In this document: positions 1 through 64,000 of the stretch, one piece after another | Layout: every line of letters begins with the position of its first letter | Position numbering within the stretch: position 1 is the first letter of the stretch | Origin: an uncultured Subdoligranulum sp. | GTDB lineage: Bacteria > Bacillota > Clostridia > Oscillospirales > Ruminococcaceae | NCBI RefSeq assembly: GCF_904374465.1 | Contig: NZ_CAJFFY010000002.1 | Length of the DNA stretch: 64,000 bases | Strand: one strand, 5' to 3' | Notes under the pieces: generated by a model | What the model was told of the DNA's origin: nothing | What the model saw: only the letters and a program-made list of their open reading frames with translations | Databases searched by the model: none | Position numbers and translations under genes: made by a program

Positions 1-996
1 GACGGCGGGCACAATCTCATGCAGGCGGGTGTAGCAGGTGTGCCGCTGGCAGTAGCTGCCAAGGGGGCGAATGCCGGCGCGCTGCACCATGTTTTTCCAC
101 TCGGAATAGTAGGCGTTCTCGTCCCGGTCTACCAGGCCATACCGGGCGCGGGGCAAAAGCGCCTGCAGCACGGGTACTATCGGCTCGGCGATGGGGATTT
201 CCCGGTCACGGCCGGCAGCGGTTTTGATACCGCCCACGATGCACCGGCCGGGAATATCAACACGGGAAACATCCTGTGCAAACAGTTCCCCGGTGCGCAT
301 ACCGGTGTAGGCCATGACAAGAGCATACCCGGAAATGGAGGGCTGGCCGTTCTGCCAGTCATTCCAGATCGCCTGCATCTCCTGGCAGGTGCGGGCGTCC
401 TTGGAAGTGAGGGGCTTGCTGGGCAGCTCGATGTGGGAAACAATGGTTTCCCGGCCGGGGTCGATGACGTTCTCCAACACGGCCATATCAAAGATTTTCT
501 GCAGGATGGTTTTGGCGTCCCGCTTTGGGTAAAAGGCACCCTCGATACCGTCCACCAGGTTCTGCAGCTCGGAATAGCGCAGGCTGGCCACATCGCGCTC
601 CTTGATGGAATCCAGACGTTTATAGGCCGTCAGGTAATGGCTGCGCTTGTCAGGGGAAATTTCCTGCCACTTGCGGGAAGCCTGCACCAGCGTGAACAGC
701 TGGTCAACGGTGCGGGTCACCGGACCGCCCTCCTGGCCGGTGCGCAGATTGGGCAAATAGTTGATAGCATCGGCACGGGTTGCAAAGCCGCCCTTGGTGA
801 CGGTGGACACGATGACACCGCCGCGCTTCATCCGAACCTTGGCCGTCCAGGTAGAACCGCGCTTATACACGCTGCCGGTGCCGTTGGGGTTATGGGTTTT
901 CTTGGAAGCACGTGGAGTGGTGGTCTGCTTTTTACCGCAGTACCGGCAGTAGAGATCACCATCGTCTATTTCTTTTTTGCACTTGACGCACAGCAT
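1..996 (-). CDS. int: Tyrosine recombinase / phage integrase, C-terminus cut by window edge
   Basis: Absent from the ORF track because there is no stop inside the window. Reverse translation from ATG 996 (AGGAG RBS) gives MLCVKCKKEIDDGDLYCRYCGKK (Zn-ribbon), then MAYTGMRTGEL (box I Arg) and QRHTCYTRL (box II HxxR). Open for 332 codons to position 1. ORF 19..1470 on + is its antisense shadow. Confidence 0.85.
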   Translation of the reverse strand, partial: MLCVKCKKEIDDGDLYCRYCGKKQTTTPRASKKTHNPNGTGSVYKRGSTWTAKVRMKRGGVIVSTVTKGGFATRADAINYLPNLRTGQEGGPVTRTVDQLFTLVQASRKWQEISPDKRSHYLTAYKRLDSIKERDVASLRYSELQNLVDGIEGAFYPKRDAKTILQKIFDMAVLENVIDPGRETIVSHIELPSKPLTSKDARTCQEMQAIWNDWQNGQPSISGYALVMAYTGMRTGELFAQDVSRVDIPGRCIVGGIKTAAGRDREIPIAEPIVPVLQALLPRARYGLVDRDENAYYSEWKNMVQRAGIRPLGSYCQRHTCYTRLHEIVPAV

Positions 997-1002
997 ATAA
1001 AA

Positions 1003-1701
1003 TCACTCCTGGAATTCAACGCCGGAAAAAACGGGCAAGGTATTGATGTCACCATCCCAGAAATAAGTGGCAGTGAAAACTGTTCGGACAGTGGCACCAA
1101 AAGAATTCTGGGAATCCACATAGGAAGTAACGGTCCAGGAATCTCCCTCCCGCGTTACGCTGTACTGGTCGAGATCAAGAATAGTACCGGGGAAGCTGGC
1201 GGTGGAGGGGGATTTGAGATAAGAAGGAACATCACGGCTGATGGAACTGGCCAAGATTACCCGCTGAGAATCCGTCACAAAAAGATCGGAGAAGGTAGCA
1301 ACCACCTGATTGTCACGGTACAAGTATATGTCAAGATCACCCTCGTACAAATCTTTGACAGTAGAAGCATCGGTAGAAAAAGCCACAAACCGGTAGCCCT
1401 CATAGGGGATAAACACAAGGTCGGAATCTTCGGTATAACAATCCGACAAATCATCAATGCCAACCTGTGAAGTTACGTCCATAAGGCTTTGCGCAAGTGA
1501 TTCAGATATACCAATGTCAGAAGCAAGTACTTGCGCAGGGCTGGGCGTGGGGGACGGGGTGGGACTTGGAGTGGGAGAAGGCGTTGGGGATGCAGTAGGC
1601 GTAGGAGTTGGAGCGGGCGCAATAATGCCGGCCTGTTGACACCGGGACATTACAAAAGTGAAGCACACAATTACAAAAATAATGACAGCTAGTTTTTTCA
1701 T
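1003..1701 (-). CDS. Secreted or membrane-anchored protein with Pro/Thr/Ser-rich linker
   Basis: ORF 1003..1767; best start is MKKLAVIIFVIVCFTFVMS after a GGAG RBS. Hydrophobic N-terminus, then APAPTPTPTASPTPSPTPSPTPSPTPSP. No canonical lipobox. Confidence 0.7.
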   Translation of the reverse strand: MKKLAVIIFVIVCFTFVMSRCQQAGIIAPAPTPTPTASPTPSPTPSPTPSPTPSPAQVLASDIGISESLAQSLMDVTSQVGIDDLSDCYTEDSDLVFIPYEGYRFVAFSTDASTVKDLYEGDLDIYLYRDNQVVATFSDLFVTDSQRVILASSISRDVPSYLKSPSTASFPGTILDLDQYSVTREGDSWTVTSYVDSQNSFGATVRTVFTATYFWDGDINTLPVFSGVEFQE

Positions 1702-1942
1702 GGGAACTCCTTTCAATAACAAAAGCCCCGGCGCACGGCCGGGGCTGATGGTACAGGTATAGAACAACTGCGCACACCCGCCCCATCAGATGCACACAGT
1801 ATCTTTATAGACACTATATCATAGAAAGCTAGTTGTAGCAAGTAGAGTAGCAAGTGAATAGATAAAGAAAAGCACCAGGACCCAAAAGCCCTGGTGCTTT
1901 TTCAGTTGGAGCGGCGATGCCGATCAGCGGCAAGATCAAGCA

Positions 1943-2410
1943 CTATCCGGCGGAAGTAGAGGATTCGTCCATGTTGTTTTTTTCGTCGGCCACCATATCC
2001 ATGTAATCGCGGGCGGCGGCCACCGCCTCGGCGGCGGTATCGCTGACGGAAGCGGGGGAAAATTTTTCAACAAGATTGTCCACATACCGCATGATGGCGG
2101 CCCGGTCGGATTCGGACAATTCCAAAAACGCAGCCAGAGCGGACTGTTCGCGTGCGGTCAATTTGTATTCGTCGGCCAGCCGGGAGAGGATGGAGGACTG
2201 GTCCTGATCGAACATGTCCCCATCGCCGGTGCGAAGCCAAGTTTCGTTGACGTTGAACTCACGGCAGATAGAAAGAATTGTCTGCTCAGACGCACCAGAC
2301 AATCCGCGCTCAATTTTGCTTAGCCCAGAACTGGTAATACCAATGCGAGAACTGAAGGAATCAAGCGTAAGGTGCAAATGCTTCCGTACGATTTTAATGC
2401 GCTCATTCAT
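1943..2410 (-). CDS. XRE-family HTH repressor (cI-like)
   Basis: MNERIKIVRKHLHLTLDSFSSRIGITSSGLSKIERG fits an HTH_3 pattern. Divergent from the rightward early operon and adjacent to the integrase module. Confidence 0.85.
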   Translation of the reverse strand: MNERIKIVRKHLHLTLDSFSSRIGITSSGLSKIERGLSGASEQTILSICREFNVNETWLRTGDGDMFDQDQSSILSRLADEYKLTAREQSALAAFLELSESDRAAIMRYVDNLVEKFSPASVSDTAAEAVAAARDYMDMVADEKNNMDESSTSAG

Positions 2411-2482
2411 TATGTTCACCACCTTTCTGATAATAGAATATCACAAAAAATGTAGTAAGTCAAATTATTTTGAAAAAATACG

Positions 2483-2511
2483 TTGACAAAATGGAGTAAG
2501 TACGCTATAAT
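2483..2511 (+). promoter_or_regulatory. Consensus sigma-70-type rightward early promoter
   Basis: TTGACA (2483-2488), 17 nt, TATAAT (2506-2511), 70 nt upstream of CDS 2581. Operator-like words: GTAGTAAGTCAA (2452-2463), CTGACTAC (2529-2536), TTGACTAC (2555-2562). Confidence 0.7.
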
Positions 2512-2580
2512 GAGACTGTAAAAATCAACTGACTACAAATTAAGAGAAAATAATTTGACTACGGAAAGGCGGAGGAAAGC

Positions 2581-2898
2581 ATGTGCGAACAGATGCAACT
2601 GACTTGCACCAAACACAAGCTGTATGACCTTTTGGTGTCAATTCGTGGAGCCGGAGGTATGCCGTCGTTCGGAAAGTGCACTTTCAAAAAGGCATATCGA
2701 AAACGGTCGTGGTGGATGGAATGGAGCACAAAGTGGGCAGATTTTGAGGTGTATTTTTCGACCGTAGCAGGTGACCCGGTCATAGTCACAACTGTGAGAA
2801 ATTACAGTCGGGACGGAAGTGTTGAGAAAACGATGCGGTACACCAGAAAGGTTGCGGTAGAGGTACTGAAAAAGTACGGAATGCTTGAATGTACTTGA
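2581..2898 (+). CDS. Hypothetical early phage protein
   Basis: ORF with GGAGGAAAGC RBS; first gene after the early promoter. Confidence 0.6.
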   Translation: MCEQMQLTCTKHKLYDLLVSIRGAGGMPSFGKCTFKKAYRKRSWWMEWSTKWADFEVYFSTVAGDPVIVTTVRNYSRDGSVEKTMRYTRKVAVEVLKKYGMLECT

Positions 2899-3157
2899 AT
2901 GTAAAGGTACAGCAGAAAGGGGCGTGGTACGCATGGACAGGGAAGAAGTATTTGCCCACTATGGCAAAACATGCCCGAAAGAAAACGGGTTCGGCTACGG
3001 GTTATGGCCGAGAGAAAAAGCGATGGAAAATCTGAAAGAGCTGCCAGAATTTCTACCGTACCTCAACCCAAAGAAGAAAATCCGAATCACATTTGACTAT
3101 GACCCGGATTTCCCGTTCGCACTGTTTACAACCGAAAACCTGAGAGAGGACGACTAG
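2885..3157 (+). CDS. Hypothetical early phage protein
   Basis: ORF 2885..3157; an alternative start at 2933 (MDREEVF) is possible. Confidence 0.5.
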   Translation: MNVLECKGTAERGVVRMDREEVFAHYGKTCPKENGFGYGLWPREKAMENLKELPEFLPYLNPKKKIRITFDYDPDFPFALFTTENLREDD

Positions 3158-3363
3158 TTGCCCAGCTTTGTGCAGCGGCAGCCGGGCGGGATGATGCCAA
3201 GGGATAAAACATCCTCTTTTTTATCCCATAGGAACTCGACGCCAACAAGGCCGGAAGAACTGTACTGCGGGAACGATTCCCATGCATAACGGTGGATGTT
3301 TTCGCAGACGGAGATACGCTGTTCGACCGGTAGTGAAGTGAGATCGACTGAATAGAACGGCAC
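3154..3363 (-). CDS. Hypothetical small protein (69 aa, GTG start)
   Basis: C-terminal part of track ORF 3154..4185. GGGAGG RBS 8 nt before GTG at 3363; sequence VPFYSVDLTSLPVEQRISVCENIHRYAWESF looks protein-like. The upstream part of that ORF is rejected. Confidence 0.4.
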   Translation of the reverse strand: MPFYSVDLTSLPVEQRISVCENIHRYAWESFPQYSSSGLVGVEFLWDKKEDVLSLGIIPPGCRCTKLGN

Positions 3364-3459
3364 AAAATTCACCTCCCTCCTATTGGAAATAGCGGCCGGA
3401 CGGGGCCACTGATTCCAGTATAACAGAGAGAAAGAGGAAACAAAAGGAGAAGTACAGCA

Positions 3460-3615
3460 ATGAGCAAGAAAGAACAGGATGCGCGCTGGATGGCGGAGCA
3501 GCTGGAAAAGCTGCCGGAGACAGCTCAGGAGCATGTTCGCGGCGTAATCGTAGGGGTGAAACTTGCGACAGAGGAACGTCAGAAGCAGAAAGAAGATGCC
3601 CGCGAGGGCGCCTGA
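3460..3615 (+). CDS. Hypothetical small protein (51 aa)
   Basis: AAAAGGAG RBS then ATG 3460; MSKKEQDARWMAEQLEKLPETAQEHVRGVIVGVKLATEERQKQKEDAREGA. Below the track length cutoff. Confidence 0.5.
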   Translation: MSKKEQDARWMAEQLEKLPETAQEHVRGVIVGVKLATEERQKQKEDAREGA

Positions 3616-3645
3616 TATACCGCCCGGCGGATGCCGGGCACCCTT

Positions 3646-3721
3646 GCCGGCGAAGCACAAATGGCTGTGCAGCTGATTTGTAATCAGAAGGCTACGGGTT
3701 CGAGGCCCGCCGCCGGCTCCA
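3646..3721 (+). tRNA. tRNA-Thr (anticodon TGT), phage-encoded
   Basis: 76 nt with canonical numbering. Acceptor GCCGGCG/CGCCGGC, D stem GCAC/GTGC with G18G19, anticodon loop TTTGTAA, T loop TTCGAGG, encoded CCA. Atypical A8 and mismatches at 27:43 (G.A) and 49:65 (A.C). Confidence 0.8.
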
Positions 3722-3724
3722 TAT

Positions 3725-3799
3725 GCGAGGGTCGTATAACGGCTAGTACACCAGCCTTCCAAGCTGGGAGCGGGGGTTCGATTCCCCTTCCTCGCTCCA
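3725..3799 (+). tRNA. tRNA-Gly (anticodon TCC), phage-encoded
   Basis: 75 nt. Acceptor GCGAGGG/TCCTCGC, anticodon stem CCAGC/GCTGG with loop CTTCCAA, T arm GGGGG-TTCGATT-CCCCT, discriminator T, encoded CCA. Confidence 0.9.
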
Positions 3800-4280
3800 T
3801 GGTAAACCTGGATGCCAAAGAAAACCTGCTTCGACAGGGAAGTGAACGGTTGAGCCGGACACACCAGGATAGAGCGTGACAGGTGGAAACGCTCACCGTC
3901 CTTGCCCCAACCAAGCACCGGGACGGCCCTGCAATGTGAGGCGATTGCCCAAACGTTCGGGGGTATGAGCCTCGTCCATGTTCCCTGTCTGGCCTGGGTG
4001 AGTGGCCAGAACCGCCGCGGGTGAAGCGGGACCCGGCCCTGACATTCGTCCGCGTGGGTGCCCCAAAATGCCCACCAGGCCGGGATATAAGGGGAACGCG
4101 CCCGCGCGAGGACGCGGACCCCGTGGGGTGATGGCCGCCGCGCAGCCATAATCAAACCTCCTGTTTTTGCATTTTTCTCCTTCACAGTTTTTCACGAAGC
4201 AGCGCGGCGGCCTTTATATGGTGCAAGGGCAAGGCGATACAACGTACCGTCGCCCGGTTCAACTCCGGGATGCGCCACCA
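3800..4280 (+). ncRNA. Candidate large structured noncoding RNA, ending in a tRNA-like T-arm/acceptor/CCA module
   Basis: 495-nt gap with no credible ORF. It is dense in local and nested GC helices (coordinates in findings), sits directly 3' of two tRNAs, and has a 61-nt tRNA-like module at 4220-4280. Confidence 0.5.
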
Positions 4281-4294
4281 GAAAGGAAAAGACA

Positions 4295-4537
4295 ATGGAC
4301 AAGGTATTGGGACCACAGATCACGGTTGACGATGCCGTGAAAATCCTGCGGAAGAACGGATTCAAAACCAGCGTGGACAAGCTGCGCGCCGGTCTTGTGC
4401 AGGGAATCTACCCGTTCGGGGATGTGGTGCAGCGGTGTGACGGACTGATCAAGAACGATTGCTACGACGTGTACACCCTGCAGTTGAAAAAGTGGATTGA
4501 AGAAAGGACGGGAAGCAACAATGTGTTGGGCATGTGA
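4295..4537 (+). CDS. Hypothetical small phage protein (possible DNA-binding)
   Basis: ORF with GAAAGGAAAAG RBS. Function not recognised. Confidence 0.6.
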   Translation: MDKVLGPQITVDDAVKILRKNGFKTSVDKLRAGLVQGIYPFGDVVQRCDGLIKNDCYDVYTLQLKKWIEERTGSNNVLGM

Positions 4538-4772
4538 AGCGGCACTGGCCGCGCTGAAAGCTGCCGCACTGTGCGGTTTGCTGCTGGCTGTGATGGCGGT
4601 GGACGCCGGAGCACAGAACGCCCCCGGCGGGATGCTGTACACGGCGGCGTGGCTGGTGGGAATTACACTGGCAGAAAACGCCCTGCTGGGGTGGATGGAA
4701 AAAGTGAAGAAAGCACAAGCCGCGCAGTTGGCGCGGCAGAAAGGAAGGACACTTGCAGAACAGATCAACTGA
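4521..4772 (+). CDS. Small membrane protein
   Basis: MCWACEAALAALKAAALCGLLLAVMAV plus a second hydrophobic segment; overlaps the upstream stop. Confidence 0.5.
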   Translation: MCWACEAALAALKAAALCGLLLAVMAVDAGAQNAPGGMLYTAAWLVGITLAENALLGWMEKVKKAQAAQLARQKGRTLAEQIN

Positions 4773-4832
4773 CGGCAGAGGCGCCGGGTTTCTGCCCGGT
4801 GTCTATTTTTTTTACCCAAAAAGGAGGAACTG

Positions 4833-5111
4833 ATGGATTACCAAGTGAATTTATCTCTGCCCGAGATAGAGTTTCTGGAAAACCACCTGCTCTGCTTGAT
4901 GAAGGAAAACTTTGAAGCACAGTATTTCATCGTAGCAGAGGCGGAGACAATCATGACCAGTCCGTGCTTTGAAAACGGAACGCAAATGGCCAATCTCCTG
5001 ATGGCTCATGCAACCAGCAGGATGGAGGGAAGAACCAGACTGTATAACTCCATTCTGGAACATATCCGGGCGGCCAGGCTTCGCGCAGAACAGTGCCGCA
5101 CAGAAGAGTAA
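4833..5111 (+). CDS. Hypothetical phage protein
   Basis: AAAAGGAGG RBS; 92-aa ORF. Confidence 0.65.
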   Translation: MDYQVNLSLPEIEFLENHLLCLMKENFEAQYFIVAEAETIMTSPCFENGTQMANLLMAHATSRMEGRTRLYNSILEHIRAARLRAEQCRTEE

Positions 5112-5126
5112 GGAGGTGAGAAAATC

Positions 5127-5354
5127 ATGGATGTGAAGAACTGCCGGATTTGCGGCGCAGCGATTACCTTTATCCGCACGGAAAAGGGAAAGTACATGCC
5201 CTGCGATGCCCAGGCTATGCCCTACAAAAAAGCCCAGGACGGACCGGAAAACATCATTACCCCGGCGGGGAAGCTGGTGCGCGGCCGATGGCTGCCCGGT
5301 GGCCAGGGGGATGGCGTAGGATACCGGCCGCACTGGGCCAGCTGCCACAAGTAA
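5127..5354 (+). CDS. Small Cys-containing (Zn-finger-like) phage protein
   Basis: TAAGGAGG RBS; MDVKNCRICGAAITFIRTEKGKYMPCD ... HWASCHK. Confidence 0.65.
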   Translation: MDVKNCRICGAAITFIRTEKGKYMPCDAQAMPYKKAQDGPENIITPAGKLVRGRWLPGGQGDGVGYRPHWASCHK

Positions 5355-5399
5355 GTGCGCAGTGGAGCGGAAAAGCAGTGTGTGGGAAAAGCTATGGTC

Positions 5400-5900
5400 A
5401 GCCGCGCAATGGAAGTGAACTGCCCCGGGAAGCATTGGAAAAGAAAAGCCTTGCAGCGGAGGGGAATAGATTGACAGGAAACGAATTGGAAAAGAAAGGG
5501 AACTGCTTGGATTCGATAAGATAGGGCGGGGAGATGAACAGACCTGGACCGAGCTGATATGGAGCAGATGGAAAATGAACAGATAAGGCTTCGACCAGAG
5601 TACCTCAGCGCAGAATAGGAACTGCTGTGATAAGCGTGGATTGATAAGCGGAGAAAAAGCTGAGCATTGATATGGTGTGCGAAGGAATAGCGGCGAATTG
5701 AATAGGAAGTTTCAAAGAATCGGAATGGAAATGATTGGAAATACCTAGAGAGGGCACAGCATTGAACTGACTAGCAGCGGAGAGGCGTAGACTGCTTGGC
5801 ATGGAATTGGATTTGCAGTGAATAGATCGGAACCGAACGGAAAAGCAAGAGAAATGCAAGCCCTGGCTATGCGAAGGCAATTTGAAAACCGAAAGGAGAA
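5400..5900 (+). repeat. Purine-rich (~70% A+G on the + strand) noncoding region with degenerate direct repeats
   Basis: No credible ORF. Recurring words: GAATAG, GATAAG, AACTGCTTGG / AACTGCTGTG / GACTGCTTGG, GCAGCGGAG. Confidence 0.7.
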
Positions 5901-5906
5901 ACCACC

Positions 5907-6587
5907 ATGAAAGTCAGACTGACATTTATTGAAGAATCGCTGGGGTCAACCCCCGCCAAAGAGAACCTGCTGCGGGAGTATATTGTCAGCAAATCCAGTG
6001 ACCCGGTGAAGATCGAGGAAGAAATTGCGGCCCATGGTGTGCAGGCGGTGGAAGATGACCGAATGACCGTATTCCCCCGGCTGGCAGACGGGCGCCCGAT
6101 CTTCTGGGATTACCAGATCAAGGGATTTCTCAAAGACTCCTGGCAGATGCTGGCGAAAGCAGGAAAGGCCGGGTATGAAGGCGGCTGGGCATGTTCCTGC
6201 ATCAAAGCATACAAGAAAACCATTGACGGGCTGATTTTTGTTTTCCCCCGGCAAATACCCATAGAAATGCACGGAATGAAGATGGATACCTGCGAACGTC
6301 CTCTGCGGGCATCCACCCCGATGGGTGAGCGCGTGTCCATCGCAAAGAGCGAAACGGTGCCGGAGGGGAGCACCCTGCAGTTTGAGATCACCTGCCTGGA
6401 CCCGCACCTGGAAGAATGTGTGATCGAGTGCCTGAACTACGGAAAACTGCGCGGCCTGAGCCAGTGGCGCAACAGCGGCAAGGGCCGGTTTACATGGGAG
6501 CGGCTGGACGAACCGGCCGAGAAGCCAACAAAGAAGCGGGGAAAAAAGAAGGCTGACGAAACTGCGGAAGATGACGGAGAAGCATGA
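5907..6587 (+). CDS. Hypothetical phage protein with Lys/Glu-rich C-terminal tail
   Basis: GAAAGGAG RBS; 226 aa; family not recognised. Confidence 0.7.
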   Translation: MKVRLTFIEESLGSTPAKENLLREYIVSKSSDPVKIEEEIAAHGVQAVEDDRMTVFPRLADGRPIFWDYQIKGFLKDSWQMLAKAGKAGYEGGWACSCIKAYKKTIDGLIFVFPRQIPIEMHGMKMDTCERPLRASTPMGERVSIAKSETVPEGSTLQFEITCLDPHLEECVIECLNYGKLRGLSQWRNSGKGRFTWERLDEPAEKPTKKRGKKKADETAEDDGEA

Positions 6588-6684
6588 AGCGAGGATGTAA
6601 ACATGTGGGTATTCCTGGGTGTGGGGTTGTGCATCGTATGCGGCGGAATACTGGTGGGACTGAACCGTCGGGAAGGAAGGAGCA

Positions 6685-6942
6685 GTGAAAAGCGAAATGT
6701 CCATCGTTGATATGGTCTGCGGAGCAGTTAAGTGGGCCTGCCGGGCGGTGAGCCGGGTACTCCATGCGATCGACCGTGCGGAAAAGGCGCTTGAAGGGGT
6801 CTTGACGGATACGCTGAACAACCAGGTGGAAACGCTGGCAGCGGCAGCCGGATGGAACAGCTATATGGAGGACGCCATCATGCAGGAAGTCATGAAACAG
6901 GTGCACGACGAAATCGGAAGCCTGTCGTCCCGGCTCCAATGA
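6685..6942 (+). CDS. Hypothetical phage protein
   Basis: GTG start after GGAAGGAAGGAG. Confidence 0.5.
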   Translation: MKSEMSIVDMVCGAVKWACRAVSRVLHAIDRAEKALEGVLTDTLNNQVETLAAAAGWNSYMEDAIMQEVMKQVHDEIGSLSSRLQ

Positions 6943-7310
6943 GGGGTACAGAGACACCCGGCAGAGAGCTGGAACGGCGGTATGACCAGATCGACAAGCT
7001 GAAAGCAATCATCCTGGAAATGGTGAGGCAGGTATGCACCCTCATTACAGCTGCCAGGGTTTTCCCGTGGATAACCGAATACATACAGCTTGCGTTTGAT
7101 GATCAGATGGAACGCATCAAAGAACTGCCGGAAGATAAATACATCGAAGCGGTTGCAACCATGAGCCTGAGAATGGCGGATGTTGGAATGACAATGGCCG
7201 AATGTGCCAACGCAATGGCAGGGTTGGCCGACCTGGCCGTCGCAGATGATGAACCGCCCAGGAAGAAACCGCCGCGCCCGGCGGCGGAGCTGAAAACGAA
7301 GGAGGAATGA
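6939..7310 (+). CDS. Hypothetical phage protein
   Basis: ATGA start/stop overlap with the upstream gene; part of track ORF 6852..7310. Confidence 0.55.
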   Translation: MRGTETPGRELERRYDQIDKLKAIILEMVRQVCTLITAARVFPWITEYIQLAFDDQMERIKELPEDKYIEAVATMSLRMADVGMTMAECANAMAGLADLAVADDEPPRKKPPRPAAELKTKEE

Positions 7311-7313
7311 AAG

Positions 7314-7787
7314 GTGCTCGAAAAAATCAGGGAAGCCGTGAAGGGCAAGGCGCGGCGAAAGCATAGCCCAAGGGCGCAGGAACTGGAAGCGCAGCTGCAG
7401 GCTATGCACGACAAGGCAGACCGGTATAAACAAGGGCTTGTGCGGGAGCGTGAGGCACACGGGCAAACCGAAGCGGAGCTGGTGGAAGAACGGCGCTTTG
7501 CTTTCAAGGCGTTTTGCAGGCTCGCCAAAAGACTACTCAGGGGGAAAATCGAGAATGTCAGCATAGAATACAGCGGATTCGGATGCCGCCACGTTCAACT
7601 CGATCTGATGCCGACAGAGGGAGAAGCAAAGGCGCTCGCGGACACGGTATGGGGAACCAAAGAACGTGATCTGCTGGACAGGGATAAGCTGTACCGTGCG
7701 CTGAACGAAGGCATTGAGCGGGGGCAAATTAAGGACCTGACCGATGCCGCGCGCCTGGTACTGGATATGCCCGGAGAGGACGAATAG
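7314..7787 (+). CDS. Hypothetical coiled-coil phage protein
   Basis: GTG start 8 nt after GGAGG; charged, helical composition. Confidence 0.6.
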   Translation: MLEKIREAVKGKARRKHSPRAQELEAQLQAMHDKADRYKQGLVREREAHGQTEAELVEERRFAFKAFCRLAKRLLRGKIENVSIEYSGFGCRHVQLDLMPTEGEAKALADTVWGTKERDLLDRDKLYRALNEGIERGQIKDLTDAARLVLDMPGEDE

Positions 7788-7801
7788 AAAGGGATGGCTT
7801 C

Positions 7802-8008
7802 ATGAACGCTCTTTATTTTGTGATTGCAATGCTGGCCGCGGCCATTGGGCTGCTTGCTGCGTGGTGCAGCGGGAGAGATGTGGGAATGCGGAATGCCGCC
7901 ATGCTGCAGGAGGATAGCGACCCCACGGTCGTGCTGATAATCAGAGAGGGGCCGCGGCCGGGAGAAGGAAAGGAAGAACGGGAGGAACAAGATGGAGCAG
8001 AATTTTGA
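7802..8008 (+). CDS. Small membrane protein
   Basis: MNALYFVIAMLAAAIGLLAAW is a TM helix. Confidence 0.45.
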   Translation: MNALYFVIAMLAAAIGLLAAWCSGRDVGMRNAAMLQEDSDPTVVLIIREGPRPGEGKEEREEQDGAEF

Positions 8009-8561
8009 GGACATGAGCAGGAAGGCCCAGTACAAGCTGCTGTGGGACGAGTACCTTGGAAAGCGCGAAGGCGCAAAAAAACTGATGGAATGGATGGAGG
8101 AAGCCGGATTTTTTGAGTCGCCTGCCAGCACAAAGTACCATGGGAGCTACCCCGGCGGGCTGTGCCAACACAGTCTGAACGTGGCTTTCAACGCGCTTGA
8201 TCTGTGCAGTCTGCCTGCGTTTGAAGGAGTCAGTCGGAACGAGGCCGTGACAGCGGCCCTCCTGCATGATTTGTGCAAAGTCGGTTGCTACTGGCTGGAC
8301 GACAACAGAAGATACCATTACACCGAAGCCTGGGGACTGGGCCATGGAACCGGAAGCGTGACCCTGGCGCAGAGATACATGAAGCTGACCGACGCGGAGC
8401 AGGTGGCGATTCGCTGGCACATGGGAATGTATGGCGACGCGGACAAGGCGGGAGAACTGGCCAGCGCTTACAAGAAGTGCCCGCTGGCCATGCTGCTTCA
8501 CCACGCTGACATGATGGCTACATACTACTGCGATGGGAAAAAAGGAATGGGCCTGGTATGA
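7992..8561 (+). CDS. HD-domain metal-dependent phosphohydrolase
   Basis: Motifs KYHG ... CQHSL ... LLHDLCK ... GHG ... HHADMMA, typical of the HD superfamily. Confidence 0.75.
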   Translation: MEQNFEDMSRKAQYKLLWDEYLGKREGAKKLMEWMEEAGFFESPASTKYHGSYPGGLCQHSLNVAFNALDLCSLPAFEGVSRNEAVTAALLHDLCKVGCYWLDDNRRYHYTEAWGLGHGTGSVTLAQRYMKLTDAEQVAIRWHMGMYGDADKAGELASAYKKCPLAMLLHHADMMATYYCDGKKGMGLV

Positions 8562-9317
8562 AGCACATCCTTTCGCTTTCCTACGGAAAAGACAGTCTTG
8601 CTTGCCTGGGAGCAATTGAACAGTTGGGATGGCCGCTTGACAGCATAGTGCACGCCGAGGTATGGGCAACCGACACGATACCAGCAGACTTGCCGCCGAT
8701 GGTGGAGTTTAAGGCCAAGGCGGACAAGATCATCAAGGAGCGGTGGGGTATTGAGGTTGAGCACATCCGGCATCGGATGAACTACGAAGAAATGTTTTAC
8801 CGACCAATTTGCAGAGGACCGGCAAAGGGAACACTGAAAGGCTGGCCGCTGATAAAAGGCGGATGGTGCAGACACCTAAAAGTTACCGACAAGTTAAGCC
8901 CAAAAGGAATCGTTTCATACATTGGCATAGCCGCGGATGAGCCGAACCGTTTTCACGTTCTGTCTGAAACAAAGAGATCCCCTCTTGTAGAGGCTGGATG
9001 GGATGAACCTTACTGTCGCCAATGGTGCGAGGAAAACGATCTGCTTTCTCCAATATACACAACCGCAACCAGGGGGGGGGTGCTGGTTCTGCCATAACCA
9101 GGGAGTCGGGCAACTTCGATTGCTGAGAAGGAATTACCCGGAACTATGGGCGCTCATGCTGAAATGGGACAATGACAGCCCGGTTACATTCCATGCAGAT
9201 GGCCACACGGTGCACGACTTCGACGAACGCTTTGCACTGGAAGATCAAGGAATCGTGAGCGCAGACGAGCCGTGGAAATGGTCGTATCTGGAAGAAGTAC
9301 AGCTGAAATGGAGGTAA
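8558..9317 (+). pseudogene. PAPS-reductase-like PP-loop protein interrupted by a frameshift in a G9 tract
   Basis: N-terminal ORF 8558..9097 has the PP-loop variant SLSYGKDS. The C-terminal continuation (CWFCHNQGVGQLRLLRRNYPELW...) is in the neighbouring frame (ORF 9003..9317). The frames meet at the G run 9072-9080; eight Gs would fuse them. Confidence 0.7.
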
Positions 9318-9319
9318 CG

Positions 9320-9442
9320 ATGACAATTGTTGAAGCAATAGCAAGTGGGGTGCTATGTATTTTGCAAGGGGTTGCCTACGGAATAGTTATAGTCGCATTC
9401 TTTTTGCCGTGGGTGGCAATCTTATGGATTTTAAGAAAGTAG
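9320..9442 (+). CDS. Small membrane peptide (40 aa)
   Basis: MTIVEAIASGVLCILQGVAYGIVIVAFFLPWVAILWILRK; GGAGG upstream. Confidence 0.35.
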   Translation: MTIVEAIASGVLCILQGVAYGIVIVAFFLPWVAILWILRK

Positions 9443-9515
9443 AAAGACATATCCCGGAACCAGCAGGAAATAACGGGTAAGGACATTAGTGTCCGTAGCA
9501 GAAAGGAAAAGAAAA

Positions 9516-9902
9516 ATGAAAAATATTAAAAGAAAATGGCGTTGGTGGATGATCTGTTTCGTGATGTTTCTGATGGTCGCCTGGGTGGCATTTCTGGTGG
9601 CGACACCCCTTGTGGGAACGTTCAACACTCACACCGCCACCGTAACGGTCACGGATAAGGATCGCATTACCACCTCGACCGATAGCAAGTACATGATCTT
9701 CGGAAAAGACGAGAACGGCCAGGCCGTGGTGTATGAAAACACCGACAATATGCTGCGTGGGAAGTGGGATTCCTCAACACTGCAGGCCGAGATGGAAGTC
9801 GGCAAAACCTATGAGGTACAACTGGTGGGATTCCGCAATCCTGTTTTCAGTTGGTATGAAAACATTTTGGATGCGGAGCCGGTGGGGGTGCAAGAACAGT
9901 GA
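9516..9902 (+). CDS. N-terminally membrane-anchored hypothetical protein
   Basis: MKNIKRKWRWWMICFVMFLMVAWVAFLVA is a TM anchor; a GTG alternative start lies at 9489. Confidence 0.6.
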   Translation: MKNIKRKWRWWMICFVMFLMVAWVAFLVATPLVGTFNTHTATVTVTDKDRITTSTDSKYMIFGKDENGQAVVYENTDNMLRGKWDSSTLQAEMEVGKTYEVQLVGFRNPVFSWYENILDAEPVGVQEQ

Positions 9903-10276
9903 CCATACAAGAGGTCCAGCAGCTGGCATTTGATCTGAAACAGAATATCAACGGCTGGGGCACGATGAACAGCCAGAGAAAGAGAGCGGCAGCTGCAATC
10001 GAAAACCTGGTGGAAATGATCTGTGATCTGCGCGTGGATAACGCCGAGCTGCTGCGAACCATCATTGAAATCCAGAGAATGGATAACCCGATGAAAAATA
10101 CTGTGACATATACGATGACCTATTCCAGCGTGCTGGGGCACAGCCAGGTATGGGACATTGCATGGATGGTGTTTTTTGGGCTGATGCAGGAGGACCAGGA
10201 GCGCCGCAAAGAGATGGCGGAAGAACAGAAACGCAGGACAAGGAAACAATTTGAGAATGAAAATCGGGCTGATTGA
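9899..10276 (+). CDS. Hypothetical phage protein
   Basis: GTGA overlap with the upstream stop. Confidence 0.5.
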   Translation: MTIQEVQQLAFDLKQNINGWGTMNSQRKRAAAAIENLVEMICDLRVDNAELLRTIIEIQRMDNPMKNTVTYTMTYSSVLGHSQVWDIAWMVFFGLMQEDQERRKEMAEEQKRRTRKQFENENRAD

Positions 10277-11180
10277 CGTGGACGGGCACCGGTTCCCAAA
10301 CCTGGCGCTGATGCGAATATCCGCATACCACAAAGCGCGGGGGGATACCGTGGAATGGTGGTGGAGCGACTTTGTACATTACGACATTGTCTACATGAGC
10401 AAAATCTTTTCGGATTCTTACAGCCCGGATGTGCCGGAGCCGATCAACGCAGACAAGGTGATCAAAGGCGGCACCGGATATGCCATTTCAATGCGGGGTG
10501 GGAGAGAGGTTTTTCTGAAAGACCATGACAGGGAGCTTCCGCCGGAGATTGAAAGAATGTTCCCGGACTACAGCCTGTATCCGCAATACCCGTTCGCAGT
10601 AAGCATGACCAGCAGAGGATGCCCGCGCGGATGTGCTTTTTGTCATGTGGCGGCAAAGGAGGGGCGCTGCTCCCGCAAGGTGGCAGATGTGAAGGACTTC
10701 TGGTGTGGACAAAAAGAAATAAAAGTGCTGGACCCCAACATCACCGCCTGCCCGGAAAAGCGGGATTTGATGAACCAGTACAAAGAAACCGGCGCACTGA
10801 TCGACTTTACACAGGGCCTGGACATTCGGCTGCTGGATGTGAAAGACATTCGGGATGTCAACGATATGCGGATAAAAGAAATTCATTTCGCATGGGATAA
10901 CCCGGCGGATGATCTAAGAGAGAAGTTCTATCTGTATACAAAGCTGGCAAAACACAGACCGCACGGAAGTTTTGGAACCGTGTACATCCTGACAAACTAC
11001 CAGAGCACCATGGAAGAAAACCTCCACAGGATATACACCTTACGTGATCTTGGATATGACCCCTATGTCATGATTTATGATAAACCGAACGCGCCGAGAG
11101 AAATCCGGAGGTTACAGCGCTGGTGCAACAACCGATTTATTTTCAAAACGTGCAGGGACTTTAATAGCTACATGGGGTGA
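10257..11180 (+). CDS. Radical SAM protein with N-terminal B12-binding-like domain
   Basis: CX3CX2C motif (SRGCPRGCAFCHV) about 120 aa from the N-terminus MKIGLIDVDGHRFPNLALMRISAYHK. Confidence 0.75.
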   Translation: MKIGLIDVDGHRFPNLALMRISAYHKARGDTVEWWWSDFVHYDIVYMSKIFSDSYSPDVPEPINADKVIKGGTGYAISMRGGREVFLKDHDRELPPEIERMFPDYSLYPQYPFAVSMTSRGCPRGCAFCHVAAKEGRCSRKVADVKDFWCGQKEIKVLDPNITACPEKRDLMNQYKETGALIDFTQGLDIRLLDVKDIRDVNDMRIKEIHFAWDNPADDLREKFYLYTKLAKHRPHGSFGTVYILTNYQSTMEENLHRIYTLRDLGYDPYVMIYDKPNAPREIRRLQRWCNNRFIFKTCRDFNSYMG

Positions 11181-11195
11181 GGAGGGAAATGGAGC

Positions 11196-11552
11196 ATGAA
11201 ACCTGAAGGCGACTACGTGGCGAAATCGGAAGATGTCCAAAGCTTCTTTGCGTGGACGGGATTGAAGGTGATAACTACTTATTCGCTAGGACGATGGGTA
11301 CAGAAACGACGGCACAAGAAGAAGCGCATCAATAAAAAATGGTTGAAGCGGTTCGGGATGGTCAATGTATCAAACGGTTTCTTCACGCTTATAGACGAAA
11401 CCAATGGCGTAATGTACGTCCACCCGGACAACTGGGAAAAAATAGTTAAAGCGATGCAGGAAAGAGAAAAGCGGCTGGGCATAAGCCCGTACGAAACGGG
11501 CGGGGCTCCCGGGGGAACAACCGGAGGGAAAAGTCAATGCTGGATGAAGTGA
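11196..11552 (+). CDS. Hypothetical basic phage protein
   Basis: GAGGAGGG RBS; contains KRRHKKKRINKKW. Confidence 0.55.
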   Translation: MKPEGDYVAKSEDVQSFFAWTGLKVITTYSLGRWVQKRRHKKKRINKKWLKRFGMVNVSNGFFTLIDETNGVMYVHPDNWEKIVKAMQEREKRLGISPYETGGAPGGTTGGKSQCWMK

Positions 11553-12376
11553 ACGAAACAATCATGTACCTGGATATGTGTGATCTGGACCAGATCGCAG
11601 AAAGCGGACAATGCTTCCGCTGGATGCCGTGCCGTGAAGGAGGATACCTCGTGCACGATGGCGCAGACCAGGCGTACATAAAGCAGATCGGGACTGTACT
11701 GGTGGTGCGGTACGCGGGCAACACGTTGGCCAAGTGGTTCCGATACCTGGATGCCGGAACGGATTACAGGCACATCCTGGAAAGCATTCCCGACGACGAC
11801 AAGTATCTGCGCGCCGCTGCTGATCGGGGGTGCGGGCTGCGGATTCTCAGAGCGGACCTGTGGGAAACCATGGTTTCTTTCATCATTTCCCAGAACAACA
11901 ACATCCCCCGTATCAAAGCGAGCATCTATGCGCTGTGCCGCAAGCTGGGGAAGCCCCGGCGGTCATTGTTGGGAGAAGTGGGAAAAGACCTGGGGAAAGA
12001 TTTCTATTTCACATTCCCCACCCCGGCGGATATGGCCGATCTGGATGCGCTGCAGGGGCTGGGACTGGGGTACCGGGATAAGTACCTGGCCGAACTGGCG
12101 CGGGATGTAATGCTGGGACGATTCCGGCCGGACAAGCTGCAGGATATGTCCACCGATGAGGCCCACCGTTATCTGAAAAGCGTGCGGGGAATCGGGGACA
12201 AGGTGGCCAACTGCATTTTGCTGTTTGGCCTGGGTCGGCATGATGCGTTCCCGGTGGACACCTGGATGAAGAAGATCATCGACCGGGAGTACGGCGGGAA
12301 GTTCCCACTGGAACGATACAGCGGAACTGCAGGAGTAATTCAGCAGTATATGTTTTACGCAGAAAGGACTCGGTGA
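11537..12376 (+). CDS. HhH-GPD DNA glycosylase, 8-oxoguanine glycosylase (Ogg)-like
   Basis: SGQCFRW N-terminal motif; LWETMVSFIISQNNNIPRI; HhH segment LKSVRGIGDKVANCILLFG followed by AFPVDTW (catalytic Asp region). Confidence 0.75.
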   Translation: MLDEVNETIMYLDMCDLDQIAESGQCFRWMPCREGGYLVHDGADQAYIKQIGTVLVVRYAGNTLAKWFRYLDAGTDYRHILESIPDDDKYLRAAADRGCGLRILRADLWETMVSFIISQNNNIPRIKASIYALCRKLGKPRRSLLGEVGKDLGKDFYFTFPTPADMADLDALQGLGLGYRDKYLAELARDVMLGRFRPDKLQDMSTDEAHRYLKSVRGIGDKVANCILLFGLGRHDAFPVDTWMKKIIDREYGGKFPLERYSGTAGVIQQYMFYAERTR

Positions 12377-12948
12377 AGAAAATGGACTTAAAGAAGCTCG
12401 CAGCACTGTGCAAACGAACGGGAACCCTGCGCCTGGTGCATATGGGGAGTACTCTGTTTGCCGGAACTGACGCCGCGCTCTATAAGCTGCCTGGCACGCT
12501 GCCGGTTATCCATAATCCGGAGGAGCTGATGGCGGTGCTTGGGTACACAGATAAGGTGGCCGGGAAAATGTACACCAAAAGTGACATCTACGACGAACTT
12601 CTGAAAAACGGCGGGCCTTGTTTGGAGGATGCTCTGGAAGGAGAACGGATTTGCGATGAATCCAGGTACGACCTGATTGCTGGAAACTATGTGCTCCACG
12701 GACTGGAATGCGACGATGCCACAATAGACTTCATCGACAATGCGATACTGGCGCCGGTATCGGATGAAATTGGCGGGTACACAGAGTTCTACCGACGGGA
12801 GATGCCGTCGGGAAAACACTACTATGTACTTAAAGACGGTATGGACCTGCTGGCCATGGTACTGCCGTTGCAGGTACTGAGCGACGAGCTGGCCGGGAAC
12901 CTGGAAGAAATGGCAAACATGGTATACCGCGCCATGGGCAAAAAGTGA
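12373..12948 (+). CDS. Hypothetical phage protein
   Basis: 191-aa ORF overlapping the upstream stop. Confidence 0.55.
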   Translation: MKKMDLKKLAALCKRTGTLRLVHMGSTLFAGTDAALYKLPGTLPVIHNPEELMAVLGYTDKVAGKMYTKSDIYDELLKNGGPCLEDALEGERICDESRYDLIAGNYVLHGLECDDATIDFIDNAILAPVSDEIGGYTEFYRREMPSGKHYYVLKDGMDLLAMVLPLQVLSDELAGNLEEMANMVYRAMGKK

Positions 12949-13087
12949 AAAGCTGAACACAAGTCTAAAACCATGCGGCCTTCGGGCCGCTGGGGGGCTT
13001 GTATAGGGTTTTATCTTTACGCCCTTCTACCATATATTTCCAGACATTTGAAAGCACACTGGGGGAGCCTGCAAAGGCTGGGGACGA

Positions 13088-13978
13088 ATGAAACAGAAAA
13101 CCTACATCCGAGAACAGAAAACCGTATGCGGAAAAGAATACATGGAGGTAGACCTTTTCCGAGTGACAGAAGCGGAACACAAGGCATCCCGCCGAGCCAA
13201 AAAAGAAAAGGCAAGCAGCATTGCCATGCAGAACTGCAACGAGCGATACTCCCGGCGTTATCTCAACCAGCTTGTGGCCACAAATTTCAGCCGAGAAGAA
13301 GGGGCGATGGTGCTGCACCTGACCTACGAGGACGGCTATCTGCCGGGTACCTGGGAAGAAGCAGGACGGGACCTGTCGAATTTCGTGAGGAAGATCAACC
13401 GACGGTGCAAGAAAAAGGGGCTGCCAAAGGCCAAGTGGATAGGTGTCACGGAACACCAAGACAAAAAGCTGACGGAAAACGTGAAAGAAGTGCGGTTCCA
13501 TCATCACATGATTTTGCAGTGCGGGTTGGGTCTGGACGAAATCAAAGACAGCTGGAGCACTGGGCGCGGATTGTGGCAGGAGCCATTGGGCCTAATCACA
13601 GCCGACCGGGCCGAGTTCAAACACGGGACGTTGGACGCCTTCTGCCAGTACATAACCAAGTACCCCCGGCGGAAACGCCGGTGGCGCCAGAGCCAGGGAC
13701 TAAAAAAGCCGGAACGGCCGGTGCCGAACGACACAAGGTACAGCCCCCGGAAATTGGACCAGGTAGCGCGGGAGAGAATCGATGATCGCGAGTTCTGGGA
13801 AAGTCGGTACGGGAAACAGAAGCGCTGGGACGGAGAGCGGGAATACCGGTTCGTGGAAGCGGAAGCCAGGTATAACGACGTAGCCGGGACATGGCACGTT
13901 ACGGCGAAGTTTTGGGCAGACCCCCGGCGGCAGCCCGGAAAGCGGAAAGGCAAAAAGGGGGCAGATGCGTGTCGGTGA
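13088..13978 (+). CDS. HUH-superfamily rolling-circle Rep-like protein (phiX174 gpA / P2 gpA type)
   Basis: HUH-type motif VRFHHHMIL and a two-tyrosine motif FCQYITKY (YxxKY). Confidence 0.55.
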   Translation: MKQKTYIREQKTVCGKEYMEVDLFRVTEAEHKASRRAKKEKASSIAMQNCNERYSRRYLNQLVATNFSREEGAMVLHLTYEDGYLPGTWEEAGRDLSNFVRKINRRCKKKGLPKAKWIGVTEHQDKKLTENVKEVRFHHHMILQCGLGLDEIKDSWSTGRGLWQEPLGLITADRAEFKHGTLDAFCQYITKYPRRKRRWRQSQGLKKPERPVPNDTRYSPRKLDQVARERIDDREFWESRYGKQKRWDGEREYRFVEAEARYNDVAGTWHVTAKFWADPRRQPGKRKGKKGADACR

Positions 13979-14430
13979 GATTAGAACTGGACGACCTGCC
14001 ACCGCGATACCGGGAGCAAGCCTTAAAGCAGATCGCCGACCGAGAAAGGCGCCGGGCAAAAAGGGTTGAGCCGGTAGCCAAGGTACAAATGACGGGGATT
14101 TTGCCGCAGAATGCACCGAAAAGCGAACAGGACTACTACCTGACGGTGATCCTGCCGAAAATACAAAGCGGAGAGGTCGTGAAGGTACTGCCGAGGGAAA
14201 CATTTTTGCTATTGCCCCGGCGAGTGTTCTGCGGAATCAAACTGCCGGCCGCACACTACACCCCGGATTTTTTGTTGGAGCACCGTGACGGGAAGATTGA
14301 GGCGGTGGAGGTTAAGAGCAAATTCACGCGGGCCGCCCAGCGGGATTATATCTATCGCCGCCGCCTTTTCATTGACCTTATAGCCGAGCCGAGAGGGTGG
14401 ACGTTTACCGAGCACATAACGGAGGAATAG
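13969..14430 (+). CDS. DUF1064-type (PD-(D/E)xK-like) phage nuclease
   Basis: YTPDFLLEHRDGKIEAVEVKSKFT pattern; GTG start 7 nt after AAGGGGG. Confidence 0.55.
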   Translation: MSVRLELDDLPPRYREQALKQIADRERRRAKRVEPVAKVQMTGILPQNAPKSEQDYYLTVILPKIQSGEVVKVLPRETFLLLPRRVFCGIKLPAAHYTPDFLLEHRDGKIEAVEVKSKFTRAAQRDYIYRRRLFIDLIAEPRGWTFTEHITEE

Positions 14431-14433
14431 CAC

Positions 14434-15024
14434 ATGAAACAGGTGCCGAGATTTTACCAAAAAAACATAGCGCGCGGAGCTGTAAAAAAGACGGGGACAG
14501 ACCCGGAGCAACGCAGAGAAGCAGTAGCACAGGCGGTATACTGGTGCATGGTCATTGCAATGCACGAAGAATTGCGGCTGGGAAAGGAAACCTTGGAAAG
14601 GTTCGGGGCGGTGATGCAAACCGTTGTAACCAGCTACGAGAATAAGATCAATGCTGTTGGAAGGAAACGGGCGGACGCCTGGCTTGACGAGCAAACAAAG
14701 GGATTGCGGTTTGTGCTGCCGGCCATTAGGCCGATTAAAAAGGCGAGGGACCGGGAGGAATTGGCCAGAAAACGGCAGGATGCAGACCCGGTGTGGAAAC
14801 TGTGCTCGGTTTCGCTGAGAGAGATGGGATATGGAACGCTGCGACAGCAGCGGTGGCTTGATAGGGCGGAAGAAGAGTACCGGTGGTTCGGAGAGTGGGC
14901 GAAGGATGGCGACCTTTACGGGTTTGAGCGCCTGCGCGCTGCGCTGGAACAAATACTGCGCGAAAGCATGGAGCTTGTCATCCAGCCGGGAGAAAGCCCG
15001 GTGTTCTCGAACAGAATTTGGTGA
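14434..15024 (+). CDS. Hypothetical phage protein
   Basis: 196-aa ORF packed tightly after the upstream gene. Confidence 0.55.
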   Translation: MKQVPRFYQKNIARGAVKKTGTDPEQRREAVAQAVYWCMVIAMHEELRLGKETLERFGAVMQTVVTSYENKINAVGRKRADAWLDEQTKGLRFVLPAIRPIKKARDREELARKRQDADPVWKLCSVSLREMGYGTLRQQRWLDRAEEEYRWFGEWAKDGDLYGFERLRAALEQILRESMELVIQPGESPVFSNRIW

Positions 15025-15034
15025 GGTGGTCAAA

Positions 15035-15517
15035 GTGAGTGGAGCAGATGCAGAAATCGTCATGCAATACTATGGCCAGATCAAGGCCATGCGCCGGATT
15101 TTGAGGAAAGAACGGGAAGAGCTGGAATCCGGGTACAACACCATCCATGGAACAGGAATGGACGGAATGCCGAAAGCGCCTGGCGCTGGTGACGTTGTGG
15201 GAGAAACTGCTACAAGACTGGCGGAAGAAGGGGTAGCAGATCGCCTGCAAGAGCTGGACGTAAGGGATGAGGTTCTGCGTCAGGACATGGAGGACATCGG
15301 GAGGGCGCTGCGGGTGCTGCGCGATGTATACAGCCAGGCGTTGACGATGCATTACCGGGACAGACACAAATGGAGAGAAGTGGCCGGGATTATGAAGTAC
15401 AGCGAAAGTCATATACTGCGGCTGCGCAGGAGGGCGTTGGAAATGCTTGGGGAACAGCTGGAAGAAGTGCCGATGTCAGGAGAACTCCTCGCGCGCGCAC
15501 GCGACGCGCGCGCGTAA
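15035..15517 (+). CDS. Sigma-70 region-4-like / RinA-ArpU-type transcriptional regulator (putative late activator)
   Basis: C-terminal HTH: ALTMHYRDRHKWREVAGIMKYSESHILRLRRRALEML. It is the last + strand gene before the inverted block. Confidence 0.5.
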   Translation: MSGADAEIVMQYYGQIKAMRRILRKEREELESGYNTIHGTGMDGMPKAPGAGDVVGETATRLAEEGVADRLQELDVRDEVLRQDMEDIGRALRVLRDVYSQALTMHYRDRHKWREVAGIMKYSESHILRLRRRALEMLGEQLEEVPMSGELLARARDARA

Positions 15518-15712
15518 AAAGAAACGCCAAGATCACGGGCAGGATGAATGGGTCCTGCGCGGCCGTTGTGCAGGCAACCAAGAAATTGAAAAAAGACCGG
15601 AGCCATATATTGCAGCCAAGAAACAAAAAATATTTTATCGGGTGCGCGATTTCGTTTCCACGAATCGAAAAAGCGAAGCCGAGAAAAACAACTTGCGAAT
15701 AGACAAAGAAAA

Positions 15713-15749
15713 GCCCCCAACTTGTAAGTGGTTCTTACAGGTTGGGGGT
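15713..15749. terminator. Hairpin terminator between convergent transcription units
   Basis: GCCCCCAACTTGTAAG / CTTACAGGTTGGGGG stem. On the minus strand it is followed by CTTTTCTTTGTC. Confidence 0.65.
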
Positions 15750-15819
15750 ACTGCGTTTGGCAATATTTTTCTAGGCAGGGAGATTTATTTAGCACCTACT
15801 TTCTCGGCCGGCTGGCTGT

Positions 15820-16041
15820 TTACTTGTGTATCGTCGAACCACTTCTGCGACACAATTCCGCTTTGATGTCAAATACTTTTTGGCGGGCACGTTCCCACGA
15901 CTTCAATGAAGGCAGTTTGGAAAGCCTCATGCCGGCGCCCCATCCAAGATCGGATTTTACAGTTTCGGCATAGTATTTTCTTTCGGCGGCAGAGAGCATC
16001 TTTTGGAGGGTTTCGGTTTTATATCTTGTGTAGTCGGCCAT
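15820..16041 (-). CDS. Hypothetical protein (73 aa)
   Basis: GAAAGGAGG RBS. Confidence 0.6.
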   Translation of the reverse strand: MADYTRYKTETLQKMLSAAERKYYAETVKSDLGWGAGMRLSKLPSLKSWERARQKVFDIKAELCRRSGSTIHK

Positions 16042-16055
16042 AGCAATGCCTCCTT

Positions 16056-16283
16056 TCAGTTATGGGGATAATAGGCCACGACTTCGCCGGTGATGCTGTC
16101 GTGACGGCTGATGATGGTATAGCCGAATTGCTCCACATCGGAGTTGGCGGATTGCAGCACAGCGGCGATGTACTCCGGGCCGCGATGAGCGAAACGATCA
16201 GGCTTTGTGTAGCGTCGGCGGAAATCTTCGACGCTGGCGGCAGGGACCTGGTATTTCTTGAAAACATCGTGCAGATTTTTCAT
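16056..16283 (-). CDS. Hypothetical protein (75 aa)
   Basis: GAAAGGAG RBS. Confidence 0.6.
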   Translation of the reverse strand: MKNLHDVFKKYQVPAASVEDFRRRYTKPDRFAHRGPEYIAAVLQSANSDVEQFGYTIISRHDSITGEVVAYYPHN

Positions 16284-16313
16284 GCGGAAATCTCCTTTCG
16301 TTTTGTGCTATCT

Positions 16314-16362
16314 GGCTGGGGTCGGGTCGCTTTGTTTCCGGTGCGGCCCGCGAAGGTGTCCG
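16314..16362 (-). repeat. Intergenic repeat family A, copy 1
   Basis: GGCTGGGGTCGGGTCGCTTTGTTTCCGGTGCGGCCCGCGAAGGTGTCCG; near-identical to the copies at 17682-17730 and 17961-18009. Confidence 0.9.
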
Positions 16363-16395
16363 GGCGTCATTTTCGTGGGGTCACGAAATTGGTTG

Positions 16396-17415
16396 TTATT
16401 CAAGGCCCAACGCTCGGCGGGCGGCGCGCTCGGCGTTGTCTGTCAACTGCCGTTGCCATGCGTTGTTACGGGGCGACCAGCGGAAACCGTTGGATTTGAG
16501 GGCGGAGCGGGTGGCCTCGTCGGGCTTGCCGTCGAAAATGATTTGCAGACGGTTTTGCTCGGCGTTGCGAACGATCTGAAAGCCGTCATGCTCCTCGGCC
16601 GGCACCGGGGTGGACTGTTGAGCTTGCAGCCTGTCCAGTTCTTCAATGCGGGCCTGTACTCGCTTGATCTTGCCGCGTAGGCTGGCAAGCTCAAAATCAG
16701 GCATGGGGCGCTGCGCAAAGGCCGGGGCGCTGGCAATGGCCGCATCGTTGCGGGCGGCGGCTTCGTCGCTCATGCCGGGAAAGCCGCGGAGGGTCTTGTG
16801 CTTACGATACCAGGCATTCATGGCTTTGCCTTCGTCAAGCTGGTGTTGCAGGCGGTGGAGTTGGTCGCCCAGCATTTCGCGTGCGTAGGGGTCGGTCAGA
16901 TCGACGGGGCCCGTGCCAACGCTCTTGATTTTGTACAGAATGGCCTCGATGTCCTTGTACTCGGCCCACAGGCTGTCCTCGCGGGCGTTTTGCCGGGCCT
17001 TTTTGCGTACTGGGAAATTACCGGCACCGCACACCAAAACGCTGGGGCAGCTCGCCCCGTTGCGGTTGTAGTCGTTTGTCCACTGGGCCAGGCGGCGGGC
17101 GTACCGGTCCAGCAGCGTGTCCAGCTTGTTGTGGTAGTAAGGGCTGGTGGCTGCTTTGCGACGCTCGACCAAAGCAGAAGCCTTGTCAACGGCAGCCCGA
17201 TATTCGGCGGTAGCACTGCCGGCCTCATAATCAGACATCGACATCATATCGTGTGCCCGGCGGGCGGTGTTTTCGTCGATGGGGTAATAGAATCCCCCAG
17301 CCGCTTTTTGGGGCGAAGCCTCGGCGGGCTGCTCGGTTATCGGCTGGGCGACCGGCTTGTTGTCTGCGCCCGGGGCGGCTGCGATGTCATCAAAAAGGCT
17401 CATTTGTTCGCGCAT
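16396..17415 (-). CDS. DUF3560-like protein typical of conjugative elements
   Basis: C-terminal QIIFDGKPDEATRSALKSNGFRWSPRNNAWQRQL pattern; AAGGAGG RBS. Confidence 0.55.
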   Translation of the reverse strand: MREQMSLFDDIAAAPGADNKPVAQPITEQPAEASPQKAAGGFYYPIDENTARRAHDMMSMSDYEAGSATAEYRAAVDKASALVERRKAATSPYYHNKLDTLLDRYARRLAQWTNDYNRNGASCPSVLVCGAGNFPVRKKARQNAREDSLWAEYKDIEAILYKIKSVGTGPVDLTDPYAREMLGDQLHRLQHQLDEGKAMNAWYRKHKTLRGFPGMSDEAAARNDAAIASAPAFAQRPMPDFELASLRGKIKRVQARIEELDRLQAQQSTPVPAEEHDGFQIVRNAEQNRLQIIFDGKPDEATRSALKSNGFRWSPRNNAWQRQLTDNAERAARRALGLE

Positions 17416-17444
17416 GGTGTTTCCTCCTTGCTGTGTGGTGTGGC

Positions 17445-17606
17445 TTACAGGTTGAGAAGCAGACGGGCCTTGTCGTCGTCAACGAAGTTTGACCATCCGG
17501 CCTCGTGAAGCTCCTCGGCGGCCTGGTGGAGCGTAAGCACGCCGGATTTCACATCGTCGCGCAAGCTCTCTAAAATGCCCTTGATTGGGAGCGGGTCTTT
17601 GCACAT
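17445..17606 (-). CDS. Hypothetical small protein (53 aa)
   Basis: Internal start MCKDPLPIKG of track ORF 17445..17771, after AAAGGA. Confidence 0.45.
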   Translation of the reverse strand: MCKDPLPIKGILESLRDDVKSGVLTLHQAAEELHEAGWSNFVDDDKARLLLNL

Positions 17607-17639
17607 GGTATCAGATCCTTTCTGTGTTTTGGGTTGTGG

Positions 17640-17730
17640 CCCATGAGCGCCCCGCCTTGATGGAGCGGGGCCGGCCTTGTGGGCTGGGGTCGGGTCGCTT
17701 TGTTTCCGGCGCGGCCCGCGAAGGTGTCCG
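17640..17730 (-). repeat. Composite intergenic repeat: family-B-like hairpin fused to family A copy 2
   Basis: CCCATGAGCGCCCCGCCTTGATGGAGCGGGGCCGGCCTTGTGG followed by the family A unit. Confidence 0.85.
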
Positions 17731-17748
17731 GCGGATTGTGGTGCAGGG

Positions 17749-17907
17749 TCAAAGCATGGCCCAGTAAACATTCAGGGCCTTTTGTATCCAGTGCAGGGGA
17801 GCCATGCGCTGTTCCAGGTCTTGCGCAATCTTGCGGACATCCTCGGCGGTTTTGGCAGCACCCAGTGCGGCGTCAACGGCAGATTCGTTCTCGTAATAAG
17901 TCACCAT
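17749..17907 (-). CDS. Hypothetical small protein (52 aa)
   Basis: GAAAGGAGAAC RBS; MVTYYENESAVDAALGAAKTAEDVRKIAQDLEQRMAPLHWIQKALNVYWAML. Confidence 0.5.
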   Translation of the reverse strand: MVTYYENESAVDAALGAAKTAEDVRKIAQDLEQRMAPLHWIQKALNVYWAML

Positions 17908-17952
17908 GAAAAGTTCTCCTTTCTAAGCTGCTTTGTTATGTAGATTCGGCCC

Positions 17953-18009
17953 TCCTTGTGGGCTGGGGTCGGGTCGCTTTGTTTCCGGTGCGGCCCGCGA
18001 AGGTGTCCG
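17953..18009 (-). repeat. Intergenic repeat family A, copy 3
   Basis: CCTTGTGGGCTGGGGTCGGG...GAAGGTGTCCG, ending 5 nt from the stop of the upstream gene. Confidence 0.9.
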
Positions 18010-18014
18010 ATATA

Positions 18015-18578
18015 TTATAATTTCCAGTTTTTTGTGGCGGGGAGTTGGTCGCCGTCGGGAAATGCTGCGCCGTGAAATGTGCCGTTATGATCGACACCCT
18101 CCCAGCGGTCGAGATACAAAAGGGCTTTGTCGTTGGCCTCTTGTTCGGTGAGGCGGTAAACACGAGTCAGCTTGAGCCATCCACCGGGCCATGCGTAGGT
18201 TTGACCCTTGCGGGCGGTTTGCTTAGTAAGGGACGGCAATTTGTCAAGCATCCGCTGGCGTGCGGCGCGGTATTCTGCTGTTGCCTTGTTCTGTGCGATG
18301 GCAGCAGAGAGGCGGAAGATCAAGCCAGGGTCGTCTGTGACAAGCCGGAAGGCATGGGAGAAGGTGAGAAAGTTCCCGAAAATGATTGTGCATCCGGCGT
18401 ATTTGGCGGCCGCTTCATCGGATAGCCATTCCGGAGACGGGTTGACGAAATTCCCGTAAAGCTCAAAAACGGGGTCGAGGGTGTAGCATTCCAGATCGTG
18501 CAGAATGTTTTCCTCGGTGTCAGAGATAAAAGACCACGGCGCGGCGGGATTGGTGACGTGATTTAGATATTCTGTCAT
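18015..18578 (-). CDS. Hypothetical protein (187 aa)
   Basis: Start MTEYLNHV after GGAGG; the rest of track ORF 18015..18734 is 5' UTR. Confidence 0.6.
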   Translation of the reverse strand: MTEYLNHVTNPAAPWSFISDTEENILHDLECYTLDPVFELYGNFVNPSPEWLSDEAAAKYAGCTIIFGNFLTFSHAFRLVTDDPGLIFRLSAAIAQNKATAEYRAARQRMLDKLPSLTKQTARKGQTYAWPGGWLKLTRVYRLTEQEANDKALLYLDRWEGVDHNGTFHGAAFPDGDQLPATKNWKL

Positions 18579-18613
18579 GGTGAAAACCTCCGGTTTATGT
18601 TTTGGGGCTGTAA

Positions 18614-18697
18614 CCCTTGAGCGCCCGCCCCGGTGTGGAGCGGCTGGGCTTGCACCAGCGGCGGCGGCTGCCGTCGGCCTTGCGGGCGTTGTTATGC
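18614..18697 (-). repeat. Intergenic repeat family B, copy 2
   Basis: 84 nt, aligns end to end with 19698-19780; includes the last Ala codon and TAA of the upstream gene. Confidence 0.85.
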
Positions 18698-19642
18698 GCA
18701 GCGGATGTAGTAGGCGGAGCGCTTGGCGGACCATTTGCCGCCAGCCTTTTCAATGGCGGCTTTGTTGTGCTCCACGTCACCGGACAGCCAAACGATGGGG
18801 ATGCTTGTCTGGGCGCCCTTGATCGTGGCGGTGATACCAGCCAGCGCGGAAAACTTCTTGGCCAGGTCCTGGGCGGCCGCGGCCGGGGAACTGTTCGACT
18901 TGGCCGAACAGTTGGCGGCGGGCTTGGCCTGCTGCTCGGCAGCTACCCGGGCGGCGTGTTCGTCCTGCAACTGACGGCGAAGCCGGCGCGCGTCCTCTTC
19001 CAGCTGGGCCTGCTCCTGTTGTGCGGCGTTGAGCGCGGCGCGCAGGTTTTTGACTTCCTGGCTCTCAACTACTTCGGGGGCGTCTGAAAACCAGGCGCGG
19101 ACGGCCCGAAGATGGGCGGCGCAGCGGGGAGAATCGGCATTGAAGTTGATCGGAAGCACAAACCCGACAGGGGACTTCTCGAAAATCGCCAGTGCGCCGG
19201 CGGTTTTGTGCGCGGAAATGAAGATACAATCGCTGAAAACGCTTGTGTATTCCTGGTCATAGGATTCCAGACCGTCGCCGTTGGGGTTGTGGTAGAACTC
19301 TACAAGACGGCGGGCACCCTTGTCCTGCAACACCAAGGGGCAAGGCTCCAAAATGCCGCCGTTGGTGTTCTCGCTGACGATGCGGGAAAACAGCGCGGCA
19401 ATGTCCAGCGGCTTGCAGTCTTGTTCATCGCCGTTGCGATAAAAATAATCCGATGGGGCGCGGTGTGTGACGGGGGAGACGTGGTTGTTGTACTGCTCTG
19501 CCGTGAGGATAACGGCCAGATGGTCAGTGGCGGCATAAATAACGCCGCTTTTGACGTTCACGGCCAGCTTCCCGTGTTTGAACGACGCACGGAAAACTTT
19601 CGTGAGGGACGCGGTAAAGGGCTGGGGAATGATTTTTTTCAT
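18692..19642 (-). CDS. Hypothetical protein with coiled-coil and conserved C-terminal module
   Basis: Start MKKIIPQPF after CAGGAGG; C-terminal WLSGDVEHNKAAIEKAGGKWSAKRSAYYIR. Confidence 0.6.
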   Translation of the reverse strand: MKKIIPQPFTASLTKVFRASFKHGKLAVNVKSGVIYAATDHLAVILTAEQYNNHVSPVTHRAPSDYFYRNGDEQDCKPLDIAALFSRIVSENTNGGILEPCPLVLQDKGARRLVEFYHNPNGDGLESYDQEYTSVFSDCIFISAHKTAGALAIFEKSPVGFVLPINFNADSPRCAAHLRAVRAWFSDAPEVVESQEVKNLRAALNAAQQEQAQLEEDARRLRRQLQDEHAARVAAEQQAKPAANCSAKSNSSPAAAAQDLAKKFSALAGITATIKGAQTSIPIVWLSGDVEHNKAAIEKAGGKWSAKRSAYYIRCA

Positions 19643-19670
19643 GTGGGGTGCCTCCTGTTGTGTTGTTGTG

Positions 19671-19690
19671 CCCGGCGGGGTGTTGCCGGG
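19671..19690 (-). repeat. Leader hairpin family C, copy 1
   Basis: CCCGGCGGGGTGTTGCCGGG, just 5' (gene sense) of the RBS of CDS 18692..19642. Confidence 0.8.
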
Positions 19691-19697
19691 ATGGTTA

Positions 19698-19780
19698 CCC
19701 ATGAGCACCCGCCCCGTTGTGGGGCGGCCGGGCTTGCACCGGCGGCGCGTTGTGCGTCGGCCTTGCGGGTGTTGTTATGC
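19698..19780 (-). repeat. Intergenic repeat family B, copy 3
   Basis: 83 nt; contains the CCGCCCC-GTTGT-GGGGCGG hairpin. Confidence 0.85.
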
Positions 19781-20452
19781 CAGGACGTTGGAGGCCAGGG
19801 TGGCAAAATCGAGCTGCTGAGGAACCGCCAGAATCACGCCGGTTTCGGTGGTGTTGTCGTTCAGGTCCTTGTGCGCGGTCTGGGCAATGACAACCGGCGC
19901 GGACTGCTGTGCAGCTGCTGCCCGGCGGGCCTTGCGCTGCGCGGCCAATTGGGCGTTATAGGCCCGGATTTCCTCGGCGGTTTTGACGTGGACGGCCGGC
20001 CGCTCTGCGGGAACCTCTACCTGGTCACGGTGGAACAGGTAGGACAGCTTCTTGTAGTAATGCGGGTCGTTGGGGTGATCGTCAACCAGTTTCTGCTCGG
20101 CGGCTGAAACGGCCTTGACCGCCTTGGCTTCGGCCATTGCCTTGCGCTGGGCAACGCTGGGCTTGTCGGTGAAGCGCCAGAGGGGGACGGCCAGGGCAGC
20201 TTTCTCGCCGCGCTTGACCTGCAGGCCCTGCTGCTTCCACTCGTTGTAGGTGTGGAACATGCCGGCAACACTCATTGCCTCGGCAATCTGCAGGGGGTCA
20301 GCGGTGTTGCCGTTCTTGTCCGGCTTAACCTGGATGTGAGCGGCCATGCTGGCCAGCTGCTCAGCGCTGTGATGGGCGGCCGCCATGGTGTGAATCTGCT
20401 CAGGGGAAAATGCGGTTTTGATGGCTTCCAGAATAATCTCGTTATTGGTCAT
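19775..20452 (-). CDS. ArdC N-terminal-domain-like ssDNA-binding (antirestriction-type) protein
   Basis: FHTYNEWKQQGLQVKRGEKAALAVPLWRF resembles the ArdC-N/DUF1738 signature; CAGGAGG RBS. Confidence 0.6.
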   Translation of the reverse strand: MTNNEIILEAIKTAFSPEQIHTMAAAHHSAEQLASMAAHIQVKPDKNGNTADPLQIAEAMSVAGMFHTYNEWKQQGLQVKRGEKAALAVPLWRFTDKPSVAQRKAMAEAKAVKAVSAAEQKLVDDHPNDPHYYKKLSYLFHRDQVEVPAERPAVHVKTAEEIRAYNAQLAAQRKARRAAAAQQSAPVVIAQTAHKDLNDNTTETGVILAVPQQLDFATLASNVLA

Positions 20453-20488
20453 GATAGTGCCTCCTGTATATTTTTTTATTGCTTGATA

Positions 20489-20508
20489 CCCGGCGGGGTG
20501 ATGCCGGG
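20489..20508 (-). repeat. Leader hairpin family C, copy 2
   Basis: CCCGGCGGGGTGATGCCGGG, in the same position relative to the RBS of CDS 19775..20452. Confidence 0.8.
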
Positions 20509-20657
20509 CGGTGGTGGCGGGCTGCTTTAGGGTGCAGCCTGCGAGAGTGTCCCGGGTGCGGTAGTGTGTCCCGCCGGCCCTTGGCTCTTGGCTGCCAGGT
20601 TAGCCCCGAACCATCGGCCCCGGTTCGGTAGGTGCTTGCGTGTCGCTTGCTGTGCTT

Positions 20658-20775
20658 GCATGGTACCACGCCAAAAGCGCAGATGTCAAGCATGGCACCA
20701 TGTTTTCTACGGATTGCACAAACAGCATGGCGCCACGCCGGGAAAAAGTTGTGCGAACTGCGCATGGAACCACGC
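20658..20775. promoter_or_regulatory. Array of four operator-like near-palindromes, GCATGG-NN-CCAYG
   Basis: Copies at 20658-20671, 20690-20702, 20725-20738 and 20762-20775 (spacing 32, 35, 37 bp), followed by TATAAT at 20781-20786, upstream of the RHH gene. Confidence 0.6.
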
Positions 20776-20814
20776 TGAAATATAATATATAATTTACATA
20801 CAGGGGGTATTATT

Positions 20815-21000
20815 ATGGCAATATCAGAGAAAAAAGCTATATCAGACAAGAGGCATCTGGAAAAACTGGACAAAATCAAAATCCAGCCGTACAAGGCCGA
20901 GGGGCAGCAGATCAGAGAGGCCGCCCAGGCTGCCGGGCAAAGCCTGCAAGGATATATTTTGCAGGCTATCCGGGAGAGGATGAACAGAGAAAAGCAATAA
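20815..21000 (+). CDS. Ribbon-helix-helix (CopG/Arc-like) DNA-binding protein
   Basis: 61 aa, with SLQGYILQAIRERM typical of RHH helix 2; GGGGGT RBS. Confidence 0.55.
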   Translation: MAISEKKAISDKRHLEKLDKIKIQPYKAEGQQIREAAQAAGQSLQGYILQAIRERMNREKQ

Positions 21001-21004
21001 AGCA

Positions 21005-21047
21005 AAAGCCGCGCGGTTCAAAAACCACGCGGCTTTTTATTTTTTTA
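21005..21047 (+). terminator. Rho-independent terminator
   Basis: AAAGCCGCGCGG / CCACGCGGCTTT stem followed by TTATTTTTTT. Confidence 0.8.
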
Positions 21048-21050
21048 TAT

Positions 21051-21278
21051 CACACACCCGCATATACGCACACCCACATACCCGCATACCCGCATACGCA
21101 CATACCCGCATACGCACACACCCGCATACGCACACACCCGCACAGGCCCACACACCCGCACAGGCCCACACACCCGCACAGGCCCACACACCCGCACAGG
21201 CCCACACACCCGCACAGGCCCACACACCCGCACAGGCCCACACACCCACACACAGGCCTACACACCCACACACAGGCC
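21051..21278. repeat. C/A-rich tandem repeat: six perfect 18-mers plus degenerate flanks
   Basis: CACACACCCGCACAGGCC x6 at 21131-21238, two 20-nt variants at 21239-21278, and degenerate CGCATAC(C/G)C units at 21051-21130. All three minus-strand frames are open only because of composition. Confidence 0.95.
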
Positions 21279-21299
21279 CGCGCACTCGCACAAGCCGAG

Positions 21300-21440
21300 G
21301 GCAAAAATATAATAACGCGCGATTCCAACGCACGCGCGCAATTCCAACACGCACGCGCGTGCGATCACGCGCGTGCCAGGCGCACACGCGCGGGCGCGCA
21401 TAGGTACTGTGCGCGTATGCGCGCGCAGTGCGGGTTCGGA
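21300..21440. promoter_or_regulatory. CG-alternating palindrome cluster (candidate cos / terminase recognition region)
   Basis: CACGCGCGTG palindrome at 21352-21361 and 21366-21375. The 9-bp inverted repeat GCGCGCATA (21394-21402) / TATGCGCGC (21416-21424) has a 13-bp spacer. Direct repeat ATTCCAAC..GCACGCGCG x2. Confidence 0.35.
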
Positions 21441-21579
21441 AGCGCAAAAGTTTCGCAGGTATCAACATTTTTTTAGGGCTTCCCCCGCCCGGACCGAAAA
21501 AACAAGGCCGGGGTCAAAAAAGCGAATGATGATAGTTTATGATAGTTTTTTTATGATATATTGATATAAAGAAAGCTGC

Positions 21580-21614
21580 AAAGCCCGAAGGCGAAAACGC
21601 CTGCGGGCTTTTTC
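21580..21614 (+). terminator. Strong intrinsic terminator immediately upstream of the packaging operon
   Basis: AAAGCCCGAAGGCG-AAAA-CGCCTGCGGGCTTT (13 of 14 pairs) followed by TTTC; ends 20 nt before ATG 21634. Confidence 0.75.
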
Positions 21615-21633
21615 TATGCACGGAGGGGGAAAG

Positions 21634-22383
21634 ATGGCGCGGCGGAGTGAAAAAAGAGATGCCGCCAAGGCCAAGTATTGCGCCCGAAGGGCAAATGGGG
21701 AACACGTTGTCCTAAAGGATTTCGCTGCGGAACTGGGCGTAAGCTATGATCTGGTGCGCAAGTGGAAGGCGGAAGATAAATGGGAAGCGGCGGTTCCACG
21801 CAAGAGGGGCGGACAGCCTGGAAATAAAAACAGCCAGGGAAAGAAAAACGCTAAAGGGAATACCGGCGGCGCACCGAAGGGAAATAAAAACGCGGAAAAA
21901 GATGGAGCTTATAGCACCATCTTTTTTGATTTCCTGAGCGAAAGCGAAAAAAAGCTGATTGAAAGCACGCCCAAAGATGGTGTGGAAGTTTTGGAGCATG
22001 AACTGCAGGTACTGAAATTACGAGAGAAAAAAATCCTGGACAAGATTTCCAAATACGAAGAAATGGACAGGGAGAATCAGGACACGTTGCTGCTGACCAG
22101 CCTAATGGATATGCGTGGACCGAAAAAAGAACAGGATGGCGCGGTGCAAAATCTGGGTATGTACACAAAGGAAACCCCGTTTGCCAGAATCTTGAAACTG
22201 CAGGAAGCTCTATACAAAGTACAGGGGAGAATAGCCACCGTAGCCAATGCACTGCGGCAGGCCAAGGAAAACCAGGAACGCATGGACCTGGAAATCAAAA
22301 AACTGGAACTCATGCGGATGCGCGCCCTAGGAGCGGTTGAGGTAGACGACGATGACACTATTCACGAGCAAGAGGATAGCTGA
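21634..22383 (+). CDS. Terminase small-subunit-like HTH protein (YjcR-type)
   Basis: Start MARRSEK after GGAGGGGG. N-terminal HTH (LKDFAAELGVSYDLVRKWK), a Gly/Asn/Lys-rich linker and a coiled-coil C-terminus. Confidence 0.6.
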   Translation: MARRSEKRDAAKAKYCARRANGEHVVLKDFAAELGVSYDLVRKWKAEDKWEAAVPRKRGGQPGNKNSQGKKNAKGNTGGAPKGNKNAEKDGAYSTIFFDFLSESEKKLIESTPKDGVEVLEHELQVLKLREKKILDKISKYEEMDRENQDTLLLTSLMDMRGPKKEQDGAVQNLGMYTKETPFARILKLQEALYKVQGRIATVANALRQAKENQERMDLEIKKLELMRMRALGAVEVDDDDTIHEQEDS

Positions 22384-22825
22384 ATACCTGGATGTTACCG
22401 AACGCCGGGTACGCCAGCTGCGAGATGAAGAAGTCATACGGGAAAACCGGCCGGGACTTTACGAACCCATGGATACCATGAAGCGATACATCCGTTACCT
22501 GCACAGCAACGGAAACGGACTGAACGATGAACGGGCCAAACTGCTGGGAGTCAAGAGGGAGAAGGCAGAAATTGAGCTGGAAGAGATCAAAGGCGGACTG
22601 CATCGGACCGAAGATATTGAGCGGGCGCTGAGCACCATGTTGATGAACTTCCGCACGAGGATAACGGCGATTCCTGCGAAGCTGGCAGGGGACCTTGCGA
22701 AAATGGACAATCAGATGGATGTTTTCGACAGGCTAAAGCAAGAAACGGACGAAGCCTTGGATGAATTGAGCAACTACGATACGGCGTTTGCTGCCGAGGA
22801 GCGTGGCGATGAAACAGAAGAATAA
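22352..22825 (+). CDS. Nu1-like terminase small subunit
   Basis: N-terminal winged HTH (TSKRIAEYLDVTERRVRQLRDEEVI) and acidic C-terminus, directly upstream of the GpA-type large subunit. Confidence 0.65.
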   Translation: MTLFTSKRIAEYLDVTERRVRQLRDEEVIRENRPGLYEPMDTMKRYIRYLHSNGNGLNDERAKLLGVKREKAEIELEEIKGGLHRTEDIERALSTMLMNFRTRITAIPAKLAGDLAKMDNQMDVFDRLKQETDEALDELSNYDTAFAAEERGDETEE

Positions 22826-22908
22826 TTGCCGGGGTTGCGTATGGGGAAAACAGATCAATCAGAAAATTGTTTTGTGCCCGTTCGGAAATTGCGTCCGGGG
22901 AAAAGACA

Positions 22909-24744
22909 ATGAAAAGGAAAACCATAGACCTACCACGAAACACAGCCGACCTCCTGGCAAAGATCGTCGCCAAACTTAGACCGCCACCGAATTTGACGCT
23001 GAGCCAGTTTGCTGATAAGCACAGAAGGCTAAGCCAAGGAACAAGCGCCATGCCAGGCCGGTGGAAAACCGACCGGGCACCATACCAGCGCGAGATCATG
23101 GACGCCATCAGCGACAACCATGTGCGCAAAGTTGTCGTCATGAGTGCGGCACAGATCGGTAAAACGGACGCGCTGGTGCTGAATCCGCTGGCCTACTACA
23201 TGAAATACGCGCCGGCACCCATCATGGTGATGGAGCCAAGTATTGACATGGGGCAGGGGTTCAGCAAAGAGAGACTGACACCGATGCTGCACGATACCCC
23301 CTGCCTGCGCGGTCTGGTGGATGACAAAAGCCGCATGAGCGGAAACACTATCTTACAGAAGAAATTTCCCGGCGGATTGGTGGTTATTGTTGGAGCAAAT
23401 TCGCCGGCAGGGCTGGCAAGCCGCCCCATCAAAGTTCTACTGGCGGACGAGATCGACCGATACCCGCCAAGCGCCGGAAAAGAAGGAGACCCGTTGAGCC
23501 TGGCTGCCAAGCGGCAAACCACCTACTGGGACCGCAAAGAAGTATACATAAGCACGCCCACCATACGGGGGCAGAGCCGCATCGAAGTGGAGTTTGAGCA
23601 CAGCACACAGGAAGAATTCTATGTGCCGTGCCCGAATTGCGGGCACTACCAGCCGCTAGTGTGGGCCAATCTGGTATACGACAAGCCAAAACCCGGAGAC
23701 ATCCACTATGTATGCGAAAAGTGCGGCACAGCGGATGTGGAATACAGATGGAAAGCACAGGAGATCAAAGGCAAGTGGGTAGCCAAAAAGCCAGAAGAAA
23801 AGGCCAGAGGTTTCCACTTGAACACGCTGGCCAGCACGCTTTGCAGCTGGGAACAAGTGGTGGAAAAATTCAAAAAGGCAAAGCAGCAACTGGACATTGG
23901 CGACCCGGAGTTGATGAAAACCTGGGTAAACACCGAGATGGGGGAAACCTGGGAAGAACGCGGAAAGACAGTGGAAAGCGACAGCCTGCTGGCACGCCGG
24001 GAACTGTACGAAGCTGAGGTGCCGGACGGTGTCCAGGTGCTTACTGCAGGAATTGATACACAGGATGACCGTTTTGAAATTGAGGTTGTGGGATGGGGCG
24101 CCGGAAAAGAAAGCTGGGGCATCCGTTACCAAAAAATCTATGGAAACCTTCAGGAGGAAACCATCTGGAATGATCTGGACGAGTTCTTGAAACGAACCTG
24201 GAAAAAGAAAGACGGAACGGCGATGCACCTGCTGGCAACCTGCATGGACAGCGGCGGACACTACCCGGACCAAGTGCTACGGTTTTGCGCTGCGCGCTGG
24301 GCGCGGCGCATTTTTGCCATCAAGGGACGCGGTGGCGCGGCGGTGCCCTTTATTTCCAACCCGACTAAAAACAACCGCGTGAAAGCGCCGCAGTTTACCC
24401 TGGGCGTTGATACAGGGAAGGTTTTGCTGTATGAACGGCTGAACGTAAAAGAACAGGGACCAAACTACTGCCACTTCCCGATCAATGAGGACAGAGGTTA
24501 TGACGAAAAGTATTTCCAGGGTCTAACGGCAGAAAAAATGGTGCTGCGGTACAAAAAGGGCCGGGCAACATTCAGCTGGGAGCTGAAAGAGGGAATCAAA
24601 CGAAACGAACCGCTGGACATCCGAAACTATGCCGGGGCTGCACTGGAAATCGCAAACCCGCCCCTGACACCGGAAGAAGCAGAACAAAAGTCGGTAGCGC
24701 AGGCAAAACCGCGCGGCCGCAGACAACTGAGCGGAGGAATCTAA
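22909..24744 (+). CDS. Terminase large subunit, lambda GpA family
   Basis: LSQFADKHRRLSQGTSAMPGRWKTDRAPYQREIMD and SAAQIGKTD (Walker A-like) are typical of GpA; start MKRKTIDLPRN. Confidence 0.9.
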   Translation: MKRKTIDLPRNTADLLAKIVAKLRPPPNLTLSQFADKHRRLSQGTSAMPGRWKTDRAPYQREIMDAISDNHVRKVVVMSAAQIGKTDALVLNPLAYYMKYAPAPIMVMEPSIDMGQGFSKERLTPMLHDTPCLRGLVDDKSRMSGNTILQKKFPGGLVVIVGANSPAGLASRPIKVLLADEIDRYPPSAGKEGDPLSLAAKRQTTYWDRKEVYISTPTIRGQSRIEVEFEHSTQEEFYVPCPNCGHYQPLVWANLVYDKPKPGDIHYVCEKCGTADVEYRWKAQEIKGKWVAKKPEEKARGFHLNTLASTLCSWEQVVEKFKKAKQQLDIGDPELMKTWVNTEMGETWEERGKTVESDSLLARRELYEAEVPDGVQVLTAGIDTQDDRFEIEVVGWGAGKESWGIRYQKIYGNLQEETIWNDLDEFLKRTWKKKDGTAMHLLATCMDSGGHYPDQVLRFCAARWARRIFAIKGRGGAAVPFISNPTKNNRVKAPQFTLGVDTGKVLLYERLNVKEQGPNYCHFPINEDRGYDEKYFQGLTAEKMVLRYKKGRATFSWELKEGIKRNEPLDIRNYAGAALEIANPPLTPEEAEQKSVAQAKPRGRRQLSGGI

Positions 24745-24981
24745 ATGGCGGGAATTACGATTGAAATTGCCCAAAAGCACCTGGACACCTGGCTGGATGC
24801 AGAAATGGCTATCGCTACCGGACAGAGCTATACCATAGGGAGCCGACGCCTGGACCGCGCCAACTTAACCGAAGTACGCAACGCAATCACCTATTGGCAA
24901 AATCAGCTGCAGAAAGCGCAGAACGCAGAAACACAGAAAGGACGAAACGCAGCGTACCGGGCAGTATACCGGGACCTGTAA
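24745..24981 (+). CDS. Head-tail joining protein, lambda gpW-like
   Basis: 78 aa between terminase and portal; TWLDAEMAIATGQSYTIGSRRLDRANLTEV. Confidence 0.75.
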   Translation: MAGITIEIAQKHLDTWLDAEMAIATGQSYTIGSRRLDRANLTEVRNAITYWQNQLQKAQNAETQKGRNAAYRAVYRDL

Positions 24982-24993
24982 GGAGGCGGACAG

Positions 24994-26574
24994 ATGGGAA
25001 AAAGGCTTGAAAAGGCTATTGCCGCTGTAGCGCCGCAGCTGGCGTTGAAACGTGCTGCCGCACGGCAGGCCCTGAAAATTGTTGATTCGGGATATGACCA
25101 CTATGGAGCAAACCTGTTAAAGCGCAGCATGGTGGGGTGGAACTTCACCAGCCGGGACGCGACTTCGGACATAGAGGTAAACCTGGACATACTGAGGCAG
25201 CGAAGCCGGGATGCGTACATGGGCGTGCCGCTGGCCACCGGCGCCCTGCGCACGCTGCGCACCAATACAATTGCCAGCGGATTGCAGCCCACACCGCAGA
25301 TTGATGGGGACTACCTGAACATGAACCCGGAACAGGTAGGAGAGCTGCAAGCGCAGATCATGCGCGAATTCAGACTGTGGGCAAACTCGCCGCTGTGCGA
25401 TGCAGATCGCATCGACACTTTCTACCAGTTGCAGCAGCTGGCATTCCTTGGGTGGCTGATGAACGGTGATTCTTTCGCCCTGATGCCTATGCGCCACGAT
25501 ACGGGAATGCCCTACGATTTGCGCGTGCGGGTGATCGAAGCAGACAGAGTATGCAGCCCGAATACGACGGACGTGCTGGAACCAACCACCGTACAGGGAT
25601 ATGCCGTGTACCGCATCATGAACGGTGTGGAAACCGACGAAAGCGGGGCAGTGAAAGCCTACTGGGTGTGTAATCGGCACCCCGGTTCGGTGCTGAACAC
25701 GGCACCCATGAAGTGGACCCGCGTGGAGGCTTTTGGTGAAAAGACCGGACGCCCGAATATCCTGCATGTTATGACGCGGGAAAGAGCCGGGCAGGTACGC
25801 GGTGTGCCGTTGCTTGCGCCGGTACTGGAAGTGCTGAAACAGTTGGGGAGGTACACGGAAGCAGAACTTTCGGCCGCAGTGATCACGGCAGCGTTTACCG
25901 TTTTCATCGAAAAAGAAGAAGCCGGAGCGCCGCCGCCGATTGGGGAAGTTGTGCCGGACCCGTTAAAACTGCCCACTACCGACAGTACCAACATCGAACT
26001 TGCCCCGGGGGCCATCATCGACTTGAACCCGGGCGAAAAAATTGAAACAGCTTCCCCCAACCGGCCCAATGCCAAATTTGAGGCATTCTACGACGCCATG
26101 GTAAAGCAGATCGGAACAGCACTGGAAATCCCGCCGGAAGTGCTACACAAGGCGTTTAACTCCAACTACTCGGCAGCGCGCGGCGCGTTGAACGAATTTT
26201 GGCGGGTTTGCGATATGAACCGCGGATGGTTTGTGGAAAAGTTCTGCCAGCCGATTTATGTGGCCTGGTTCAGTGAGGCCGTAGCCAGAGGACGCATCAA
26301 CGCCCCCGGCTTTTTTAATGACCCGCTGACGGCGCAGGCCTACACCAACTGCCGTTGGAACGGACCGGCCAGAACCAACCTGAACCCTGTGCAGGAAGTG
26401 GATGCTGCCGAACGCCGGGTAGCCGCCGGATTCAGCACAGCAGAGGAAGAAACCGCCCAAATGACAGGGGGGAGCTACGCAGCCAATATCCGGCAGAGAA
26501 AGATTGAAGCACAGATGAGAAAGGAGGTCGATGACATTGCCGATGCACAGCAAAACACCCAGGGCAACAAATAA
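24994..26574 (+). CDS. Portal protein, lambda family
   Basis: 526 aa, with position and sequence typical of lambda-type portals. Confidence 0.85.
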   Translation: MGKRLEKAIAAVAPQLALKRAAARQALKIVDSGYDHYGANLLKRSMVGWNFTSRDATSDIEVNLDILRQRSRDAYMGVPLATGALRTLRTNTIASGLQPTPQIDGDYLNMNPEQVGELQAQIMREFRLWANSPLCDADRIDTFYQLQQLAFLGWLMNGDSFALMPMRHDTGMPYDLRVRVIEADRVCSPNTTDVLEPTTVQGYAVYRIMNGVETDESGAVKAYWVCNRHPGSVLNTAPMKWTRVEAFGEKTGRPNILHVMTRERAGQVRGVPLLAPVLEVLKQLGRYTEAELSAAVITAAFTVFIEKEEAGAPPPIGEVVPDPLKLPTTDSTNIELAPGAIIDLNPGEKIETASPNRPNAKFEAFYDAMVKQIGTALEIPPEVLHKAFNSNYSAARGALNEFWRVCDMNRGWFVEKFCQPIYVAWFSEAVARGRINAPGFFNDPLTAQAYTNCRWNGPARTNLNPVQEVDAAERRVAAGFSTAEEETAQMTGGSYAANIRQRKIEAQMRKEVDDIADAQQNTQGNK

Positions 26575-27676
26575 GCCTTTTTGGCGGTTTGAAAATAACG
26601 CGGACGGAACCGCGGAACTGTATTTATACGGAACGATCTCGGAAACGACATGGTGGGGAGATGAAGTGACACCCGCCATTTTTTTGAGCGATCTGAAAGC
26701 ACTGGGGCAAATAAGCAAACTGGTGGTGCGCATCAACTCCGGCGGAGGGGATGTTTTTGCAGCTCAAACCATTGGCAACAACCTGGAAACGTGCGGAGCT
26801 TATACGGAGTGCCACATAGACGGCGTATGCGGAAGCGCAGCCACAATCGTGGCAAGCCACTGCAAAAAAGTGGTCGCGGCGTATGATGCTACCTACATGA
26901 TACACAAGCCACAACTGGGATTGGATGACTACTTTGAGGAACACGATCTGCGGGCGCTGGCGGATGCACTGAAAACGGTACGCACAAATATTTTGAGTGC
27001 GTATCAGATTAAAACAGGAAGGCCGGTAGAAGAACTTGCCCAGGAAATGGATGCCACGTCGTGGTGGACCGCTTCGGAAGCAAAAGAGCATGGGTTTATA
27101 GACGAAGTAGATACTTATGCGCGTGTGGGACAGGTAGAAAATCGGGCGGGAGTGCTGTTTGTGAACAGCGTGAGCACCGGAATCCCCTATGCAGAAGCAG
27201 AAAAACACTTTGGGAAAACCCCGGAAACCACCGGGGTTTCTAATACATCGAAATTGCCGAACAACGAGGAGGAAAGCCAGATGGCAGAAAAAATCATTCG
27301 GACAGTGGACGAGCTGTGTGCCGCCTATCCCGACCTGGTGAATCAGATCATCCAGGACGCGACCACGCAGGAGCGCCAGCGCATCCACGACATCGAGGAC
27401 ACCATGCTGCCCGGCGGTGAGAACATCGCCAACGACGCCAAGTATACGCATCCCATGAGTGCTGCCGATTTTGCGGTAGCGCTCATTCGTGACCAGAAGC
27501 AGAACGGCGCCCACTACCTGCAGAACGTCAATGACGACGCCAAGAACGGCGGCGCCAATGGCGTGGGACAGGCTGCGCCCGGCAGCAACCCGAAGGAAGA
27601 TACCCCGAAGGACAGCGAGGGCAACGACTTCATGGCATCGTTGAAGAAAGCCGCCCGCGACCCTTCCAAGGCGTAA
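26531..27676 (+). CDS. Head maturation protease / scaffold (ClpP-S49 type, lambda C-like)
   Basis: VVRINSGGGDVFAAQTI is a ClpP-like motif; AAGGAGG RBS. Confidence 0.8.
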   Translation: MTLPMHSKTPRATNKPFWRFENNADGTAELYLYGTISETTWWGDEVTPAIFLSDLKALGQISKLVVRINSGGGDVFAAQTIGNNLETCGAYTECHIDGVCGSAATIVASHCKKVVAAYDATYMIHKPQLGLDDYFEEHDLRALADALKTVRTNILSAYQIKTGRPVEELAQEMDATSWWTASEAKEHGFIDEVDTYARVGQVENRAGVLFVNSVSTGIPYAEAEKHFGKTPETTGVSNTSKLPNNEEESQMAEKIIRTVDELCAAYPDLVNQIIQDATTQERQRIHDIEDTMLPGGENIANDAKYTHPMSAADFAVALIRDQKQNGAHYLQNVNDDAKNGGANGVGQAAPGSNPKEDTPKDSEGNDFMASLKKAARDPSKA

Positions 27677-27688
27677 AGGAGGACCACT

Positions 27689-28036
27689 ATGGAGTACGAT
27701 CTGACCCCGAAAACCTTCACCCATGAACCCAAGCAGTTTATTGCCGGTATGGCGGAAATCATCACCGCCGTGAAGCCTGCCTCGGCTGCGCTGAAAGAGC
27801 ACGCACCGGTTATTCTGGATTCTTCCGGCAAGCTGGCCCCCGTGACGGACAGCGCCGGGACTGCCCAGGTAACGGGCCTGTACGGTATTACCGCAGGACC
27901 GGCCGCCAAAGCGGATGACGAAGTGGTTGTGTACCTGACCGGCGAATTTTTTGCCGACGGCCTGCAACTGGAAAGCAGCGTGGAAGTAGCCGACGTGGAA
28001 GTGCCCCTGCGCAATCTGGGCATTTTCTTGAAGTAA
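27689..28036 (+). CDS. Head decoration protein (gpD-like)
   Basis: 115 aa between protease and major capsid. Confidence 0.65.
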   Translation: MEYDLTPKTFTHEPKQFIAGMAEIITAVKPASAALKEHAPVILDSSGKLAPVTDSAGTAQVTGLYGITAGPAAKADDEVVVYLTGEFFADGLQLESSVEVADVEVPLRNLGIFLK

Positions 28037-28055
28037 GAAAGGAGGAATACGAACT

Positions 28056-29108
28056 ATGGCAGACAACCTGATCAGCATTTATGACCCCCGGACCCTGGCG
28101 GGTGTTGTGCGGATGAACCCGCCCACCCACACGTTCCTGAAAGACACCTTCTTCACCAACCTGCGGCTGTCTCCCACTGAAAGCGTGGACATCGACCTGG
28201 TGAAGGGAAACCGCAAAATGGCGGCGTTTATCCATCCGCTGGTGGGTGGCGAGATCGTGCGCGAGATCGGATATGAAACCAAGAGCTATGTGCCCCCGCT
28301 GCTGAACCCGGAAACCATCACCACCGCCGACAGCCTGATGAAGCGGATGCCGGGAGAAAGCCTGTACAGCGGCCGTACCCCGGCGGACCGTGCTGCCGAA
28401 AAGCTGACCCAGGATTACAACAAGCTGAACGACATGATCACCCGCCGCGAGGAATGGATGTGCGCCCAGGTACTGACAACCGGCAGCGTGCCCGTGAAAG
28501 GCAAGGGCGTCGATGATGTCATCGACTTCGGCCTGACCAACAAGGAAACCCTGCAGAATACCAAAAAGTGGGATGGAACGGCAAAAAACATCCTGGGCGA
28601 TCTGCGCCGCTGGAAAAAGACGGTGCAGCAGAACGGGTTTGCTAATGTGGACGTGGCTATTCTGGGTTCTCTGGCTGCCGATGCGCTGCAGAGCGATGAC
28701 AAGATCATGAAGCTGCTGGACAACCGACGCATCGAGATCGGCAACCTGGGATTCCGGGAAATGCCCAACGGTGTGACCTGGATTGGCTATCTGGCTGACC
28801 CCGGCCTGAACCTGTACATGTACAACGAGGTTTACCTGGACGACTGGACCGAGCCGGAGTCGCCCACCACCAAGCCGCTGATCCCCGACAACATGTGCCT
28901 GCTGCTGCCCCGCAATGCCAACTTCATGCGCGCTTACGGCATGTGCACTTACCTGGATGACAACGGCCTGTGGGTGACGGCTGACGCTGACCGCATCCTG
29001 CGCAGCTATGTGAAGCACGGGCCTGATCGCCGGATGCTGGAAGCCCAGAGCCACCCCCTGATGATTCCCGACAAGGTGGACAGCTGGTTCGCGGCAACTG
29101 TCCTGTGA
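28056..29108 (+). CDS. Major capsid protein (lambda gpE-like)
   Basis: 350 aa; MADNLISIYDPRTLAGVVRMNPPTHTFLKDTFF. Confidence 0.85.
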   Translation: MADNLISIYDPRTLAGVVRMNPPTHTFLKDTFFTNLRLSPTESVDIDLVKGNRKMAAFIHPLVGGEIVREIGYETKSYVPPLLNPETITTADSLMKRMPGESLYSGRTPADRAAEKLTQDYNKLNDMITRREEWMCAQVLTTGSVPVKGKGVDDVIDFGLTNKETLQNTKKWDGTAKNILGDLRRWKKTVQQNGFANVDVAILGSLAADALQSDDKIMKLLDNRRIEIGNLGFREMPNGVTWIGYLADPGLNLYMYNEVYLDDWTEPESPTTKPLIPDNMCLLLPRNANFMRAYGMCTYLDDNGLWVTADADRILRSYVKHGPDRRMLEAQSHPLMIPDKVDSWFAATVL

Positions 29109-29128
29109 TCGAGCCGGGAGGAAGCACT

Positions 29129-29521
29129 GTGAGTGTCGAGATTGACCAGGAACTCCCCGAAAGCGGTATGAATACAAAACGCCTTACCTTCAAAGAGGCC
29201 GTAGCCGCAGACATCGACGCCGTGTTTTTTAACGAAATGGAACACGCGACGCTGCACTCGGTTGACGGGAAGGAACTGTGGATTATCACGGATGAAAACA
29301 TCTTGAAGGACCGGCAAGCGCACTGGGAAGGGGGCGCCAAGCAGAGCTTTGATAGTGGGCTGTATGTTGGTGACTTCCTGTTCTTTGTGCGCGTGAAGGA
29401 CTTTGGAGCGCGCCCGAAAATCGGAAGGACACTAATACTGGACGGCCGGAGATATTCCGTTCTGAACGTAGAAGAAGATGCGGGAGTATATTCGATTACG
29501 CTGCAGAGGATACGACAATGA
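29129..29521 (+). CDS. Putative head-tail connector protein
   Basis: GTG after GGGAGGAAG; assigned by position after the capsid gene. Confidence 0.45.
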   Translation: MSVEIDQELPESGMNTKRLTFKEAVAADIDAVFFNEMEHATLHSVDGKELWIITDENILKDRQAHWEGGAKQSFDSGLYVGDFLFFVRVKDFGARPKIGRTLILDGRRYSVLNVEEDAGVYSITLQRIRQ

Positions 29522-30228
29522 GCATGGTGTTTTATGATGCCGGCAGCATGACAATCGGTGTAGATTCGTCACAAGTAGAAGAACGGCTGGGAGAAATTCG
29601 CAACAAGGCCCCGGCGGTTATCAAGGTGGCAGCAAACTATACCGCACGCGAAACGAGAAAAGAAATGCTCCGGCGAGCGCTAAACCGATACGCCGTGAAC
29701 GCCAAGGGAAAGGAAAAGATCCAGGGACTAAAGCAGAGGGTGAAAGCGACGAACGCAAATCCGGCTGCGGTGCTTTGGATTGGTGGAAACGCGGGTATGC
29801 GATCTGACCTGGCGTATTTCCGTCATCAAGACACAGCCGCACACAGCGGAAGGGATTGGAAAAACGGACCGGAGGTATTCCGAGCACAGGTTCTGAAACG
29901 CGGCGGAATGAAAAAACTATCCGGCAGCGACGGCGGAAGCAAGGGGTTCTTGGCACATTTTTCCAGCGGGCATATCGGAATGATACAGAGAGTGATCGGG
30001 TCGAGCACGAACCGAATGACGACATACACAGGCGCGGCGCGGTGGAAAAACGCGCAGGGGAAGGTTGAGAAAACCAGGACCTACTCCGCTCCGTCCGGAA
30101 CGGCAATGCACCGGACCGTGTGGTACAAGGAAGAAGCGGCCCAATATGCCCAGGATACGTTGCAGAGAAAACTTGAAGATCAGATCGAAAAGGTGATTGC
30201 TCGCGCAGCAGCAAAGTCGGGAAGGTGA
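29518..30228 (+). CDS. Putative head-tail / neck protein
   Basis: 236-aa ORF in the morphogenesis operon. Confidence 0.45.
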   Translation: MSMVFYDAGSMTIGVDSSQVEERLGEIRNKAPAVIKVAANYTARETRKEMLRRALNRYAVNAKGKEKIQGLKQRVKATNANPAAVLWIGGNAGMRSDLAYFRHQDTAAHSGRDWKNGPEVFRAQVLKRGGMKKLSGSDGGSKGFLAHFSSGHIGMIQRVIGSSTNRMTTYTGAARWKNAQGKVEKTRTYSAPSGTAMHRTVWYKEEAAQYAQDTLQRKLEDQIEKVIARAAAKSGR

Positions 30229-30232
30229 CACG

Positions 30233-30748
30233 ATGGCAAAAGGGTATACGGCGCGCATGATGCAGCTGGCGATGATCGAGGAACTGGAAGGTCTGTTCAA
30301 GGACAAAAAGTTCAACGGCCAGCAGAGCAAAAAAAGCCTGAAAGTGTTCAAACAAAATTTGCCAATCGACGACGGAAACGACGAGGACGCCGATACTGAC
30401 GCAGCAGCGTCGCCGTATATTGTGGTGATTCTGGGAGAAGGAAGCATCAAAGACCCGGACAGCCCACAGATCGTAAGCGTGATGCTGACAATCTGCTGCT
30501 ATGACGAAGGAAAAGAGCGCGAAGGGTACGAGGATGTCCAAAACATCATTGAGGACATTCTGCAGCATTTTTGCGTGTCACCGCAGTTTGGAGCGGCTTT
30601 TGAGGTCATGAGAGAAACAGACCACGAAATGCAGTGGGCTATACAGCAGGACGACACATACCCGTACTACTTTGGGGCGGTGTTGTTGGACGTAACCGTC
30701 CCGGCAATGACGGGAGATCAGAACAAAAATTGGGGGGACATGATATGA
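30233..30748 (+). CDS. Putative tail completion protein
   Basis: Start MAKGYTARMMQ; assigned by position. Confidence 0.45.
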   Translation: MAKGYTARMMQLAMIEELEGLFKDKKFNGQQSKKSLKVFKQNLPIDDGNDEDADTDAAASPYIVVILGEGSIKDPDSPQIVSVMLTICCYDEGKEREGYEDVQNIIEDILQHFCVSPQFGAAFEVMRETDHEMQWAIQQDDTYPYYFGAVLLDVTVPAMTGDQNKNWGDMI

Positions 30749-31014
30749 GCGAAAAGACCGTGCCGGCTGCGCAGAAGGCAGCGGCAAAGAAGGCCAAAGG
30801 CCCGCTGGTTTACTGCGGGCCTACGGTGAGAGGGGTGGCAAAACAATTTACCGTGTACACCAACGGAATCCCCTCTGCACTGGAAAAGTACATGACGGAA
30901 CGCCCGGAAGCGCGGAGCCTGCTGGTGCCCGTTGAACGGATGCCCCAGACTCGCGAGAATCTGCGCAAGAAGGGAACCGCGGAAGCGGTTATTTTTGAAA
31001 AGCTGATGAAGTAA
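30745..31014 (+). CDS. Hypothetical structural protein
   Basis: ATGA overlap; 89 aa immediately before the sheath gene. Confidence 0.5.
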   Translation: MSEKTVPAAQKAAAKKAKGPLVYCGPTVRGVAKQFTVYTNGIPSALEKYMTERPEARSLLVPVERMPQTRENLRKKGTAEAVIFEKLMK

Positions 31015-31027
31015 GGAGGAAGCAAAG

Positions 31028-32479
31028 ATGCCTTACAAACATGGAGTATACATCACCGAGAATCCGACGGCTATTTCCGCCCCTGTTGAAACGAATGCCG
31101 GAGTGCAGATCGTGATCGGTACGGCGCCGGTCAATCTGCTGGCGGACCCTGCGGGCGCGGTAAACAAGCCGATTTTGGTCAATACATACGCGGAAGCTGT
31201 GGCGGCAGTTGGGTTTTCCAAAGACTTTGCCAGCTACACGCTGTGCGATGCCATCAGCGCAAGTTTCCAGGTGGTTGGAGCTGGGCCGCTGGTGCTTATC
31301 AACGTGCTTGACCCGGCAAAGCATACGACGGCGCTTGAGGAAACCACTGTGCAGGTCAACAACAAGGCCGCTCTGCTGGAACAGACTGGAATCCTGCTGA
31401 ACGAGCTGAAGGTCAAGAAAGAGGAAACGCCGCTGACTGCAGGCCAGGATTATACAGCGACCTTTGACGACGACGGTTATGTCGTTATTGCCTTGCTGGA
31501 AAGCGGTGCCGGGACGGGCGCCACCACGTTGAAGGTGAGCGGAAAGCGTATTGACCCCGACAAGGTCAGCGAGGAAGATATTGTCGGCGGCGTGGATGTT
31601 TCGTCCGGAGCCGAAACCGGAATGGAGGTTATTCGCCAGGTCTACCCCAAGCTGGGCATTGTTCCCGGACTGCTGCTGGCACCGCGATACAGCAGCAAGG
31701 CGACAGTCGCGGCGGCGCTGCAGGCGAAATGCACTGACATCAACGGGTGTTTTAAGGCTTTCTGCATCGTAGACATCGACAGCGGAGAAACCGGAGCCAA
31801 AAAGTACACCGACGTGAAGAAGAAAAAAGAAGCTGCGGCGGTCAGCAGCGAGTACAGCGCAGCGGTGTGGCCGTTTGCCAAGGTTGGAGATGTGATCTAT
31901 GCAGGCAGCTCTATGCTTGCCGCTGCGCTGGCTTACAGCGACGCGCAAAACGACGACACTCCCAATGTCAGCCCCTCCAACCAGAGCGTTGCCATCAGTG
32001 CGGCTTGCCTGGAGGACGGGACGGAGGTGTACCTGGACCAGCAGCAGGCCAACGAGGTCAACGGCATGGGAGTTGTGACCTGGCTTAACTTTAACGGCTG
32101 GCGCGCCTGGGGCAATAATACATCGGCGTACCCCGGAACCACGGACCCGAAGGACCGGTGGATTGGGTGTCGGCGCTTTATGAGCTATGCGGCAAACACC
32201 TTTGTTACGAGCTATTTCCAGAAGGTGGACGGCGTACTGAACAGCCGCCTTATCGAGAGCATTGTGGACAGCGAAAACATGCGTGGGAACGCATTTGTGG
32301 CGCGGGGCGTTTGCGGCTCTTACCGTGTGGAATACAACGAAGCCGAGAACCCTGCTTCCCAGCTGCTCGACGGGCACCTTGTGCTGCATATGTATATGTC
32401 CCCCTTCCCGCCCGCGGAAGTCATTGAGGACATCATCGAGTATGATGCCAGCGCCCTGGAAACTGCGATGGCACAGTGA
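31028..32479 (+). CDS. Contractile tail sheath protein
   Basis: 483 aa; MPYKHGVYITENPTAISAPV is a typical sheath N-terminus. Confidence 0.9.
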   Translation: MPYKHGVYITENPTAISAPVETNAGVQIVIGTAPVNLLADPAGAVNKPILVNTYAEAVAAVGFSKDFASYTLCDAISASFQVVGAGPLVLINVLDPAKHTTALEETTVQVNNKAALLEQTGILLNELKVKKEETPLTAGQDYTATFDDDGYVVIALLESGAGTGATTLKVSGKRIDPDKVSEEDIVGGVDVSSGAETGMEVIRQVYPKLGIVPGLLLAPRYSSKATVAAALQAKCTDINGCFKAFCIVDIDSGETGAKKYTDVKKKKEAAAVSSEYSAAVWPFAKVGDVIYAGSSMLAAALAYSDAQNDDTPNVSPSNQSVAISAACLEDGTEVYLDQQQANEVNGMGVVTWLNFNGWRAWGNNTSAYPGTTDPKDRWIGCRRFMSYAANTFVTSYFQKVDGVLNSRLIESIVDSENMRGNAFVARGVCGSYRVEYNEAENPASQLLDGHLVLHMYMSPFPPAEVIEDIIEYDASALETAMAQ

Positions 32480-32492
32480 GGAGGGATGACGA

Positions 32493-33017
32493 GTGATTAG
32501 CAACAACTTTGTACCTGAGAAAATCAATGAGTACAACGTCTACACCAACGGAACCAAGATGATCGGCCTGACCGAGGAGGTGGCTCTCCCCGAGATCAAG
32601 ATGAAGAGCAGCACTGTGGAGGGGCCTGGAATCAAGGGCGAAATCGACAGCCCTACGATTGGACAGTTCGAGAGCATGGAAGCCACGCTGAAATTTCGCA
32701 CGCTGTATTCCAGCGCTACCGATTTGCTGGACCCCACGGCCACACAGAACCTGACCCTGCGCGCGGCACAGCAAGTGCTTGACCGCACGAGCGGTTACGC
32801 CTTTAAGAGCCTGCGGGTGGTGCTGGGCGGGCGCACCAAGAGTTTCAACCCCGGAAAAGTTCAGCGCGGCGAGTCGATGGACGCCGAACTGACCGTCGAG
32901 GTTACCTACTACATGGTCGAGGTAGACGGGCAGCAGGTGCTCTTGATCGACAAGCTGAACGATGTCTACATTGTGAACGGAAAAGACCTGCTGGCAACCA
33001 TCAACTCTATGATCTGA
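32493..33017 (+). CDS. Tail tube protein
   Basis: 174 aa following the sheath; P2 FII-like. Confidence 0.8.
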   Translation: MISNNFVPEKINEYNVYTNGTKMIGLTEEVALPEIKMKSSTVEGPGIKGEIDSPTIGQFESMEATLKFRTLYSSATDLLDPTATQNLTLRAAQQVLDRTSGYAFKSLRVVLGGRTKSFNPGKVQRGESMDAELTVEVTYYMVEVDGQQVLLIDKLNDVYIVNGKDLLATINSMI

Positions 33018-33073
33018 ATGCCCGCCCTGGCGACTGAGCCAGGGCGGCTGTTTTGTAAGAAAGGAAAAACACC

Positions 33074-33655
33074 ATGGAAAAAATCAAACTGTGCAAGCCG
33101 TTCTCCTTTGAGGGCAAGGAATACACCGAAGTTGAGCTGAAGCATCTGGACGAAATGACGGTGAAAGATGTGATCGAGGTCCAGAAGGAAACCGCAGCAA
33201 ACGCTTCGGCGACGTTGGCAACCGTGTCCAGCACAGCCTTCATCATTGGGCTGCTGGCTCGCGCCGCCGAAATGCCGGTGGAATTCTTCAAGCTGATGCC
33301 CATGCAGAGCATGAAAGAAGCGCGAATGGAAATCATGAAGCGCTTCGGAAGCAACGAGAAAAAACCGCATGACGGGAAACTGGAACTGGAAAAGCCTTAT
33401 ACCTACAAGGGCAAGAGCTACACCGTGGTGGAGTTTCCGGGCGCGTCGAAGCTGTGCGGAATGGACATGATGGAGGCCGAAGATACCATCGCAGAGGAAG
33501 GGTTTGTGGCGCCGTACCCGCAAGGAAACTACCTGTATTGCTGCGTTCTGATGGCACGCGCAAGCGGGCTTCCGGAAGAGTTCTTCACCGGCCTGCCGAT
33601 GAACGAAGCCACAAAGATCAAGAACGCGGTCGAGAGCAAAGATTTTTTCGAGTAA
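33074..33655 (+). CDS. Tail assembly chaperone (short form)
   Basis: Lies between the tube and tape measure genes. Confidence 0.75.
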   Translation: MEKIKLCKPFSFEGKEYTEVELKHLDEMTVKDVIEVQKETAANASATLATVSSTAFIIGLLARAAEMPVEFFKLMPMQSMKEARMEIMKRFGSNEKKPHDGKLELEKPYTYKGKSYTVVEFPGASKLCGMDMMEAEDTIAEEGFVAPYPQGNYLYCCVLMARASGLPEEFFTGLPMNEATKIKNAVESKDFFE

Positions 33656-33816
33656 GGGGCGGGGGAAAAGCACTTCGGAAGTGTGCGCTGCAGCTTTCAC
33701 AAGCAACGCATAGTGGATTTCTTGAATACATGAAGCTGCCCGCCCGCCAGCTCGTCGAAATCAATAACGAGGTAGCGGACGAATGGCAAAGACAACGGAA
33801 CTTGAACTTGCGATAA
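33074..33816 (+). CDS. Tail assembly chaperone, -1 frameshift-extended form
   Basis: A slip at T_TTT_TTC joins frame 33074 to the frame of ORF 33454..33816, adding ...FFRVRGGGKALRK...GFLEYMKLPARQLVEINNEVADEWQRQRNLNLR. Confidence 0.6.
33643..33649 (+). promoter_or_regulatory. Programmed -1 ribosomal frameshift slippery heptamer
   Basis: T TTT TTC in X_XXY_YYZ register, 2 codons before the zero-frame stop. Confidence 0.6.
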
Positions 33817-36800
33817 AGATTGCGGGAAGCGTTGACCCGAGCCTTTATAAGAGCATCGGAACGGCGCAATCGCAAGTAAGCTCTATCGCAAAGGGGATGC
33901 AGACTGCGGCAAAGGTTGCTGCGACAGCAACAGTGGCCGCGGTAGGAATTATCGGCGCCGCATTCTGGGACGCAACCCAGGAAGCAATCCAGTTTGAATC
34001 CGACATGGCCGGAGTCGTAAAGGTAACGGAAGGGCTGCGGGACGAAAACGGGCAGCTGACCGATACCTACTACGAAATCTCCGATGCCATACAGGACCTA
34101 TCAACACAGGTGCCGGTATCGACAGAACAGCTCACGTCCATGGCTGCCATAGGAGCGCAGAGCGGCGTGCCGGTAGACGAACTGGTGCAATACTCGGAAG
34201 ATGCTTCCAAGATGGCAATAGCCTTTGAAATTGACCCGACACAAGCCGGGGAAATGATGGCAAAGTGGCGCACCGCATTCCGAATGGACCAGGACGAAGT
34301 GGTCCTGCTGGCCGACGAAATTAACTATTTGGCAAACCGAACATCGTCAAGTGAGGAACAGATAGCCGATGTGGTTACCCGTATCGGAAACCTGGGAGAA
34401 ATTGGCGGTGTAAGCACGGAAACACTCGCAGTCCTGGGGTCTATGCTTACTTCTGTGGGCATGGAAAGCGAAAACGCGGCCACCGCGGTTAAGCGGATGA
34501 TCCTGGAAATGACATCCGGTGAATCCGTGACACAGCGACAGGCAGATGTGCTTGATAAGCTGCACATATCGGCAACCGACCTTGCGCAGGGAATGCAGGA
34601 TGACTCCGTGCAAACAATGCAAAATTTCCTGCAAGCAATTCTTGCCCTGCCGAAGGCAGAACAACTTTCGGCCTTGAACGATTTCTTTGGAAGCTGGGCA
34701 GTACAGGGCGTATCTTCTTTGGCAAATAACCTCCCCGAAATGATGGGGTGGCTTGAAAAAGTCAGCGACATCAATACCTATGCAGGAAGCATGGAACAGG
34801 AGTACGCCGGATTTGCAACCACAACCGAAAGCGCCATGATGATGTTGCAAAACACATGGCAGGTTTTGAAACAAGATGCCGGGGGATATGAGTTAGATAA
34901 CGTGCGACTCATAATCCTGGGAATCCGAGATGCGTTGCTGCAGGTGAGGGATAACCTGCCGACCATCATGGGACGGCTGGATGAAGCCTTTGGGAAGCTG
35001 GCGCAAAACGCCCCGTGGGATGAAATAGTCGAAAAAATTCCGGGGGCCATTGAACAAATTGGCGATGCGATAGACTATCTGCTTGACCATGGAGAAACTG
35101 TCGCTGCCGTGCTGAAAGGGATTGCGGCAGCATGGGCGGGCATGATGTTCGCTCCTCAAATCGAAATGGCGGTGAAGGGGGCAAGCGGTATTGCCACGGG
35201 CGCTGTACGCTTATTGGCGGGAAGCCCGGCCGGAACGACAATACCGGGCACAGCTGCAAAAGCGGCAAGCGCCGCTCCCGGCGGGCTGATCGGCGCTGTT
35301 GCAGACTACGGAGCGGCGAGCATAAAGCGAGCAAACAATATCGGCAGTGCGGCCGGCACAATCCAACAGACCATCCGAGAAAACGGGTTAGGTGCTGGAA
35401 TTTCGGCCATCATGCCGAACCTGGGAGCGCTGCTTGGAGGAAATGACATCGTCGTAAACGATAAAGCAAGGGGCGTTGCCCGGCGGGCCAGCGCTGCAAG
35501 CGTCATCGCCGGAACAGCGCAAAGCCTTAAAGTGGAAAAGGCACTGTCAGGGGCGAGCAGCCTGCAGATGATTCGACAGACGGCGGGAGGAATGCTGTCG
35601 CAAACACCGGCCGGGAAAGCAGCCGGTGCGATTGGCAATTACTTCGGCGGAATCAAGGCTGCCGCGGATAACGTCGCAAGTACAAAAATCGGCGGCGGGA
35701 TTCTGAACGGAGTCAGGGGAACCGGACAGGTCAGCAAGGAAATCTTGCTTGGCATATTGGGGCCGGAAGGAACTAGATTTGGTGATCTTGCAAAAGGAGC
35801 CTTTGGCGCCGTGAAGGGCGGGGCCGGATGGGTTTCCGGAAAAGCCGGATTGGCGGCGTCGAACTTTGCAAACAGCGGAGTAGGACAAGCACTGGGAGGT
35901 GCGGCGACGATTGCAGGAGCCGCAGGAAAGAAAGCCATAGGAATTGGAGGAACGGCCCTTGGTGCTATAACCAGCTTCGGAGGAGCAGGAGCGGGCCTTG
36001 TCGGGTCCGTACTCGGACCGGCCGCCGGAATATTTGGCACGATTGCTACAAGCGCACTCCCGGTCGTGGCAGTGCTTGGCTCTATTGTGGCCGTCGTGTC
36101 AATACTGGGTGAAAACCTGGACACAATCAGAACAGCAATCGGGAGCATCTTTGGAGATCAGGGAGTCGCGATATTCGACGGATTCCTTGCCACGGTTACA
36201 AATGTCAAAAACGCGGTAATGCAAGCATTCAGCCCTCAAAACATCGCCGCTGTTCGGCAGAGTATAGTGGGGGTTTTCGGGGAAGGAGCAGGAAGCGCAT
36301 TTGACGGGCTGGTTGGAATCGGCGCCAGCATCGCTTCTCTTGGGCAACAGATCGTACAATTTGGCACGGGAACGGTAAGACCAATTTTTGAAAGCGCGTT
36401 TGGCTATATTTCTGGTACGGTTGTGCCGATGGTGATAAACGCATTCTCGACCATAGCGCCCTATATCAGCCAGATCATAAGCACTGTGGGCGGGAGCATA
36501 ATGCAAATCGCAACGGCTATCGGGCAAGGAATTTTGACGATTATGCCCGCCGTACAGCAAATCACAACCATCTTGCTTGCCGTCGGAAGCGTGGTTGGAC
36601 CTGCGCTGCTGGGCAGCCTGTCCGCCATGTTCACAACCATAAGCAATGTAGTGAGCAGCTTGATCGGAGTGTTCCAGGGGCTGATTCAGTTTATCAGCGG
36701 TGCATTTACGGGCAACTGGGCGCAGGCGTGGGAAGGTGTAAAGCAGATTTTTGGGAACGCCTTTAACGCACTGGTCGAGCTGTGCAAGGCACCACTGAAC

Positions 36801-37289
36801 GCAGTGATCGGGCTCATCAATGGGGCGATTGATGGCATCAACAGCATTTTCGGCGAAGGAATTACCATACCGGAATGGGTACCCATGGTAGGCGGGCAAA
36901 GCTATGCTTTGAATTTGCCTAAAATTCCGATGCTGGCAACGGGCGGATTTACGAACGGAGTGAGCATCGCAGGTGAAGCGGGGACAGAAGCGGTGATCTC
37001 TTTCAACCCTGCATATCGCAGCGCGAATATCGCCACATGGCAGACCGCGGGACGTATGCTGGGCGTGTCTGGACCTGAAGTTGTAGCGAAAGACATATAC
37101 GGAGAGGAAGAACCTGCAGGCGGAAATGAATACTGGAATGCGCGAACCTCTTTTACATACGCACCGCAGCTGACAATTCAAGGAAATGCCGACCGCCAGG
37201 AAGTGGAAAGAGCACTCGACGATAGCTACGAGAAATTCAAAGCCAACGCGGAACGGTGGGAACGAGAACGTCGCCGGAGAAGCTATTGA
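33783..37289 (+). CDS. Tail tape measure protein
   Basis: 1168 aa with Ala/Gly-rich TM-like central repeats. Confidence 0.9.
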   Translation: MAKTTELELAIKIAGSVDPSLYKSIGTAQSQVSSIAKGMQTAAKVAATATVAAVGIIGAAFWDATQEAIQFESDMAGVVKVTEGLRDENGQLTDTYYEISDAIQDLSTQVPVSTEQLTSMAAIGAQSGVPVDELVQYSEDASKMAIAFEIDPTQAGEMMAKWRTAFRMDQDEVVLLADEINYLANRTSSSEEQIADVVTRIGNLGEIGGVSTETLAVLGSMLTSVGMESENAATAVKRMILEMTSGESVTQRQADVLDKLHISATDLAQGMQDDSVQTMQNFLQAILALPKAEQLSALNDFFGSWAVQGVSSLANNLPEMMGWLEKVSDINTYAGSMEQEYAGFATTTESAMMMLQNTWQVLKQDAGGYELDNVRLIILGIRDALLQVRDNLPTIMGRLDEAFGKLAQNAPWDEIVEKIPGAIEQIGDAIDYLLDHGETVAAVLKGIAAAWAGMMFAPQIEMAVKGASGIATGAVRLLAGSPAGTTIPGTAAKAASAAPGGLIGAVADYGAASIKRANNIGSAAGTIQQTIRENGLGAGISAIMPNLGALLGGNDIVVNDKARGVARRASAASVIAGTAQSLKVEKALSGASSLQMIRQTAGGMLSQTPAGKAAGAIGNYFGGIKAAADNVASTKIGGGILNGVRGTGQVSKEILLGILGPEGTRFGDLAKGAFGAVKGGAGWVSGKAGLAASNFANSGVGQALGGAATIAGAAGKKAIGIGGTALGAITSFGGAGAGLVGSVLGPAAGIFGTIATSALPVVAVLGSIVAVVSILGENLDTIRTAIGSIFGDQGVAIFDGFLATVTNVKNAVMQAFSPQNIAAVRQSIVGVFGEGAGSAFDGLVGIGASIASLGQQIVQFGTGTVRPIFESAFGYISGTVVPMVINAFSTIAPYISQIISTVGGSIMQIATAIGQGILTIMPAVQQITTILLAVGSVVGPALLGSLSAMFTTISNVVSSLIGVFQGLIQFISGAFTGNWAQAWEGVKQIFGNAFNALVELCKAPLNAVIGLINGAIDGINSIFGEGITIPEWVPMVGGQSYALNLPKIPMLATGGFTNGVSIAGEAGTEAVISFNPAYRSANIATWQTAGRMLGVSGPEVVAKDIYGEEEPAGGNEYWNARTSFTYAPQLTIQGNADRQEVERALDDSYEKFKANAERWERERRRRSY

Positions 37290-37304
37290 GGAGGAAAAAA
37301 CGAA

Positions 37305-37508
37305 GTGGCCTACACAACTATTGCGGGGGACACATGGGATTCGGTATCGCGCACTGTGTACGGGAGCGAACTGCAAGCAGGATTCCTCATGGAAGCAAAC
37401 CCCGCGTTTCTGAACGTGTTCCGGTTTGATTCCGGAACGGAGCTTGAAACACCAGAACTGCCGGCCGCAAAAGACGGGCTGGCACCGCCTTGGAAATTCG
37501 AGGGATAG
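37305..37508 (+). CDS. LysM-like tail protein X (P2 gpX / XkdP-like)
   Basis: YTTIAGDTWDSVSRTVYGSELQAGFLMEANP. Confidence 0.75.
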   Translation: MAYTTIAGDTWDSVSRTVYGSELQAGFLMEANPAFLNVFRFDSGTELETPELPAAKDGLAPPWKFEG

Positions 37509-37512
37509 CGCA

Positions 37513-38868
37513 ATGGGAACGGTAGTAGCAGGGCGATACGCAGAGTTAAAACTGCAGTATAACAACACGGACATCAGCGAAGAAATTCAAGGGGACGTGG
37601 AGAGCTTCACTTTTACCGATACCGCCGGAGATATGTGCGACAGCATCGACATCGTCATCAACGCGAGAGAAGAAAAGTGGTTGACAAGCTGGTGGCCGAA
37701 AACGGGAACGACCCTCCATCCAAAAATCATAGGGCATAACTGGAATGTAGAGGGAGATCGGTTTGAAATGGACTGTGGAACCTTCATCATGGACAGCATG
37801 ACCTATGGAGATGCCCCTGGTCAGTTGACACTGAGCGGGGTTTCAAAACCGGCGGATACGGATTTTAGCGACAGAGATCGGGGGGACGTGTGGCAAAACA
37901 CCACGATTAAAAACATCGCCCAGACCATCGCCGGACGATACGGTCTGGGGCTGGGGTACGATGGCGACGATTACGACATTGCGAAGCGAGAGCAGAACGG
38001 ACCGGACGGGAGTTTTCTTCAAGAGCTGTGCAGCGACTACGGAATGGTTCTTAAAGCATACTCGAATAAACTGTGGATATTCGATAGGGAGCGGTATAAA
38101 GGCAAACGCGCAGTACAAGATGTCCCGAGAAAAAGCATGATTCCTGGGTCGTACAGCTGGACACAAGACATGGCAGGGACTTATACAGGAGGGCAATTCT
38201 CGTATACGGACCCTGACAAAGATGCCGACATTACGGCCAGCGTCGGAGGCGGAAAGCGGGTACTGAGTCTTAACCAGTATGCCAGCAGCGTTGCCGACGC
38301 TGCCGTACAGCTGGCATCCGCCTTGAATAATCAAAATCACAAAATGGTGAAAATGAACTTCAAGGTGGGAGGAAATTTCCATCTTGTCGCCGGAGGAAAT
38401 GTTCGCATAGAGGACTTCGGAGAGAAGATGGACGGGAAGTACTACTGCGAAACTGTTACGCACACCATGACACGAAGCGGGGGATTTGAAACCAGCGTTG
38501 AATCGGTCGGAATACGGGACCCCTTCTATTCTTGGCAAGTCGGCGGGAGCATTGTGTATAACCAAAAAACCGCATCCGAAACGCCGGAATATGAGAGCAC
38601 CTATGAAACCACCAGCCCGGCAGCCGGGTCTGCAAGTGCGGCGGCGGGCGGAGAGGGAGGACAGGCAATACAGCTGAACAACTGCCCTCTGTATTACACA
38701 AGCATCGCGAAAACCAAAAGCAACACGGTGTCTGGGACTTACTACCTATACGACGGAATCCTTGTTGCCGGCCGGTACAGAATTACCAATACGCCGAGCA
38801 GGTGCGGAAAACTACCGGTCGGAAAGAATGTGACAGGATGGGTTGACGCAAGCCAGATCGGAGGGTAA
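37513..38868 (+). CDS. Baseplate hub / late control D-like protein with C-terminal SH3-like module
   Basis: P2 gpD/XkdQ-like body. The C-terminal 60 aa resemble the endolysin middle domain. Confidence 0.8.
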   Translation: MGTVVAGRYAELKLQYNNTDISEEIQGDVESFTFTDTAGDMCDSIDIVINAREEKWLTSWWPKTGTTLHPKIIGHNWNVEGDRFEMDCGTFIMDSMTYGDAPGQLTLSGVSKPADTDFSDRDRGDVWQNTTIKNIAQTIAGRYGLGLGYDGDDYDIAKREQNGPDGSFLQELCSDYGMVLKAYSNKLWIFDRERYKGKRAVQDVPRKSMIPGSYSWTQDMAGTYTGGQFSYTDPDKDADITASVGGGKRVLSLNQYASSVADAAVQLASALNNQNHKMVKMNFKVGGNFHLVAGGNVRIEDFGEKMDGKYYCETVTHTMTRSGGFETSVESVGIRDPFYSWQVGGSIVYNQKTASETPEYESTYETTSPAAGSASAAAGGEGGQAIQLNNCPLYYTSIAKTKSNTVSGTYYLYDGILVAGRYRITNTPSRCGKLPVGKNVTGWVDASQIGG

Positions 38869-38881
38869 AGGAGGACACGCT

Positions 38882-39868
38882 ATGGCCAATTCGGGACCGC
38901 AAGTGAGAACCGGCCGGGTGAGCAAAATCAACTATGCCGCAGGAACCTTCGAGGTTACATACCAGGACCGTGGCGGCGCAGTAACGTGCCAAATGAATGC
39001 GGTGTCAAATGGACGGTACAAAATGCCGGAGATCGGGGACATCGTGAATGTGGAGCACAACGGAAACGGAACGGTAGCCGGAACCGCGATGGGCACGATT
39101 TGGAATAAATCCAATTTGCCTGTGAACGGACGGCAGGGACTGTTTCGGCAGGATTGGGGGAGAAGCAAGGGGCGGGCGTATGAAGAATACGACGACACCA
39201 CAGGAACGTACATCGCTTATGCCCCCAGCCGACTGGGGAGGAACAGCGCCGGAGAAATATTCGATGAATGCGCAGGACCGGCAACCATAACAGCAGGCGG
39301 ACAGGTGATGGTGCGAAGCAGCAAAAGCAGCGCATCAATATCCGCAGCCGGAGGCGTGGGAATCGCGGCTGGGAAAGCCGTGACGGTAGATGCGGGAACA
39401 TACCTTGCGGTGAGCTCAACGGGCGACTCTACATTCGAGTGCGGCGGAGATGCCAACGTGAATGTAACGGGAGATACAACCGAGGAGTTTGACGGAAAGG
39501 TTGAAAGGACCCACAACGATGATGTCACCGATGAAATAACCGGAAATGTCAAAAAAACCGTAGAAGGAGATGTAGAGGAGAAAACCACGGGTGACATAAC
39601 CAGGAGCGTGGAAGGTAACACGGAAGAATCCCTCAACGGAGATCTGACAATGACGGTTACAGGAAATGTCGAAATCACCGTAGGCGGTACAGTAATCAGC
39701 ATTGACAGTGGTGGAAACGTCACGATCAGCGGCGCAGCCAACGTGGACGTTGAGGCGGCCGCAAATTTGAACATAACGGGCGCGACAGGAGATATAACCG
39801 TAGACGGAATAAGCCTGGTTCACCACAAGCACAAAGATGGAGGAACAGGGGAACCTGAAAAGGGGTGA
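38882..39868 (+). CDS. Baseplate central spike (gpV / Mu gp45-like)
   Basis: N-terminal OB-like GRVSKINYAAGTFEVTYQD, then beta-helix repeats (GDxxxxV.G). Confidence 0.75.
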   Translation: MANSGPQVRTGRVSKINYAAGTFEVTYQDRGGAVTCQMNAVSNGRYKMPEIGDIVNVEHNGNGTVAGTAMGTIWNKSNLPVNGRQGLFRQDWGRSKGRAYEEYDDTTGTYIAYAPSRLGRNSAGEIFDECAGPATITAGGQVMVRSSKSSASISAAGGVGIAAGKAVTVDAGTYLAVSSTGDSTFECGGDANVNVTGDTTEEFDGKVERTHNDDVTDEITGNVKKTVEGDVEEKTTGDITRSVEGNTEESLNGDLTMTVTGNVEITVGGTVISIDSGGNVTISGAANVDVEAAANLNITGATGDITVDGISLVHHKHKDGGTGEPEKG

Positions 39869-39874
39869 TCTTTT

Positions 39875-40267
39875 TTGACGGTAGCAACACTGGGGAATAT
39901 CGCATTTCGTGTGGACTCCGCGCGCATCTTCACCCCGAATAACATCAGCGGCTCCACGGGGAGCGATTGGGCCACACATGACGTTGTGCACGGGAAAACG
40001 ACAAGGGAATGGATTGGACCAAAGGCAAAAAAATATACGTTTGAGGTGCTGCTGCGCGCACAGGACGGGGTACCGCCCAGAAGGATGCTGCAGGAACTGC
40101 AAAACATGGCGGAAAGCAACGGTGCATACTGGTTTGTTGTAGGCGGGGAAACCGTGGGGAATCTGCCTTTTGTGCTGTCGGAGATAAGTGACACATGGGG
40201 AGCGACAATCCGAAACGGAAAGCTCATTGAGTGCAAAGTGGAACTGACTTTGGAGGAATACCGATGA
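39875..40267 (+). CDS. GpU-like tail/baseplate protein
   Basis: TTG start; P2 GpU-like pattern (SDWATHDVVHGKTTREWIGPKAKKYTFEVLL). Confidence 0.6.
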   Translation: MTVATLGNIAFRVDSARIFTPNNISGSTGSDWATHDVVHGKTTREWIGPKAKKYTFEVLLRAQDGVPPRRMLQELQNMAESNGAYWFVVGGETVGNLPFVLSEISDTWGATIRNGKLIECKVELTLEEYR

Positions 40268-40581
40268 ACATGGAAGCTCCGTACATAGAAATCGAGCCGG
40301 GGCGCGCTGACGCAGAACTAAAAGCAGATGTCCTCCGCTGCTTGACGATGCTGTATAGCGCCCATCCGGGAGAGCAAGCCCTGGACCGAGATTTTGGGAT
40401 TGACGCAAGCGCGCTGAGCAAACCGATTACCACAGCGCAGGCTTTGATGGCGGCCGAGTTTGTGGCGAAAACGGCCAGATACGAGCCCCGCGTGAGGGTG
40501 AAAAGAGTGGAGTGGCGGGAAGGGGACGCAGAAGAAGGCTTGGTAAAACCGAAGGTGGTGGTGGAAATTGTCAATGATTGA
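40264..40581 (+). CDS. Baseplate wedge protein (gpW / gp25-like)
   Basis: 105 aa, GGAGG RBS, positioned before the J-like gene. Confidence 0.7.
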   Translation: MNMEAPYIEIEPGRADAELKADVLRCLTMLYSAHPGEQALDRDFGIDASALSKPITTAQALMAAEFVAKTARYEPRVRVKRVEWREGDAEEGLVKPKVVVEIVND

Positions 40582-41722
40582 AGCCTTGAAGTCGGTACCA
40601 GAAGTGAACCATATCGGGAACTTGGAACTGCAAGAGGTTGTAGAGCAGGTGTCGGCTTGGTATGAACAGAAATACCAAGCGCTGACGGGAAAAACGCCAG
40701 CGCTGAGCGACGCATCGCCGGAGCGACTGCTGCAATACAGTATCGCAATGCTGGGATACCAAGCGCTGCAGTACATCAACGACAAGGGAAAAGGAGAACT
40801 TCTGCCGACCAGCTATGGAGAATACTTAGATGGATTGGCCGCAAACGTAGGGGTCATTCGCAGACAGGCAGAGAGAGCCACGACATTGATGCGCTTTACA
40901 CTGGCGGCGAAAAGGCCTCAAGCCACAGGCGTGCCGGCCGGGACCAGAATCCGCACAGAAAACGGGCTGTATTTTAACACGGTCGATTATGCAGAAATCC
41001 CCGCAGGGAAAACGACAGTGGATGTTGTGGCGCAGGCGGAAGAAACCGGGGCCGCAAGCAACGCCTTGGCTGCCGGGGAGATCAATGTCCTTGTGGACCC
41101 CATCCCTTACATGGGGAGCGTGGAAAATGTAACGGAGAGCAGCGGCGGAACCGATGTGGAGGACGACGACAGCTTGACGGAAAGGACGTTTCTTGCCCCC
41201 AGCGTGTTTAGCTGCGCTGGTCCGGCGGACGCCTACGAATACTATGCGAGAGCATGGAGGAATGACGTGGACGATGTCCGAGTGAGCAGCCCGTCCGCAA
41301 GCAGAGTGGATGTGTATTTTGTGCTCGACGGAGGAAAACTTCCGACAGAGCTGGAATGCCAGGAAATGGAAACCTACTTCATGGACGAAGCAAGGGTGAA
41401 ACGCCCGCTTACCGACCTTGTGGAGTGTAAAGCACCGGAAGAAGTTGAGTACACCGTTGAGGGAGTATATTACATCGGCGGCGGTGATCGAAACAACGTG
41501 GCCGCGATTCAAGCGGCTGTGCAAAATGCGGTTACGGCATACCAAGAATGGCAACGAAAGCTGGGACGTGACATCAATCCTACGGAACTGATTGCAAGAA
41601 TCAGAGAGGCCGGAGCCAAACGGGTGCGCTTGTCGGCCCCGGCGGATGCCGTGGTTACTGAAACCCAGATCGGGAAATGCACATCGGTGAATATGGAATA
41701 CGGAGGGCTTGAAGATGATTGA
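40574..41722 (+). CDS. Baseplate J-like protein
   Basis: About 382 aa with a typical baseplate J pattern and position. Confidence 0.8.
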   Translation: MIEALKSVPEVNHIGNLELQEVVEQVSAWYEQKYQALTGKTPALSDASPERLLQYSIAMLGYQALQYINDKGKGELLPTSYGEYLDGLAANVGVIRRQAERATTLMRFTLAAKRPQATGVPAGTRIRTENGLYFNTVDYAEIPAGKTTVDVVAQAEETGAASNALAAGEINVLVDPIPYMGSVENVTESSGGTDVEDDDSLTERTFLAPSVFSCAGPADAYEYYARAWRNDVDDVRVSSPSASRVDVYFVLDGGKLPTELECQEMETYFMDEARVKRPLTDLVECKAPEEVEYTVEGVYYIGGGDRNNVAAIQAAVQNAVTAYQEWQRKLGRDINPTELIARIREAGAKRVRLSAPADAVVTETQIGKCTSVNMEYGGLEDD

Positions 41723-42755
41723 GTTCCGGGATGCGCGGCTTACGGACGCAGTACCCGCATCCCTGGCGGCACAACCGTGGGCGCAGGCTCTTGCCTACGC
41801 AGAAGGAAAGCTGCGGGAACAGATACTCTACTTTGCAGAGCAAAGTCAAATATACACATCGCTGGACACCTGCCCGGAAGAAATTCTGGATGCCTTGGCC
41901 GTATGCTGGAAGGTTGACTGGTACAGCGCGAGCTACCCGTTGCAGACAAAGAGAAATGTGATCAAAAGCAGCGTTATGGTGCGTCGATACCTTGGAACAA
42001 AGTGGGCGACCCAAGAAGCGCTGCGGAGCATTTGGCCGGATAGCGACATTGAGGAATGGTTTGACTATGACGGAAAGCCCGGGTGCTTCCGGGTCGTATG
42101 TAATATTACAGACCCCAGCGTGACAGCGGATGTTGAAACGGTGCGCAATAACGTCATGCTCTACAAACGTGAAAGCGCTCACCTTGACGACATCAGCTTC
42201 ATGTTGCGGCGCGGAATCAAAATCGGGCACAGCGTAGATGCGTGGCGTGCCAAGCTGCCGGAATGCGGGACGCTCCGGTGCGGAACATGGTGGATGACAA
42301 GCACACGGGGATACAGTGCCGGAACAGGACTCTCTTTGAGAGGGCACACTGGCGCCTATACTGCAGAACAGCCGGAATGCGGAACAATCCCCGAAACGGC
42401 CACCAAAGGTTGGAGTACCCTGGCCGAGATTGTGGCTGAACCCGCAACGGAAGCCTGGTCTGCAACACCGGAGGAAACAGGAATTGAGCGGGCTGGACGG
42501 ATACCGGAGCAAGCAACATTGGGCCAGACCGTAAAAGCAGAAATTGCAGCACGGCCTACGGCGGATGCTTGGATACCGGAGCCGTTTGAAGCCGGAAAAG
42601 CCGACAGCGGGACATTGCCAGGACCTGCGCAAAAGGGCCTTTCGCTCAAACTGCAGGAAACGGCAGCGGCTGCAGCCAAGGCATACAGGACCAAACCGGT
42701 GTCGTGCGGAATGATTCGATGCGGCACCGTTTCGGAAATCAAAGACGGGAGGTGA
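41715..42755 (+). CDS. Tail protein I-like (gpI / XkdU) with C-terminal repeat extension
   Basis: N-terminal LDALAVCWKVDWYSASYPLQTKRNVIKSS is typical of gpI. The C-terminus has five A[WY]xxxxPExG-type repeats. Confidence 0.7.
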   Translation: MIEFRDARLTDAVPASLAAQPWAQALAYAEGKLREQILYFAEQSQIYTSLDTCPEEILDALAVCWKVDWYSASYPLQTKRNVIKSSVMVRRYLGTKWATQEALRSIWPDSDIEEWFDYDGKPGCFRVVCNITDPSVTADVETVRNNVMLYKRESAHLDDISFMLRRGIKIGHSVDAWRAKLPECGTLRCGTWWMTSTRGYSAGTGLSLRGHTGAYTAEQPECGTIPETATKGWSTLAEIVAEPATEAWSATPEETGIERAGRIPEQATLGQTVKAEIAARPTADAWIPEPFEAGKADSGTLPGPAQKGLSLKLQETAAAAAKAYRTKPVSCGMIRCGTVSEIKDGR

Positions 42756-42761
42756 TAAAGG

Positions 42762-43076
42762 GTGGCTTTTTTCACAGAGAATTTTCTGAACGCACGCCGT
42801 AATGAATTGCTCCGCAGCGTCTGCAGGTTCCAGTATCAGATCAACAACGGTAGCTGGTTTGATGGGGAAATCAACAGCAAAGAAGTGGTCGGAACTGCCG
42901 TGGTAGTTTTCGTTTCGGCGCCCAGTTCGGGGAAGGACGATACGATCACGGCCGTTCGCATTTTCGACCAGAACGATGCGCTGGCCGGAAGCCAAAAAGT
43001 AAGTCTGACGCGCAGCAGCCTGAACTCCGCGCTTCTGCGTTTCACGCTGCCGCTCACCGAAGCACAGGCGGAGTAA
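42762..43076 (+). CDS. Hypothetical tail-fibre-region protein
   Basis: GTG after GGGAGG. Confidence 0.5.
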   Translation: MAFFTENFLNARRNELLRSVCRFQYQINNGSWFDGEINSKEVVGTAVVVFVSAPSSGKDDTITAVRIFDQNDALAGSQKVSLTRSSLNSALLRFTLPLTEAQAE

Positions 43077-43086
43077 AGGAGGAACA

Positions 43087-43521
43087 ATGTACAATCGCAC
43101 ATTCTGGCTCGACCATGTCGAGGATGAAGATGGCGAGGTCATTCAGCAAGGCACGCTGATGGACCAGGCACACTTCAACAACATGGAGGTGGGCATATCG
43201 GACGTTGCGCTGGCAGCGCAGATCGAAGCGTTCCGCAATATCCAAGAAGGGTATGAGATGGTGGGAGAAACCACCACTGTGACGCTGACGACAAACAGCA
43301 ATCCGTGGCCGTTCTGCAATACGGAAAAAGCCGTGGCGCTGAGCGTGATGCGCAACACCAAAAACTATGATGTGGAGGTCACCGTCAAATCTTACAGCGG
43401 CGGGCAAATCGGAAACTTTGAAATTCTGGACAAGGCCCTCAACGGTTTCAAAATCCTGCACGATGGAACGGCAAAGAGCGTGACAGTCATGCTCAAAATT
43501 ACGGGAGGTATGATTGCATGA
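43087..43521 (+). CDS. Hypothetical tail-fibre-region protein
   Basis: AAAGGAGG RBS. Confidence 0.6.
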   Translation: MYNRTFWLDHVEDEDGEVIQQGTLMDQAHFNNMEVGISDVALAAQIEAFRNIQEGYEMVGETTTVTLTTNSNPWPFCNTEKAVALSVMRNTKNYDVEVTVKSYSGGQIGNFEILDKALNGFKILHDGTAKSVTVMLKITGGMIA

Positions 43522-43898
43522 AAATCGAAGAAATGAACGCCGGCAAGAAGATTGCCTATGATGTGGACGGCACCAGACTGGACTTTGCAGGCGGCGCGCT
43601 GACCATGGACCTGGACCGCTACCGGCGGGACTATCCTGTGACCAAGGATGTGATGGCCGACGGTGACGGCAATCTGACGCTGGGCAGCGGTGGTAGGTAC
43701 TATGTAGCCCAGGTCGAAATCCCCGCAAACACCTACACGGAGGTGCAGACGGAAGCGGAAGAGGAACCTGTTGGAACGCTGGCGGCTTCTGAGGAACAGC
43801 CCACCGCGCCGGACAATGCGACCATGCAGCTGGACCCCCTGGACATGGAAAAGGTTGTGCTGCGCCTGTGGAGCGTCGCCGGCATTGAGATTTTTTAA
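43518..43898 (+). CDS. Hypothetical tail-fibre-region protein
   Basis: ATGA overlap. Confidence 0.55.
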   Translation: MKIEEMNAGKKIAYDVDGTRLDFAGGALTMDLDRYRRDYPVTKDVMADGDGNLTLGSGGRYYVAQVEIPANTYTEVQTEAEEEPVGTLAASEEQPTAPDNATMQLDPLDMEKVVLRLWSVAGIEIF

Positions 43899-43912
43899 GG
43901 AGGTAAGAAACG

Positions 43913-45010
43913 ATGGCCAATTTTGAATTTTCTGCCCTGGCCCTCAAAGCCGTGGCCCCCAGCAATGATCTGCTCATGGACGACAAAGGTATGCCCAGCT
44001 GCATGGTTTTTGTCCCCAAATTCAAGCTGTCCGATGTGCTTTCCACGGACGACGACAGTACCCACCCGGCGTTCATCGTGAACGGAACGGAGCGCCCTGG
44101 ATTCTGGATTGGAAAATTCCAGAGCAAGAGCATTAACGGCCGGCCCTATGCACTGCCCTGCGAGGATCCCACGGCAAGTATGAACCTCGATACTTTTGTG
44201 GCGCAGGCTCGCGCAAAAGGCACGGGATGGCATGAAGTCACGGCTGCCGAGTGGGCTGCACTGGCGCTGTGGTGCCACAGAAACGGGTGTGAACCGAAGG
44301 GCAACAACAACTACGGAAAGGACGTATCCGAAAGCACCTACAAAGCTATCCCGACGTTCTACGACACAGGCGCTGGTGGAAAGATCGGGCGCGTGGCTAC
44401 CGGTTCCGGGCCGATCAGTTGGAGCCATGACGGCACGCTGGCCGGAATCTGGGACCTTAACGGCAACGTTTGGGAGTGGTGCACGGGAATCCGCCTTGTC
44501 AATGGCGAAGTGCAGGTTATTGACAAGAACAATGCCTGCGACAACGCCACGGACTTGAGTGCCACCAGCGGGGCATGGAAGGCCATCAAAGCGAGCGACG
44601 GCACCCTGGTTACGCCCAACGGCAGCGGCACCACCTCCGGCACAGTGAAGCTGGACTACGTTTCTGGAAAGTGGCAGTACAACACCACTATTTCTAGCCA
44701 GGAGGACAGCAGCCGCAGCTGCTCCTTCAAGGACATCACCTGCGCAGAGGGCGTGGGAGCCGCCGCAAAGCTGCTCCTGCAGAGCCTGGCTATGATGCCC
44801 GACACCGATCTGACCGGAGAAGGCATCGACGCTACATACGGCGGCGACACGTTCTGGGTGAACAACGCCCAGGCGGAGCGGTGCCTGTGTCGTGGCGGCT
44901 ACTGGAGCCACGGCGGCAGTGCCGGTGTGTTCGACGCGAACCTCCACCACCCGCGGTCCGACGTCAGCGCGGCCGTCGGCGGGCGCGTCGCTTTTATCGA
45001 AAACCCGTAA
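43913..45010 (+). CDS. DGR target: FGE-sulfatase / C-type-lectin-fold receptor-binding (tail fibre) protein
   Basis: GNVWEWC motif; the C-terminal 39 codons are the VR; AAGGAGG RBS. Confidence 0.85.
   Translation: MANFEFSALALKAVAPSNDLLMDDKGMPSCMVFVPKFKLSDVLSTDDDSTHPAFIVNGTERPGFWIGKFQSKSINGRPYALPCEDPTASMNLDTFVAQARAKGTGWHEVTAAEWAALALWCHRNGCEPKGNNNYGKDVSESTYKAIPTFYDTGAGGKIGRVATGSGPISWSHDGTLAGIWDLNGNVWEWCTGIRLVNGEVQVIDKNNACDNATDLSATSGAWKAIKASDGTLVTPNGSGTTSGTVKLDYVSGKWQYNTTISSQEDSSRSCSFKDITCAEGVGAAAKLLLQSLAMMPDTDLTGEGIDATYGGDTFWVNNAQAERCLCRGGYWSHGGSAGVFDANLHHPRSDVSAAVGGRVAFIENP
44877..44994 (+). repeat. DGR variable repeat (VR)
   Basis: 104/118 identity to the TR; all 14 differences lie opposite TR adenines. 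Confidence 0.9.
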
Positions 45011-45116
45011 GCTGCCAGGCTGCAAAGCTGGACGGCTGCGCGGTAGCGCGGCCGCTTAAATAACGCGGACGGGAAACCTGCGCCGCACTGACGCCGCACC
45101 AAGGAGGGAATGAAAG

Positions 45117-45500
45117 ATGGCGAACGATGTGCCGCCCCAGGAGGGGCCAAAGCCGTTCTACCTGCGCGAAAAGATTGGCGAAATGGTGAAATATGGATAC
45201 CCGCTCACCATGAGATTCAGCAGAAAGGACCGCGAACTGGCCGACCAGTTGCGCGTTAGTATGCTGACGGTCTACCGTCTGAGCGTGGAGATCGACAAAA
45301 AATACTACAAGAAAACGACAGTCCAAAACCTGGACGTGGAGCTTGCTGTCCTACGACAGCTGGTACAAATGGCGGCGGATAAAGACTTTTACGGCGGGAA
45401 GCATCCGCCGCCGCTGACAATCCAACAGTATGAGGTTTGGGCAAGATTCAATAATGAAATCGGGCGGTTGCTGGGCGGATATATCAAGAGCCTGGCATAG
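45117..45500 (+). CDS. avd: DGR accessory variability determinant (Avd, four-helix-bundle type)
   Basis: 127 aa, basic and helical, placed between VR and TR. Confidence 0.75.
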   Translation: MANDVPPQEGPKPFYLREKIGEMVKYGYPLTMRFSRKDRELADQLRVSMLTVYRLSVEIDKKYYKKTTVQNLDVELAVLRQLVQMAADKDFYGGKHPPPLTIQQYEVWARFNNEIGRLLGGYIKSLA

Positions 45501-45526
45501 TCCTTTTTCTATGGGAGCAAGCCGAT

Positions 45527-45644
45527 AACGGTGCCTGTATCGTGGCGGCAACTGGAACAACGGCGGCAGTGCCGGTGTGTTCAACGCGAACCTCAACAAC
45601 CCGCGGTCCAACGTCAACACGAACATCGGCGGGCGCGTCGCTTT
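45527..45644 (+). repeat. DGR template repeat (TR)
   Basis: Noncoding copy of the VR, rich in AAC in the VR frame; 26 adenines, 14 of them changed in the VR. Confidence 0.9.
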
Positions 45645-45812
45645 GCTCCCCGGCCTTTTGGCGGAACCCCGCGCCTGATATGTGGGCCGCGCCCTACGGG
45701 GAGCGGTCGGTGCGAAGGGGATCAAAGGGGCTTGTTTCCATTCCGGGCAGACAACCCGGAAAAAATGTGAATTGCCGCGAAGGCGGGAACGCCACGCGCG
45801 GCGGGTAGTAGA

Positions 45813-46940
45813 ATGAAGAAAATACCTGAAGGAAGTTTTGCTACGATCAGTAGCTTTGGATGGATGCTTGCTGCACATCGAAATGCGAGGAAGGGAAAGC
45901 GGTACCGGGGCGATGTATTACGGTTCTCGGCAGAGCTGGAAAAGAATCTGCTTTCGCTGCAAGAAGAACTGCGCAGCGGAACATATAAGACCGGAGAATA
46001 CCGAAGAATTTGGGTAAGCGTACCAAAACGCCGCCTGGTAATGGCACTGCCTTACCGCGACCGGGTTGTGCAATGGTGCATCTACTTGCTCCTAAATCCA
46101 TACTTTGACAAGCGCTTTATCGAAGATAGCTATGCTTGCCGCGTGGGAAAAGGGAGCCACAAGGCCGTTGAACGCCTTCAATACTGGCTGCGGCAGATAA
46201 ACCGTCGGCCAGAAACTGGGTGGTACTACCTAAAACTGGACATCTCAAAGTATTTCTATCGAATCGACCATAAAGTGCTGCTGGAAATCCTCCAACGGCA
46301 CATAGAGGACCGGCAGCTGATGGAACTGCTGCGCGGAATTATCTGCAACCCTAAAGAGCCATTTGGCCTTCCCGCCGGAAAGAAACCGGATGAAGTAAAG
46401 AAGGACGAATGGCTCTATGACGTGGGAATCCCTATTGGGAATCTGTCAAGCCAGCTGTGCGCGAACATCGTGCTGAATGAACTTGACCAATATGCGAAGC
46501 ACAAAATGCACATTCATTACTACATCCGGTATATGGATGATGTGTTGGTACTGGGGCCGGATAAAAGCACTTTGAAACGGTGGAAAGCTGAGATAGAAAC
46601 CTTCTTGCACGATAGGCTAAAACTGGAACTAAACCGGAAAACAACAATACGTCCTATAAGCATGGGTATGGAATTTGTGGGATACCGGGTTTGGGCAACG
46701 CATATCGAGATGCGAAAATCTACCACGCGCCGAATCAAGAGAGAGGTCCGTGCTATTTCCAGAAAAACGGCAAATGGAGAAATGGGCAGGGAGGATTTTG
46801 CCAGGAGAAAGGCAAGCATCGAGGGGCTGCTCAAACACGCGAATACTGCATCCCTCCGGTGGAGGCTCAACAAAATTTACACAAGAGAGATGGCCAAGAC
46901 CAAGGAGAAACACGATGTCGAAAGCGACGATCATTGGTGA
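45813..46940 (+). CDS. DGR reverse transcriptase
   Basis: 375 aa with RT motifs, including IRYMDDVLVLG (YMDD). Confidence 0.9.
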   Translation: MKKIPEGSFATISSFGWMLAAHRNARKGKRYRGDVLRFSAELEKNLLSLQEELRSGTYKTGEYRRIWVSVPKRRLVMALPYRDRVVQWCIYLLLNPYFDKRFIEDSYACRVGKGSHKAVERLQYWLRQINRRPETGWYYLKLDISKYFYRIDHKVLLEILQRHIEDRQLMELLRGIICNPKEPFGLPAGKKPDEVKKDEWLYDVGIPIGNLSSQLCANIVLNELDQYAKHKMHIHYYIRYMDDVLVLGPDKSTLKRWKAEIETFLHDRLKLELNRKTTIRPISMGMEFVGYRVWATHIEMRKSTTRRIKREVRAISRKTANGEMGREDFARRKASIEGLLKHANTASLRWRLNKIYTREMAKTKEKHDVESDDHW

Positions 46941-47091
46941 TTTGGAAGCTGTGGTTGAAACACAGGCACGGGCCATTCGTGTTCTGGCGGGCCGCCTTGC
47001 CGAACTGGGGGATACCCAGACGGGCAGGGATGAAATTGAAGAAGCGGATAAAGCATACGACCGGATGCTCGGGGCGGAGAACTGGCCGTAG
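46915..47091 (+). CDS. Hypothetical small protein (58 aa)
   Basis: AAGGAGAAAC RBS; MSKATIIGDLEAVVETQARAIRVLAGRL. Confidence 0.5.
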   Translation: MSKATIIGDLEAVVETQARAIRVLAGRLAELGDTQTGRDEIEEADKAYDRMLGAENWP

Positions 47092-47114
47092 AAACCGCGA
47101 AGGGGAGAACACGG

Positions 47115-47645
47115 ATGGATGAGATTATTCAAGCGTTTGGGGGGCTAACAGTTGGCACGGTGATGGTGCTGCTCGCTGGCCTGGCTGCCATGTGGCGGCT
47201 TTATAAAGCGACCAAGACGGGAATGATTCAGAAATACAAGGAGGAGGAAAAGGAGAAGAAAAAACTCCAAGATGTTGTAAATCAGGTGGCCGAGTACCCG
47301 AAATGGCACCAGCAAAGCATTGAAATTCGGGACAAGCTGGCTGATAGCGTTGAGGAAATCAAGAAGGCGGAGCAGGAAAACGCTACACGCCTGGCGGAAA
47401 TGAGCCGAATCATCTGCGAAAACAATGCCACCACGGCGCGGTACCGGATTTTGAGATTCAATGATGAGCTCTTGCACGGGACGCGCCACTCCAAGGAGCA
47501 TTTTGACCAGGTGCTCGGCGACATAACCAGTTACGAATCGTACTGCGCGGGACATCCGGAGTACGAGAACAACAAGGCCGTCCTGGCAATCCAGCATATC
47601 AAGCGGATTTACCAGCAGTGCATAACAGAAAACGACTTTTTGTAA
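47115..47645 (+). CDS. N-terminally membrane-anchored coiled-coil protein (lysis-region accessory)
   Basis: TM segment GGLTVGTVMVLLAGLAAMW, then a charged helix. Confidence 0.55.
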   Translation: MDEIIQAFGGLTVGTVMVLLAGLAAMWRLYKATKTGMIQKYKEEEKEKKKLQDVVNQVAEYPKWHQQSIEIRDKLADSVEEIKKAEQENATRLAEMSRIICENNATTARYRILRFNDELLHGTRHSKEHFDQVLGDITSYESYCAGHPEYENNKAVLAIQHIKRIYQQCITENDFL

Positions 47646-47734
47646 AGGAGGAATACCCATGGACGAAAAGGAAACCGAGATCATGACGGAAGAAATGGAC
47701 CAGGAAATGCGCAACGGAAAGGGGGTCGAGGACG

Positions 47735-48745
47735 ATGAGTAACAGCGCTCTTGTCAGCTACACCCAGATTAGCCCCAACTGCAACATTCCCCGGCGGTAC
47801 CCGATCACCAAGATCACCCCGCACCACATGGCCGGAGCCATGTCGCTGCAGAGTTTCGGTGCGACGGTGGCAAAGAGTTCCCGGGCAATGTCGGCAAACT
47901 ACGCCATCGACGTAAAGGGAAACATCGGCCTGTTCTGCAACGAAGCCAACCGCAGCTGGTGCAGCAGCAGCCCGGAGAATGATCACCGCGCCATCACCAT
48001 CGAAGTGGCCAACGACGGCTATGCGTCCACCGGATGGCATGTAAGCGATGCGTCGATGGAAGCACTGGTCAATCTGTGCGTGGACATCTGCCAGCGGAAT
48101 CCTGGACTGGCCAACGGTCTGAACTACACCGGCGACGCCCGTGGAAACCTGACCAAACACCAGTATTTCACCGCGACGCAGTGCCCCGGTACATATCTCG
48201 GCGGAAAGTTCAGTTGGCTTGCCCAGGAAGTCAACAAGCGCCTGGCTGGTGGACAGGCTGCGGAGGCAGACGCGCTGCGCACGGGCATGGCCCTGCACCT
48301 GCAGCGCGTCAATCTGTATGTGGCCAGCACGTCCCTGACCCCGGCGGCATCCCGCACGGGCACCTACTACCTGTGGGGCACTGAGGTGGTCAGCGGACGG
48401 GTGCGCATTACCAACACCCCGGCCAACGCGGGCCGCAGCGGCCAGGTGACGGGCTGGATTAACCTGGCAGACGCCAAGGCGGCCGCCGGCATCAAGGACC
48501 AGGTGGACGACAACCGTGGCCTGACCACGGTGTTCATCCCGTATGCCAGCAGCCTGCAGGCTATGGCCATCTTTGAACTGGCAAAGAAGCTGGACCTGGT
48601 GGACCCCGGCTACTATCGGTCGAAGTACATTGACCCGGCCACCAAGTCTACCCAGAAGATGGAGATCGGCCAGATTTCGGCCGGGGATACAAAGCAGATC
48701 ACTGACCTGTGTGACAAGATCGGCGTGGAGTACACCCGCGCCTGA
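47735..48745 (+). CDS. N-acetylmuramoyl-L-alanine amidase endolysin (amidase_2/PGRP) with SH3-like and extra C-terminal domains
   Basis: ITPHHMAG ... HRAITIEVAN ... TKHQYFTATQCPG. Confidence 0.85.
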   Translation: MSNSALVSYTQISPNCNIPRRYPITKITPHHMAGAMSLQSFGATVAKSSRAMSANYAIDVKGNIGLFCNEANRSWCSSSPENDHRAITIEVANDGYASTGWHVSDASMEALVNLCVDICQRNPGLANGLNYTGDARGNLTKHQYFTATQCPGTYLGGKFSWLAQEVNKRLAGGQAAEADALRTGMALHLQRVNLYVASTSLTPAASRTGTYYLWGTEVVSGRVRITNTPANAGRSGQVTGWINLADAKAAAGIKDQVDDNRGLTTVFIPYASSLQAMAIFELAKKLDLVDPGYYRSKYIDPATKSTQKMEIGQISAGDTKQITDLCDKIGVEYTRA

Positions 48746-48858
48746 ATCCCAAGAAACCGCGACGCGGCCGGCGGGTGCCGGGGAGGAAAGTTTTTATCCG
48801 TAAATTCACAAAGGCCGGGCACAAGCCTGGCCTAAAATTTTGAAAGAGGTGTGTTCTC

Positions 48859-49188
48859 ATGACGAGTATTCCTGTTATCGTTTCGCTGGCCATCGTGCTG
48901 GCCATGGTAACCGAAGCGCTGGTGGAGTATGCCAGCACCGTGGTGAGCCTTTTCCTGGAAGGCAACAAGAAGAAGGCCATCAAGCAGGCGGGTGCCATCA
49001 TCGTGTCGGTGGCGCTGTGCCTGTTCATGAACCTGAACGTGTTCACGGCGCTGGGCGTGTCGTTCAGCTTCCCGATCATCGGCGTGGTGCTCACGGGCAT
49101 CTTTGCCAGCCGCGGTGCGAATTATTTCAGTGACTTCGTCAAGCGCCTGACCACGGCGCGGCAGCCTGCCGATAGCTCCAAACAGTAA
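48859..49188 (+). CDS. Holin
   Basis: 109 aa with three hydrophobic segments and a charged C-terminus, adjacent to the endolysin. Confidence 0.7.
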   Translation: MTSIPVIVSLAIVLAMVTEALVEYASTVVSLFLEGNKKKAIKQAGAIIVSVALCLFMNLNVFTALGVSFSFPIIGVVLTGIFASRGANYFSDFVKRLTTARQPADSSKQ

Positions 49189-49195
49189 TTGAAAA

Positions 49196-49238
49196 GGCCC
49201 CCAACTATCTGGTATTCCCGGATGGTTGGGGGCCTTTT
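49196..49238 (+). terminator. Rho-independent terminator after the lysis genes
   Basis: GGCCCCCAAC / GTTGGGGGCC stem followed by TTTT. Confidence 0.8.
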
Positions 49239-49255
49239 GCTGTATATATGCATAC

Positions 49256-49300
49256 GTTGACACCACCGTTGACACCAGTGTAGACACCGACGTTGACACC
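49256..49300. repeat. Four 12-bp-phased direct repeats of GT(T/A)GACACC
   Basis: Copies at 49256, 49268, 49280 and 49292; three of them contain TTGACA. Confidence 0.9.
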
Positions 49301-49368
49301 GCACAAGATTTTGCAGCGTTTTGAGGGAAGAAAGCGGAACGGAGAAAGTCGTAAATGACAAAGAGAAA

Positions 49369-49406
49369 GAGCCATAAATTAACGGGTTATCGTTAATTTA
49401 TGGCTC
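49369..49406. terminator. Perfect 16-bp AT-rich hairpin, bidirectional terminator abutting tRNA-Ser
   Basis: GAGCCATAAATTAACG-GGTTAT-CGTTAATTTATGGCTC, with T runs on both strands. Confidence 0.75.
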
Positions 49407-49409
49407 TTT

Positions 49410-49500
49410 TGGCGGAGTAAGAGAGATTTGAACTCTCGCGGCCCTTTCGGACCCTACGCCCTTAGCAGGGGCGCCTCTTCGACCTCTTGAGTATTACTCC
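49410..49500 (-). tRNA. tRNA-Ser (anticodon GCT)
   Basis: 91 nt, reverse complement GGAGTAATACTCAAGAGG...; anticodon loop CTGCTAA, long variable arm, encoded CCA. Confidence 0.93.
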
Positions 49501-49539
49501 ACAGTCAAAGTGAGAAAATGATTCACTTGTTATACAAAA

Positions 49540-49630
49540 TGGCGGAGAGGATGGGATTCGAACCCATGGTCCGCTCGCGCGAATCGCTGGTTTTCAAGAC
49601 CAGTTCCATAAACCACTCGGACACCTCTCC
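49540..49630 (-). tRNA. tRNA-Ser (anticodon TGA)
   Basis: 91 nt, GGAGAGGTGTCCGAGTGG...; anticodon loop CTTGAAA, long variable arm, encoded CCA. Confidence 0.93.
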
Positions 49631-49658
49631 ACAGTGGCTGCCGCCAAATGCGAGTATT

Positions 49659-49687
49659 ATTTTAGCATGGAAAAGCGGGCTTGTCAA
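49659..49687 (-). promoter_or_regulatory. Promoter of the tRNA-Ser pair
   Basis: Minus strand: TTGACA (49682-49687), 17 nt, TAAAAT (49659-49664). The -35 lies in the loop of the upstream operon terminator hairpin. Confidence 0.6.
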
Positions 49688-49705
49688 GCCCGCTTTGAAA
49701 AAAAC

Positions 49706-50401
49706 TCAACTTTTTTTATCGTGCTTTGCAGTGCGCCGCCATTCCCAGGCCGCCCATACCGCAACCAGCAGGCAAAGCCAGACACCATGGGTCGTCAGCG
49801 AACTCAGCAGATAGGCACCGGCAAGGGAACCCAGCATCCTCTGCAACAGAAAGCCGGTAACCCCCTGCTGCAAAATCCCCGCCAGGCCCAGCAAGAGTGG
49901 AAGGGCATAGCGCTGTGCAGCCCCTCTGCGGCACCATCCCGCCATTAGGAAGCCGCCGGCACAACCCAGGAACCAGGGAAGGGTTTCCCACAGGGTGGAG
50001 GAAGCGGTCGTCGTGACAAAGATGGCGGTGGGGCCGTCGGCTCCCCCAATGATGCCCAGGTTGCCGGATTGCGGCAGCAACAGTCCGGGCAGAAGGAACC
50101 GGGTAAAAGCGATGGCTGCCGCCAACGCTACGAAAGCCCAGCGCCAGCGGCTGGCCGTGCGCCCGGAGGTGCCCAGGGAAGCGTTGAATTCGGCGGCAAT
50201 TCCCTCCGGTGTGCCCAGCTCTTGCATGATGGATTCGTCGCTTTGCCCGCTCTCCCGCCGGCTCTGAAAATCGCTGGCCAACTCGGTCATGATCCGCACA
50301 CGGGTTTTGCGGTCTACCCGCAGCCGGTGTTCAATGGCGTTCATGTACCGTTTTACCGGCGGCAAAATATCCAGGGTGACGTTGCCCATTCTCCATTTCA
50401 T
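49706..50401 (-). CDS. Membrane protein co-transcribed with PadR (DUF1700-like)
   Basis: ATGA overlap with the padR stop; start MKWRMGNV; multiple TM segments. Confidence 0.7.
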   Translation of the reverse strand: MKWRMGNVTLDILPPVKRYMNAIEHRLRVDRKTRVRIMTELASDFQSRRESGQSDESIMQELGTPEGIAAEFNASLGTSGRTASRWRWAFVALAAAIAFTRFLLPGLLLPQSGNLGIIGGADGPTAIFVTTTASSTLWETLPWFLGCAGGFLMAGWCRRGAAQRYALPLLLGLAGILQQGVTGFLLQRMLGSLAGAYLLSSLTTHGVWLCLLVAVWAAWEWRRTAKHDKKS

Positions 50402-50766
50402 GGCGATTCTCCTTCCAAAGATTGTTCCACGCAGTCCACAAAGCGGTGCCAGGTTTCCCGTTGCTTCGTCAGTACGGCGCGTCCCGCTTCGGTTACCGTG
50501 TAGACCCGGCGCGGGATTTTCCCCGGAGAAACCGTTCCGTTCGGGCTGTTCCATTCCGAGGTAATGCAGCCTTCTTCTTCCAAACGGTAGAGAATGGGGT
50601 AAAGCGTTCCTTCTTTCAGATCCAGAAGTCCGCCGCCCTTTTCGCACAGCCGCACAATCAATTCGTACCCATGACTGGGTTTGAGGGACAAAAGCTGCAA
50701 AACCAGCATTTCCAGCACACCTTTTTTCAATTGTTGGGCAAACCGTTGCTCGCTGGTCGCTGCCAT
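50398..50766 (-). CDS. PadR-family transcriptional regulator
   Basis: LEMLVLQLLSLKPSHGYELI ... EGTLYPILYRLEEEG. Confidence 0.9.
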   Translation of the reverse strand: MAATSEQRFAQQLKKGVLEMLVLQLLSLKPSHGYELIVRLCEKGGGLLDLKEGTLYPILYRLEEEGCITSEWNSPNGTVSPGKIPRRVYTVTEAGRAVLTKQRETWHRFVDCVEQSLEGESP

Positions 50767-50924
50767 GGCAAAACCTCCTTTGCTTAGTATTTAGTATTGC
50801 TAAATACTATATAACACAAATGGTCCGCTCTGTCAAGAGCCTGTGCAGGGTGGGGCGGCCCTTTACATTTTTTCTGGCTGTGCTATACTAGGGGCAGTCT
50901 ACATTGATAAGGGGAGGTACTTCC

Positions 50925-52322
50925 ATGAACGATCCTCGTTGGGCGTCCATCGACGCCTTTGCGGAACAAAACCGTGACAATATTCTGCGGGACATCACCC
51001 GCTTGGTGGCTGTGCCCAGTGTGGAGGGCACGCCGGAACCCGGCGCACCTTTTGGCGCCGGGCCCAAAGCGGCGCTGGACAAGGCGCTGGAAATTGCGGC
51101 TGAACTGGGGTTGCAGACCTACAATGCCGACGGCTATATCGGGTGGGCCGAAACAGGCTCCATCGCCGAAGGGCAAAAATTCCTGGCTACCATCACCCAC
51201 ACCGACGTGGTGCCCGAGGGCAACGGCTGGGATGCAGACCCCTATACCGTGCGGGTGCGGGACGGCTGGATTCTGGGCCGCGGCGTGGCCGACGACAAGG
51301 GCCCCAGCATTCTGTGCCTGTACGCCCTGAAATACCTGAAAGACAACGGGGTCCCGTTGAAGTATCCCGTCCGCGCGCTGTTGGGAGCCAACGAGGAAAC
51401 CAACATGCACGACGTGGACTATTACGCCGAACATTATCCTATGCCTGTGTTCTGCTTCACGCCGGACGCGGAGTTCCCGGTCTGTAACGGGGAAAAGGGC
51501 GGCTTCAACGGCGAGATTGTCAGCCCCAAACTGGAAAACGGTGTGATCGCGGACTTCTCCGGCGGTGTGGCCCATAACGCGGTGCCTGACCGGGCCAGCT
51601 GCACCGTGCATGTTGCGATGGACCAGATCCACCTGACGGAGGGCGTTACCGCCGAAGCCGGGGAGCAGGGGACCACCGTGCTGCATGGCTGGGGCAAGAG
51701 CGGCCATGCAGCCATGCCGGAAGGCACCGTCAATGCCATCGGCCTGCTGGTGAACTGCCTGCTGGAAAATGACATCTGCACGCCGCAGGAGCAGGCCTAT
51801 CTGAAGGTACTGCAGACACTGCACGCCGCCACCGATGGCAGCACGTTGGGCATTGCCGCCAACGACGGTCTGTTTGATCCTCTGACCATCATCGGCGGAA
51901 CCATCGAGATGCAGGACGGCGTTATCCGTCAGAGCTTCGACTGCCGTTACCCCACCAACACCGACCCCGAAAAGATGACCGCCGCGCTGGAAAAGGTCTG
52001 CGGTACGGCGGCTCACCTGGAAAATCTCACCAGCCGTGTGCCGTTCTATATTGCCGCGGACAGCCCGGCCATCCAGACGCTGATCACCACCTACAACGAT
52101 GTAACCGGTGAAAACAAGACGCCTTTCACGATGGGTGGCGGTACCTATGCCCGGCACTTCCCCTATGCGGTCAGTTTCGGCCCCGAACACACCGACCTGG
52201 CCATTCCGGAATTTGCCGGTCCTATGCACGGCGCCAACGAGGGCGCGCCCTTCGAAAAGATGATCGAGGCGCTGAAGATTTATATCCTGGCGCTGCTTCG
52301 CCTGCAGGAAATCGATCTGTAA
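50925..52322 (+). CDS. M20-family dipeptidase (PepV/Sapep-like)
   Basis: AVPSVEG...; THTDVVPEG; GRGVADDKGP motifs; GGGGAGG RBS. Confidence 0.85.
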   Translation: MNDPRWASIDAFAEQNRDNILRDITRLVAVPSVEGTPEPGAPFGAGPKAALDKALEIAAELGLQTYNADGYIGWAETGSIAEGQKFLATITHTDVVPEGNGWDADPYTVRVRDGWILGRGVADDKGPSILCLYALKYLKDNGVPLKYPVRALLGANEETNMHDVDYYAEHYPMPVFCFTPDAEFPVCNGEKGGFNGEIVSPKLENGVIADFSGGVAHNAVPDRASCTVHVAMDQIHLTEGVTAEAGEQGTTVLHGWGKSGHAAMPEGTVNAIGLLVNCLLENDICTPQEQAYLKVLQTLHAATDGSTLGIAANDGLFDPLTIIGGTIEMQDGVIRQSFDCRYPTNTDPEKMTAALEKVCGTAAHLENLTSRVPFYIAADSPAIQTLITTYNDVTGENKTPFTMGGGTYARHFPYAVSFGPEHTDLAIPEFAGPMHGANEGAPFEKMIEALKIYILALLRLQEIDL

Positions 52323-52334
52323 ATACCAAAAATA

Positions 52335-52366
52335 CCCCGGACGCATTGTGGCGTCCGGGGTATTTT
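52335..52366 (+). terminator. Rho-independent terminator
   Basis: CCCCGGACGC / GCGTCCGGGG followed by TATTTTA. Confidence 0.8.
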
Positions 52367-52502
52367 ATGCTTCCTCATAATCATACAGCGTCAGATAGGA
52401 AGCCTGTTTGCGACGTCTGTGACGGCCGCAAAGCCATGCCATCAGGGTTAGCAGCCCGCCGGCTGCGGCCAGCAGTGCCAGGATTTTGCACAGGTGTTTC
52501 AT
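52365..52502 (-). CDS. Small membrane protein (45 aa)
   Basis: GGGAGG RBS; MKHLCKILALLAAAGGLLTLMAWLCGRHRRRK. Confidence 0.45.
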   Translation of the reverse strand: MKHLCKILALLAAAGGLLTLMAWLCGRHRRRKQASYLTLYDYEEA

Positions 52503-52787
52503 AAGGACCTCCCTTGTTGAAAAAAGTGCTGCACAACGTATATTTGTATCATAGTATCACAAAAACGGACGGGATGCAAGGGCCGCGCAGCTTTTGCTAC
52601 CTCCGGCGTGGATTGTTGCAGAAATTGCGGGATCCTACAAAAGGGCCGGATTGTCAGGCTGCAAAACTTGACTTGTCGCTTTAAAATGGTAAAATAGTTA
52701 GGTATATAATTCGACGTACTGTGGGCAGAGGTACCGCATCTGCGGAAAGGCCCACCGTGCAGAAAACAGAGAAATGGGGGAAATAGA

Positions 52788-54125
52788 TTGTTCAAATCCC
52801 TGAAGCGTTCCGCAAAAGGTGCGAGCGTGCCGCATGTGAAGGCGACGGCAGGGCAGCCGACGGTCAAGATGCCGGTGCCCGAACACGTCATCATTCCCAT
52901 GTCGATGCACATCGGCGCCCCGGCGGAACCCGTCGTCAAAAAGGGCGACACCGTCATGGTTGGCACTTTGATCGGCAAGGCCGGCGGCTTTGTCAGCGCC
53001 AACATCCACTCCAGCGTGTCGGGAACCGTCCAGGACGTGGCACCCATGCGGATGGTCAACGGCGTGATGACCACGGCTGTGGCCATCAAGGCGGACGGAC
53101 AGCAGACGGTGGACCCGGCCTGTGTGCCGCCCACCGTCACCGATAAGGCCAGCCTGCTGGCGGCCATCCAGGCTTGTGGCCTGGTGGGTGTGGGCGGTGC
53201 CGGCTTCCCGACCCATGTGAAGCTGGCGGCCGATACGGTGGACACCCTGCTGATCAATGCGGCCGAGTGTGAGCCCTTCCTGACCACCGACTGCCGGGAA
53301 ATGCTGGAATGCAGCGATACCATCATCTCGGGCATTGCCGCCGTGATGAAGTATTGTAACATTCCCAACTGCATCATCGGCATCGAGCGCAACAAGCCGG
53401 AGTGCATCGACCTGATGTGCTCGCTGGTGCGCCAGATGCCCGGCGTCAGCGTCAAACCGCTGCCCACCCGCTATCCCCAGGGTGCAGAAAAGACTCTGGT
53501 GGAGACCTGCACCGGCCGGGAAGTGCCCCAGGTCGGACCTTCCGGCAAGCCGGGTCTGCCCGCCGATGTGGGCTGCATCATTATGAACGTCACCAGTGTT
53601 TCCACGCTGGGCAAGTTCCTCAAGACCGGTATGCCGCTGACCACCAAGCGGGTCACGGTGGAAGGGGATGCCATTGCCAAACCGCAGAATGTGGAAGTGC
53701 CCATCGGCACGCTGTACCGGGATGTGATCGAGGCCTGCGGAGGCATCAAGCCCGACGTGGAACTGGGCAAGATTATCTTCGGCGGTCCCATGATGGGCGG
53801 CGCGGCTCCCAGCGCGGATTTCCCCGTTCTGAAGCAGAACAACGGCCTGCTGCTCTTCAGCAAGAAGGCGGCCGATCTGCCCGAGGCATCGGCCTGCATC
53901 CGCTGCGGCCGCTGCATTGACGCCTGCCCCATGGGTCTGGAGCCCGTGGTGGTGGCCGAAGCATTCAACAACCGTGACTTTGACGCCCTCAAGGCGCGCT
54001 GTGTGGATCTGTGCGTGGCTTGCGGCAGCTGCAGCTATGCCTGCCCGGCCAAGCGCCCTGTCAGCCAGACTATGACGCTGGCCAAGGCGTGGTACATGTC
54101 CGAACTGCGGAAAGGAGGCAAATAA
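52788..54125 (+). CDS. rnfC: Rnf electron transport complex subunit C
   Basis: TTG start; GLVGVGGAGFPTHVK; two CxxCxxCxxxCP ferredoxin motifs. Confidence 0.9.
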   Translation: MFKSLKRSAKGASVPHVKATAGQPTVKMPVPEHVIIPMSMHIGAPAEPVVKKGDTVMVGTLIGKAGGFVSANIHSSVSGTVQDVAPMRMVNGVMTTAVAIKADGQQTVDPACVPPTVTDKASLLAAIQACGLVGVGGAGFPTHVKLAADTVDTLLINAAECEPFLTTDCREMLECSDTIISGIAAVMKYCNIPNCIIGIERNKPECIDLMCSLVRQMPGVSVKPLPTRYPQGAEKTLVETCTGREVPQVGPSGKPGLPADVGCIIMNVTSVSTLGKFLKTGMPLTTKRVTVEGDAIAKPQNVEVPIGTLYRDVIEACGGIKPDVELGKIIFGGPMMGGAAPSADFPVLKQNNGLLLFSKKAADLPEASACIRCGRCIDACPMGLEPVVVAEAFNNRDFDALKARCVDLCVACGSCSYACPAKRPVSQTMTLAKAWYMSELRKGGK

Positions 54126-54128
54126 CCC

Positions 54129-55091
54129 ATGGAAGAGCGTTTGCTTGTCACCGCCTCGCCGCATATCCGGGACCATTCCACCACCCGCGGCCTGATGGGC
54201 AGTGTGGTGGTTGCCCTGCTGCCCTGTGTGCTGGCTTCGGCCCTGATCTTTGGCGTGCAGGCTCTGATTCTGGTGGTGGTCACCACCTTTGCCTGCGTGG
54301 CGTTTGAATATCTGTACGAAGTGCTTCTGCACAAGCCCAACACGGTGGGGGATCTCTCCGCCGTGGTCACCGGTATCATTCTGGCGTTGAATATGCCGGT
54401 GGGTATGCCCCTGTGGATCGCTGTGGTGGGTGCCTTTGTGGCCATTGTCATCACCAAGCAGCTGTTTGGCGGTCTGGGCTATAACTTCGCCAACCCCGCC
54501 CTGGTGGGCCGTATCGTGCTGTTCCTGGGCTTTACCTCCCGCATGACGGCCTATGTTTATCCCGATATGGCGGTGGACGCGCTGGCTTCCGCCACGCCGC
54601 TGTCCTCTTCGGTGGATCTGGCTGCCGTCAATTTCACCGATATGTTCCTGGGCCTGCATGGCGGTATGATGGGTGAGACCTGTGTGCTGGCCATCCTGGC
54701 GGGCTTTGCCATTCTGCTGGCCACCGGCACCATCCAGGCTACCATTCCCGTCAGCATCGTGGCCACCTGCTACGTCCTGACGCTGCTCTACACCCGGGAT
54801 CCCTATGTGGCGCTGATGGAATGCATGGCCGGCGGTCTGCTGTTCGGTGCGGTCTTCATGGCCACCGACTACGTCACCAGCCCCTTCACCACCAAGGGCA
54901 AGATCCTGTACGGCATCTTCATCGGCCTGGTGACCTTCCTGATCCGTCACTTTGCCAGCATGAACGAAGGCATGAGCTTTGCCATCCTGCTGGGCAACCT
55001 GATCACCCCGGGCTTCAACGCTGTGGGGCATCAGATCCCGCTGGGCTACAAAAAAGCCAAAAAAGCCAAGAAGAAAGGGGGCGCTGACTGA
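54129..55091 (+). CDS. rnfD: Rnf complex subunit D
   Basis: Polytopic membrane protein; FMATDYVTSP motif. Confidence 0.9.
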   Translation: MEERLLVTASPHIRDHSTTRGLMGSVVVALLPCVLASALIFGVQALILVVVTTFACVAFEYLYEVLLHKPNTVGDLSAVVTGIILALNMPVGMPLWIAVVGAFVAIVITKQLFGGLGYNFANPALVGRIVLFLGFTSRMTAYVYPDMAVDALASATPLSSSVDLAAVNFTDMFLGLHGGMMGETCVLAILAGFAILLATGTIQATIPVSIVATCYVLTLLYTRDPYVALMECMAGGLLFGAVFMATDYVTSPFTTKGKILYGIFIGLVTFLIRHFASMNEGMSFAILLGNLITPGFNAVGHQIPLGYKKAKKAKKKGGAD

Positions 55092-55666
55092 TGGCGAACA
55101 ACCAGACCCCGGAAAAGCAGAGCGCCTTTAAGGAGCTGATTCTGCCGGTCATCGTGCTGGTGGTTATCTGCCTGGTGTGCAGCGCCCTGCTGGCGGTCCT
55201 CAACGATGTGACCGCCCCCATCATCGAAGAAAACACCAAAGCCGAGACCCTGGCGGCCTATCTGTCGGTGCTGCCGGAAGGCACCACCGATGCCGACATG
55301 ACCGAGCTGGAAGGGTTGACCACCCCCGATGTGGAGGGGGCTGTCACCACCACCTCCGGCGCGGCGGCGGTCAAAGCCGCTTCCAGCGGTTACTCCGGCA
55401 AGGATGTCACCGTTTACGTGGGCTTTGACAACAACGGCGCCATCTCCAACATCAGTGTGGACGCTTCCACCCAGACCACCGGCATCGGCTCCAAGGTGGC
55501 CGAAGAGAGCTTTACCTCCGGCTTTGTCGGCTGGAACGGCGGGGCCGTGTCCAGCGGCAACCCGGTGGACGGTGTGGCCAGCGCCACCTACTCCAGCAAT
55601 GCGGTCTTTACTGCCGTCAATGCGGCCATCGACTGCTATACCAACGAAATCAAAGGGGGTATGTAA
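55091..55666 (+). CDS. rnfG: Rnf complex subunit G (FMN-binding)
   Basis: N-terminal TM; DGVASATYSSNAV FMN-attachment motif. Confidence 0.85.
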   Translation: MANNQTPEKQSAFKELILPVIVLVVICLVCSALLAVLNDVTAPIIEENTKAETLAAYLSVLPEGTTDADMTELEGLTTPDVEGAVTTTSGAAAVKAASSGYSGKDVTVYVGFDNNGAISNISVDASTQTTGIGSKVAEESFTSGFVGWNGGAVSSGNPVDGVASATYSSNAVFTAVNAAIDCYTNEIKGGM

Positions 55667-55668
55667 GG

Positions 55669-56361
55669 ATGGCTGAAAAACCGAGCAAATGGCAAGTATT
55701 TACCGCGGGTATCATCCGCGAAAACCCCGTCCTGCGTCTGGTGCTGGGCTGCTGCTCCGCGCTGGCCGTCACCACCACGGTGTCGGGCGCCGTGGGTATG
55801 GGTCTGTCCATGACCTTCGTGCTGGTCTGCTCCAACATCGTCATTTCGGCCCTGCGCAAGGTCATTCCCGCCAAGGTGCATCTGCCGTGCTACATCGTCA
55901 TCATTGCCACCTTTGTTACGGTGGTGCAGATGGTACTGCAGGCCTTTGTGCCGGAACTGTACAAGTCTTTGGGCGTGTTCCTGGCTCTGATTGTCGTCAA
56001 CTGCATCATCCTCGGCCGTGCCGAGATGTTTGCCTGCAAGAACACCGTGGTGGACTCTGCCCTGGACGGCCTGGGCATGGGTATTGGTTATATCCTGACC
56101 ATGGCACTCATGTCCTCCATCCGTGAAATCATCGGCAGCGGTACCTGGCTGGGCATCACCATCATTCCCGAAAGTGTGGACCGCATGACCATCATGAACT
56201 CCGCACCCGGCGGTTTCTTCGTCTTCGGCTGCCTGATGGCCGGCTGTGTCTGGCTGGAGCGCAAGCTCAATAAGCCCATCGAGCGCAAGACCTGCGGCGA
56301 TGTGATGCTGGACCAGATCGACGCCGCCAAGGCAGAACAGAAAGGGGGCGCGGCTGAATGA
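55669..56361 (+). CDS. rnfE: Rnf complex subunit E
   Basis: NPVLRLVLGCCSALAVTT, NqrD/RnfE type. Confidence 0.85.
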   Translation: MAEKPSKWQVFTAGIIRENPVLRLVLGCCSALAVTTTVSGAVGMGLSMTFVLVCSNIVISALRKVIPAKVHLPCYIVIIATFVTVVQMVLQAFVPELYKSLGVFLALIVVNCIILGRAEMFACKNTVVDSALDGLGMGIGYILTMALMSSIREIIGSGTWLGITIIPESVDRMTIMNSAPGGFFVFGCLMAGCVWLERKLNKPIERKTCGDVMLDQIDAAKAEQKGGAAE

Positions 56362-56999
56362 ACTCTCAGATTGCAACCTTCGCCACGATCTTCTTTAGCA
56401 TGATCCTGGTCAACAACTATGTGTTGGTACAGTTCCTGGGCATCTGCCCCTTCCTGGGCGTTTCCAAAAAGCTGGACTCCTCGGTGGGCATGGGCCTGGC
56501 CGTTATTGTGGTCATGGTGATTGCCACGGCGGTGACCTTCCCGCTGCAGATCTTCCTGCTGGACGCCTTTAACCTGGGCTACATGCAGACCATCATCTTC
56601 ATCCTGGTTATTGCGGTGCTGGTCCAGCTCATCGAAATTACCCTCAAGCGGTACGTCCCGGCGCTGTATCAGTCCCTGGGCGTGTATCTGCCGCTGATCA
56701 CCACCAACTGCTGCGTGTTGGGCGTTACCATCCTGGCTGTGCAGGATTACTCCGCCGTGGTGGAAACCTCCGGCTTCGGCTTGGCCTATGCGGAGGCGCT
56801 GATCTGCGCCGCCGGTGCCGGTGTGGGCTTCCTGGTGGCCATGCTGCTTTTCTGCGGCGTGCGTCAGCGCGTGGAAAACTCCAACCCGCCCGAGAGCTTC
56901 AAGGGCCTGCCCATCACGCTGGTCTCTGCGGCCATCACCTCGCTGAGCTTCATGGGCTTTGGCGGTCTGGTGGAAAACATCATCAACGCGATTCTGTAA
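56358..56999 (+). CDS. rnfA: Rnf complex subunit A
   Basis: NNYVLVQFLGICPFLGVS, NqrE/RnfA type. Confidence 0.85.
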   Translation: MNSQIATFATIFFSMILVNNYVLVQFLGICPFLGVSKKLDSSVGMGLAVIVVMVIATAVTFPLQIFLLDAFNLGYMQTIIFILVIAVLVQLIEITLKRYVPALYQSLGVYLPLITTNCCVLGVTILAVQDYSAVVETSGFGLAYAEALICAAGAGVGFLVAMLLFCGVRQRVENSNPPESFKGLPITLVSAAITSLSFMGFGGLVENIINAIL

Positions 57000-57008
57000 G
57001 AAAGGGGA

Positions 57009-57854
57009 ATGGAGAGAATGAACCCTATCGTATTTGCTATCGTCGTGCTGGTGGTGCTGGGTTTGGTCGGCGGTTTTATCCTGGTGCTGGCCTCCAAGTT
57101 CATGGCGGTGTATGAGGATCCCCGCATTGCACAGATCACCGACTGCCTGGCCGGCGCCAACTGCGGCGGCTGCGGCTATGCCGGCTGTGCCGACTATGCC
57201 AAGGCCATTGTGGAGGATGGCGCCCCCACCTTCAAGTGCGCCCCCGGCGGTGACAAAACCACCGATGCCATCAACCGCATCATGGGTGCCGAAGAATCCG
57301 ACCGTCCCAGCATGCGCGCCACCGTCATCTGTGCCGGCGGCGAAAACTGCGGCAAGCGGTTTGACTACAAGGGAATCCGGACCTGTGCTGCCGCCGCGGC
57401 GGTGGCCGGTGGCCCCAGCGCCTGCTCCTATGGCTGCCTGGGCCTGGGAGACTGCACCCGTGCCTGCAAGTTTGACGCCATTCATGTGGTCAAGGGTGTG
57501 GCTGTGGTGGACCGCAGCAAGTGCACCGGCTGTACGGCCTGTACGGCGGTATGCCCGCGCAATGTCATCCAGATGAAACCCATTGCACCGCAGCCCGCCG
57601 TCAAGTGCTCCAACAAGGATAAAGGCGCTGTGGTCAACAAAACCTGTAAGGTCGGCTGTATTGCCTGCGGCCTGTGTGTGCGTAACTGCCCCCAGCAGGC
57701 CATCTTCCTGAAGGACAATGTGGCGGTCATCGACTACACCAAGTGCAATGGCTGCGGCACCTGTGTCACCAAGTGCCCCAAGAAGGCCATCCAGTGGGTG
57801 GAAGGCGCCCCGCGTCCCATGGACGCTCCGGTTCCGGCCCACGAAGTGCATTAA
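57009..57854 (+). CDS. rnfB: Rnf complex subunit B (polyferredoxin)
   Basis: N-terminal TM, CGGCGYAGC motif and several 4Fe-4S CxxCxxCxxxCP motifs. Confidence 0.85.
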   Translation: MERMNPIVFAIVVLVVLGLVGGFILVLASKFMAVYEDPRIAQITDCLAGANCGGCGYAGCADYAKAIVEDGAPTFKCAPGGDKTTDAINRIMGAEESDRPSMRATVICAGGENCGKRFDYKGIRTCAAAAAVAGGPSACSYGCLGLGDCTRACKFDAIHVVKGVAVVDRSKCTGCTACTAVCPRNVIQMKPIAPQPAVKCSNKDKGAVVNKTCKVGCIACGLCVRNCPQQAIFLKDNVAVIDYTKCNGCGTCVTKCPKKAIQWVEGAPRPMDAPVPAHEVH

Positions 57855-58002
57855 GCATTTGCCCAGGATTCCCCGCCACCCGGCGGGGAATTTTTGATTT
57901 TCTTTGCATTTTTTTGAAAAAAACAGGGGACAGATCGCGGCAACTATGCTATACTGTTCTCCGTAGGTAGATTGGTAAGAAATCGCAGGGAGGTTTACCA
58001 CC

Positions 58003-59157
58003 ATGGAAATCACCAAGGATATTTTGTACGTAGGCGTCAATGATCATGACGTGGACCTGTTCGAAGGGCAGTATAAGGTGCCCAACGGCATGGCATACAA
58101 TTCCTATCTCATCCGGGACGAAAAGGTGGCCGTCATGGATTCGGTGGATGCACATTTCACCGATGCCTGGCTCACCAACATTGCTTCGGTTCTGGGCGGC
58201 CGTGAACCGGATTATCTGATCGTCCAGCATATGGAACCTGACCATTCCGGTTCGGTCTATTCCTTTACGCAGGCCTATCCCGACACCAAGATCGTGGCTT
58301 CCGCCAAGGCGGTGGCCATCATGCAGCAATTCTTTGACACCGACTTCACCAGCCGTTGCCTCATCGTCAAGGAAGGTGACACCCTGGAACTGGGCGCCCA
58401 TACGCTGCACTTTATCACCGCGCCGATGGTGCACTGGCCGGAAGTCATCATGACCTATGATGCGGCCGATAAGGTGCTGTTCAGCGCGGATGCCTTCGGC
58501 AAGTTCGGCGCCCTGGATGTGGACGAACCGTGGCTGCCCGAGGCCCGCCGCTACTATATCGGCATTGTGGGCAAGTACGGTCCGCAGGTGCAGGCCGTAC
58601 TGAAGAAGGCCGCCGGTCTGGAGATCGAGACTGTCTGCTCGCTGCATGGTCCTGCGCTGCACAAAGAGCAGCTGGGGGATGTTCTGGCCGTTTACGATGC
58701 CTGGAGCGCTTACCGACCCGAGACGGAAGGCGTCCTGGTGGCGTACAGCTCCATCTACGGTCACACCAAGGAAGCCGCCGAGATGCTGGGCGAAGAACTG
58801 CGCACCAAGGGTGTGGATGTCACGGTGATGGATCTGGCCCGCAGCGACATGTCGGAGGCCGTGGCACAGGCTTTCCGGTACAGCAAGTTGGTGCTGGCTT
58901 CCCCCACCTACAATGGCGAGGTTTTCCCCTTCACCCGCAGCTTTATCGAGCACCTGACCGAGCGCAACTATCAGAACCGTACGGTGGGCATCATTGAGAA
59001 CGGCACCTGGGCCCCCACCGCCGGCCGTGTGATGCGTAAGATGCTGGAGGGTAGCAAGAATCTGACCATCCTGGACGAGACGGTCAGCATCAAGAGTGCC
59101 CTGAATGCTGCCAGCAAGGCCCAGCTGGAGCAGCTGGCCGATGCGCTGAGCAAATAA
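58003..59157 (+). CDS. FprA-type flavoprotein (metallo-beta-lactamase fold plus flavodoxin domain)
   Basis: ILYVGVNDHDVDLFEG ... VQHMEPDHSG, with a C-terminal flavodoxin-like SSIYGHT. Confidence 0.8.
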   Translation: MEITKDILYVGVNDHDVDLFEGQYKVPNGMAYNSYLIRDEKVAVMDSVDAHFTDAWLTNIASVLGGREPDYLIVQHMEPDHSGSVYSFTQAYPDTKIVASAKAVAIMQQFFDTDFTSRCLIVKEGDTLELGAHTLHFITAPMVHWPEVIMTYDAADKVLFSADAFGKFGALDVDEPWLPEARRYYIGIVGKYGPQVQAVLKKAAGLEIETVCSLHGPALHKEQLGDVLAVYDAWSAYRPETEGVLVAYSSIYGHTKEAAEMLGEELRTKGVDVTVMDLARSDMSEAVAQAFRYSKLVLASPTYNGEVFPFTRSFIEHLTERNYQNRTVGIIENGTWAPTAGRVMRKMLEGSKNLTILDETVSIKSALNAASKAQLEQLADALSK

Positions 59158-59235
59158 TAAATCTGCAAAAAAATCCCAAATGGGGTTGACAAAACGGCAC
59201 CTATGCCGTATAATGTATAGCGTTGACCCCATTAT

Positions 59236-59312
59236 GGATGATTAGCTCAGCTGGTTAGAGCGCTGCGTTCACATCGCAGAGGTCGAGGGTTCGAGTCCCC
59301 CATCCTCCACCA
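59236..59312 (+). tRNA. tRNA-Val (anticodon CAC) with two stem mismatches
   Basis: GGATGATTAGCTCAGCTGGTTAGAGC; anticodon loop TTCACAT; encoded CCA. T4:C69 and A50:C64 do not pair. Confidence 0.75.
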
Positions 59313-59315
59313 AGC

Positions 59316-59350
59316 AAAATCCGAACCCGGAATCCGGGTTCGGATTTTTT
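59316..59350. terminator. Bidirectional rho-independent terminator
   Basis: AAAATCCGAACCCGG-AAT-CCGGGTTCGGATTTT followed by TT. Confidence 0.85.
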
Positions 59351-59458
59351 GTTACAGGAAGGCCTGTAAGGAAAAACCATAACGCCGGAAACAGAAAACA
59401 AAGGGACACCCCTGGAAAATCCCCCAGAGGCGTCCCTTTTCTTGCGGGCAAGATAGTT

Positions 59459-62400
59459 TTATTCGGTGCGCAGTGCGGTTACCGGATCGCTTTTTGCTGC
59501 TTTTTTGGCAGGAATCAGTCCGCCCAGGAGCGTCAGCAGTACGCTTAACCCGATCAGAAGCAGCGCGCCGCCCACCGGCAGGAAGGCATTGATCTCCTGG
59601 GAGTTTGCCAGGTGATGAATCAGCATATTTCCGGGAATCAGAATCAGCAGGGTCAGGCCGATGCCGATCAAACCGGAGGTCAGACCGATGATGAAGGTTT
59701 CGGCATTGAATACCTGGGAAATGTTCCTTTTGGAGGCACCCATGGCACGCAGAATACCGATTTCCTTCTTGCGCTCCAAAACGCTGATATAGGTGATTAC
59801 GCCGATCATGATGGAGGAGACGACCAGGGAGATGGCCACGAAGGCAATCAGCACATAGCTGATGACGTCAATGATATCCGTTACCGAGGACATAAGGGTG
59901 CCTACGGTGTCGGTGTAGGTGATGGCCTGCTCATCCTTGCCTTCAGCCTTCATACGGTCGTTATAGGCTTGCAGGATTTCCGTTACCTGCTCTTTGCTCT
60001 CGAAATCACGGGGATAGATGCTGATAACACTGGGATTTTCAAAATCCACATAATCCAGGGAGCTCAGATTGCTTTCGTAGGTATCGCTCTGGGTCAGCCG
60101 CAGGGATTGCAGCAACTCGGAAAGATCCTCTGCATCCATCTGGATGGAGAATGCCTGGGCGAAATCCTCCGGATCGAACTGGAAGGCCTGTGCAAGGTTA
60201 TCGCCCAGGGAATTGACGGCTTTTTCCATAATGGATTGCATATTTTCCGCCACCTGCAGCATCACCTGGCCCATAACCTGTTCCATGGCCTCCTCCATCA
60301 CGGAGTCGAGCCCCGTCTGCAGGGAAGTGCCCAGAGACTCCGCAAGGGAAGTACCCACCGTTTTCATATAGCTTTCCATGACGGTGCCCAGTTGCTGCTG
60401 CAACCCGGAGGCATCCACCATGGAAACCACACCGGCGCTCAGGTTGTTCTGCGCGGAGGCGGTTGCCATATAATCGGTAAAGTAGGCGCCGATTTTGGAA
60501 GGGTCTGGCAACCCGTTGGCCACAGCATAGTCCCGATATCCGGCCGTCAGATCGGCGACCAGCTTTTCCAGTTGGTCCTGGGTGATTTCAAAATCCTTTG
60601 CGGTCGGGAACGTGCGGTTCATCCAATCGGTGATGATGGCCTGTGCCCGGTCGGTACCCAGATATTCCGTCAGATACGCCTGAAGCTGGGACTCCGGAGC
60701 CGGAGTGGTTTCCACCTGTCCGCTCTCGGGCGTGCTCGGCTCCGGCGGCGGGGCAAACATTTCCGGGTGTACCTCCTGGCAGTATGCCAGGAAGTCCGAC
60801 AAGACCAGACGAAGCATTTCCTGCACCTGTTCCTGGGTGGGAGCGACAATCCCGTTGGTTTGCAAAATATCCTGGAGATTTTCCTTCAGAATGCGGCAAC
60901 CCGCATCGGTATGCAGGAAGGCAAGAAAATTCTCGCTCATGCCGGAGTAGTCCGCCTCCGGATGGGCCTGGGTGTATTCCTTCCAACCATCCATCAGCCC
61001 GGTGACCAGCGTCTCCAGAGAATCCGCCGAGACATGGAATTGTACGCCCTGCATCAGGCTGGCCATATCCATCTGGGGGAAGGAAGGCAAATCCAATTGC
61101 AGATCTTCCGGACGGATCATACCGGACAAATCAATCTGCTCCAAATCGATCTTGCTCAGGTCCAGATCGCTGGGATTTATCTGCCCCATATCCTCCCAGG
61201 AGAATGCGCCCTCCAGGCTGTCGCTCAGATCGCTTTCATCGAAGGAAAACATCTTGCGCAGGGCCTCTTCGTCAATATCCACCAGAGAATCCAGCGAAAA
61301 GTCGTTTGCTCCCTGTTTCTGGCCAAAGGGCTCGTTGGTGAATACGTTGGTATGCGGGTCTGCCAGCTGATCCTGCACAATTTTGCTGGAGGCGGCTTTC
61401 TCGGCCAGGTGATGGGTGAGGGCGGTGGGATACGCGATGCCGGATTGCATGATGGCGGTGCCGCTTTCGGTGGGCTGCACGATGCCCACAATGGTCAGGT
61501 CATCGCCCTGTTCCACCAGGGTACGCATATAGGCTGCGTCCTCCCGCTTGTCACGCCAGACGCCGTATTCGCTGTCATATTCGTAGTAATCCGGGCTGCT
61601 CACAACCTTAAATGTGATGCCCAGAATATCGTCATAGGCATAGGACTTCGGATGGGACGGCGTCGTCACGTTCTCCTCGTGGACAAACTGCTGGACCATC
61701 GTGTCCAGTTCCGTGGCATCCCGCAGACCCAGCGTGTAGAGCATAAAGTCGCTCATGCTGCCGCCCGGCGTCAAAACCAGCACACATTCCATGGCATTTT
61801 CCGGCCAGCGGCCAGCCTTTACTTCGTACTGATTACGGTAAAGCGCCTCCTCGCTGGGCATTTCGTGGAAAACATCGGTGCCCATCATCGTGGACATGAT
61901 ACTGCTGGAACTCATGGAGGAGCCCAGGCCCAGGGCGGCGAAGGAACTGTCGGGGTTGACCTGACGGACACCGTCTCCATCCAGGCGGTAAATCTGGGGC
62001 TTACAGTCGTAAGCGTATTCCACCGCGCTGGCATAGTTGTCGATGCCGCTTTGCCCGCTGTCCAGATAGGCTTTCAGGGATTTCAGATCGTTGGAATTCA
62101 TGGTGGAAAATAACTTTGTCACCATTTCAAGAATGCCCACCTGTCCCGGGGACTGATCGGATTGCTGGGACATACCGCCCAGAAGGGCGGTGGAATCAAA
62201 CCCGGTGCTTTGAATCTGCAGTGGATACTCGGAGAGGGTATCCCGCTCCACATTCTGGATGTAGACGTTTACGCCGCTGGACAGCGAGAGGATCAGCGCA
62301 ATGCCGATGATGCCGATGGAACCGGCAAAGGCCGTCAACAGCGTCCGGGCCTTTTTGGTTTTCAGGTTGTTGAAGCTCAAGGAAAGGGCGGTCAAAAAGG

Positions 62401-63130
62401 ACATGGAAGCCCTGCCCATGTTTTTGTGTGTCGGGGCCTTCTGCTCCGCCGGTACGAACGGGTCGGAATCCGCACAGATTTTTCCGTCGCGCAGATTCAC
62501 AATCCGGGTGGCGTACCGTTTGGCAAGTTCCGGGTTGTGGGAAACCATAACCACCAGGCGGTCTTTTGCGACTTCCTGAAGCAGGTCCATCACCTGTACA
62601 CTGGTGGCGCTGTCCAATGCACCGGTGGGCTCGTCGGCCAGCAAGATGTCCGGGTTGTTGACCAGGGCACGGGCAATGGCCACCCGCTGCATCTGCCCGC
62701 CGGACATCTGGTTGGGCTTCTTGTGGAGCTGCTTGCCCAGTCCCACTTCCTCCAGCGCCTGGATGGCGCGCTGCCGCCGTTCGGACTTGCTCACGCCGGA
62801 AATGGTCAGCGCCAGTTCCACGTTTGCCAGGACCGTCTGGTGGGGGATCAGGTTATAGCTCTGGAACACAAAGCCGATGGTATGGTTCCGATAGGAATCC
62901 CAGTCCCGGTCATTGTACTTTTGGGTGGAGATACCGTCGATGATCAGGTCCCCGGAGTCGTAGCGGTCCAGACCGCCGATGATGTTCAACAGAGTGGTTT
63001 TTCCGGATCCGCTGGGACCTAAAATGGCAACAAATTCATTGTCGCGCAAGTTTAAGGATACATGATCCAAGGCCTTCTGCACAAAACCGTTTGTCCGGTA
63101 TTCTTTGCAGATATCTTTGATTTGAAGCAT
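59459..63130 (-). CDS. Fused ABC transporter: MacB/LolD-type ATPase plus FtsX-family permease with a very large extracytoplasmic domain
   Basis: Start [11 protein letters not shown]; Walker [10 protein letters not shown]; [15 protein letters not shown]; C-terminal FtsX TM bundle. Confidence 0.85.
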
Positions 63131-63281
63131 GGGTGATTCTCCCGGACAGTCCACAGGGACTGTTGCCTGTATGATGTAATAATTGACTTTACATTTGTAA
63201 CAGTGTAACACCTGCCCGGCGCGGTGTCAATGACTCCATTCGGAAAAGGGAATGCGGACATTGTCACAACCGCCCGAAAAC

Positions 63282-63312
63282 AAAAGGAGCCTCGCGTGGC
63301 GAGGCTCCTTTT
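63282..63312. terminator. Bidirectional terminator
   Basis: AAAAGGAGCCTCGC-GTG-GCGAGGCTCCTTTT. Confidence 0.8.
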
Positions 63313-63319
63313 GGCTGTA

Positions 63320-63985
63320 TCATGGGGTTTCCCGTTTCATGGCGGTGTAGCCGATCAGGACGGTCCACACATAGGCGCAGGTTTTCGGGATCATCAGCAT
63401 GCCGATCATCGGAACCACATCTGCCCAAAGCACAACCGGAATATAGAAGGCAAAACTCAGTACAATGGTCAGCCACATCCAGCGGAAGGCGCGGTCCTGT
63501 TGTGCCCGGGCGCTGCGGTAAAACAGCACAATCATCAAAAGCCCCAACAGTGCAAAGGGAATGTTGCGGTAGATTCCCCAGGACAGGGGAGCGTCGGCTT
63601 CCAGCCACCTGTTTTGCGGCATCAGGCAGAGCAGAATCCGCAGACCGGCCAGCAGGTAGACGGTACCGGTCAAGGATTTTTGCCCCTGTACCCGGTAACG
63701 CTGCCGCCATACATAGTAGAGCAGCACGTAAAAGACCGTCATTGTCACCGAAGTAATCGCTTTGCCCAGGCCCAGGGCAACGGCATAGTTTTCCAGGCCG
63801 GTGGTGCACAGGGCCCAGGCGCGGGGGACCAGGTGGAAGGCATCGCCGGCCCCCAGCACAACGGCCATCCAACCAAACAGATGAAATTGACGTGCGGCGC
63901 CGGGCTGCCGGATCATTCGGATGCCCAGTGTCAGAACGGTGATCAGATATACCGCGTCGAAAGCGGTTTCCATAATGGCTTGCAT
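63320..63985 (-). CDS. Polytopic membrane protein of unknown function
   Basis: 221 aa with about 7 hydrophobic segments; GAAAGGAAC RBS. Confidence 0.7.
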   Translation of the reverse strand: MQAIMETAFDAVYLITVLTLGIRMIRQPGAARQFHLFGWMAVVLGAGDAFHLVPRAWALCTTGLENYAVALGLGKAITSVTMTVFYVLLYYVWRQRYRVQGQKSLTGTVYLLAGLRILLCLMPQNRWLEADAPLSWGIYRNIPFALLGLLMIVLFYRSARAQQDRAFRWMWLTIVLSFAFYIPVVLWADVVPMIGMLMIPKTCAYVWTVLIGYTAMKRETP

Positions 63986-64000
63986 GGTGTGGTTCCTTTC

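Follow-up and report, generated by a model that had tools for sequence, protein, structure and literature searches.

On comparative sequence evidence, positions 3800-4280 on the plus strand of the 64,000-nucleotide stretch of DNA analysed here (the window) encode a conserved non-coding RNA that is highly structured and whose family is absent from Rfam 15. The region is 481 nt long, contains 17 helices including one pseudoknot, and has three parts: a variable yet structured 5′ domain (3800-3973), a conserved core of many helices (3983-4212) and a terminal tRNA-like element (4220-4280) with an encoded ACCA. The explanation that we favour, with a probability of about 0.6, is that this is a large phage RNA of a new class, probably excised from an early transcript by RNase P at a tRNA mimic. 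All features described below lie on the plus strand unless otherwise stated.

The comparison of homologous prophage regions that the initial annotation had recommended as a check revealed conservation and covariation and no conserved open reading frame, on either strand, in 3800-4280; Pfam and PHROG searches of the neighbourhood gave no signal. Close relatives differ within the region by indels of 1, 2, 5 and approximately 190 nt, and these frameshifting indels rule out an ORF. The 343-amino-acid antisense ORF that had been seen to run through both upstream tRNAs does exist (3154-4185), and we considered and rejected an antisense protein: the ORF is not conserved, being only 76 amino acids in L011, indels of 1 nt fall six codons past its putative start, and the conserved module lies in different frames in the window and in L009. 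The antisense ORFs of different clades likewise read the most conserved DNA in different frames. Gene callers routinely place spurious antisense "proteins" of 76-343 amino acids over the RNA, because its CCUCCUG motif looks like a perfect ribosome binding site on the opposite strand, a point of practical relevance to annotation.

Relatives were collected from four prophage clades (ENA/Logan gut assemblies) together with three IMG/VR contigs (L043-L045), and the RNA family occurs in several gut and environmental phages. The three divergent IMG/VR contigs have in common a CCCUG-P2-P3 module and the terminal tRNA-like element. None of them has a tRNA gene within 10-15 kb, so that adjacency to tRNAs, part of the context to which the initial annotation pointed, is not defining. 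Subdoligranulum-type members were absent from IMG/VR in pattern scans, and an exact 27-mer and the first module patterns had no match in IMG/VR or in GTDB genomes; the sole match of those patterns in JGI metagenomes (L022) lies within a coding region and was discarded as chance. These early patterns were too strict for L040, L032 and the IMG/VR variants, and absence from the genome and metagenome collections is thus weak evidence. An acceptor-based pattern scan returned real tRNAs only, the matches of the loosest pattern were attributed to chance in high-GC coding DNA, and in a BLAST search of the region against phage GenBank entries only the tRNAs matched.

The single-sequence folding energy of the region is unexceptional, and the support for the structure is comparative. 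The minimum free energy is -194.5 kcal/mol against -189.1±6.0 for shuffles, 18 of 100 of which are equally good, and the minus strand is similar (z = -0.78); the dense packing of helices that had been read from the single sequence therefore does not exceed chance there (z = -0.90), but it does when relatives are compared. In a hand-curated alignment of 16 rows from four prophage clades, 104 pairs fall in the 17 helices, 98.4% of cells are paired, and 30 pairs have changed in a compensatory way on both sides, whereas shuffles give 10.4±2.3 and none of 500 attains 30, it being understood that curation to fit the structure biases the pair counts upward and that the rows are mostly close relatives, so that the covariation represents few independent lineages. 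Counted separately, the 3′ core alone has double changes in 19 of 72 pairs against 6.5±2.0 expected, and sliding its pairing by 1-3 columns as a control left 1-4. Over the whole structure in the four-clade alignment G·U cells number 70 and A·C cells 15, an excess of G·U that places the RNA on the plus strand, and wobble intermediates are present in L014, L028, L032 and L040. The frameshifting indels, the covariation and this G·U excess together bear out the proposal in the initial annotation of a large, many-helix, non-coding RNA on this strand. An argument from higher conservation than the flanks as a sign of selection was dropped, because the 100% identity of L001-L008 belongs to a mosaic block (3508-4648) that also covers the downstream 80-amino-acid gene, and because the core identity between the window and L009 (63%) is similar to that of the flanking genes (57-73%).

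The 5′ domain opens with hairpin P0′ (3800-04/3813-17), which is UGGUA/UGCCA, UGGCG/CGCCA or AUGCG/CGCAU in three clades. Its loop CCUGG pairs with CCAGG to form P0 (3807-11/3864-68; CCUGG/CCAGG or UCUGG/CCAGA), and the two constitute an H-type pseudoknot. P0 encloses P0.1 (3825-28/3835-38; CCUG/CAGG or CCGC/GCGG) and a hairpin at 3847-49/3855-57, and in the L012 type the interior of the domain is replaced by other hairpins. Pa (3872-77/3889-94) carries the loop GACAGGUGGAA and varies at pairs 3877:3889 (U-A, C-G or U·G) and 3873:3893 (A-U or G-C). Pb (3896-3902/3920-26) has the loop CCCCAAC, which is retained in L040 on an entirely different stem, and Pc (3938-42/3969-73) is GAGGC/GCCUC, or GGGGC/GCCCC in L009.

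The core is closed by the long-range helix P1 (3983-87/4124-28), which bounds a conserved junction (3983..4128) containing the junction sequence AUAUAA. P2 (3988-94/4004-10) presents the invariant loop UGGGUGAGU, and four of its seven positions covary when the IMG/VR relatives are added. P3 (4015-18/4026-29) and P4 (4032-38/4078-84) are invariant, as is most of P1, and are thus uninformative either way; P4 encloses P5 (4054-59/4070-75; loop GCCCCAAAAU), in which four pair types are seen at 4059:4070. P6 joins 4091-94, 4097-4100 and 4102-03 to 4110-11, 4113-16 and 4119-22 beneath a GCGCGA hexaloop. P7 (4133-46/4199-4212) spans 14 positions, 13 of them predicted to pair and one an A·A mismatch (GGCCGCCGCGC-A-GC/GC-A-GCGCGGCGGCC); in the L009 type (GGACCGGCCGCC/GGCGGCCGGUCC) compensation is complete at five positions, and in L040 the helix is longer at its base.

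The 52-nt, pyrimidine-rich loop of P7 (4147-4198) contains CCUCCUG (4157-4163), UUUUUG (4164-4169) and UUCUCC (4175-4180). CCUCCUG is invariant in all aligned rows and in L040. A candidate partner within the window is the CAGGUGG of the Pa loop (six of seven pairs with a U·U mismatch, without covariation), and in the IMG/VR relatives CCUCCUG is predicted to pair with CAGGGGG in an internal helix, which covaries to GCUCCCG/CGGGAGC in L045. Between P7 and the tRNA-like element is a single-stranded A/U linker, UUUAUAU (4213..4219), which would serve as the leader of the element, its final U being position -1; UAUAU is invariant in two alignments and L040 has UUUACAU. Loop motifs of the RNA are invariant across clades whose flanking 51-amino-acid protein is only 31% identical.

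With this structure in hand the nine helices listed in the initial annotation, all correct in coordinates and sequence as read, fall into three groups. Five show covariation (3807-11/3864-68, 3825-28/3835-38, 3872-77/3889-94, 3989-94/4004-09 and 4054-58/4071-75), two are invariant and so neither supported nor contradicted (4015-18/4026-29 and 4032-38/4078-84), and two are contradicted, with other pairings in their place. Most relatives carry A3933U, which disrupts 3931-35/3944-48, a helix that also competes with the covarying Pc, and G4106A disrupts 4102-06/4113-17, with 4097-4100/4113-16 and 4102-03/4110-11 around the GCGCGA loop providing the better pairing. P0′, P1, P7 and the tRNA-like element had been overlooked. 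A T-rich run had also been described and is present, with its limits adjusted to 4164-4192.

The tRNA-like element is 61 nt long and is preceded by U(-1). It consists of an acceptor stem of 6 bp plus one mismatch (4220-25/4271-76), a connector GGGCAA (4227-32) in which the GG is invariant, a hairpin in the place of the anticodon arm (4233-40/4244-51), G4252 between this hairpin and the T arm, the T arm itself (4253-57/4265-69; CCCGG-UUCAACU-CCGGG), and the discriminator A4277 followed by CCA (4278-80). It therefore has the acceptor stem, the 5-bp T stem with a UUCRANY-type loop, and the discriminator plus CCA of a tRNA, but within the element there is no D stem and no anticodon arm with a 7-nt loop. 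In the four-clade alignment all three stems covary, those of the acceptor, the hairpin and the T arm: pair 6:67 occurs as A-U, G-C, G·U or U·G, at pair 3:70 10 rows have U·G, 2 have C-G and 1 has U-A (the IMG/VR relatives have G-C or A-U there), and the T stem has two compensatory pairs. The loop of the central hairpin is 3 or 9 nt depending on the clade, and in the IMG/VR relatives the terminal element has four arms and (U/A)CCA.

The Rfam tRNA (RF00005) and tmRNA models do not match the element at E≤10, and ARAGORN reports 4201-4280 as a "possible pseudogene" only at relaxed 70% thresholds (-ps70). A covariance model of the element scores 88 bits here and recovers the IMG/VR elements at E = 0.005-0.8 in a search over the collected relatives; real tRNAs in L024 also match this model, at E = 1e-5 to 1e-4. 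A tRNA with a group I intron was rejected, as ARAGORN, with introns of up to 600 nt allowed, made only a spurious antisense call. A tmRNA or att-site fragment was considered as the element resembles the 3′ end of tmRNA, and was also rejected: the host tmRNA (L011 313-665) has a different 3′ end (…GGGTTCGACTCCCGTCAGCTCCACCA), and the element is 3.3 kb away from the integrase gene. Some related prophages are inserted at ssrA, beside smpB.

The surrounding DNA is a prophage, identified by its integrase, repressor, terminase, portal, tape measure and amidase genes, and an ABC transporter in the window is 80% identical to one of a Subdoligranulum sp., in agreement with the earlier assignment to a prophage of a Firmicutes host; the RNA is co-oriented with the phage tRNAs. 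A perfect sigma-70-type promoter (TTGACA-17-TATAAT, 12/12 match; 2483..2511), from which an HTH_3/HTH_19 repressor gene diverges (1943-2422, minus strand), heads an early lytic operon that contains both tRNAs and the RNA, and no terminator-like site is found on the plus strand from this promoter to 4700. The two tRNAs reported just upstream, and the end of the second at 3799, are confirmed by ARAGORN and Rfam (48 and 59 bits) as tRNA-Thr(UGU) (3646-3721) and tRNA-Gly(UCC) (3725-3799), each with an encoded CCA; there is zero spacer between tRNA-Gly and the RNA. The next gene of the operon, which lies outside the RNA, is an 80-amino-acid ORF with the ribosome binding site GAAAGGAAAAG (4283..4537), which starts 14 nt past the CCA and whose product has no Pfam or PHROG match.

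Bacterial RNase P recognizes the coaxial stack of acceptor stem and T arm, U(-1), G(+1)-C72, a purine at position 73 and the 3′ CCA, and its substrates other than tRNA include tmRNA, 4.5S RNA, the C4 RNA of phages P1 and P7, and viral tRNA-like structures (PMC11143913). Such features are present here and conserved in sequence (UAUAU|GG...A-CCA). In the reading that we favour, the RNA, tRNA-Thr and tRNA-Gly would be transcribed from 2483-2511 within one early lytic operon, and the host tRNA-processing machinery would excise the RNA. From the acceptor/T-arm stack, U(-1), G(+1)-C72, A73 and CCA we infer that RNase P would cut between U4219 and G4220, leaving a large RNA whose 3′ end is the strong P7 helix plus UUUAUAU and freeing the tRNA mimic, either alone or still attached to the downstream mRNA as its 5′ cap. 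As the 5′ hairpin begins at the first base past the CCA of tRNA-Gly, this tRNA may stay fused to the RNA or be separated there. The excised product would be a stable folded RNA that works in trans early in lytic growth, as proposed for ROOL and GOLLD, and its likely contact surfaces are the conserved single-stranded motifs, namely UGGGUGAGU, the CCCCAA loops, the GCRYGA hexaloops and CCUCCUG.

Few large structured RNAs (more than 300 nt) are known from bacteria and phages, and the best known of those with unsolved function (OLE, GOLLD, ROOL, HEARO and raiA) each began a line of work. If the RNA described here represents a new class, it would offer a second, independent handle on what large phage RNAs do, by way of a different architecture, with a built-in tRNA mimic and a fixed early-operon place beside the immunity switch as helpful features. 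The form in the window, lacking approximately 190 nt carried by relatives, is a natural minimal variant, and the prediction of RNase P processing is open to direct test in vitro.

It is possible, although we think it unlikely, that the RNA acts in cis or near-cis as a regulator of the early operon, either as a processive antitermination element, with counterparts in lambda nutR/tR1 and HK022 putR at the equivalent position, or as a C4-like antisense RNA, processed by RNase P, in which CCUCCUG and UUCUCC would be directed at the Shine-Dalgarno regions of early genes downstream. The window and the distant L043 share the place between Cro-like/repressor genes and early/replication genes; in L043 the RNA likewise lies between immunity-region HTH genes and replication genes, and the invariant CCUCCUG is an anti-Shine-Dalgarno core. 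The RNA ends 2-14 nt ahead of a ribosome binding site in the window, L040 and L044, an arrangement that fits a cis-acting leader equally with a trans-acting RNA, and C4 is itself a known RNase P substrate that shares a transcript with its target (PMC11143913). However, there is no terminator-like site downstream within 4700, the next gene varies by clade (in L040 the 80-amino-acid gene is missing and a different small gene follows the RNA), and by eye there is no convincing complementarity to the ribosome binding site of the 80-amino-acid gene. The predicted internal helix that holds CCUCCUG in the IMG/VR relatives argues against a free anti-Shine-Dalgarno loop there. At 400-800 nt and 17 helices, moreover, these RNAs are far larger than C4 RNA (77 nt) or the put RNAs (approximately 70 nt).

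A doubtful proposal is that of a new class of phage "tRNA-capped" ornate RNA, the mimic of which would be functional and more than a handle for processing: its CCA would be maintained, and it might be aminoacylated or bind EF-Tu or the ribosome, while the invariant, anti-Shine-Dalgarno-like CCUCCUG and the pyrimidine tracts would capture ribosome binding sites of mRNAs or ribosomal components. In early lytic growth such an RNA might sponge or reprogramme the translation of the host, or it might form a multimeric cage like those of ROOL and GOLLD.

We regard it as very unlikely that the region functions as DNA, as a replication origin or protein-binding region in which the 52-bp A/T-rich stretch in 4133-4212 would be an unwinding element. 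The P7 arms are perfect complements, without G·U, that flank an A/T-rich segment, and replication genes lie immediately downstream of the region in L043, but 70 G·U against 15 A·C cells and the wobble intermediates in several helices would not result from selection for DNA cruciforms, the T loop, acceptor and CCA are an RNA signature, and the interval has no iterons or direct-repeat family (BLAST of the region against the window gives self only). Just as hard to credit is a decayed phage tRNA array, with the tRNA-like element a pseudogene and the remainder a GC-rich spacer whose helices are driven by composition. Phage tRNA clusters often contain degenerate copies, and the ARAGORN call at relaxed settings and a folding energy no better than that of shuffles would suit such decay; against it stand the thirty compensatory pairs, the invariance of loop motifs across clades, the covariation in all three stems of the element, and the retention of the element with its CCA in IMG/VR relatives that lack nearby tRNA genes. 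Least probable of all is a divergent ROOL or GOLLD beyond the reach of the Rfam models, for which a large, many-helixed RNA beside tRNAs in a Firmicutes prophage, conserved towards its 3′ side and variable towards its 5′ side like GOLLD (PMC12286853), might be cited, but there is no match to RF03087, RF01998 or any other model in the window or the divergent relatives, and no common motif was identified.

A cmscan of 3550-4400 with all 4227 Rfam 15 families (E≤10, permissive filters) returned only the two tRNAs and noise, with no ROOL, GOLLD, tmRNA, group I intron or RNase P RNA, and at E≤5 neither ROOL, GOLLD nor another family matched in relatives from each of the clades (L009, L032, L014, L026, L040 and L043-45). 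The ROOL covariance model (RF03087) finds no match, nor does that of GOLLD (RF01998), full or local, including its conserved 3′ half. As nothing in Rfam 15 matches the RNA at E≤10, it is not a member of the ROOL, GOLLD, tmRNA or tRNA families; the suggestion of ROOL or GOLLD in the initial annotation thus falls, and its alternative, something unclassified, survives.

ROOL and GOLLD are large RNAs of phages and prophages, rich in helices and pseudoknots and often located near tRNA islands, that form RNA-only cages of unknown purpose; GOLLD combines a 3′ region that is conserved with a 5′ region that varies, and tRNAs are sometimes covalently linked to it (PMC12286853). The RNA described here is of the same kind in its prophage location near tRNAs, its length of several hundred nucleotides, its many helices and its pseudoknot, and it resembles GOLLD in having a conserved 3′ part and a variable 5′ part. 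It differs from both in its smaller conserved core (approximately 300 nt), in members that always end in a tRNA-like element with CCA and in some cases have no tRNA neighbours, and in its fixed place in the early operon beside the immunity region. A survey of IMG/VR lists 10,006 candidate structured RNAs, many of them unclassified phage RNAs including tRNA-like ones (PMC10690425).

Like tmRNA (RF00023), which is matured by RNase P, this is a large structured RNA with an acceptor/T-arm module and a 3′ CCA. Unlike that of tmRNA, the module occupies 61 contiguous nt at the 3′ end and is not made by the 5′ and 3′ ends of the RNA: the acceptor 5′ strand (4220-4225) lies only 45 nt before the 3′ strand, and covariation backs this local pairing. 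The alanine identity pair G3·U70 is never seen here, ARAGORN finds no tmRNA even at 80% thresholds, and there is no tag reading frame, nor any frame conserved across the indels. In MALAT1/mascRNA and the 3′ tRNA-like structures of plant viruses, a 3′ tRNA mimic serves as a processing signal (for RNase P and the CCA-adding enzyme) or an end-protecting signal; these systems, from eukaryotes or RNA viruses, are unrelated in sequence to the present RNA, and the analogy is mechanistic only. The C4 RNA of phages P1 and P7 is 77 nt long and acts via two defined antisense loops; the RNA here is likewise a phage immunity-region RNA with a tRNA-like feature, but is 5-10 times larger. C4 is cut from its operon transcript by RNase P by means of a tRNA-like acceptor feature (PMC11143913).

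Window 3800–4280 encodes a conserved, structured, non-coding + strand RNA that ends in a tRNA mimic and lies in an early operon. The window begins inside a prophage integrase gene; in identical contigs the order is host asparaginase, integrase, a 254-aa gene and an HTH_3 repressor (the last three on the minus strand), then a rightward operon. This has a perfect promoter (TTGACA-17-TATAAT, 2483–2511), no terminator-like site is found on the + strand from there up to 4700, and the RNA is part of the predicted early lytic transcript. Small ORFs (2581–2898, 2933–3157 and 3460–3615, all +) precede tRNA-Thr (3646–3721, +) and tRNA-Gly (3725–3799, +), and an 80-aa ORF (from 4295, +) follows the RNA. 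Terminase, portal, tape measure and amidase genes lie farther downstream, and the ABC transporter of the host, at the window's far end, shares 80% identity with its counterpart in a Subdoligranulum sp. genome, which makes the host a gut Oscillospiraceae-like Firmicute. Between the stop codon of a 51-aa ORF and tRNA-Thr lies a GC-rich hairpin with no T tail (GCCCGGC-GGAU-GCCGGGC, 3621–3640), kept in all clades (GCCCGGC-GGGCU-GCCGGGC in the related locus L032), which may have a processing or stabilising role. The tRNA-Thr homologue is weaker in some relatives of the L011 type (L014 4529–4601, Rfam 44.5 bits with no ARAGORN call; also listed, L011 5134–5236) and absent from L012, L018, L026 and L029, which keep tRNA-Gly and the RNA.

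The prophage early region also holds an OGG/HhH-GPD glycosylase-like ORF (11537–12376) and a rolling-circle Rep-like ORF (13088–13978; REP_ORF2-G2P, E = 2.4e-7). An Rfam scan finds a cluster of self-cleaving-ribozyme-type RNAs on the minus strand (16310–19773), where two twister-sister ribozymes (19692–19773, 84 bits; 18608–18690, 73 bits) and three RAGATH-5 motifs (17957–18010, 17678–17731 and 16310–16363) alternate with minus-strand ORFs. A diversity-generating retroelement (44879–46940) comprises a variable repeat (44879–44994), a 116-nt template repeat 89% identical to it (45529–45644), with all mismatches at template adenines, and an RVT_1 reverse transcriptase (45813–46940). In sister prophages (L011 313–665, L013, L014 1–55 and L015) a large serine recombinase replaces the tyrosine integrase and the prophage sits where the host's tmRNA gene (tag peptide DNNYPVAVAA) has its 3' end, beside smpB, unlike the window's prophage, which adjoins the asparaginase gene.

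No Rfam 15 family matches 3800–4280 at gathering thresholds, nor does relaxing the cutoff to E ≤ 10 under permissive filters give one, and single-sequence folding does not go beyond composition (z = −0.90 on the + strand, −0.78 on the minus strand), so that comparison with relatives was needed. Contigs coding for exactly the same 80-aa protein show 100% identity in the RNA interval, which is uninformative as part of a mosaic block (3508–4648). From the 3' half of the 51-aa gene this block runs through both tRNAs, the RNA and the 80-aa gene into the beginning of the gene after it. Its identity is 100% between prophages (compared with L003, L004, L007 and L008) that differ by 2–8% elsewhere; mismatches crowd at both borders (3217–3507 and 4649–4696), and the pattern suggests a module recently exchanged by recombination.

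More divergent relatives were reached through 80-aa proteins of 96% identity (L011 type, L011–L020) or 76% identity (L009 type, L009 and L010), through homologues of the upstream 51-aa protein (L025, L026, L029 and L032) and, for the L040 type, by querying a spurious antisense 'protein' against 1.8 billion representatives, which led through P0011 to L040 and L041. The Subdoligranulum-type prophages fall into four clades, whose lengths here run from where tRNA-Gly ends up to the following start codon: the W type, which holds the window (495 nt); the L011 type (~690 nt), with a ~190-nt insertion carrying a second copy of the module of helices P2 and P3; the L040 type (~520 nt, or 502 nt if counted only up to the CCA), with another downstream gene; and the L009 type (~690–700 nt), whose 5' half is unrelated and which has an additional hairpin of 41–43 nt. 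A looser motif scan of IMG/VR gave three far more distant relatives (L043–L045, 400–450 nt), with no tRNA genes near the RNA.

We aligned 16 distinct sequences in blocks set by hand, splicing the L011 type across its insertion and using the L009 type only at its alignable parts. Counted on this alignment, which is fitted to the structure and whose rows represent about four independent lineages, the 3' core (72 pairs, 98.3% of cells paired by the counting tool) has 19 double-change pairs against 6.5 ± 2.0 in shuffles, and the whole RNA including L040 (a separate count of 104 pairs in 17 helices, 98.4% paired) has 30 against 10.4 ± 2.3, values reached by none of 500 shuffles in either case. Sliding the core structure by 1–3 columns leaves only 1–4 double-change pairs. 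The covariation among related prophages expected of the large ornate RNA that the initial annotation proposed is therefore present. Because of the excess of G·U over A·C cells (70 vs 15) and because of the wobble intermediates (A-U, G-C, G·U or U·G at 4225:4271; U-A, C-G or U·G at 3877:3889), we assign the structure to the + strand RNA. P3, P4 and most of P1 are invariant throughout the alignment. We put the probability of a real structured RNA family at about 0.85.

The RNA opens at the first base past the tRNA-Gly CCA with hairpin P0' (3800–3804/3813–3817), whose loop CCUGG pairs with 3864–3868 in a pseudoknot; both stems covary, and the pseudoknot encloses two small hairpins. Pa (3872–3877/3889–3894), Pb (3896–3902/3920–3926) and Pc (3938–3942/3969–3973) follow, and the Pb loop, CCCCAAC, is retained in L040 on a wholly different stem. 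P1 (3983–3987/4124–4128) closes a core junction of P2, with the invariant loop UGGGUGAGU, P3, P4 enclosing P5 (loop GCCCCAAAAU), an AUAUAA junction, and P6 with the hexaloop GCGCGA. P7 (4133–4146/4199–4212), at five positions of which the L009 type shows full compensation, has a 52-nt loop with UUUUUG, UUCUCC and an invariant CCUCCUG (4157–4163); the linker UUUAUAU then leads to the tRNA-like element (4220–4280). All of the helices in the initial annotation exist in the sequence at the coordinates given there, and two of them (3931–3935/3944–3948 and 4102–4106/4113–4117) are broken by substitutions in relatives and give way to covarying alternatives.

The tRNA-like element has an acceptor stem GGUGCA/UGCGCC with the seventh position mismatched in every case, an invariant GG connector, a hairpin of 6–8 bp, whose loop has 3 or 9 nt depending on the clade, followed by 1–2 linker bases, a T stem of 5 bp carrying the loop UUCAACU (UUCGAAG, UUCAAAG or UUCGAUU in other clades), and A73 with an encoded CCA. 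All three stems are supported by covariation. L043–L045 end in a fuller four-arm version with acceptor GGGCGG/CCGCCC (GGACGG/CCGUCC in L045) and 3' end UCCA or ACCA. A covariance model built from Subdoligranulum-type elements only locates these where expected (E = 0.005, 0.0085 and 0.8), and it picks up true tRNAs of unrelated phage loci as well. From the four-arm versions and these matches, the tRNA mimic is the constant 3' terminus of the family.

L043–L045 share with the window a CCCUG-P2-RCCGCCGC-P3 module, in which P2 has new compensatory stems (GCAGCCC/GGGCUGC and CCGACCC/GGGCCGG). Also shared are a GCAUGA hexaloop hairpin following a CUAUAU junction, a helix with a pyrimidine-rich loop right before the tRNA mimic (CCCGCCG/CGGCGGG or GCCCGGC/GCCGGGC) and the heptamer CCUCCUG, which in these contigs stands at the 5' end, predicted to pair with CAGGGGG (GCUCCCG/CGGGAGC in L045). 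Their RNAs have no Rfam match. Since their domains follow one another in a permuted order compared with the window, resembling the L011-type insertion, the RNA looks as if it were built from reusable modules. Its place in the genome plan is the same in L043 as in the window: integrase, HTH repressor and then divergent HTH_3 and Cro-like genes lie upstream, and a tiny membrane protein, an HTH_36 initiator-like protein and DnaB helicase downstream.

Non-tRNA substrates of RNase P include tmRNA, 4.5S RNA and the P1/P7 C4 RNA, and the enzyme recognises an acceptor/T-arm stack, U-1, G+1, R73 and CCA (PMC11143913). By these established rules RNase P would cut at 4219/4220, a processing model that we hold with moderate confidence. 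The cut would leave the large RNA with a protected 3' end (P7 and a U/A tail), and the tRNA mimic would be freed or kept as the structured 5' end of the downstream message. The tRNA-Gly, with zero spacer to the RNA, may or may not stay attached; some GOLLD RNAs are reported to carry linked tRNAs (PMC12286853). More speculatively, the released RNA could act in trans via the invariant loops. Chief among the rivals is control of the downstream early genes in cis or near-cis, by antitermination or C4-like masking of a ribosome binding site, a reading to which the position of the RNA and its anti-Shine-Dalgarno-like motif lend some plausibility.

The 3' element is neither a tmRNA domain, given its local pairing without G3·U70 or a tag frame, nor a decoding tRNA, as it lacks a D stem, a 7-nt anticodon loop and an RF00005 match. 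ARAGORN recognises it only when thresholds are lowered to 70%.

The interval is non-coding. Close relatives are separated by indels of 1, 2, 5 and ~190 nt, which no + strand reading frame survives, and the earlier view that it holds no credible ORF stands. The antisense ORF noted at the same time exists as an ORF, and a protein from it is ruled out by its unequal lengths (343 aa in the window, 76 aa in L011, 73 aa in L040), by a start codon that differs or is missing clade by clade, and by frames that differ between the W and L009 types in the P2 module, the most conserved DNA. Public gene calls place spurious antisense proteins of 63–343 aa over the RNA and tRNAs (window 3154–4185, minus; relatives likewise), probably because CCUCCUG reads as AGGAGG and then ATG on the minus strand, and these are usable handles for locating homologues of the RNA.

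The initial annotation had allowed for a ROOL or GOLLD member or something unclassified, and it is the second that holds: tests for membership of ROOL, GOLLD, tmRNA and tRNA were all negative. No description of the RNA turned up in the literature searched, a comparison that excludes the candidates listed by a large survey of structured RNAs in viruses (PMC10690425). It belongs to the broader kind of large, ornate, tRNA-associated phage RNAs, and may be likened to ROOL and GOLLD in setting and, by analogy, in mode of action. What is new is a terminal tRNA mimic as the defining feature, together with a fixed position in the early operon.

Follow-up and report, generated by a model that had tools for sequence, protein, structure and literature searches.

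What are the structured repeats that lie between the genes of a reverse-oriented operon, and do they act as RNA or as DNA? The operon lies in a stretch of 64 kb (the window), which is a prophage of the Gemmiger/Faecalibacterium group. The initial annotation sorted the repeats into families A, B and C, and listed roles from RNA processing to recombination. Judged by covariance-model matches, the intergenic repeats are members of two catalogued RNA families, twister-sister and RAGATH-5.

Results

Organization of the operon

The eight genes (g1 to g8) lie between a predicted promoter, which would give a leader of ~200 nt, and a terminator-like hairpin whose enclosing 96-nt stretch folds at -29 kcal/mol (z = -5.4). 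The features are listed in the order of transcription; bit scores for RAGATH-5 are from Rfam and from R1, a RAGATH-5 model built in this analysis.

20660..20689, minus strand: sigma-70-like promoter (TTGACA, 18 nt, TG-n-TACCAT; consensus match only)
20505..20556, minus strand: fourth, divergent RAGATH-5, in the 5' leader upstream of g1 (Rfam 39.1 bits, below 50)
20489..20508, minus strand: family C hairpin CCCGGC-AUCACCCC-GCCGGG, directly 3' of the divergent RAGATH-5
19775..20452, minus strand: g1, 225 aa, ArdC-N-like protein (PF08401, phrog_34979, phrog_7245)
19692..19773, minus strand: twister-sister ribozyme 1, four-way junction form (RF02681, 84 bits, E 6e-18)
19671..19690, minus strand: family C hairpin, here trailing a twister-sister ribozyme
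18692..19642, minus strand: g2, 316 aa
18608..18690, minus strand: twister-sister ribozyme 2 (RF02681, 72.9 bits, E 9e-15)
18015..18578, minus strand: g3, 187 aa
17957..18010, minus strand: RAGATH-5 copy (RF02685, 57.7 bits; R1, 57.9 bits)
17949..17963, minus strand: small hairpin GCCC-ACAAGGA-GGGC after the RAGATH-5 copy
17749..17907, minus strand: g4, 52 aa (ortholog in locus L004, 96% identical)
17678..17731, minus strand: RAGATH-5 copy (RF02685, 51.2 bits; R1, 53.9 bits)
17634..17687, minus strand: degenerate twister-sister ribozyme (28.3 bits, below the gathering score of 34; alignment with the full copies)
17445..17606, minus strand: g5, 53 aa
16396..17415, minus strand: g6, 339 aa (phrog_19458)
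16371..16388, minus strand: 7-bp hairpin UUUCGUG-ACCC-CACGAAA, directly past the g6 stop and upstream of RAGATH-5
16310..16363, minus strand: RAGATH-5 copy (RF02685, 51.6 bits; R1, 58.5 bits)
16056..16283, minus strand: g7, 75 aa
15820..16041, minus strand: g8, 73 aa
15704..15748, minus strand: intrinsic-terminator-like hairpin, then CUUUUCUUUG; operon end

The operon contains two intact and one decayed twister-sister ribozyme, four RAGATH-5 motifs and accompanying hairpins (family C and P1-like remnants), with a density of seven elements in 5 kb bounded by promoter and terminator. All repeat elements are on the transcribed (minus) strand, as are all Rfam covariance-model matches (gathering scores 50 for RAGATH-5, RF02685, and 34 for twister-sister, RF02681), which are confined to the operon with none elsewhere in the 64 kb. 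A repeat search of the window recovered the three annotated families: A at 16301-16362, 17669-17730 and 17948-18009 (82-95% identical), B at 18610-18697 and 19694-19780 (87-96%), and C at 19671-19690 and 20489-20508 (95%). Five of the seven gaps (132, 113, 107, 142 and 112 nt) hold elements, as annotated; the same description does not apply to g5|g6 (29 nt) and g7|g8 (14 nt), which are short and hold none. The reported lack of U-tracts was borne out for every intergenic hairpin, and the sole hairpin with one is that after g8 (15748-15704).

The match of g1 to PF08401 (24.3 bits; cut-off 22.6) concerns ArdC-N, the N-terminal domain of the anti-restriction factor ArdC. The 'primase' label of phrog_19458 for g6 found no Pfam or PDB support. 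The hairpin at 16371..16388 also occurs in the related loci L003 and L004.

Family B matches the twister-sister ribozymes

The two full family B repeats are, from their sequence and predicted fold, intact twister-sister self-cleaving ribozymes (RF02681). Both align end to end with the class (PDB 5Y87, four-way junction) and have its P1-L1-P2 core, arms P3, P4 and P5, L1 strands GCAAG and GCUCA(U/A), and SL4 loop GUGCAAGCC (PMC5660989). The catalytic L1 strands and SL4 loop are intact in both, the L1 strands of ribozyme 1 reading GCAAG and GCUCAU. Cleavage is predicted between C19703 and A19702 in ribozyme 1, from the site established for the class (PMC5660989), and between C18619 and A18618 in ribozyme 2. 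They depart from the class at two points: ribozyme 2 has an A at the position of the conserved U64, and P2 of ribozyme 1 contains a G-U pair.

The opening GCA TAA common to the two copies was seen as annotated. The hairpin at 17640-17673 had been described as related, and the relationship holds; alignment identifies it as a third copy decayed by deletion. A deletion bounded by the repeats GCAAGGCCG and GCAAGCCCG has removed P2 to P4, and an A replaces the active-site G5, so this copy is not a twister-sister member. The decayed composite recurs in L004, at 34.8 bits, and resembles the minimal 'lantern' TS-like ribozymes in outline only (PMC11620745).

A 7-bp helix with a compensatory change had been proposed, mutually exclusive with a local hairpin. 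Of 33 distinct twister-sister copies, only 10 form the variable pair of this helix, against 28 that form the accepted outer P1 pair, and the 'local hairpin' is ribozyme stem P5. Both of the supposedly compensatory changes are ordinary A-U/G-U and G-C/G-U variation within the accepted fold.

Family A matches RAGATH-5, a pseudoknot with base triples

RAGATH-5 was first found through its adjoining self-cleaving ribozymes. By covariance-model score, family A comprises three motifs of the RAGATH-5 type (RF02685), all exceeding the gathering score, which share their operon with twister-sister ribozymes. Our alignments covary as a compact H-type pseudoknot with two major-groove base triples and many invariant nucleotides, ending in N-CCA. 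The Rfam structure line, by comparison, has a hairpin with unpaired flanks; to this are added a pseudoknot of 3-5 bp pairing the 5' flank with the loop, two base triples in parallel register and the usual 3' companion hairpin. The divergent copy in the leader (R1, 42.8 bits, E 1e-6) retains the pseudoknot and both triples through compensatory changes (CGGG/CCC, UC/AG), and its tail is A-CCA. The fold originally drawn for family A (CCUU+CGCGGGC with GCCCAC+AAGG) did not survive: on the transcribed strand it pairs only with a C-A mismatch, the third window copy has no 3' arm for it, and covariation picks out another hairpin together with the pseudoknot. The G-U pairs on the transcribed strand and the covariation of hairpin, pseudoknot and triples indicate that the elements are RNA-level and not DNA-level.

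The SAM-II riboswitch and telomerase RNA pseudoknot are H-type pseudoknots with a major-groove triplex between loop 1 and stem 2. RAGATH-5 is similar in size (~50 nt), in the covariation of a pyrimidine-rich loop 1 with the purine strand of stem 2, in its U.A-U and C+.G-C triples and in a loop 3 ending in invariant AAA. It differs in that the Shine-Dalgarno sequence (SD) lies outside the fold, in its many copies per operon and in having no sign of ligand binding.

Family C is the hairpin that usually trails RAGATH-5 in related phages. Approximately 80% of RAGATH-5 copies have a stable hairpin at most 10 nt downstream, while ~20% do not; the Rfam model reaches only the start of its 5' arm. Family C had been placed at a fixed distance from the CAGGAGGCAC ribosome-binding site (RBS), but the spacings are 13 nt and 22 nt. 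Just 5' of the hairpin at 19671..19690 is a GNRA mini-hairpin, AUGG-GUAA-CCAU, which begins where the 3' product of ribozyme 1 cleavage is predicted to begin; compared with shuffled sequence, the fold predicted for this 5' end shows no significant gain in stability (z = -1.0). The small hairpin at 17949..17963 resembles a twister-sister P1 stem minus its interior.

Ribozymes and RAGATH-5 interchange at orthologous junctions

The isolated phage FP_Toutatis also has this reverse-oriented module, with seven or more copies of RAGATH-5, and locus L012 has eight twister-sister ribozymes in 4.7 kb. Model R1 detected 285 RAGATH-5 copies in 824 kb of loci, which is not a background rate because most of the loci were fetched by a RAGATH-5 sequence pattern. 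Among 248 distinct copies, 237 are followed on the same strand by an SD, start codon and ORF, with a median of 52 nt from the CCA to the start codon, and just 12 point towards an oppositely oriented gene.

At orthologous junctions of relatives, twister-sister, hammerhead type II and RAGATH-5 elements replace one another. The g2|g3 junction has twister-sister in the window and hammerhead II in L001 and L002; g1|g2 has twister-sister and hairpin C in the window and RAGATH-5 in L001, L003 and L004; upstream of g5, the window and L004 have RAGATH-5 with a decayed twister-sister, and L001 a full one. In L148, the g6 homologue is more distant and has two twister-P5 ribozymes after it.

It is highly probable, in our assessment, that the elements are cis-acting RNAs of a single prophage accessory operon, placed in its 5' leader and between its cistrons, where they would cut or insulate the polycistronic mRNA. 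RNA processing or stability, the first role listed in the initial annotation, is the best-supported reading, family B being a self-cleaving ribozyme class and family A a ribozyme-adjacent motif. As RAGATH-5 replaces ribozymes at orthologous junctions, an equivalent result is most likely, judging from position and replacement.

The same replacement, together with the many invariant nucleotides and compact pseudoknot-triplex fold, might suggest that RAGATH-5 is itself an unrecognised self-cleaving ribozyme, possibly only with the companion hairpin, which ~80% of copies have and the Rfam model barely covers. Failure in vitro would then reflect construct or conditions, and the review PMC6765202 allows that non-cleaving candidates were perhaps inactive only in the conditions tried. 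However, the same review gives no reported cleavage for the remaining candidates, ~20% of copies have no companion hairpin, that of one subgroup looks like a leftover twister-sister P1 stem, and no similarity to any known ribozyme class was found at E <= 5. We regard this explanation as unlikely.

Gene order varies between elements

The gene-order comparison suggested in the initial annotation gave a positive result: gene content and order between repeats vary among relatives. Homology blocks start and stop at the elements (18686-16281 against L004; 18608-17959, 17679-16396 and 16363-16029 against L001), so that 'cassette shuffling' holds as an evolutionary pattern. The g1|g2 and g2|g3 twister-sister units have even the preceding GCAUAACAAC in common, which points to a duplication or a gene conversion inside the operon. 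These observations would fit repeats that are mainly DNA-level recombination sites with incidental RNA structures, but such sites would not account for RNA families with covarying stems, pseudoknot and triples, for G-U pairs on the transcribed strand only, or for strict co-orientation with genes and tight spacing to start codons. No recombinase gene adjoins the elements, a site-specific system could not tolerate unrelated twister-sister, hammerhead II and RAGATH-5 at the same junctions, and homologous recombination at any shared 50-85-nt patch yields the mosaic as a by-product. Recombination sites as the main function are therefore very unlikely.

The N-CCA tail raises the thought of a tRNA-acceptor-like end, with RAGATH-5 mimicking the substrate of a host nuclease such as RNase P and being cleaved in trans, which would account for the missing self-cleavage. 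The stem is closed by G-C in 72 of 75 distinct sequences, and the CCA after it is conserved in the Rfam consensus, N being mostly C, A in the divergent window copy and U or G elsewhere. This is mere resemblance, however: a third strand occupies the major groove of the helix, the coaxial stack has ~14-15 layers and not 12, no T-loop-like sequence is present, and the nucleotide 5' of the stem differs from the preferred U. We consider such mimicry most doubtful.

Structured elements between genes, with RAGATH-5 built broadly like some pseudoknot riboswitches, could also recall attenuators, terminators or ligand-sensing switches tuning read-through, but this annotated role found no support and is extremely improbable, given the lack of U-tracts on any intergenic element, an SD 20-40 nt downstream and outside the folds, and up to nine copies per operon in free exchange with ribozymes, ill-suited to a sensor. 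Nor did single-stranded DNA structures of leading regions, another suggestion, gain support.

Discussion

Taken together, these results favor cutting or insulation of the polycistronic mRNA. Transcription would run on the minus strand from the promoter near 20689 to the terminator at 15748-15704. As shown for the class, each twister-sister copy would cleave the transcript that carries it, at C^A in GCUC^AU. The upstream message would then end in the ribozyme body and its 2',3'-cyclic phosphate, and the downstream message would begin with a 5'-OH and a 40-60-nt leader. RAGATH-5 would likewise give a defined or protected mRNA end and so uncouple the genes from their upstream context. Instead of cleaving itself, it may stall a nuclease as a roadblock or offer a site to one that acts in trans. 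The expected mRNA units are g1, g2, g3, g4, g5-g6 and g7-g8. The leader RAGATH-5 stands upstream of the first gene, with nothing to separate, so end definition or protection fits better than pure cistron separation. As a side effect, the shared 50-85-nt sequences would serve as homology patches at which phages exchange gene cassettes.

RiboJ, a hammerhead plus hairpin, is a synthetic insulator, and Csy4 sites are engineered parts put between genes. The order of ribozyme, hairpin, unstructured leader and RBS is alike here, with uncoupling expected, although those are engineered whereas the natural function proposed here is deduced.

Bacterial self-cleaving ribozymes cluster together and near phage-like genes (Weinberg et al. 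2015, as reviewed in PMC6765202 and PMC8782182). The latter two papers propose processing of polycistronic transcripts for such clusters and describe further candidates from the same discovery route without in vitro cleavage; RAGATH-5 is among the candidates without reported self-cleavage. Like the clusters of Weinberg et al. (2015), the present one combines several ribozyme classes within a few kb, on one strand and near hypothetical or phage genes; it does not differ in kind, and is a dense, well-delimited example. Since the repeats match catalogued RNA families, the finding is real but known, and the locus is already known in kind; its value, which is moderate, is as a model for what RAGATH-5 does.

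Operon layout and phage setting

The window carries a tailed-phage genome that is most likely a prophage. Proteins encoded on its plus strand are the small terminase, a gpA-type large terminase, a lambda-type portal, a ClpP-like protease, major capsid protein E and a tape-measure protein. A minus-strand module (15820-20452) is placed between the replication module and the terminase genes; its eight genes are named g1 to g8 in order of transcription.

Genes and flanking signals of the operon
20689-20660, minus, sigma-70-like promoter of the operon
19775-20452, minus, g1
18692-19642, minus, g2
18015-18578, minus, g3
17749-17907, minus, g4
17445-17606, minus, g5
16396-17415, minus, g6, the largest gene of the operon
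16056-16283, minus, g7
15820-16041, minus, g8
15748-15704, minus, strong hairpin with a U-tract closing the operon after g8

The initial annotation described eight genes separated by repeat-filled gaps of 107-142 nt. This holds for five of the seven gaps (132, 113, 107, 142 and 112 nt), while the other two, of 29 and 14 nt, are free of repeats. A profile search returned no Pfam match above cut-off for g2 to g8. The g6 protein falls in phrog_19458 (E 1.6e-126), which is labelled 'primase' on the strength of the annotation of the isolated Faecalibacterium phage FP_Toutatis; the label looks unsupported, because g6 has no Pfam match and no sequence relative in the PDB. The nearest relatives of g6 occur in Gemmiger sp. 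An87 (91%), a Flavonifractor MAG (76%) and Gemmiger gallinarum (68%). Among deposited phages whose host is identified, FP_Toutatis is the closest by DNA, and it carries the same reverse-oriented module between antiterminator/replication genes and the small terminase, with gene gaps of about 100 nt.

Elsewhere in the window, the replication module (11537-12376, 13088-13978) encodes an OGG_N/HhH-GPD 8-oxoguanine-glycosylase-like protein and a protein with a Rep ORF2/G2P-like domain. Genes for tRNAs (Thr, Gly, two Ser and one Val) lie at 3646-3799, 49410-49630 and 59236-59312. Both AT skew and G+C content shift near 48-50 kb, in the neighbourhood of the tRNA-Ser pair, which may mark the prophage end or an attachment site.

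Twister-sister ribozymes

A repeat search of the window recovered the three repeat families (A, B and C) of the initial annotation in their places, and two of them were identified by Rfam at gathering thresholds: family A as RAGATH-5 (RF02685, 50 bits) and family B as the twister-sister ribozyme (RF02681, 34 bits). All matches to these two models lie on the coding strand, and none was found elsewhere in the 64 kb with either Rfam or R1, a covariance model of RAGATH-5 built in this analysis.

Structured RNA elements of the operon
20505-20554, minus, divergent RAGATH-5 copy in the leader (Rfam 39.1 bits, below 50; R1 E 1e-6)
19692-19773, minus, twister-sister copy 1 (RF02681, 84.0 bits, model positions 1-81)
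18608-18690, minus, twister-sister copy 2 (RF02681, 72.9 bits, model positions 1-81)
17957-18010, minus, RAGATH-5 (RF02685, 57.7 bits)
17678-17731, minus, RAGATH-5 (RF02685, 51.2 bits)
17634-17687, minus, degenerate third twister-sister copy (28.3 bits, below 34; permissive Rfam scan)
16310-16363, minus, RAGATH-5 (RF02685, 51.6 bits)

The conserved L1 residues of twister-sister are G5 C6 A7 A8 G9 and G59 C60 U61 C62 A63 U64 (roles in PMC5660989). Copy 1 has the L1 strands GCAAG and GCUCAU, and copy 2 has GCAAG and GCUCAA, hence a change of U64 to A; the SL4 loop is intact in both (GGUGCAAGCC; GUGCAAGCC). In the crystal-structure paper the cut falls at C62-A63 within GCUC^AU, G5 touches the scissile phosphate and an A63U mutant is dead (PMC5660989), which places the predicted cuts in the window at C19703/A19702 and C18619/A18618, where self-cleavage would yield a 2',3'-cyclic phosphate and a 5'-OH.

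The hairpin that had been noted as related to family B is indeed related; it is part of the sub-threshold third copy at 17634-17687, which has lost P2 to P4 by an internal deletion between the short repeats GCAAGGCCG and GCAAGCCCG. This copy lacks the full architecture, its active-site G5 is replaced by A, and it is probably inactive; minimal twister-sister-like ribozymes without SL4 are capable of slow cleavage (PMC11620745).

The local hairpin described within family B exists and is stem P5 of the ribozyme. The 7-bp alternative helix proposed to compete with it fares poorly: of 33 distinct copies, 10 can form its variable pair and 28 the accepted outer P1 pair, and on these counts it was rejected as a covarying helix. 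The compensatory change seen between two copies amounts to ordinary variation within P1 and P2 (A-U/G-U and G-C/G-U). An invariant CCCGC/GCGGG complementarity is present in the family consensus; it gives no sign of use.

Both g1 and g2 (19775-19783, 18692-18700) finish with GCA UAA; next come CAAC and the twister-sister element. The g2 orthologues of three related loci (L001, L003 and L004) have the same end, GCAUAACAA, but continue into a type II hammerhead. The unit at the g1-g2 junction therefore looks like a copy of that at the g2-g3 junction, one that would have carried along the last codon and the stop codon.

A covarying pseudoknot with putative base triples in RAGATH-5

Ribozymes clustering together and near phage-like genes were the published basis for finding RAGATH motifs, as set out in PMC6765202 and PMC8782182. 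RAGATH-5 shows such association here, with twister-sister in the same operon, with type II hammerhead and twister-sister ribozymes at orthologous junctions, and with twister-P5 beside a distant g6 homologue; the literature searched contained no mention of RAGATH-5 itself. Assignment to HDV-like, pistol, hatchet or twister ribozymes was weighed by topology and rejected, as there is no P3/P4 and no covariance-model match, and for pistol the pseudoknot polarity is wrong.

Viral contigs were scanned with a RAGATH-5 sequence pattern, after which R1 was built; it recovered 285 copies in 824 kb of loci, most of them fetched with that pattern. Pairs were counted over 75 distinct sequences in the R1 alignment, since MAFFT had put the gap in the wrong place for short-loop copies and for the window-type subfamily. 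These counts support the Rfam hairpin, with 83% of cells paired across the 75 sequences and every slid control far lower, and four of its ten pairs show changes on both sides (at one pair, for instance, C-G 44 and U-A 31). The family A fold drawn in the initial annotation contains a C-A mismatch on the RNA strand and its 3' arm is missing from the copy at 16310-16363; a different hairpin is the one that covaries.

The 5' flank of RAGATH-5 pairs with the hairpin loop, forming a pseudoknot. At the outer pseudoknot pair the R1 alignment has C-G 32, G-C 17, A-U 1, G-U 1 and U-G 1, with 13 unpaired, and by our own count this pair is formed in 124 of 162 copies, compared with 67 +/- 5.5 after shuffling. 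In addition, covariation in parallel register links two 5'-linker pyrimidines to two purines on the 3' strand of the stem: C occurs only with G, or U only with A, in 167 and 166 of 172 copies, with mutual information of 0.81 and 0.85 bits and at most 0.05 for the crossed combinations. Pair counting gives 100% against 76% for shuffles, and all four combinations are populated (CU/GA 71, CC/GG 38, UC/AG 32, UU/AA 21), although the sequences are related and the counts are thus not independent events. We read this covariation as two major-groove triples (U.A-U and C+.G-C), and RAGATH-5 as an H-type pseudoknot that includes a short triple helix and whose loop 3 has an invariant AAA. The stem is closed by G-C and followed by N-CCA. 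Relative to the other three copies, the divergent leader copy carries compensatory changes both in the pseudoknot (CGGG/CCC versus CCGG/CCGG) and in the triples (UC/AG versus CU/GA).

Companion hairpins

About 80% of RAGATH-5 copies have a stable hairpin within 10 nt downstream, and the 40 nt downstream fold with an average MFE of -9.7 kcal/mol versus -5.1 for shuffled sequence. The commonest such hairpin, CCGGCA..GCCGG, is family C; of its 121 distinct occurrences 73 follow RAGATH-5 and two follow twister-sister, the window copy at 19671-19690 being one of the two. In the RAGATH-5 subgroup to which the window belongs, the hairpin GCCC-N4-7-GGGC and a CACAAC..AAAAC leader correspond to the twister-sister P1 stem and 3' flank. 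Three states coexist, namely full twister-sister, RAGATH-5 with a decayed twister-sister, and RAGATH-5 with a bare P1-like hairpin, and they look like possible stages in RAGATH-5 taking over from the ribozyme. The structure line in Rfam does not extend to the pseudoknot, triples and companion hairpin, which are not claimed as new.

Exchange of elements among relatives

Relatives found through g6 carry twister-sister, type II hammerhead and RAGATH-5 in varied combinations in their same-strand gaps. At the g2-g3 junction the twister-sister of the window is replaced by a type II hammerhead in L001 and L002; at the g1-g2 junction, twister-sister with hairpin C stands against RAGATH-5 in L001, L003 and L004; and upstream of g5, RAGATH-5 with the decayed copy, in the window and L004, corresponds to a full twister-sister in L001. 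The blocks of homology that the window shares with L004 or L001 start and stop at the elements. In an Acutalibacteraceae MAG (L148), a g6 homologue of 46% identity has two type-P5 twister ribozymes downstream (7593-7652 and 8086-8159), and the g6 gene family is accompanied by different ribozyme classes in different taxa. RAGATH-5 is co-oriented with the downstream gene in 237 of 248 cases, with a median of 52 nt from its CCA to the start codon, similar to the 40-60 nt that predicted twister-sister cleavage leaves in the window.

A 4.7-kb viral contig (L012:861-4437) has eight twister-sister ribozymes, all on one strand, and nearly all of its small genes are preceded by one; its gene order is unlike that of the window, the g6 homologue preceding the g3 homologue. 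D12-methyl RNA motifs (RF02950, 86-92 bits) at L006:3150-3213, L008:2396-2459 and L009:2774-2837 adjoin tRNA genes; they are antisense to more distant g6 homologues and lie on their upstream side.

Operon leader and promoter region

A near-palindrome, GCATGG-NN-CCA(Y)G (TGGNNCCATGC on the minus strand), occurs four times at 20658-20772, at a spacing of 32-37 bp, and nowhere else in the 64 kb. The copies overlap the -10 of the operon promoter and adjoin its -35, in a divergent region whose other gene encodes a 61-aa ribbon-helix-helix-like protein (20815-21000, plus). They look like candidate operators at which a repressor would act on the ribozyme-rich operon.

In the leader, the divergent RAGATH-5 copy is immediately preceded by an incomplete tandem copy of the motif's 5' segment (20555-20577, minus; CCGGCGGGACACACUACCGCACC); further upstream is an unexplained hairpin, CCGAACC-GGGGCCGAU-GGUUCGG. 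Between the ribbon-helix-helix-like gene and a minus-strand ORF (21037-21468), a G+C-rich hairpin of 15 bp with A and U runs on its flanks (21004-21037) looks like a bidirectional terminator. Its weak sub-threshold matches to ctRNA_pGA1 and the trpB motif in the permissive Rfam scan are at chance level, and apart from chance-level matches around it the gaps and leader returned no other Rfam family at E <= 5.

Discussion

Twister-sister RNAs self-cleave as a class, and the operon transcript would accordingly be cut at two sites, with the folded ribozyme retained on the upstream fragment and the downstream fragment left with a 5'-OH. After cleavage by ribozyme 1 the new 5' end could form AUGG-GUAA-CCAU, with hairpin C directly next to it; the predicted stability of this 5'-end fold is not significantly above that of shuffled sequence. 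Engineered insulators have a layout akin to the ribozyme, hairpin, unstructured leader and RBS found here.

For RAGATH-5 an equivalent outcome would most likely be reached without self-cleavage, the element acting as an exonuclease roadblock or as the target of a trans-acting nuclease. This fits a review in which further candidate structures found in the same way gave no cleavage in experiments in vitro (PMC6765202). It is possible, if on balance doubtful, that RAGATH-5 is a non-ribozyme, a triple-helix pseudoknot of about 50 nt ending in N-CCA, which phages swap with self-cleaving ribozymes as mRNA 'punctuation' or insulator, and which stalls host exonucleases or recruits a host endonuclease. 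That the nuclease might be RNase P is suggested only by a resemblance in the G-C closing pair and N-CCA, an analogy weakened by the triplex. Recombination at shared sequences would produce cassette-like mosaicism as a by-product. An attenuator role finds little footing: as had been observed from the outset, no intergenic element is followed by a U-tract, and the only G+C-rich hairpin that qualifies as an intrinsic terminator is that at 15748-15704, after g8. Single-stranded DNA structures, whether attC-like or leading-region promoters, are at odds with the tailed-phage context of terminase, portal and capsid genes, the RNA-family matches, the G-U pairs on the mRNA strand and the finding of no integrase or relaxase when the eight operon proteins and two neighbouring ones were scanned against Pfam.

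Both repeat families are in Rfam and their clustering near phage genes is published, so the finding is already known in kind and therefore opens no new category; no paper on what such ribozymes do in prophages was found in the literature searched. The value of the locus is as a model, compact and with clear limits, comprising a promoter, seven elements, eight genes and a terminator, with a cultured relative at hand in FP_Toutatis on Faecalibacterium prausnitzii. The long-standing question of what bacterial self-cleaving ribozymes and non-cleaving RAGATH motifs do is directly addressable in this operon or in FP_Toutatis, and constructs and predictions follow from the class swaps at orthologous junctions, the mosaic boundaries at the elements and the covariation of the RAGATH-5 pseudoknot and triples. 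If the reading of RAGATH-5 as an insulator is true, the function of a motif unexplained since 2015 would be settled, and phage gene cassettes would bear modular RNA insulators of several unrelated kinds.

What the first reader, a model, noticed from the sequence alone, without database searches (positions are those of the whole stretch)
21051..21278. C/A-rich tandem repeat whose complement is a run of canonical G-quadruplex motifs, just upstream of the packaging genes
The 18-mer CACACACCCGCACAGGCC is repeated perfectly six times (21131-21238). It is flanked by two 20-nt variants and 80 bp of degenerate CGCATAC(C/G)C units. The + strand here has almost no T. On the minus strand the array reads GGG-TGTGT-GGG-CCTGTGC-GGG-TGTGT-GGG, that is G3 tracts with 5/7/5-nt loops. 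This gives at least 12 consecutive G3 tracts able to form several G-quadruplexes, with i-motif potential on the C-rich strand. The array lies in a 570-bp noncoding gap between the early/regulatory region and the terminase genes. Possible roles are a small-terminase binding array (cosB/pac-like), a replication or transcription barrier separating early and late units, or a hypervariable recombination-prone locus.
Basis: seen in the sequence. Interest (0 to 1): 0.65.

Follow-up and report, generated by a model that had tools for sequence, protein, structure and literature searches.

The report
Variable repeat beside phage cos site
The C/A-rich 18-base repeat is real, but it is one copy-variable version of a thymine-poor, non-coding stretch that a whole family of gut-bacterial phages carries just inside the last-packaged end of their DNA, so its G-quadruplex potential looks incidental.

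Summary
CACACACCCGCACAGGCC occurs six times perfectly (21131-21238), inside a degenerate array (21051-21296) with about 4% T.

The minus strand matches the classical G4 pattern. G4Hunter is sub-threshold (about -0.9), and most relatives lack such motifs.

The array lies in a prophage with a lambda gpA-type large terminase. It sits 136-381 bp upstream of a conserved lambda-like cos module: GGTACTG, a variable spacer, then CGGGTTCGGAAGCGCAAAA.

The cos cut is placed at 21432|21433. Support comes from contigs of near-identical phages that start exactly at 21433, and from the PhageTerm-mapped start of Faecalibacterium phage Lelie.

So the array lies at the right, last-packaged end, on the opposite side of cosN from where cosB lies in lambda.

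In 24 of 25 non-redundant related lineages, a tract of at least 130 nt with at most 10.5% T on the terS strand (median 354 nt, 5.8% T) abuts cos. It is usually tandemly repetitive. Units and copy numbers differ even between close relatives.

The conserved property is one-strand T depletion, not G-tracts or a shared unit.

Best reading: a composition-constrained, slippage-prone upstream arm of cos. Its function is inferred, most likely in packaging or handling of the free right end.

The parts
20815..21000 (+). 61-aa ribbon-helix-helix-like gene, the last gene before the right end
   Evidence: ORF. phrog_13890 E=3.5e-6 and weak NikA-like Pfam hit. Syntenic homologues in L117 and L121.
21004..21037 (.). 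Bidirectional intrinsic-terminator hairpin (A-run, 15-bp stem, T-run) that closes the RHH gene
   Evidence: Terminator scan and inverted repeat I1. Conserved in L117.
21051..21130 (+). Older, degenerate part of the array (8/16-nt units of the CGCATACC / CACACACCCGCATACG type). Its first ~65 nt are shared with the closest relative.
   Evidence: TRF period 8/16-18. Alignment with L117 is near-identical up to about window 21113.
21131..21238 (+). Six perfect copies of CACACACCCGCACAGGCC, a lineage-specific recent expansion
   Evidence: Exact matches. Absent from L117/L118 and L121. No hit for the dimer junction in JGI metagenome contigs. Logan contigs of three runs break 14-30 nt into it.
21239..21296 (+). 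Two 20-nt variants (CACACACCCACACACAGGCC, TACACACCCACACACAGGCC) and a decaying tail
21051..21400 (+). Whole T-depleted tract (5.7% T), the feature that is conserved across the phage family
   Evidence: Equivalent tracts in 24 of 25 lineages.
21312..21391 (+). Direct repeats ATTCCAAC(A)CGCACGCGCG (2-3 copies) with CGCGCG-type palindromes. They are the local version of the family's (A)AATCYAAACGCGCCCGCGCG repeats and are candidate protein-binding sites.
   Evidence: Family D2 and pairs I12, I17-I19. Homologous repeats in L044, L046, L050, L055, L057, L061, L065.
21403..21409 (+). GGTACTG, a cosQ-like heptamer that starts 30 nt before the nick
   Evidence: Conserved as (A/T)AGGT(A/T)CTG in all aligned lineages. 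L025 has GGGTCCTG. Lambda has GGGTCCT at the same 30-nt distance.
21410..21430 (+). 21-nt spacer of constant length (21-22 nt) but free sequence
   Evidence: Ungapped comparison of 20 lineages.
21431..21449 (+). cos core CGGGTTCGGAAGCGCAAAA, with the top-strand nick between 21432 and 21433 (start of the virion's left end)
   Evidence: Core found in 29 IMG/VR loci and 40 metagenome loci. Contigs L119 and L120 (TerS 99% identical) and an X8 contig begin exactly at 21433. L122 and the Lelie record begin at the homologous base.
21450..21521 (+). Conserved blocks on the terS side of the nick (CAGGTAT 21456-21462, T7 21468-21474, CTTCC...CGAAAAAA, GGGGTCAAAAAA 21510-21521), in the position of I2/cosB
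   Evidence: Column conservation.
21529..21611 (+). ATGATAGTTT x2 plus a promoter-like site, then hairpin 21580-21611 with a T-run directly before terS
   Evidence: A promoter-like box followed by a hairpin is present before terS in all relatives read.
21634..22383 (+). TerS-like protein 1 (PF10668 HTH). The likely start is ATG 21634 behind GGAGGGGG.
   Evidence: Pfam 2e-10, phrog_1889 4e-54. The 249-aa cluster representative P0001 starts at MARRSEK.
22352..22825 (+). TerS-like protein 2 (N-terminal HTH plus coiled coil)
   Evidence: phrog_57 4e-31. Sequence.
22867..24744 (+). Large terminase of the lambda gpA type
   Evidence: GpA_ATPase 5e-80, GpA_nuclease 7e-90. 31% identity to lambda gpA over 91% of its length.

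Best explanation
What it is (shown). The array is the locally expanded part of a non-coding, hypervariable tract that is T-depleted on one strand. The tract forms the upstream (cosQ-side) arm of a lambda-type cos site. In virion DNA it occupies roughly bases 136-381 counted back from the right, last-packaged end. The six perfect 18-mers arose by recent replication slippage or unequal exchange within an older C/A-rich repeat, after this lineage split from its nearest sequenced relative.

What is conserved (shown). Across the phage family, neither the unit, the period, the copy number nor the G-tracts are kept. What is kept is that the terS-sense strand, whose 3' end lies at the right terminus, carries almost no T for 130-600 bp right up to cosQ. 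That tract includes conserved T-free repeats and a few embedded GATC sites.

How it most likely works (inferred). It is a polar, cis-acting extension of cos, read by a machine that tracks one strand toward the end. I think the most likely candidate is the translocating terminase as it approaches cosQ/cosN to terminate packaging. Under this reading the tract would supply a signal-free and promoter-, ORF- and hairpin-poor run-in, possibly with methylation-sensitive GATC sites as at the P1 pac site.

Because only composition and polarity are constrained, slippage is free to remodel it. That gives VNTR-like arrays, some of which (as here) happen to spell G4 motifs.

Split of confidence: identity and position about 0.85; packaging-related function about 0.35.
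For: The repeat and the T depletion are real.

The terminase is of the lambda gpA type, with a lambda-family portal.

A conserved cos module with the geometry of lambda cosQ-cosN is present in 20 aligned lineages (lambda sequence; cos subsites in PMC4669245).

The cut position has four kinds of support:
- The phage Lelie record, rearranged by PhageTerm to start at a cos with 5' overhangs, starts at the homologous base.
- Contigs L119 and L120 (TerS 99% identical) start at 21433.
- An X8 Logan contig spans exactly 21433-21583.
- L122 starts at the homologous base, while L121 of the same lineage reads through.

Family-wide tract: 24 of 25 lineages, median 354 nt and 5.8% T, tandem periods from 6 to 153 nt, unrelated units.

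T depletion occurs without tandem structure in the L046 lineage (9 T in 270 nt, P about 1e-14).

Within that lineage, positions -300 to +100 around the core show the fewest variable columns (6-11 per 50 nt against 29-47 in the flanks).

Hypervariability between close relatives is seen.

GATC is enriched in the tracts: 62 observed against 13.3 +/- 3.6 expected, in 23 of 24 lineages.
Against: No experiment or read-level data bear on function.

No sequence-dependent slowing of a terminase on T-poor DNA is known to me, and lambda itself has no such tract (32-42% T in its last 200 nt).

Two AT-rich family members (L005, and partly L021) lack a clear tract.

The overhang length and the exact right terminus were not determined.

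The low variability in the L046 cluster could reflect recent common descent rather than selection.

The window's array has no GATC. The only GATC in its tract is at 21363.
Confidence: 0.5

Rival explanations
1. G-quadruplex / i-motif element. The G-rich minus strand folds into tandem G4s (and the plus strand into i-motifs) when unwound. That structure would be the selected function, as a barrier or a packaging signal, in the way proposed for herpesvirus pac1.
For: 10 overlapping G3N1-7 motifs, the only such minus-strand cluster in 64 kb. The nearest relatives L117 and L121, and also L026, L098 and L007, have minus-strand motifs too. Herpesvirus pac1 signals are reported to contain a conserved G4 motif (cited in PMC13595911).
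Against: G4Hunter averages -0.84/-0.91, and only 2 windows reach 1.2. The loops are C-rich, and hairpins are about isoenergetic in a G4-aware DNA fold. 25 of 34 related tracts have no loop<=7 motif; L046, L061, L073 and L093 are G-rich on the opposite strand; L003, L005 and L021 have almost no C-tracts. C-rich tandem repeats give CCC tracts as a by-product.
Confidence: 0.08
2. Rho-utilisation site. The plus-strand transcript is C-rich, G-poor, untranslatable and unstructured, so Rho loads on read-through RNA from the RHH gene. This backs up the intrinsic terminator and keeps transcription out of cos and the late operon.
For: The array is 52% C and 14% G over about 250 nt. It has no start or stop codons on the plus strand and lies directly after a plus-strand gene and its terminator. 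C exceeds G in 18 of 25 lineages.
Against: G is below 20% in only 6 of 25 lineages, and several tracts have G at or above C. Rho binding does not need U depletion, which is the conserved trait. In L006-type phages no plus-strand gene precedes the tract. Presence of Rho in the host was not tested. No RNA coverage was seen.
Confidence: 0.12
3. End-handling element for the host helicase-nuclease (AddAB/RecBCD type) and RecA. After terminase cuts cos, or after injection, the free right end is attacked. The T-free strand is the 3'-ending strand that such enzymes scan, so the tract would act as a Chi-like or recombination-promoting zone.
For: The position and strand are exactly those at which lambdoid phages lacking a recombination module cluster active-orientation Chi sites (PMC12315714). 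This prophage carries a polar octamer, CCCGGCGG, 22 times on that strand and never on the other, denser toward the right end. L006-type arrays are made of CCCGGCAG, one mismatch away. No recombinase was recognised among the early genes scanned.
Against: The window's array and tract contain no CCCGGCGG, and the exact octamer is not among the k-mers enriched in tracts. It is not known that CCCGGCGG is a Chi site. No motif is shared by all tracts.
Confidence: 0.13
4. Sequence-specific protein-binding array. The 18-mers would be iterated sites for TerS (cosB/pac-like), for the adjacent RHH protein (operator or centromere-like), or iterons of an origin.
For: The copies are regularly spaced and identical, and sit next to an RHH gene and two TerS-like genes. 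RHH proteins and small terminases are known to bind repeat arrays (general knowledge).
Against: The array is on the wrong side of cosN for cosB. L117 has TerS2 with a near-identical N-terminal HTH and TerL 96.7% identical, yet a different array. L121 has the same RHH beta-strand (LDKIKIQPYK) and an unrelated array. Periods in the family (6 to 153 nt) show no common register. The conserved, better candidate sites are the ATTCCAAC...CGCGCG repeats at 21312-21391.
Confidence: 0.07
5. No function. The tract is a neutral spacer prone to slippage, and its T depletion comes from a strand-specific mutation bias near the DNA end.
For: The sequence turns over extremely fast and copy number varies. The perfect copies imply recent, unselected expansion.
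Against: T depletion persists in non-repetitive tracts and in 24 of 25 lineages with a fixed polarity. The T that remains is concentrated in GATC. The commonest single-strand damage, C deamination, would add T to an exposed strand rather than remove it (inference).
Confidence: 0.1

Closest known systems
Bacteriophage lambda cos (cosQ-cosN-cosB) with gpA/Nu1 terminase
   Same: The large terminase is homologous to gpA (31% identity over 91% of its length), and the portal is of the lambda family. The site lies directly upstream of the small-terminase genes. The right end finishes ...CG and the left end begins GG.... A conserved heptamer (GGTACTG here, GGGTCCT in lambda and in L025) starts 30 nt before the nick. 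Conserved blocks with a T/A-run lie on the terS side.
   Different: Lambda has no T-depleted or repetitive arm upstream of cosQ (32-42% T in its last 200 nt). This family has two TerS-like proteins and extra conserved T-free repeats upstream of the cosQ-like heptamer. The overhang length here is not known.
Faecalibacterium phages Lelie and FP_Toutatis (Toutatisvirus)
   Same: They belong to the same cos family (TerS 44%, TerL 62% identical). Lelie is inducible, and PhageTerm calls a cos with 5' overhangs (PMC11792537). Its last ~650 bp are non-coding, C-rich and T-poor, and differ from Toutatis except next to cos.
   Different: Their tract (about 10% T) consists of CCGATGAYC-type modules, not 18-mers. 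The papers read here do not describe the tract or the cos motifs.
Chi sites clustered at the right end of lambdoid phages without a recombination module (LLS, MD8)
   Same: A strand-specific sequence feature on the strand with its 3' end at the right terminus, concentrated near that end (PMC12315714). This prophage also has a fully polar octamer with that orientation and gradient.
   Different: The array itself does not contain that octamer. There is no evidence that the octamer is a Chi site. Chi clusters are dispersed through genes, not a contiguous non-coding tract.
Herpesvirus pac1 / 'a' sequence repeats and the P1 pac site
   Same: Both are packaging signals flanked by G/C-rich reiterations with G4 motifs (herpesviruses), or carry clustered GATC sites whose methylation controls cleavage (P1; from memory).
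   Different: There is no homology. In the present family G4 motifs are not conserved. The GATC sites are scattered, and only one lies in the window's tract.
Bacterial VNTR / minisatellite loci
   Same: Perfect head-to-tail copies, copy-number differences between near-identical genomes and assembly breaks.
   Different: Here the locus has a fixed position and polarity relative to a functional site, and a composition constraint shared by unrelated units.

Membership tests
Canonical G-quadruplex-forming sequence | At least four G3+ tracts with loops of 1-7 nt on one strand | tested here: met
   10 overlapping matches on the minus strand at 21137-21247.
Canonical G-quadruplex-forming sequence | G4Hunter score of at least 1.2 (a common predictor threshold) | tested here: not met
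   Mean -0.84 for the array and -0.91 for the perfect part. Only 2 of the 25-nt windows reach 1.2. A G4-aware fold does not prefer G4.
Canonical G-quadruplex-forming sequence | Folding shown in vitro or in vivo | not testable with these tools
   Needs CD, melting or chemical probing.
Canonical G-quadruplex-forming sequence | Motif conserved at the homologous position in relatives, if it is functional | tested here: not met
   9 of 34 tracts have any loop<=7 motif. The close relatives L117 and L121 do; most others do not.
Lambda-type cos region (the locus as a whole) | gpA-type large terminase encoded next to the site | tested here: met
   PF05876 and PF20454. 31% identity to lambda gpA.
Lambda-type cos region (the locus as a whole) | Defined virion DNA termini at the site | tested here: met
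   Lelie PhageTerm start. Contigs L119, L120, L122 and an X8 contig start at the same base. This is indirect for this exact phage, and the overhang length is unknown.
Lambda-type cos region (the locus as a whole) | cosQ-like element upstream and binding region downstream of the nick | tested here: inconclusive
   The positions and the conservation fit. No binding or genetic data exist.
cosB / pac-like small-terminase binding array (the repeat itself) | Lies between the cut site and the terminase genes | tested here: not met
   The array ends 136 bp upstream of the nick, on the opposite side (lambda layout).
cosB / pac-like small-terminase binding array (the repeat itself) | Repeat sequence co-varies with the TerS DNA-binding domain | tested here: not met
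   Near-identical TerS2 HTH in the window and L117, but different arrays.
Rho-utilisation (rut) site | At least ~80 nt of C-rich, G-poor, untranslated RNA downstream of a gene on the same strand | tested here: met
   C 52%, G 14%, about 250 nt, no plus-strand ORF, after the RHH gene.
Rho-utilisation (rut) site | Property conserved in relatives; Rho present and termination observed | tested here: inconclusive
   C exceeds G in 18 of 25 lineages, but G is below 20% in only 6 of 25. Rho and 3' ends were not tested.
Iteron origin / RHH-bound centromere or operator | Repeats kept in phages that share the binding protein's DNA-reading residues | tested here: not met
   L121 has the same RHH beta-strand but an unrelated array.
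Right-end Chi cluster | Contains the genome's polar, over-represented motif in the active orientation | tested here: not met
   CCCGGCGG (27 plus, 0 minus in the window) is absent from 21051-21400. The rest of the prophage does meet the feature.
VNTR / minisatellite | Tandem near-identical units with copy-number or unit differences between close relatives | tested here: met
   Six perfect copies. The array is replaced by other repeats in L117. The sister lineage has 4.6-16 copies. Copy number of this exact 18-mer in other samples could not be read, because assemblies break.

The most novel reading that the evidence does not exclude
The T-free, hypervariable arm upstream of cos is a new kind of strand-specific cis element of cos-packaging phages of gut Clostridia. 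It would be a composition-coded 'terminal leader' needed either for terminase to stop and cut at the end of a genome, or for survival and recombination of the free or first-injected right end. It might work together with GATC methylation and with the fully polar octamer CCCGGCGG, which would then be the first candidate Chi-like signal for this bacterial group.
Probability: 0.3. Interest if true: 0.75.

Novelty: new variant of a known kind. Interest (0 to 1): 0.55.

Why it matters
If the tract is functional, it extends the textbook cos site (about 200 bp in lambda) by several hundred base pairs. The code would be base composition on one strand rather than sequence. That would be a new handle on how terminases terminate packaging, or on how phage ends are protected in Gram-positive anaerobes.

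There are practical gains whatever the function turns out to be:
- The work gives a recognisable cos signature, GGT(A/T)CTG-N21/22-CGGGTTCGGAAGCGC, with the nick after the second base of the core. It can be used to orient and terminate genomes of a widespread family of gut phages (Faecalibacterium, Angelakisella, Ruminococcaceae and Lachnospiraceae MAGs; chicken and human gut).
- It explains why their assemblies break here.
- It warns that G4-motif hits in such repeats are probably by-products.

Tried and rejected
- Flank 21280-22300 in runs X1-X4: nothing laid. Later calls gave contig boundaries only, so copy number in other samples and the right-end overhang could not be read.
- Exact-protein look-up of the 255-aa ORF: none found, because the true start is probably 21634.
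- Scan of JGI metagenome contigs for the 18-mer junction: 0 hits. In IMG/VR the single 18-mer hit is a chance match inside a gene.
- Rfam: only sub-threshold hits overlapping the terminator.
- Minus-strand ORF 21037-21468 (143 aa) spanning the array: no Pfam or PHROG family. It crosses the cos cut, and array periods in relatives are mostly not multiples of 3. Rejected as a gene.
- A universal motif in the tracts: none found. CAGCAG, GGCAGCA, CCGGCAG and GCAGGCC recur in about half of the lineages only.
- The array as a Chi cluster, as an RHH operator or as cosB: rejected on the tests listed under membership.
- A cytosine-deamination origin of the bias: rejected on direction (inference).
- Literature searches for a prior description of the tract or of CCCGGCGG: nothing relevant.
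Full report
**1.

The 18-mer CACACACCCGCACAGGCC starts at 21131, 21149, 21167, 21185, 21203 and 21221 and occurs nowhere else in the window. It is followed by two 20-nt variants (21239-21278). It is preceded by 80 nt of degenerate 8/16-nt units.

The plus strand of 21051-21278 is 52% C, 30% A, 14% G and 3.9% T. It holds 21 CCC tracts.

On the minus strand the classical pattern G3+N1-7 x4 matches ten times in overlap (21137-21247). These are the only minus-strand matches in the 64 kb.

The wider segment 21051-21400 is the most extreme single-base-depleted stretch of the window: 20 T in 350 nt, P about 3e-13.

**2. Context**

The window holds a prophage, roughly 4-49.4 kb, bounded by tRNA genes.

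Directly downstream of the gap lie:
- two small-terminase-like genes (PF10668/phrog_1889, and phrog_57);
- a large terminase with the GpA_ATPase and GpA_nuclease domains;
- a lambda-family portal.

The large terminase is 31% identical to lambda gpA over 91% of its length.

Upstream lies a 61-aa ribbon-helix-helix-like gene (20815-21000), closed by a bidirectional hairpin terminator at 21004-21037.

Public runs that hold this sequence are mostly chicken-gut metagenomes. Protein relatives sit in MAGs labelled Angelakisella, Ruminococcaceae, Lachnospiraceae and Eubacteriales.

**3. A conserved cos module lies just downstream of the array**

Relatives found through TerS share the block CGGGTTCGGAAGCGCAAAA (window 21431-21449). 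A search for the block found 29 IMG/VR loci. A search for GGTACTG-N21/22-CGGGTTCGGRAGCGC found 40 metagenome loci.

An ungapped comparison of 20 lineages shows this order:
- (A/T)AGGT(A/T)CTG;
- a 21-22-nt spacer of free sequence;
- the core;
- T/A-runs and TAGGTA;
- CTTCC...GAAAAA;
- GGGGGGTCAAAAA;
- a promoter-like box and a hairpin in front of terS.

The geometry matches lambda. Lambda's right end finishes ...GGGTCCTTTCCGGTGATCCGACAGGTTACG and its left end begins GGGCGGCGACCT. Here GGTACTG starts 30 nt before the inferred nick, exactly as GGGTCCT does in lambda. One family member (L025) even has GGGTCCTG. That GGGTCCT is lambda's cosQ is from my memory of the Feiss laboratory's work. The subsite order cosQ-cosN-cosB and their roles are in PMC4669245.

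**4. The cut position is anchored by data**

Faecalibacterium phage Lelie (TerS 44% identical) was induced and typed by PhageTerm as cos with 5' overhangs. Its record was rearranged to start at cos (PMC11792537). The record starts GGTCCGAAAGCCCGAAAA... and ends ...GTAGGTACTGGGAGCGGCGTTTCAATCCTTTACG. The cut therefore falls after the second base of the family core.

For the window's own lineage:
- Two contigs carrying a 99%-identical TerS begin exactly at GGTTCGGAAG, which is window 21433. L119 is a SPAdes assembly and L120 a Logan assembly, possibly of the same sample.
- A Logan contig of the unrelated run X8 spans exactly 21433-21583.
- In a 75%-identical lineage, contig L122 starts at the homologous base, while L121 reads through.

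A break caused by strain variation would be expected to include the conserved CG in front. The coincidence at one base across samples and lineages argues for physical ends.

Hence the array lies 136-381 bp inside the right end of the virion DNA. By analogy with lambda (general knowledge) this end is the last packaged. The array is on the opposite side of cosN from where cosB lies in lambda.

**5. The array is one instance of a family trait**

After clustering, 25 non-redundant lineages have at least 250 nt of sequence upstream of the core. In 24 of them a tract of at least 130 nt with at most 10.5% T (19 of them at most 7%) abuts the cos module on the terS strand. Median length is 354 nt and median T content 5.8%.

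Most tracts contain tandem repeats, but with unrelated units and periods of 6, 10, 13, 18, 19, 24, 26, 27, 39, 95, 101, 110, 111 and 153 nt. Examples:
- CGGCAGCATCCCGCAGCC, at least 6 copies (L049);
- CCCAGGCCACAAG, about 10 copies (L050);
- CAGCCCGGCAGCAGGCCGC (L006);
- CACCCACACCCCA (L026).

The L046 lineage has a T-poor tract that is not tandemly repetitive: 9 T in 270 nt, P about 1e-14. So the depletion is not merely inherited from a T-free seed.

G content of the tracts ranges from about 0.09 to 0.43. C exceeds G in 18 of 25 lineages, and G is below 20% in 6 of 25.

Lambda has no such tract. The AT-rich members L005 and, partly, L021 are exceptions.

**6. The tract is hypervariable between relatives but constrained within a lineage**

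L117/L118 are the closest relatives read: TerL 96.7%, TerS1 87% and TerS2 84% identical. They share the terminator and the first ~65 nt of the array. They then carry (CACACACC)x4 and (CGCACACT)x3 instead of the 18-mers. So the six perfect copies are a recent, lineage-specific expansion.

L121 (75% lineage) has a CCCTAGCCCCAGGC-type array.

In the L006-type lineage the 19-mer array has 4.6, about 7.8, 9.7 and about 16 copies.

Among 15 distinct sequences of the L046 cluster, positions -300 to +100 around the core have the fewest variable columns (6-11 per 50 nt against 29-47 in the flanks). This suggests constraint, although recent common descent is not excluded.

Logan contigs of three runs stop 14-30 nt into the perfect repeats. 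This explains assembly breaks and prevented a copy-number survey for this exact array.

**7. The G4 reading**

The pattern is met, but G4Hunter averages -0.84 (array) and -0.91 (perfect part), with only two 25-nt windows reaching 1.2.

With DNA parameters and G4 energies switched on, ViennaRNA keeps hairpins for the six-unit strand. For the whole array it gains only 2.2 kcal/mol from G4s.

Only 9 of 34 related tracts have any loop<=7 motif on the corresponding strand, though the nearest relatives do.

G4 formation in single-stranded DNA cannot be excluded. It is not what the family conserves.

**8. Tests of the other readings**

*Binding array for TerS or RHH.* The array is on the wrong side of the nick. 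Phages with a near-identical TerS2 helix-turn-helix (L117) or an identical RHH beta-strand (L121) carry different arrays. The conserved ATTCCAAC(A)CGCACGCGCG repeats at 21312-21391, homologous to AAATCYAAACGCGCCCGCGCG in relatives, are better candidates for binding sites.

*Rho site.* The window's array has textbook composition, but the family does not share low G, and U depletion is not a Rho requirement.

*Chi-like end protection.* The place and strand match the right-end, top-strand Chi clusters of lambdoid phages without recombination genes (PMC12315714). The prophage has a fully polar octamer (see section 10). But the array lacks that octamer, and no motif is common to all tracts.

*Coding.* The minus-strand ORF has no family and crosses the cut. 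Periods in relatives are mostly not multiples of three.

**9. Most likely mechanism (inferred)**

The constraint is on one strand, has a fixed polarity toward the terminus, runs without interruption into the cosQ-like element, and includes conserved T-free repeats. I therefore read the tract as an upstream arm of cos that is sensed by a strand-tracking machine.

The translocating terminase approaching its termination site is my first choice, at about 0.35. In lambda, termination depends on cosQ/cosN/I2 recognition by the moving enzyme.

The enrichment of GATC among the few remaining T's recalls the methylation-controlled P1 pac site (from memory). The figures are 62 observed against 13.3 +/- 3.6 expected, in 23 of 24 lineages, often as AGATCA.

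If only composition and polarity matter, slippage can freely create and remodel arrays. That would produce the VNTR behaviour and occasional G4-looking units.

The alternatives, with my estimates, are:
- handling of the free right end by AddAB/RecA, 0.13;
- a Rho site, 0.12;
- neutrality with a mutation bias, 0.10;
- G4, 0.08;
- specific binding, 0.07.

None of these is tested experimentally.

**10. Things seen in passing**

- CCCGGCGG occurs 27 times on the plus strand and never on the minus strand of the window. This includes the host flanks and the inside of minus-strand genes. It is the most over-represented 8-mer of the prophage (22 against 1.4 expected) and is denser toward the right end.
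- Several relatives show the same polarity, 9-12 to 0. The motif has equal G and C, so base skew cannot explain this.
- The early region has an OGG/HhH-GPD glycosylase-like gene, a radical-SAM gene, a PAPS-reductase-like gene and an HD-domain gene. This may be a DNA-modification module.
- An ArdC-N-like anti-restriction gene lies next to the right end.

**11. Verdict**

The feature is real and non-random. The G4 and cosB interpretations are not what the comparative evidence supports.

The locus is a lambda-type cos region with an unusual, family-wide, T-depleted hypervariable upstream arm. It is a new variant of a known kind, of moderate interest. Experiments in an inducible relative are clear and feasible.

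Noticed in passing
whole window; plus-strand sites include 3623, 4623, 5261, 7277, 8151, 10901, 11955, 12022, 13665, 13923, 17256, 19671, 19921, 20489, 23368 ... 57879: The octamer CCCGGCGG occurs 27 times on the plus strand and 0 times on the minus strand. This holds in host flanks and inside minus-strand genes too. It is the most over-represented 8-mer of the prophage (22 against 1.4 expected) and is denser in the right third of the virion map. Relatives show the same polarity (L071 11/0, L106 12/0, L102 11/0, L078 10/0). It is a candidate Chi- or KOPS-like polar motif for this bacterial group.
   Followed up: partly
T-poor tracts of related loci (e.g. L046, L062, L071, L003); window 21363: GATC is about 4.7-fold enriched among the rare T's of the tracts: 62 observed against 13.3 +/- 3.6 expected, in 23 of 24 lineages. 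It often appears as AGATCA or CAGCAGATC. Possibly methylation sites or a protein site.
   Followed up: partly
window 7992-12376: A cluster of an HD-domain gene (7992-8561), a PAPS-reductase-like gene (8558-9097), a radical-SAM gene (10251-11180) and an OGG_N/HhH-GPD glycosylase-like gene (11537-12376). This is unusual for a prophage and may be a DNA base-modification or repair module. If guanines were modified, G4 folding could be affected.
   Followed up: no
window 16396-20452 (minus strand): A leftward-transcribed module next to the right end. It includes a primase-like gene (phrog_19458, E=1.6e-126) and an ArdC-N-like / anti-restriction-like gene (19775-20452). If the right end is ejected first, as in lambda (not shown for this phage), these genes would be among the first to enter the cell.
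   Followed up: no
window 20655-20775: Four copies of a CATGG-NN-CCACGC-like motif between a minus-strand promoter-like site (20689-20660) and the RHH gene. It looks like an operator. L006-type phages have a different 34-nt repeat at the same place.
   Followed up: no
window 20505-20554 (minus strand): A sub-threshold Rfam match to RAGATH-5 (39.1 bits, gathering score 50, E=2.7e-4).
   Followed up: no
window 21529-21611, and the equivalent regions of L001, L003, L005, L007, L021, L117, L121: A promoter-like box with short direct repeats, followed by a strong hairpin plus T-run immediately before terS, is conserved across the family. This suggests late-operon control by antitermination or attenuation.
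   Followed up: no
L003 about 3900-4000; L005 about 3900-4000; L025 about 2900-3000: Some relatives carry an extra 200-400 nt between that hairpin and terS, with tRNA-T-arm-like GGTTCRAnTCC sequences. This may be a small RNA gene.
   Followed up: no
window 21616 versus 21634: The mechanical ORF for TerS1 starts at 21616 (MHGGGK...). The database cluster representative and the GGAGGGGG site point instead to ATG 21634 (MARRSEK...).
   Followed up: partly
L024 (Ruminococcaceae MAG), about 1330-1480: A TerS homologue with the ATTCCAA...CGCGCG repeats and the promoter-like box, but without the cos core. It may be a degraded prophage or a satellite-like element.
   Followed up: no
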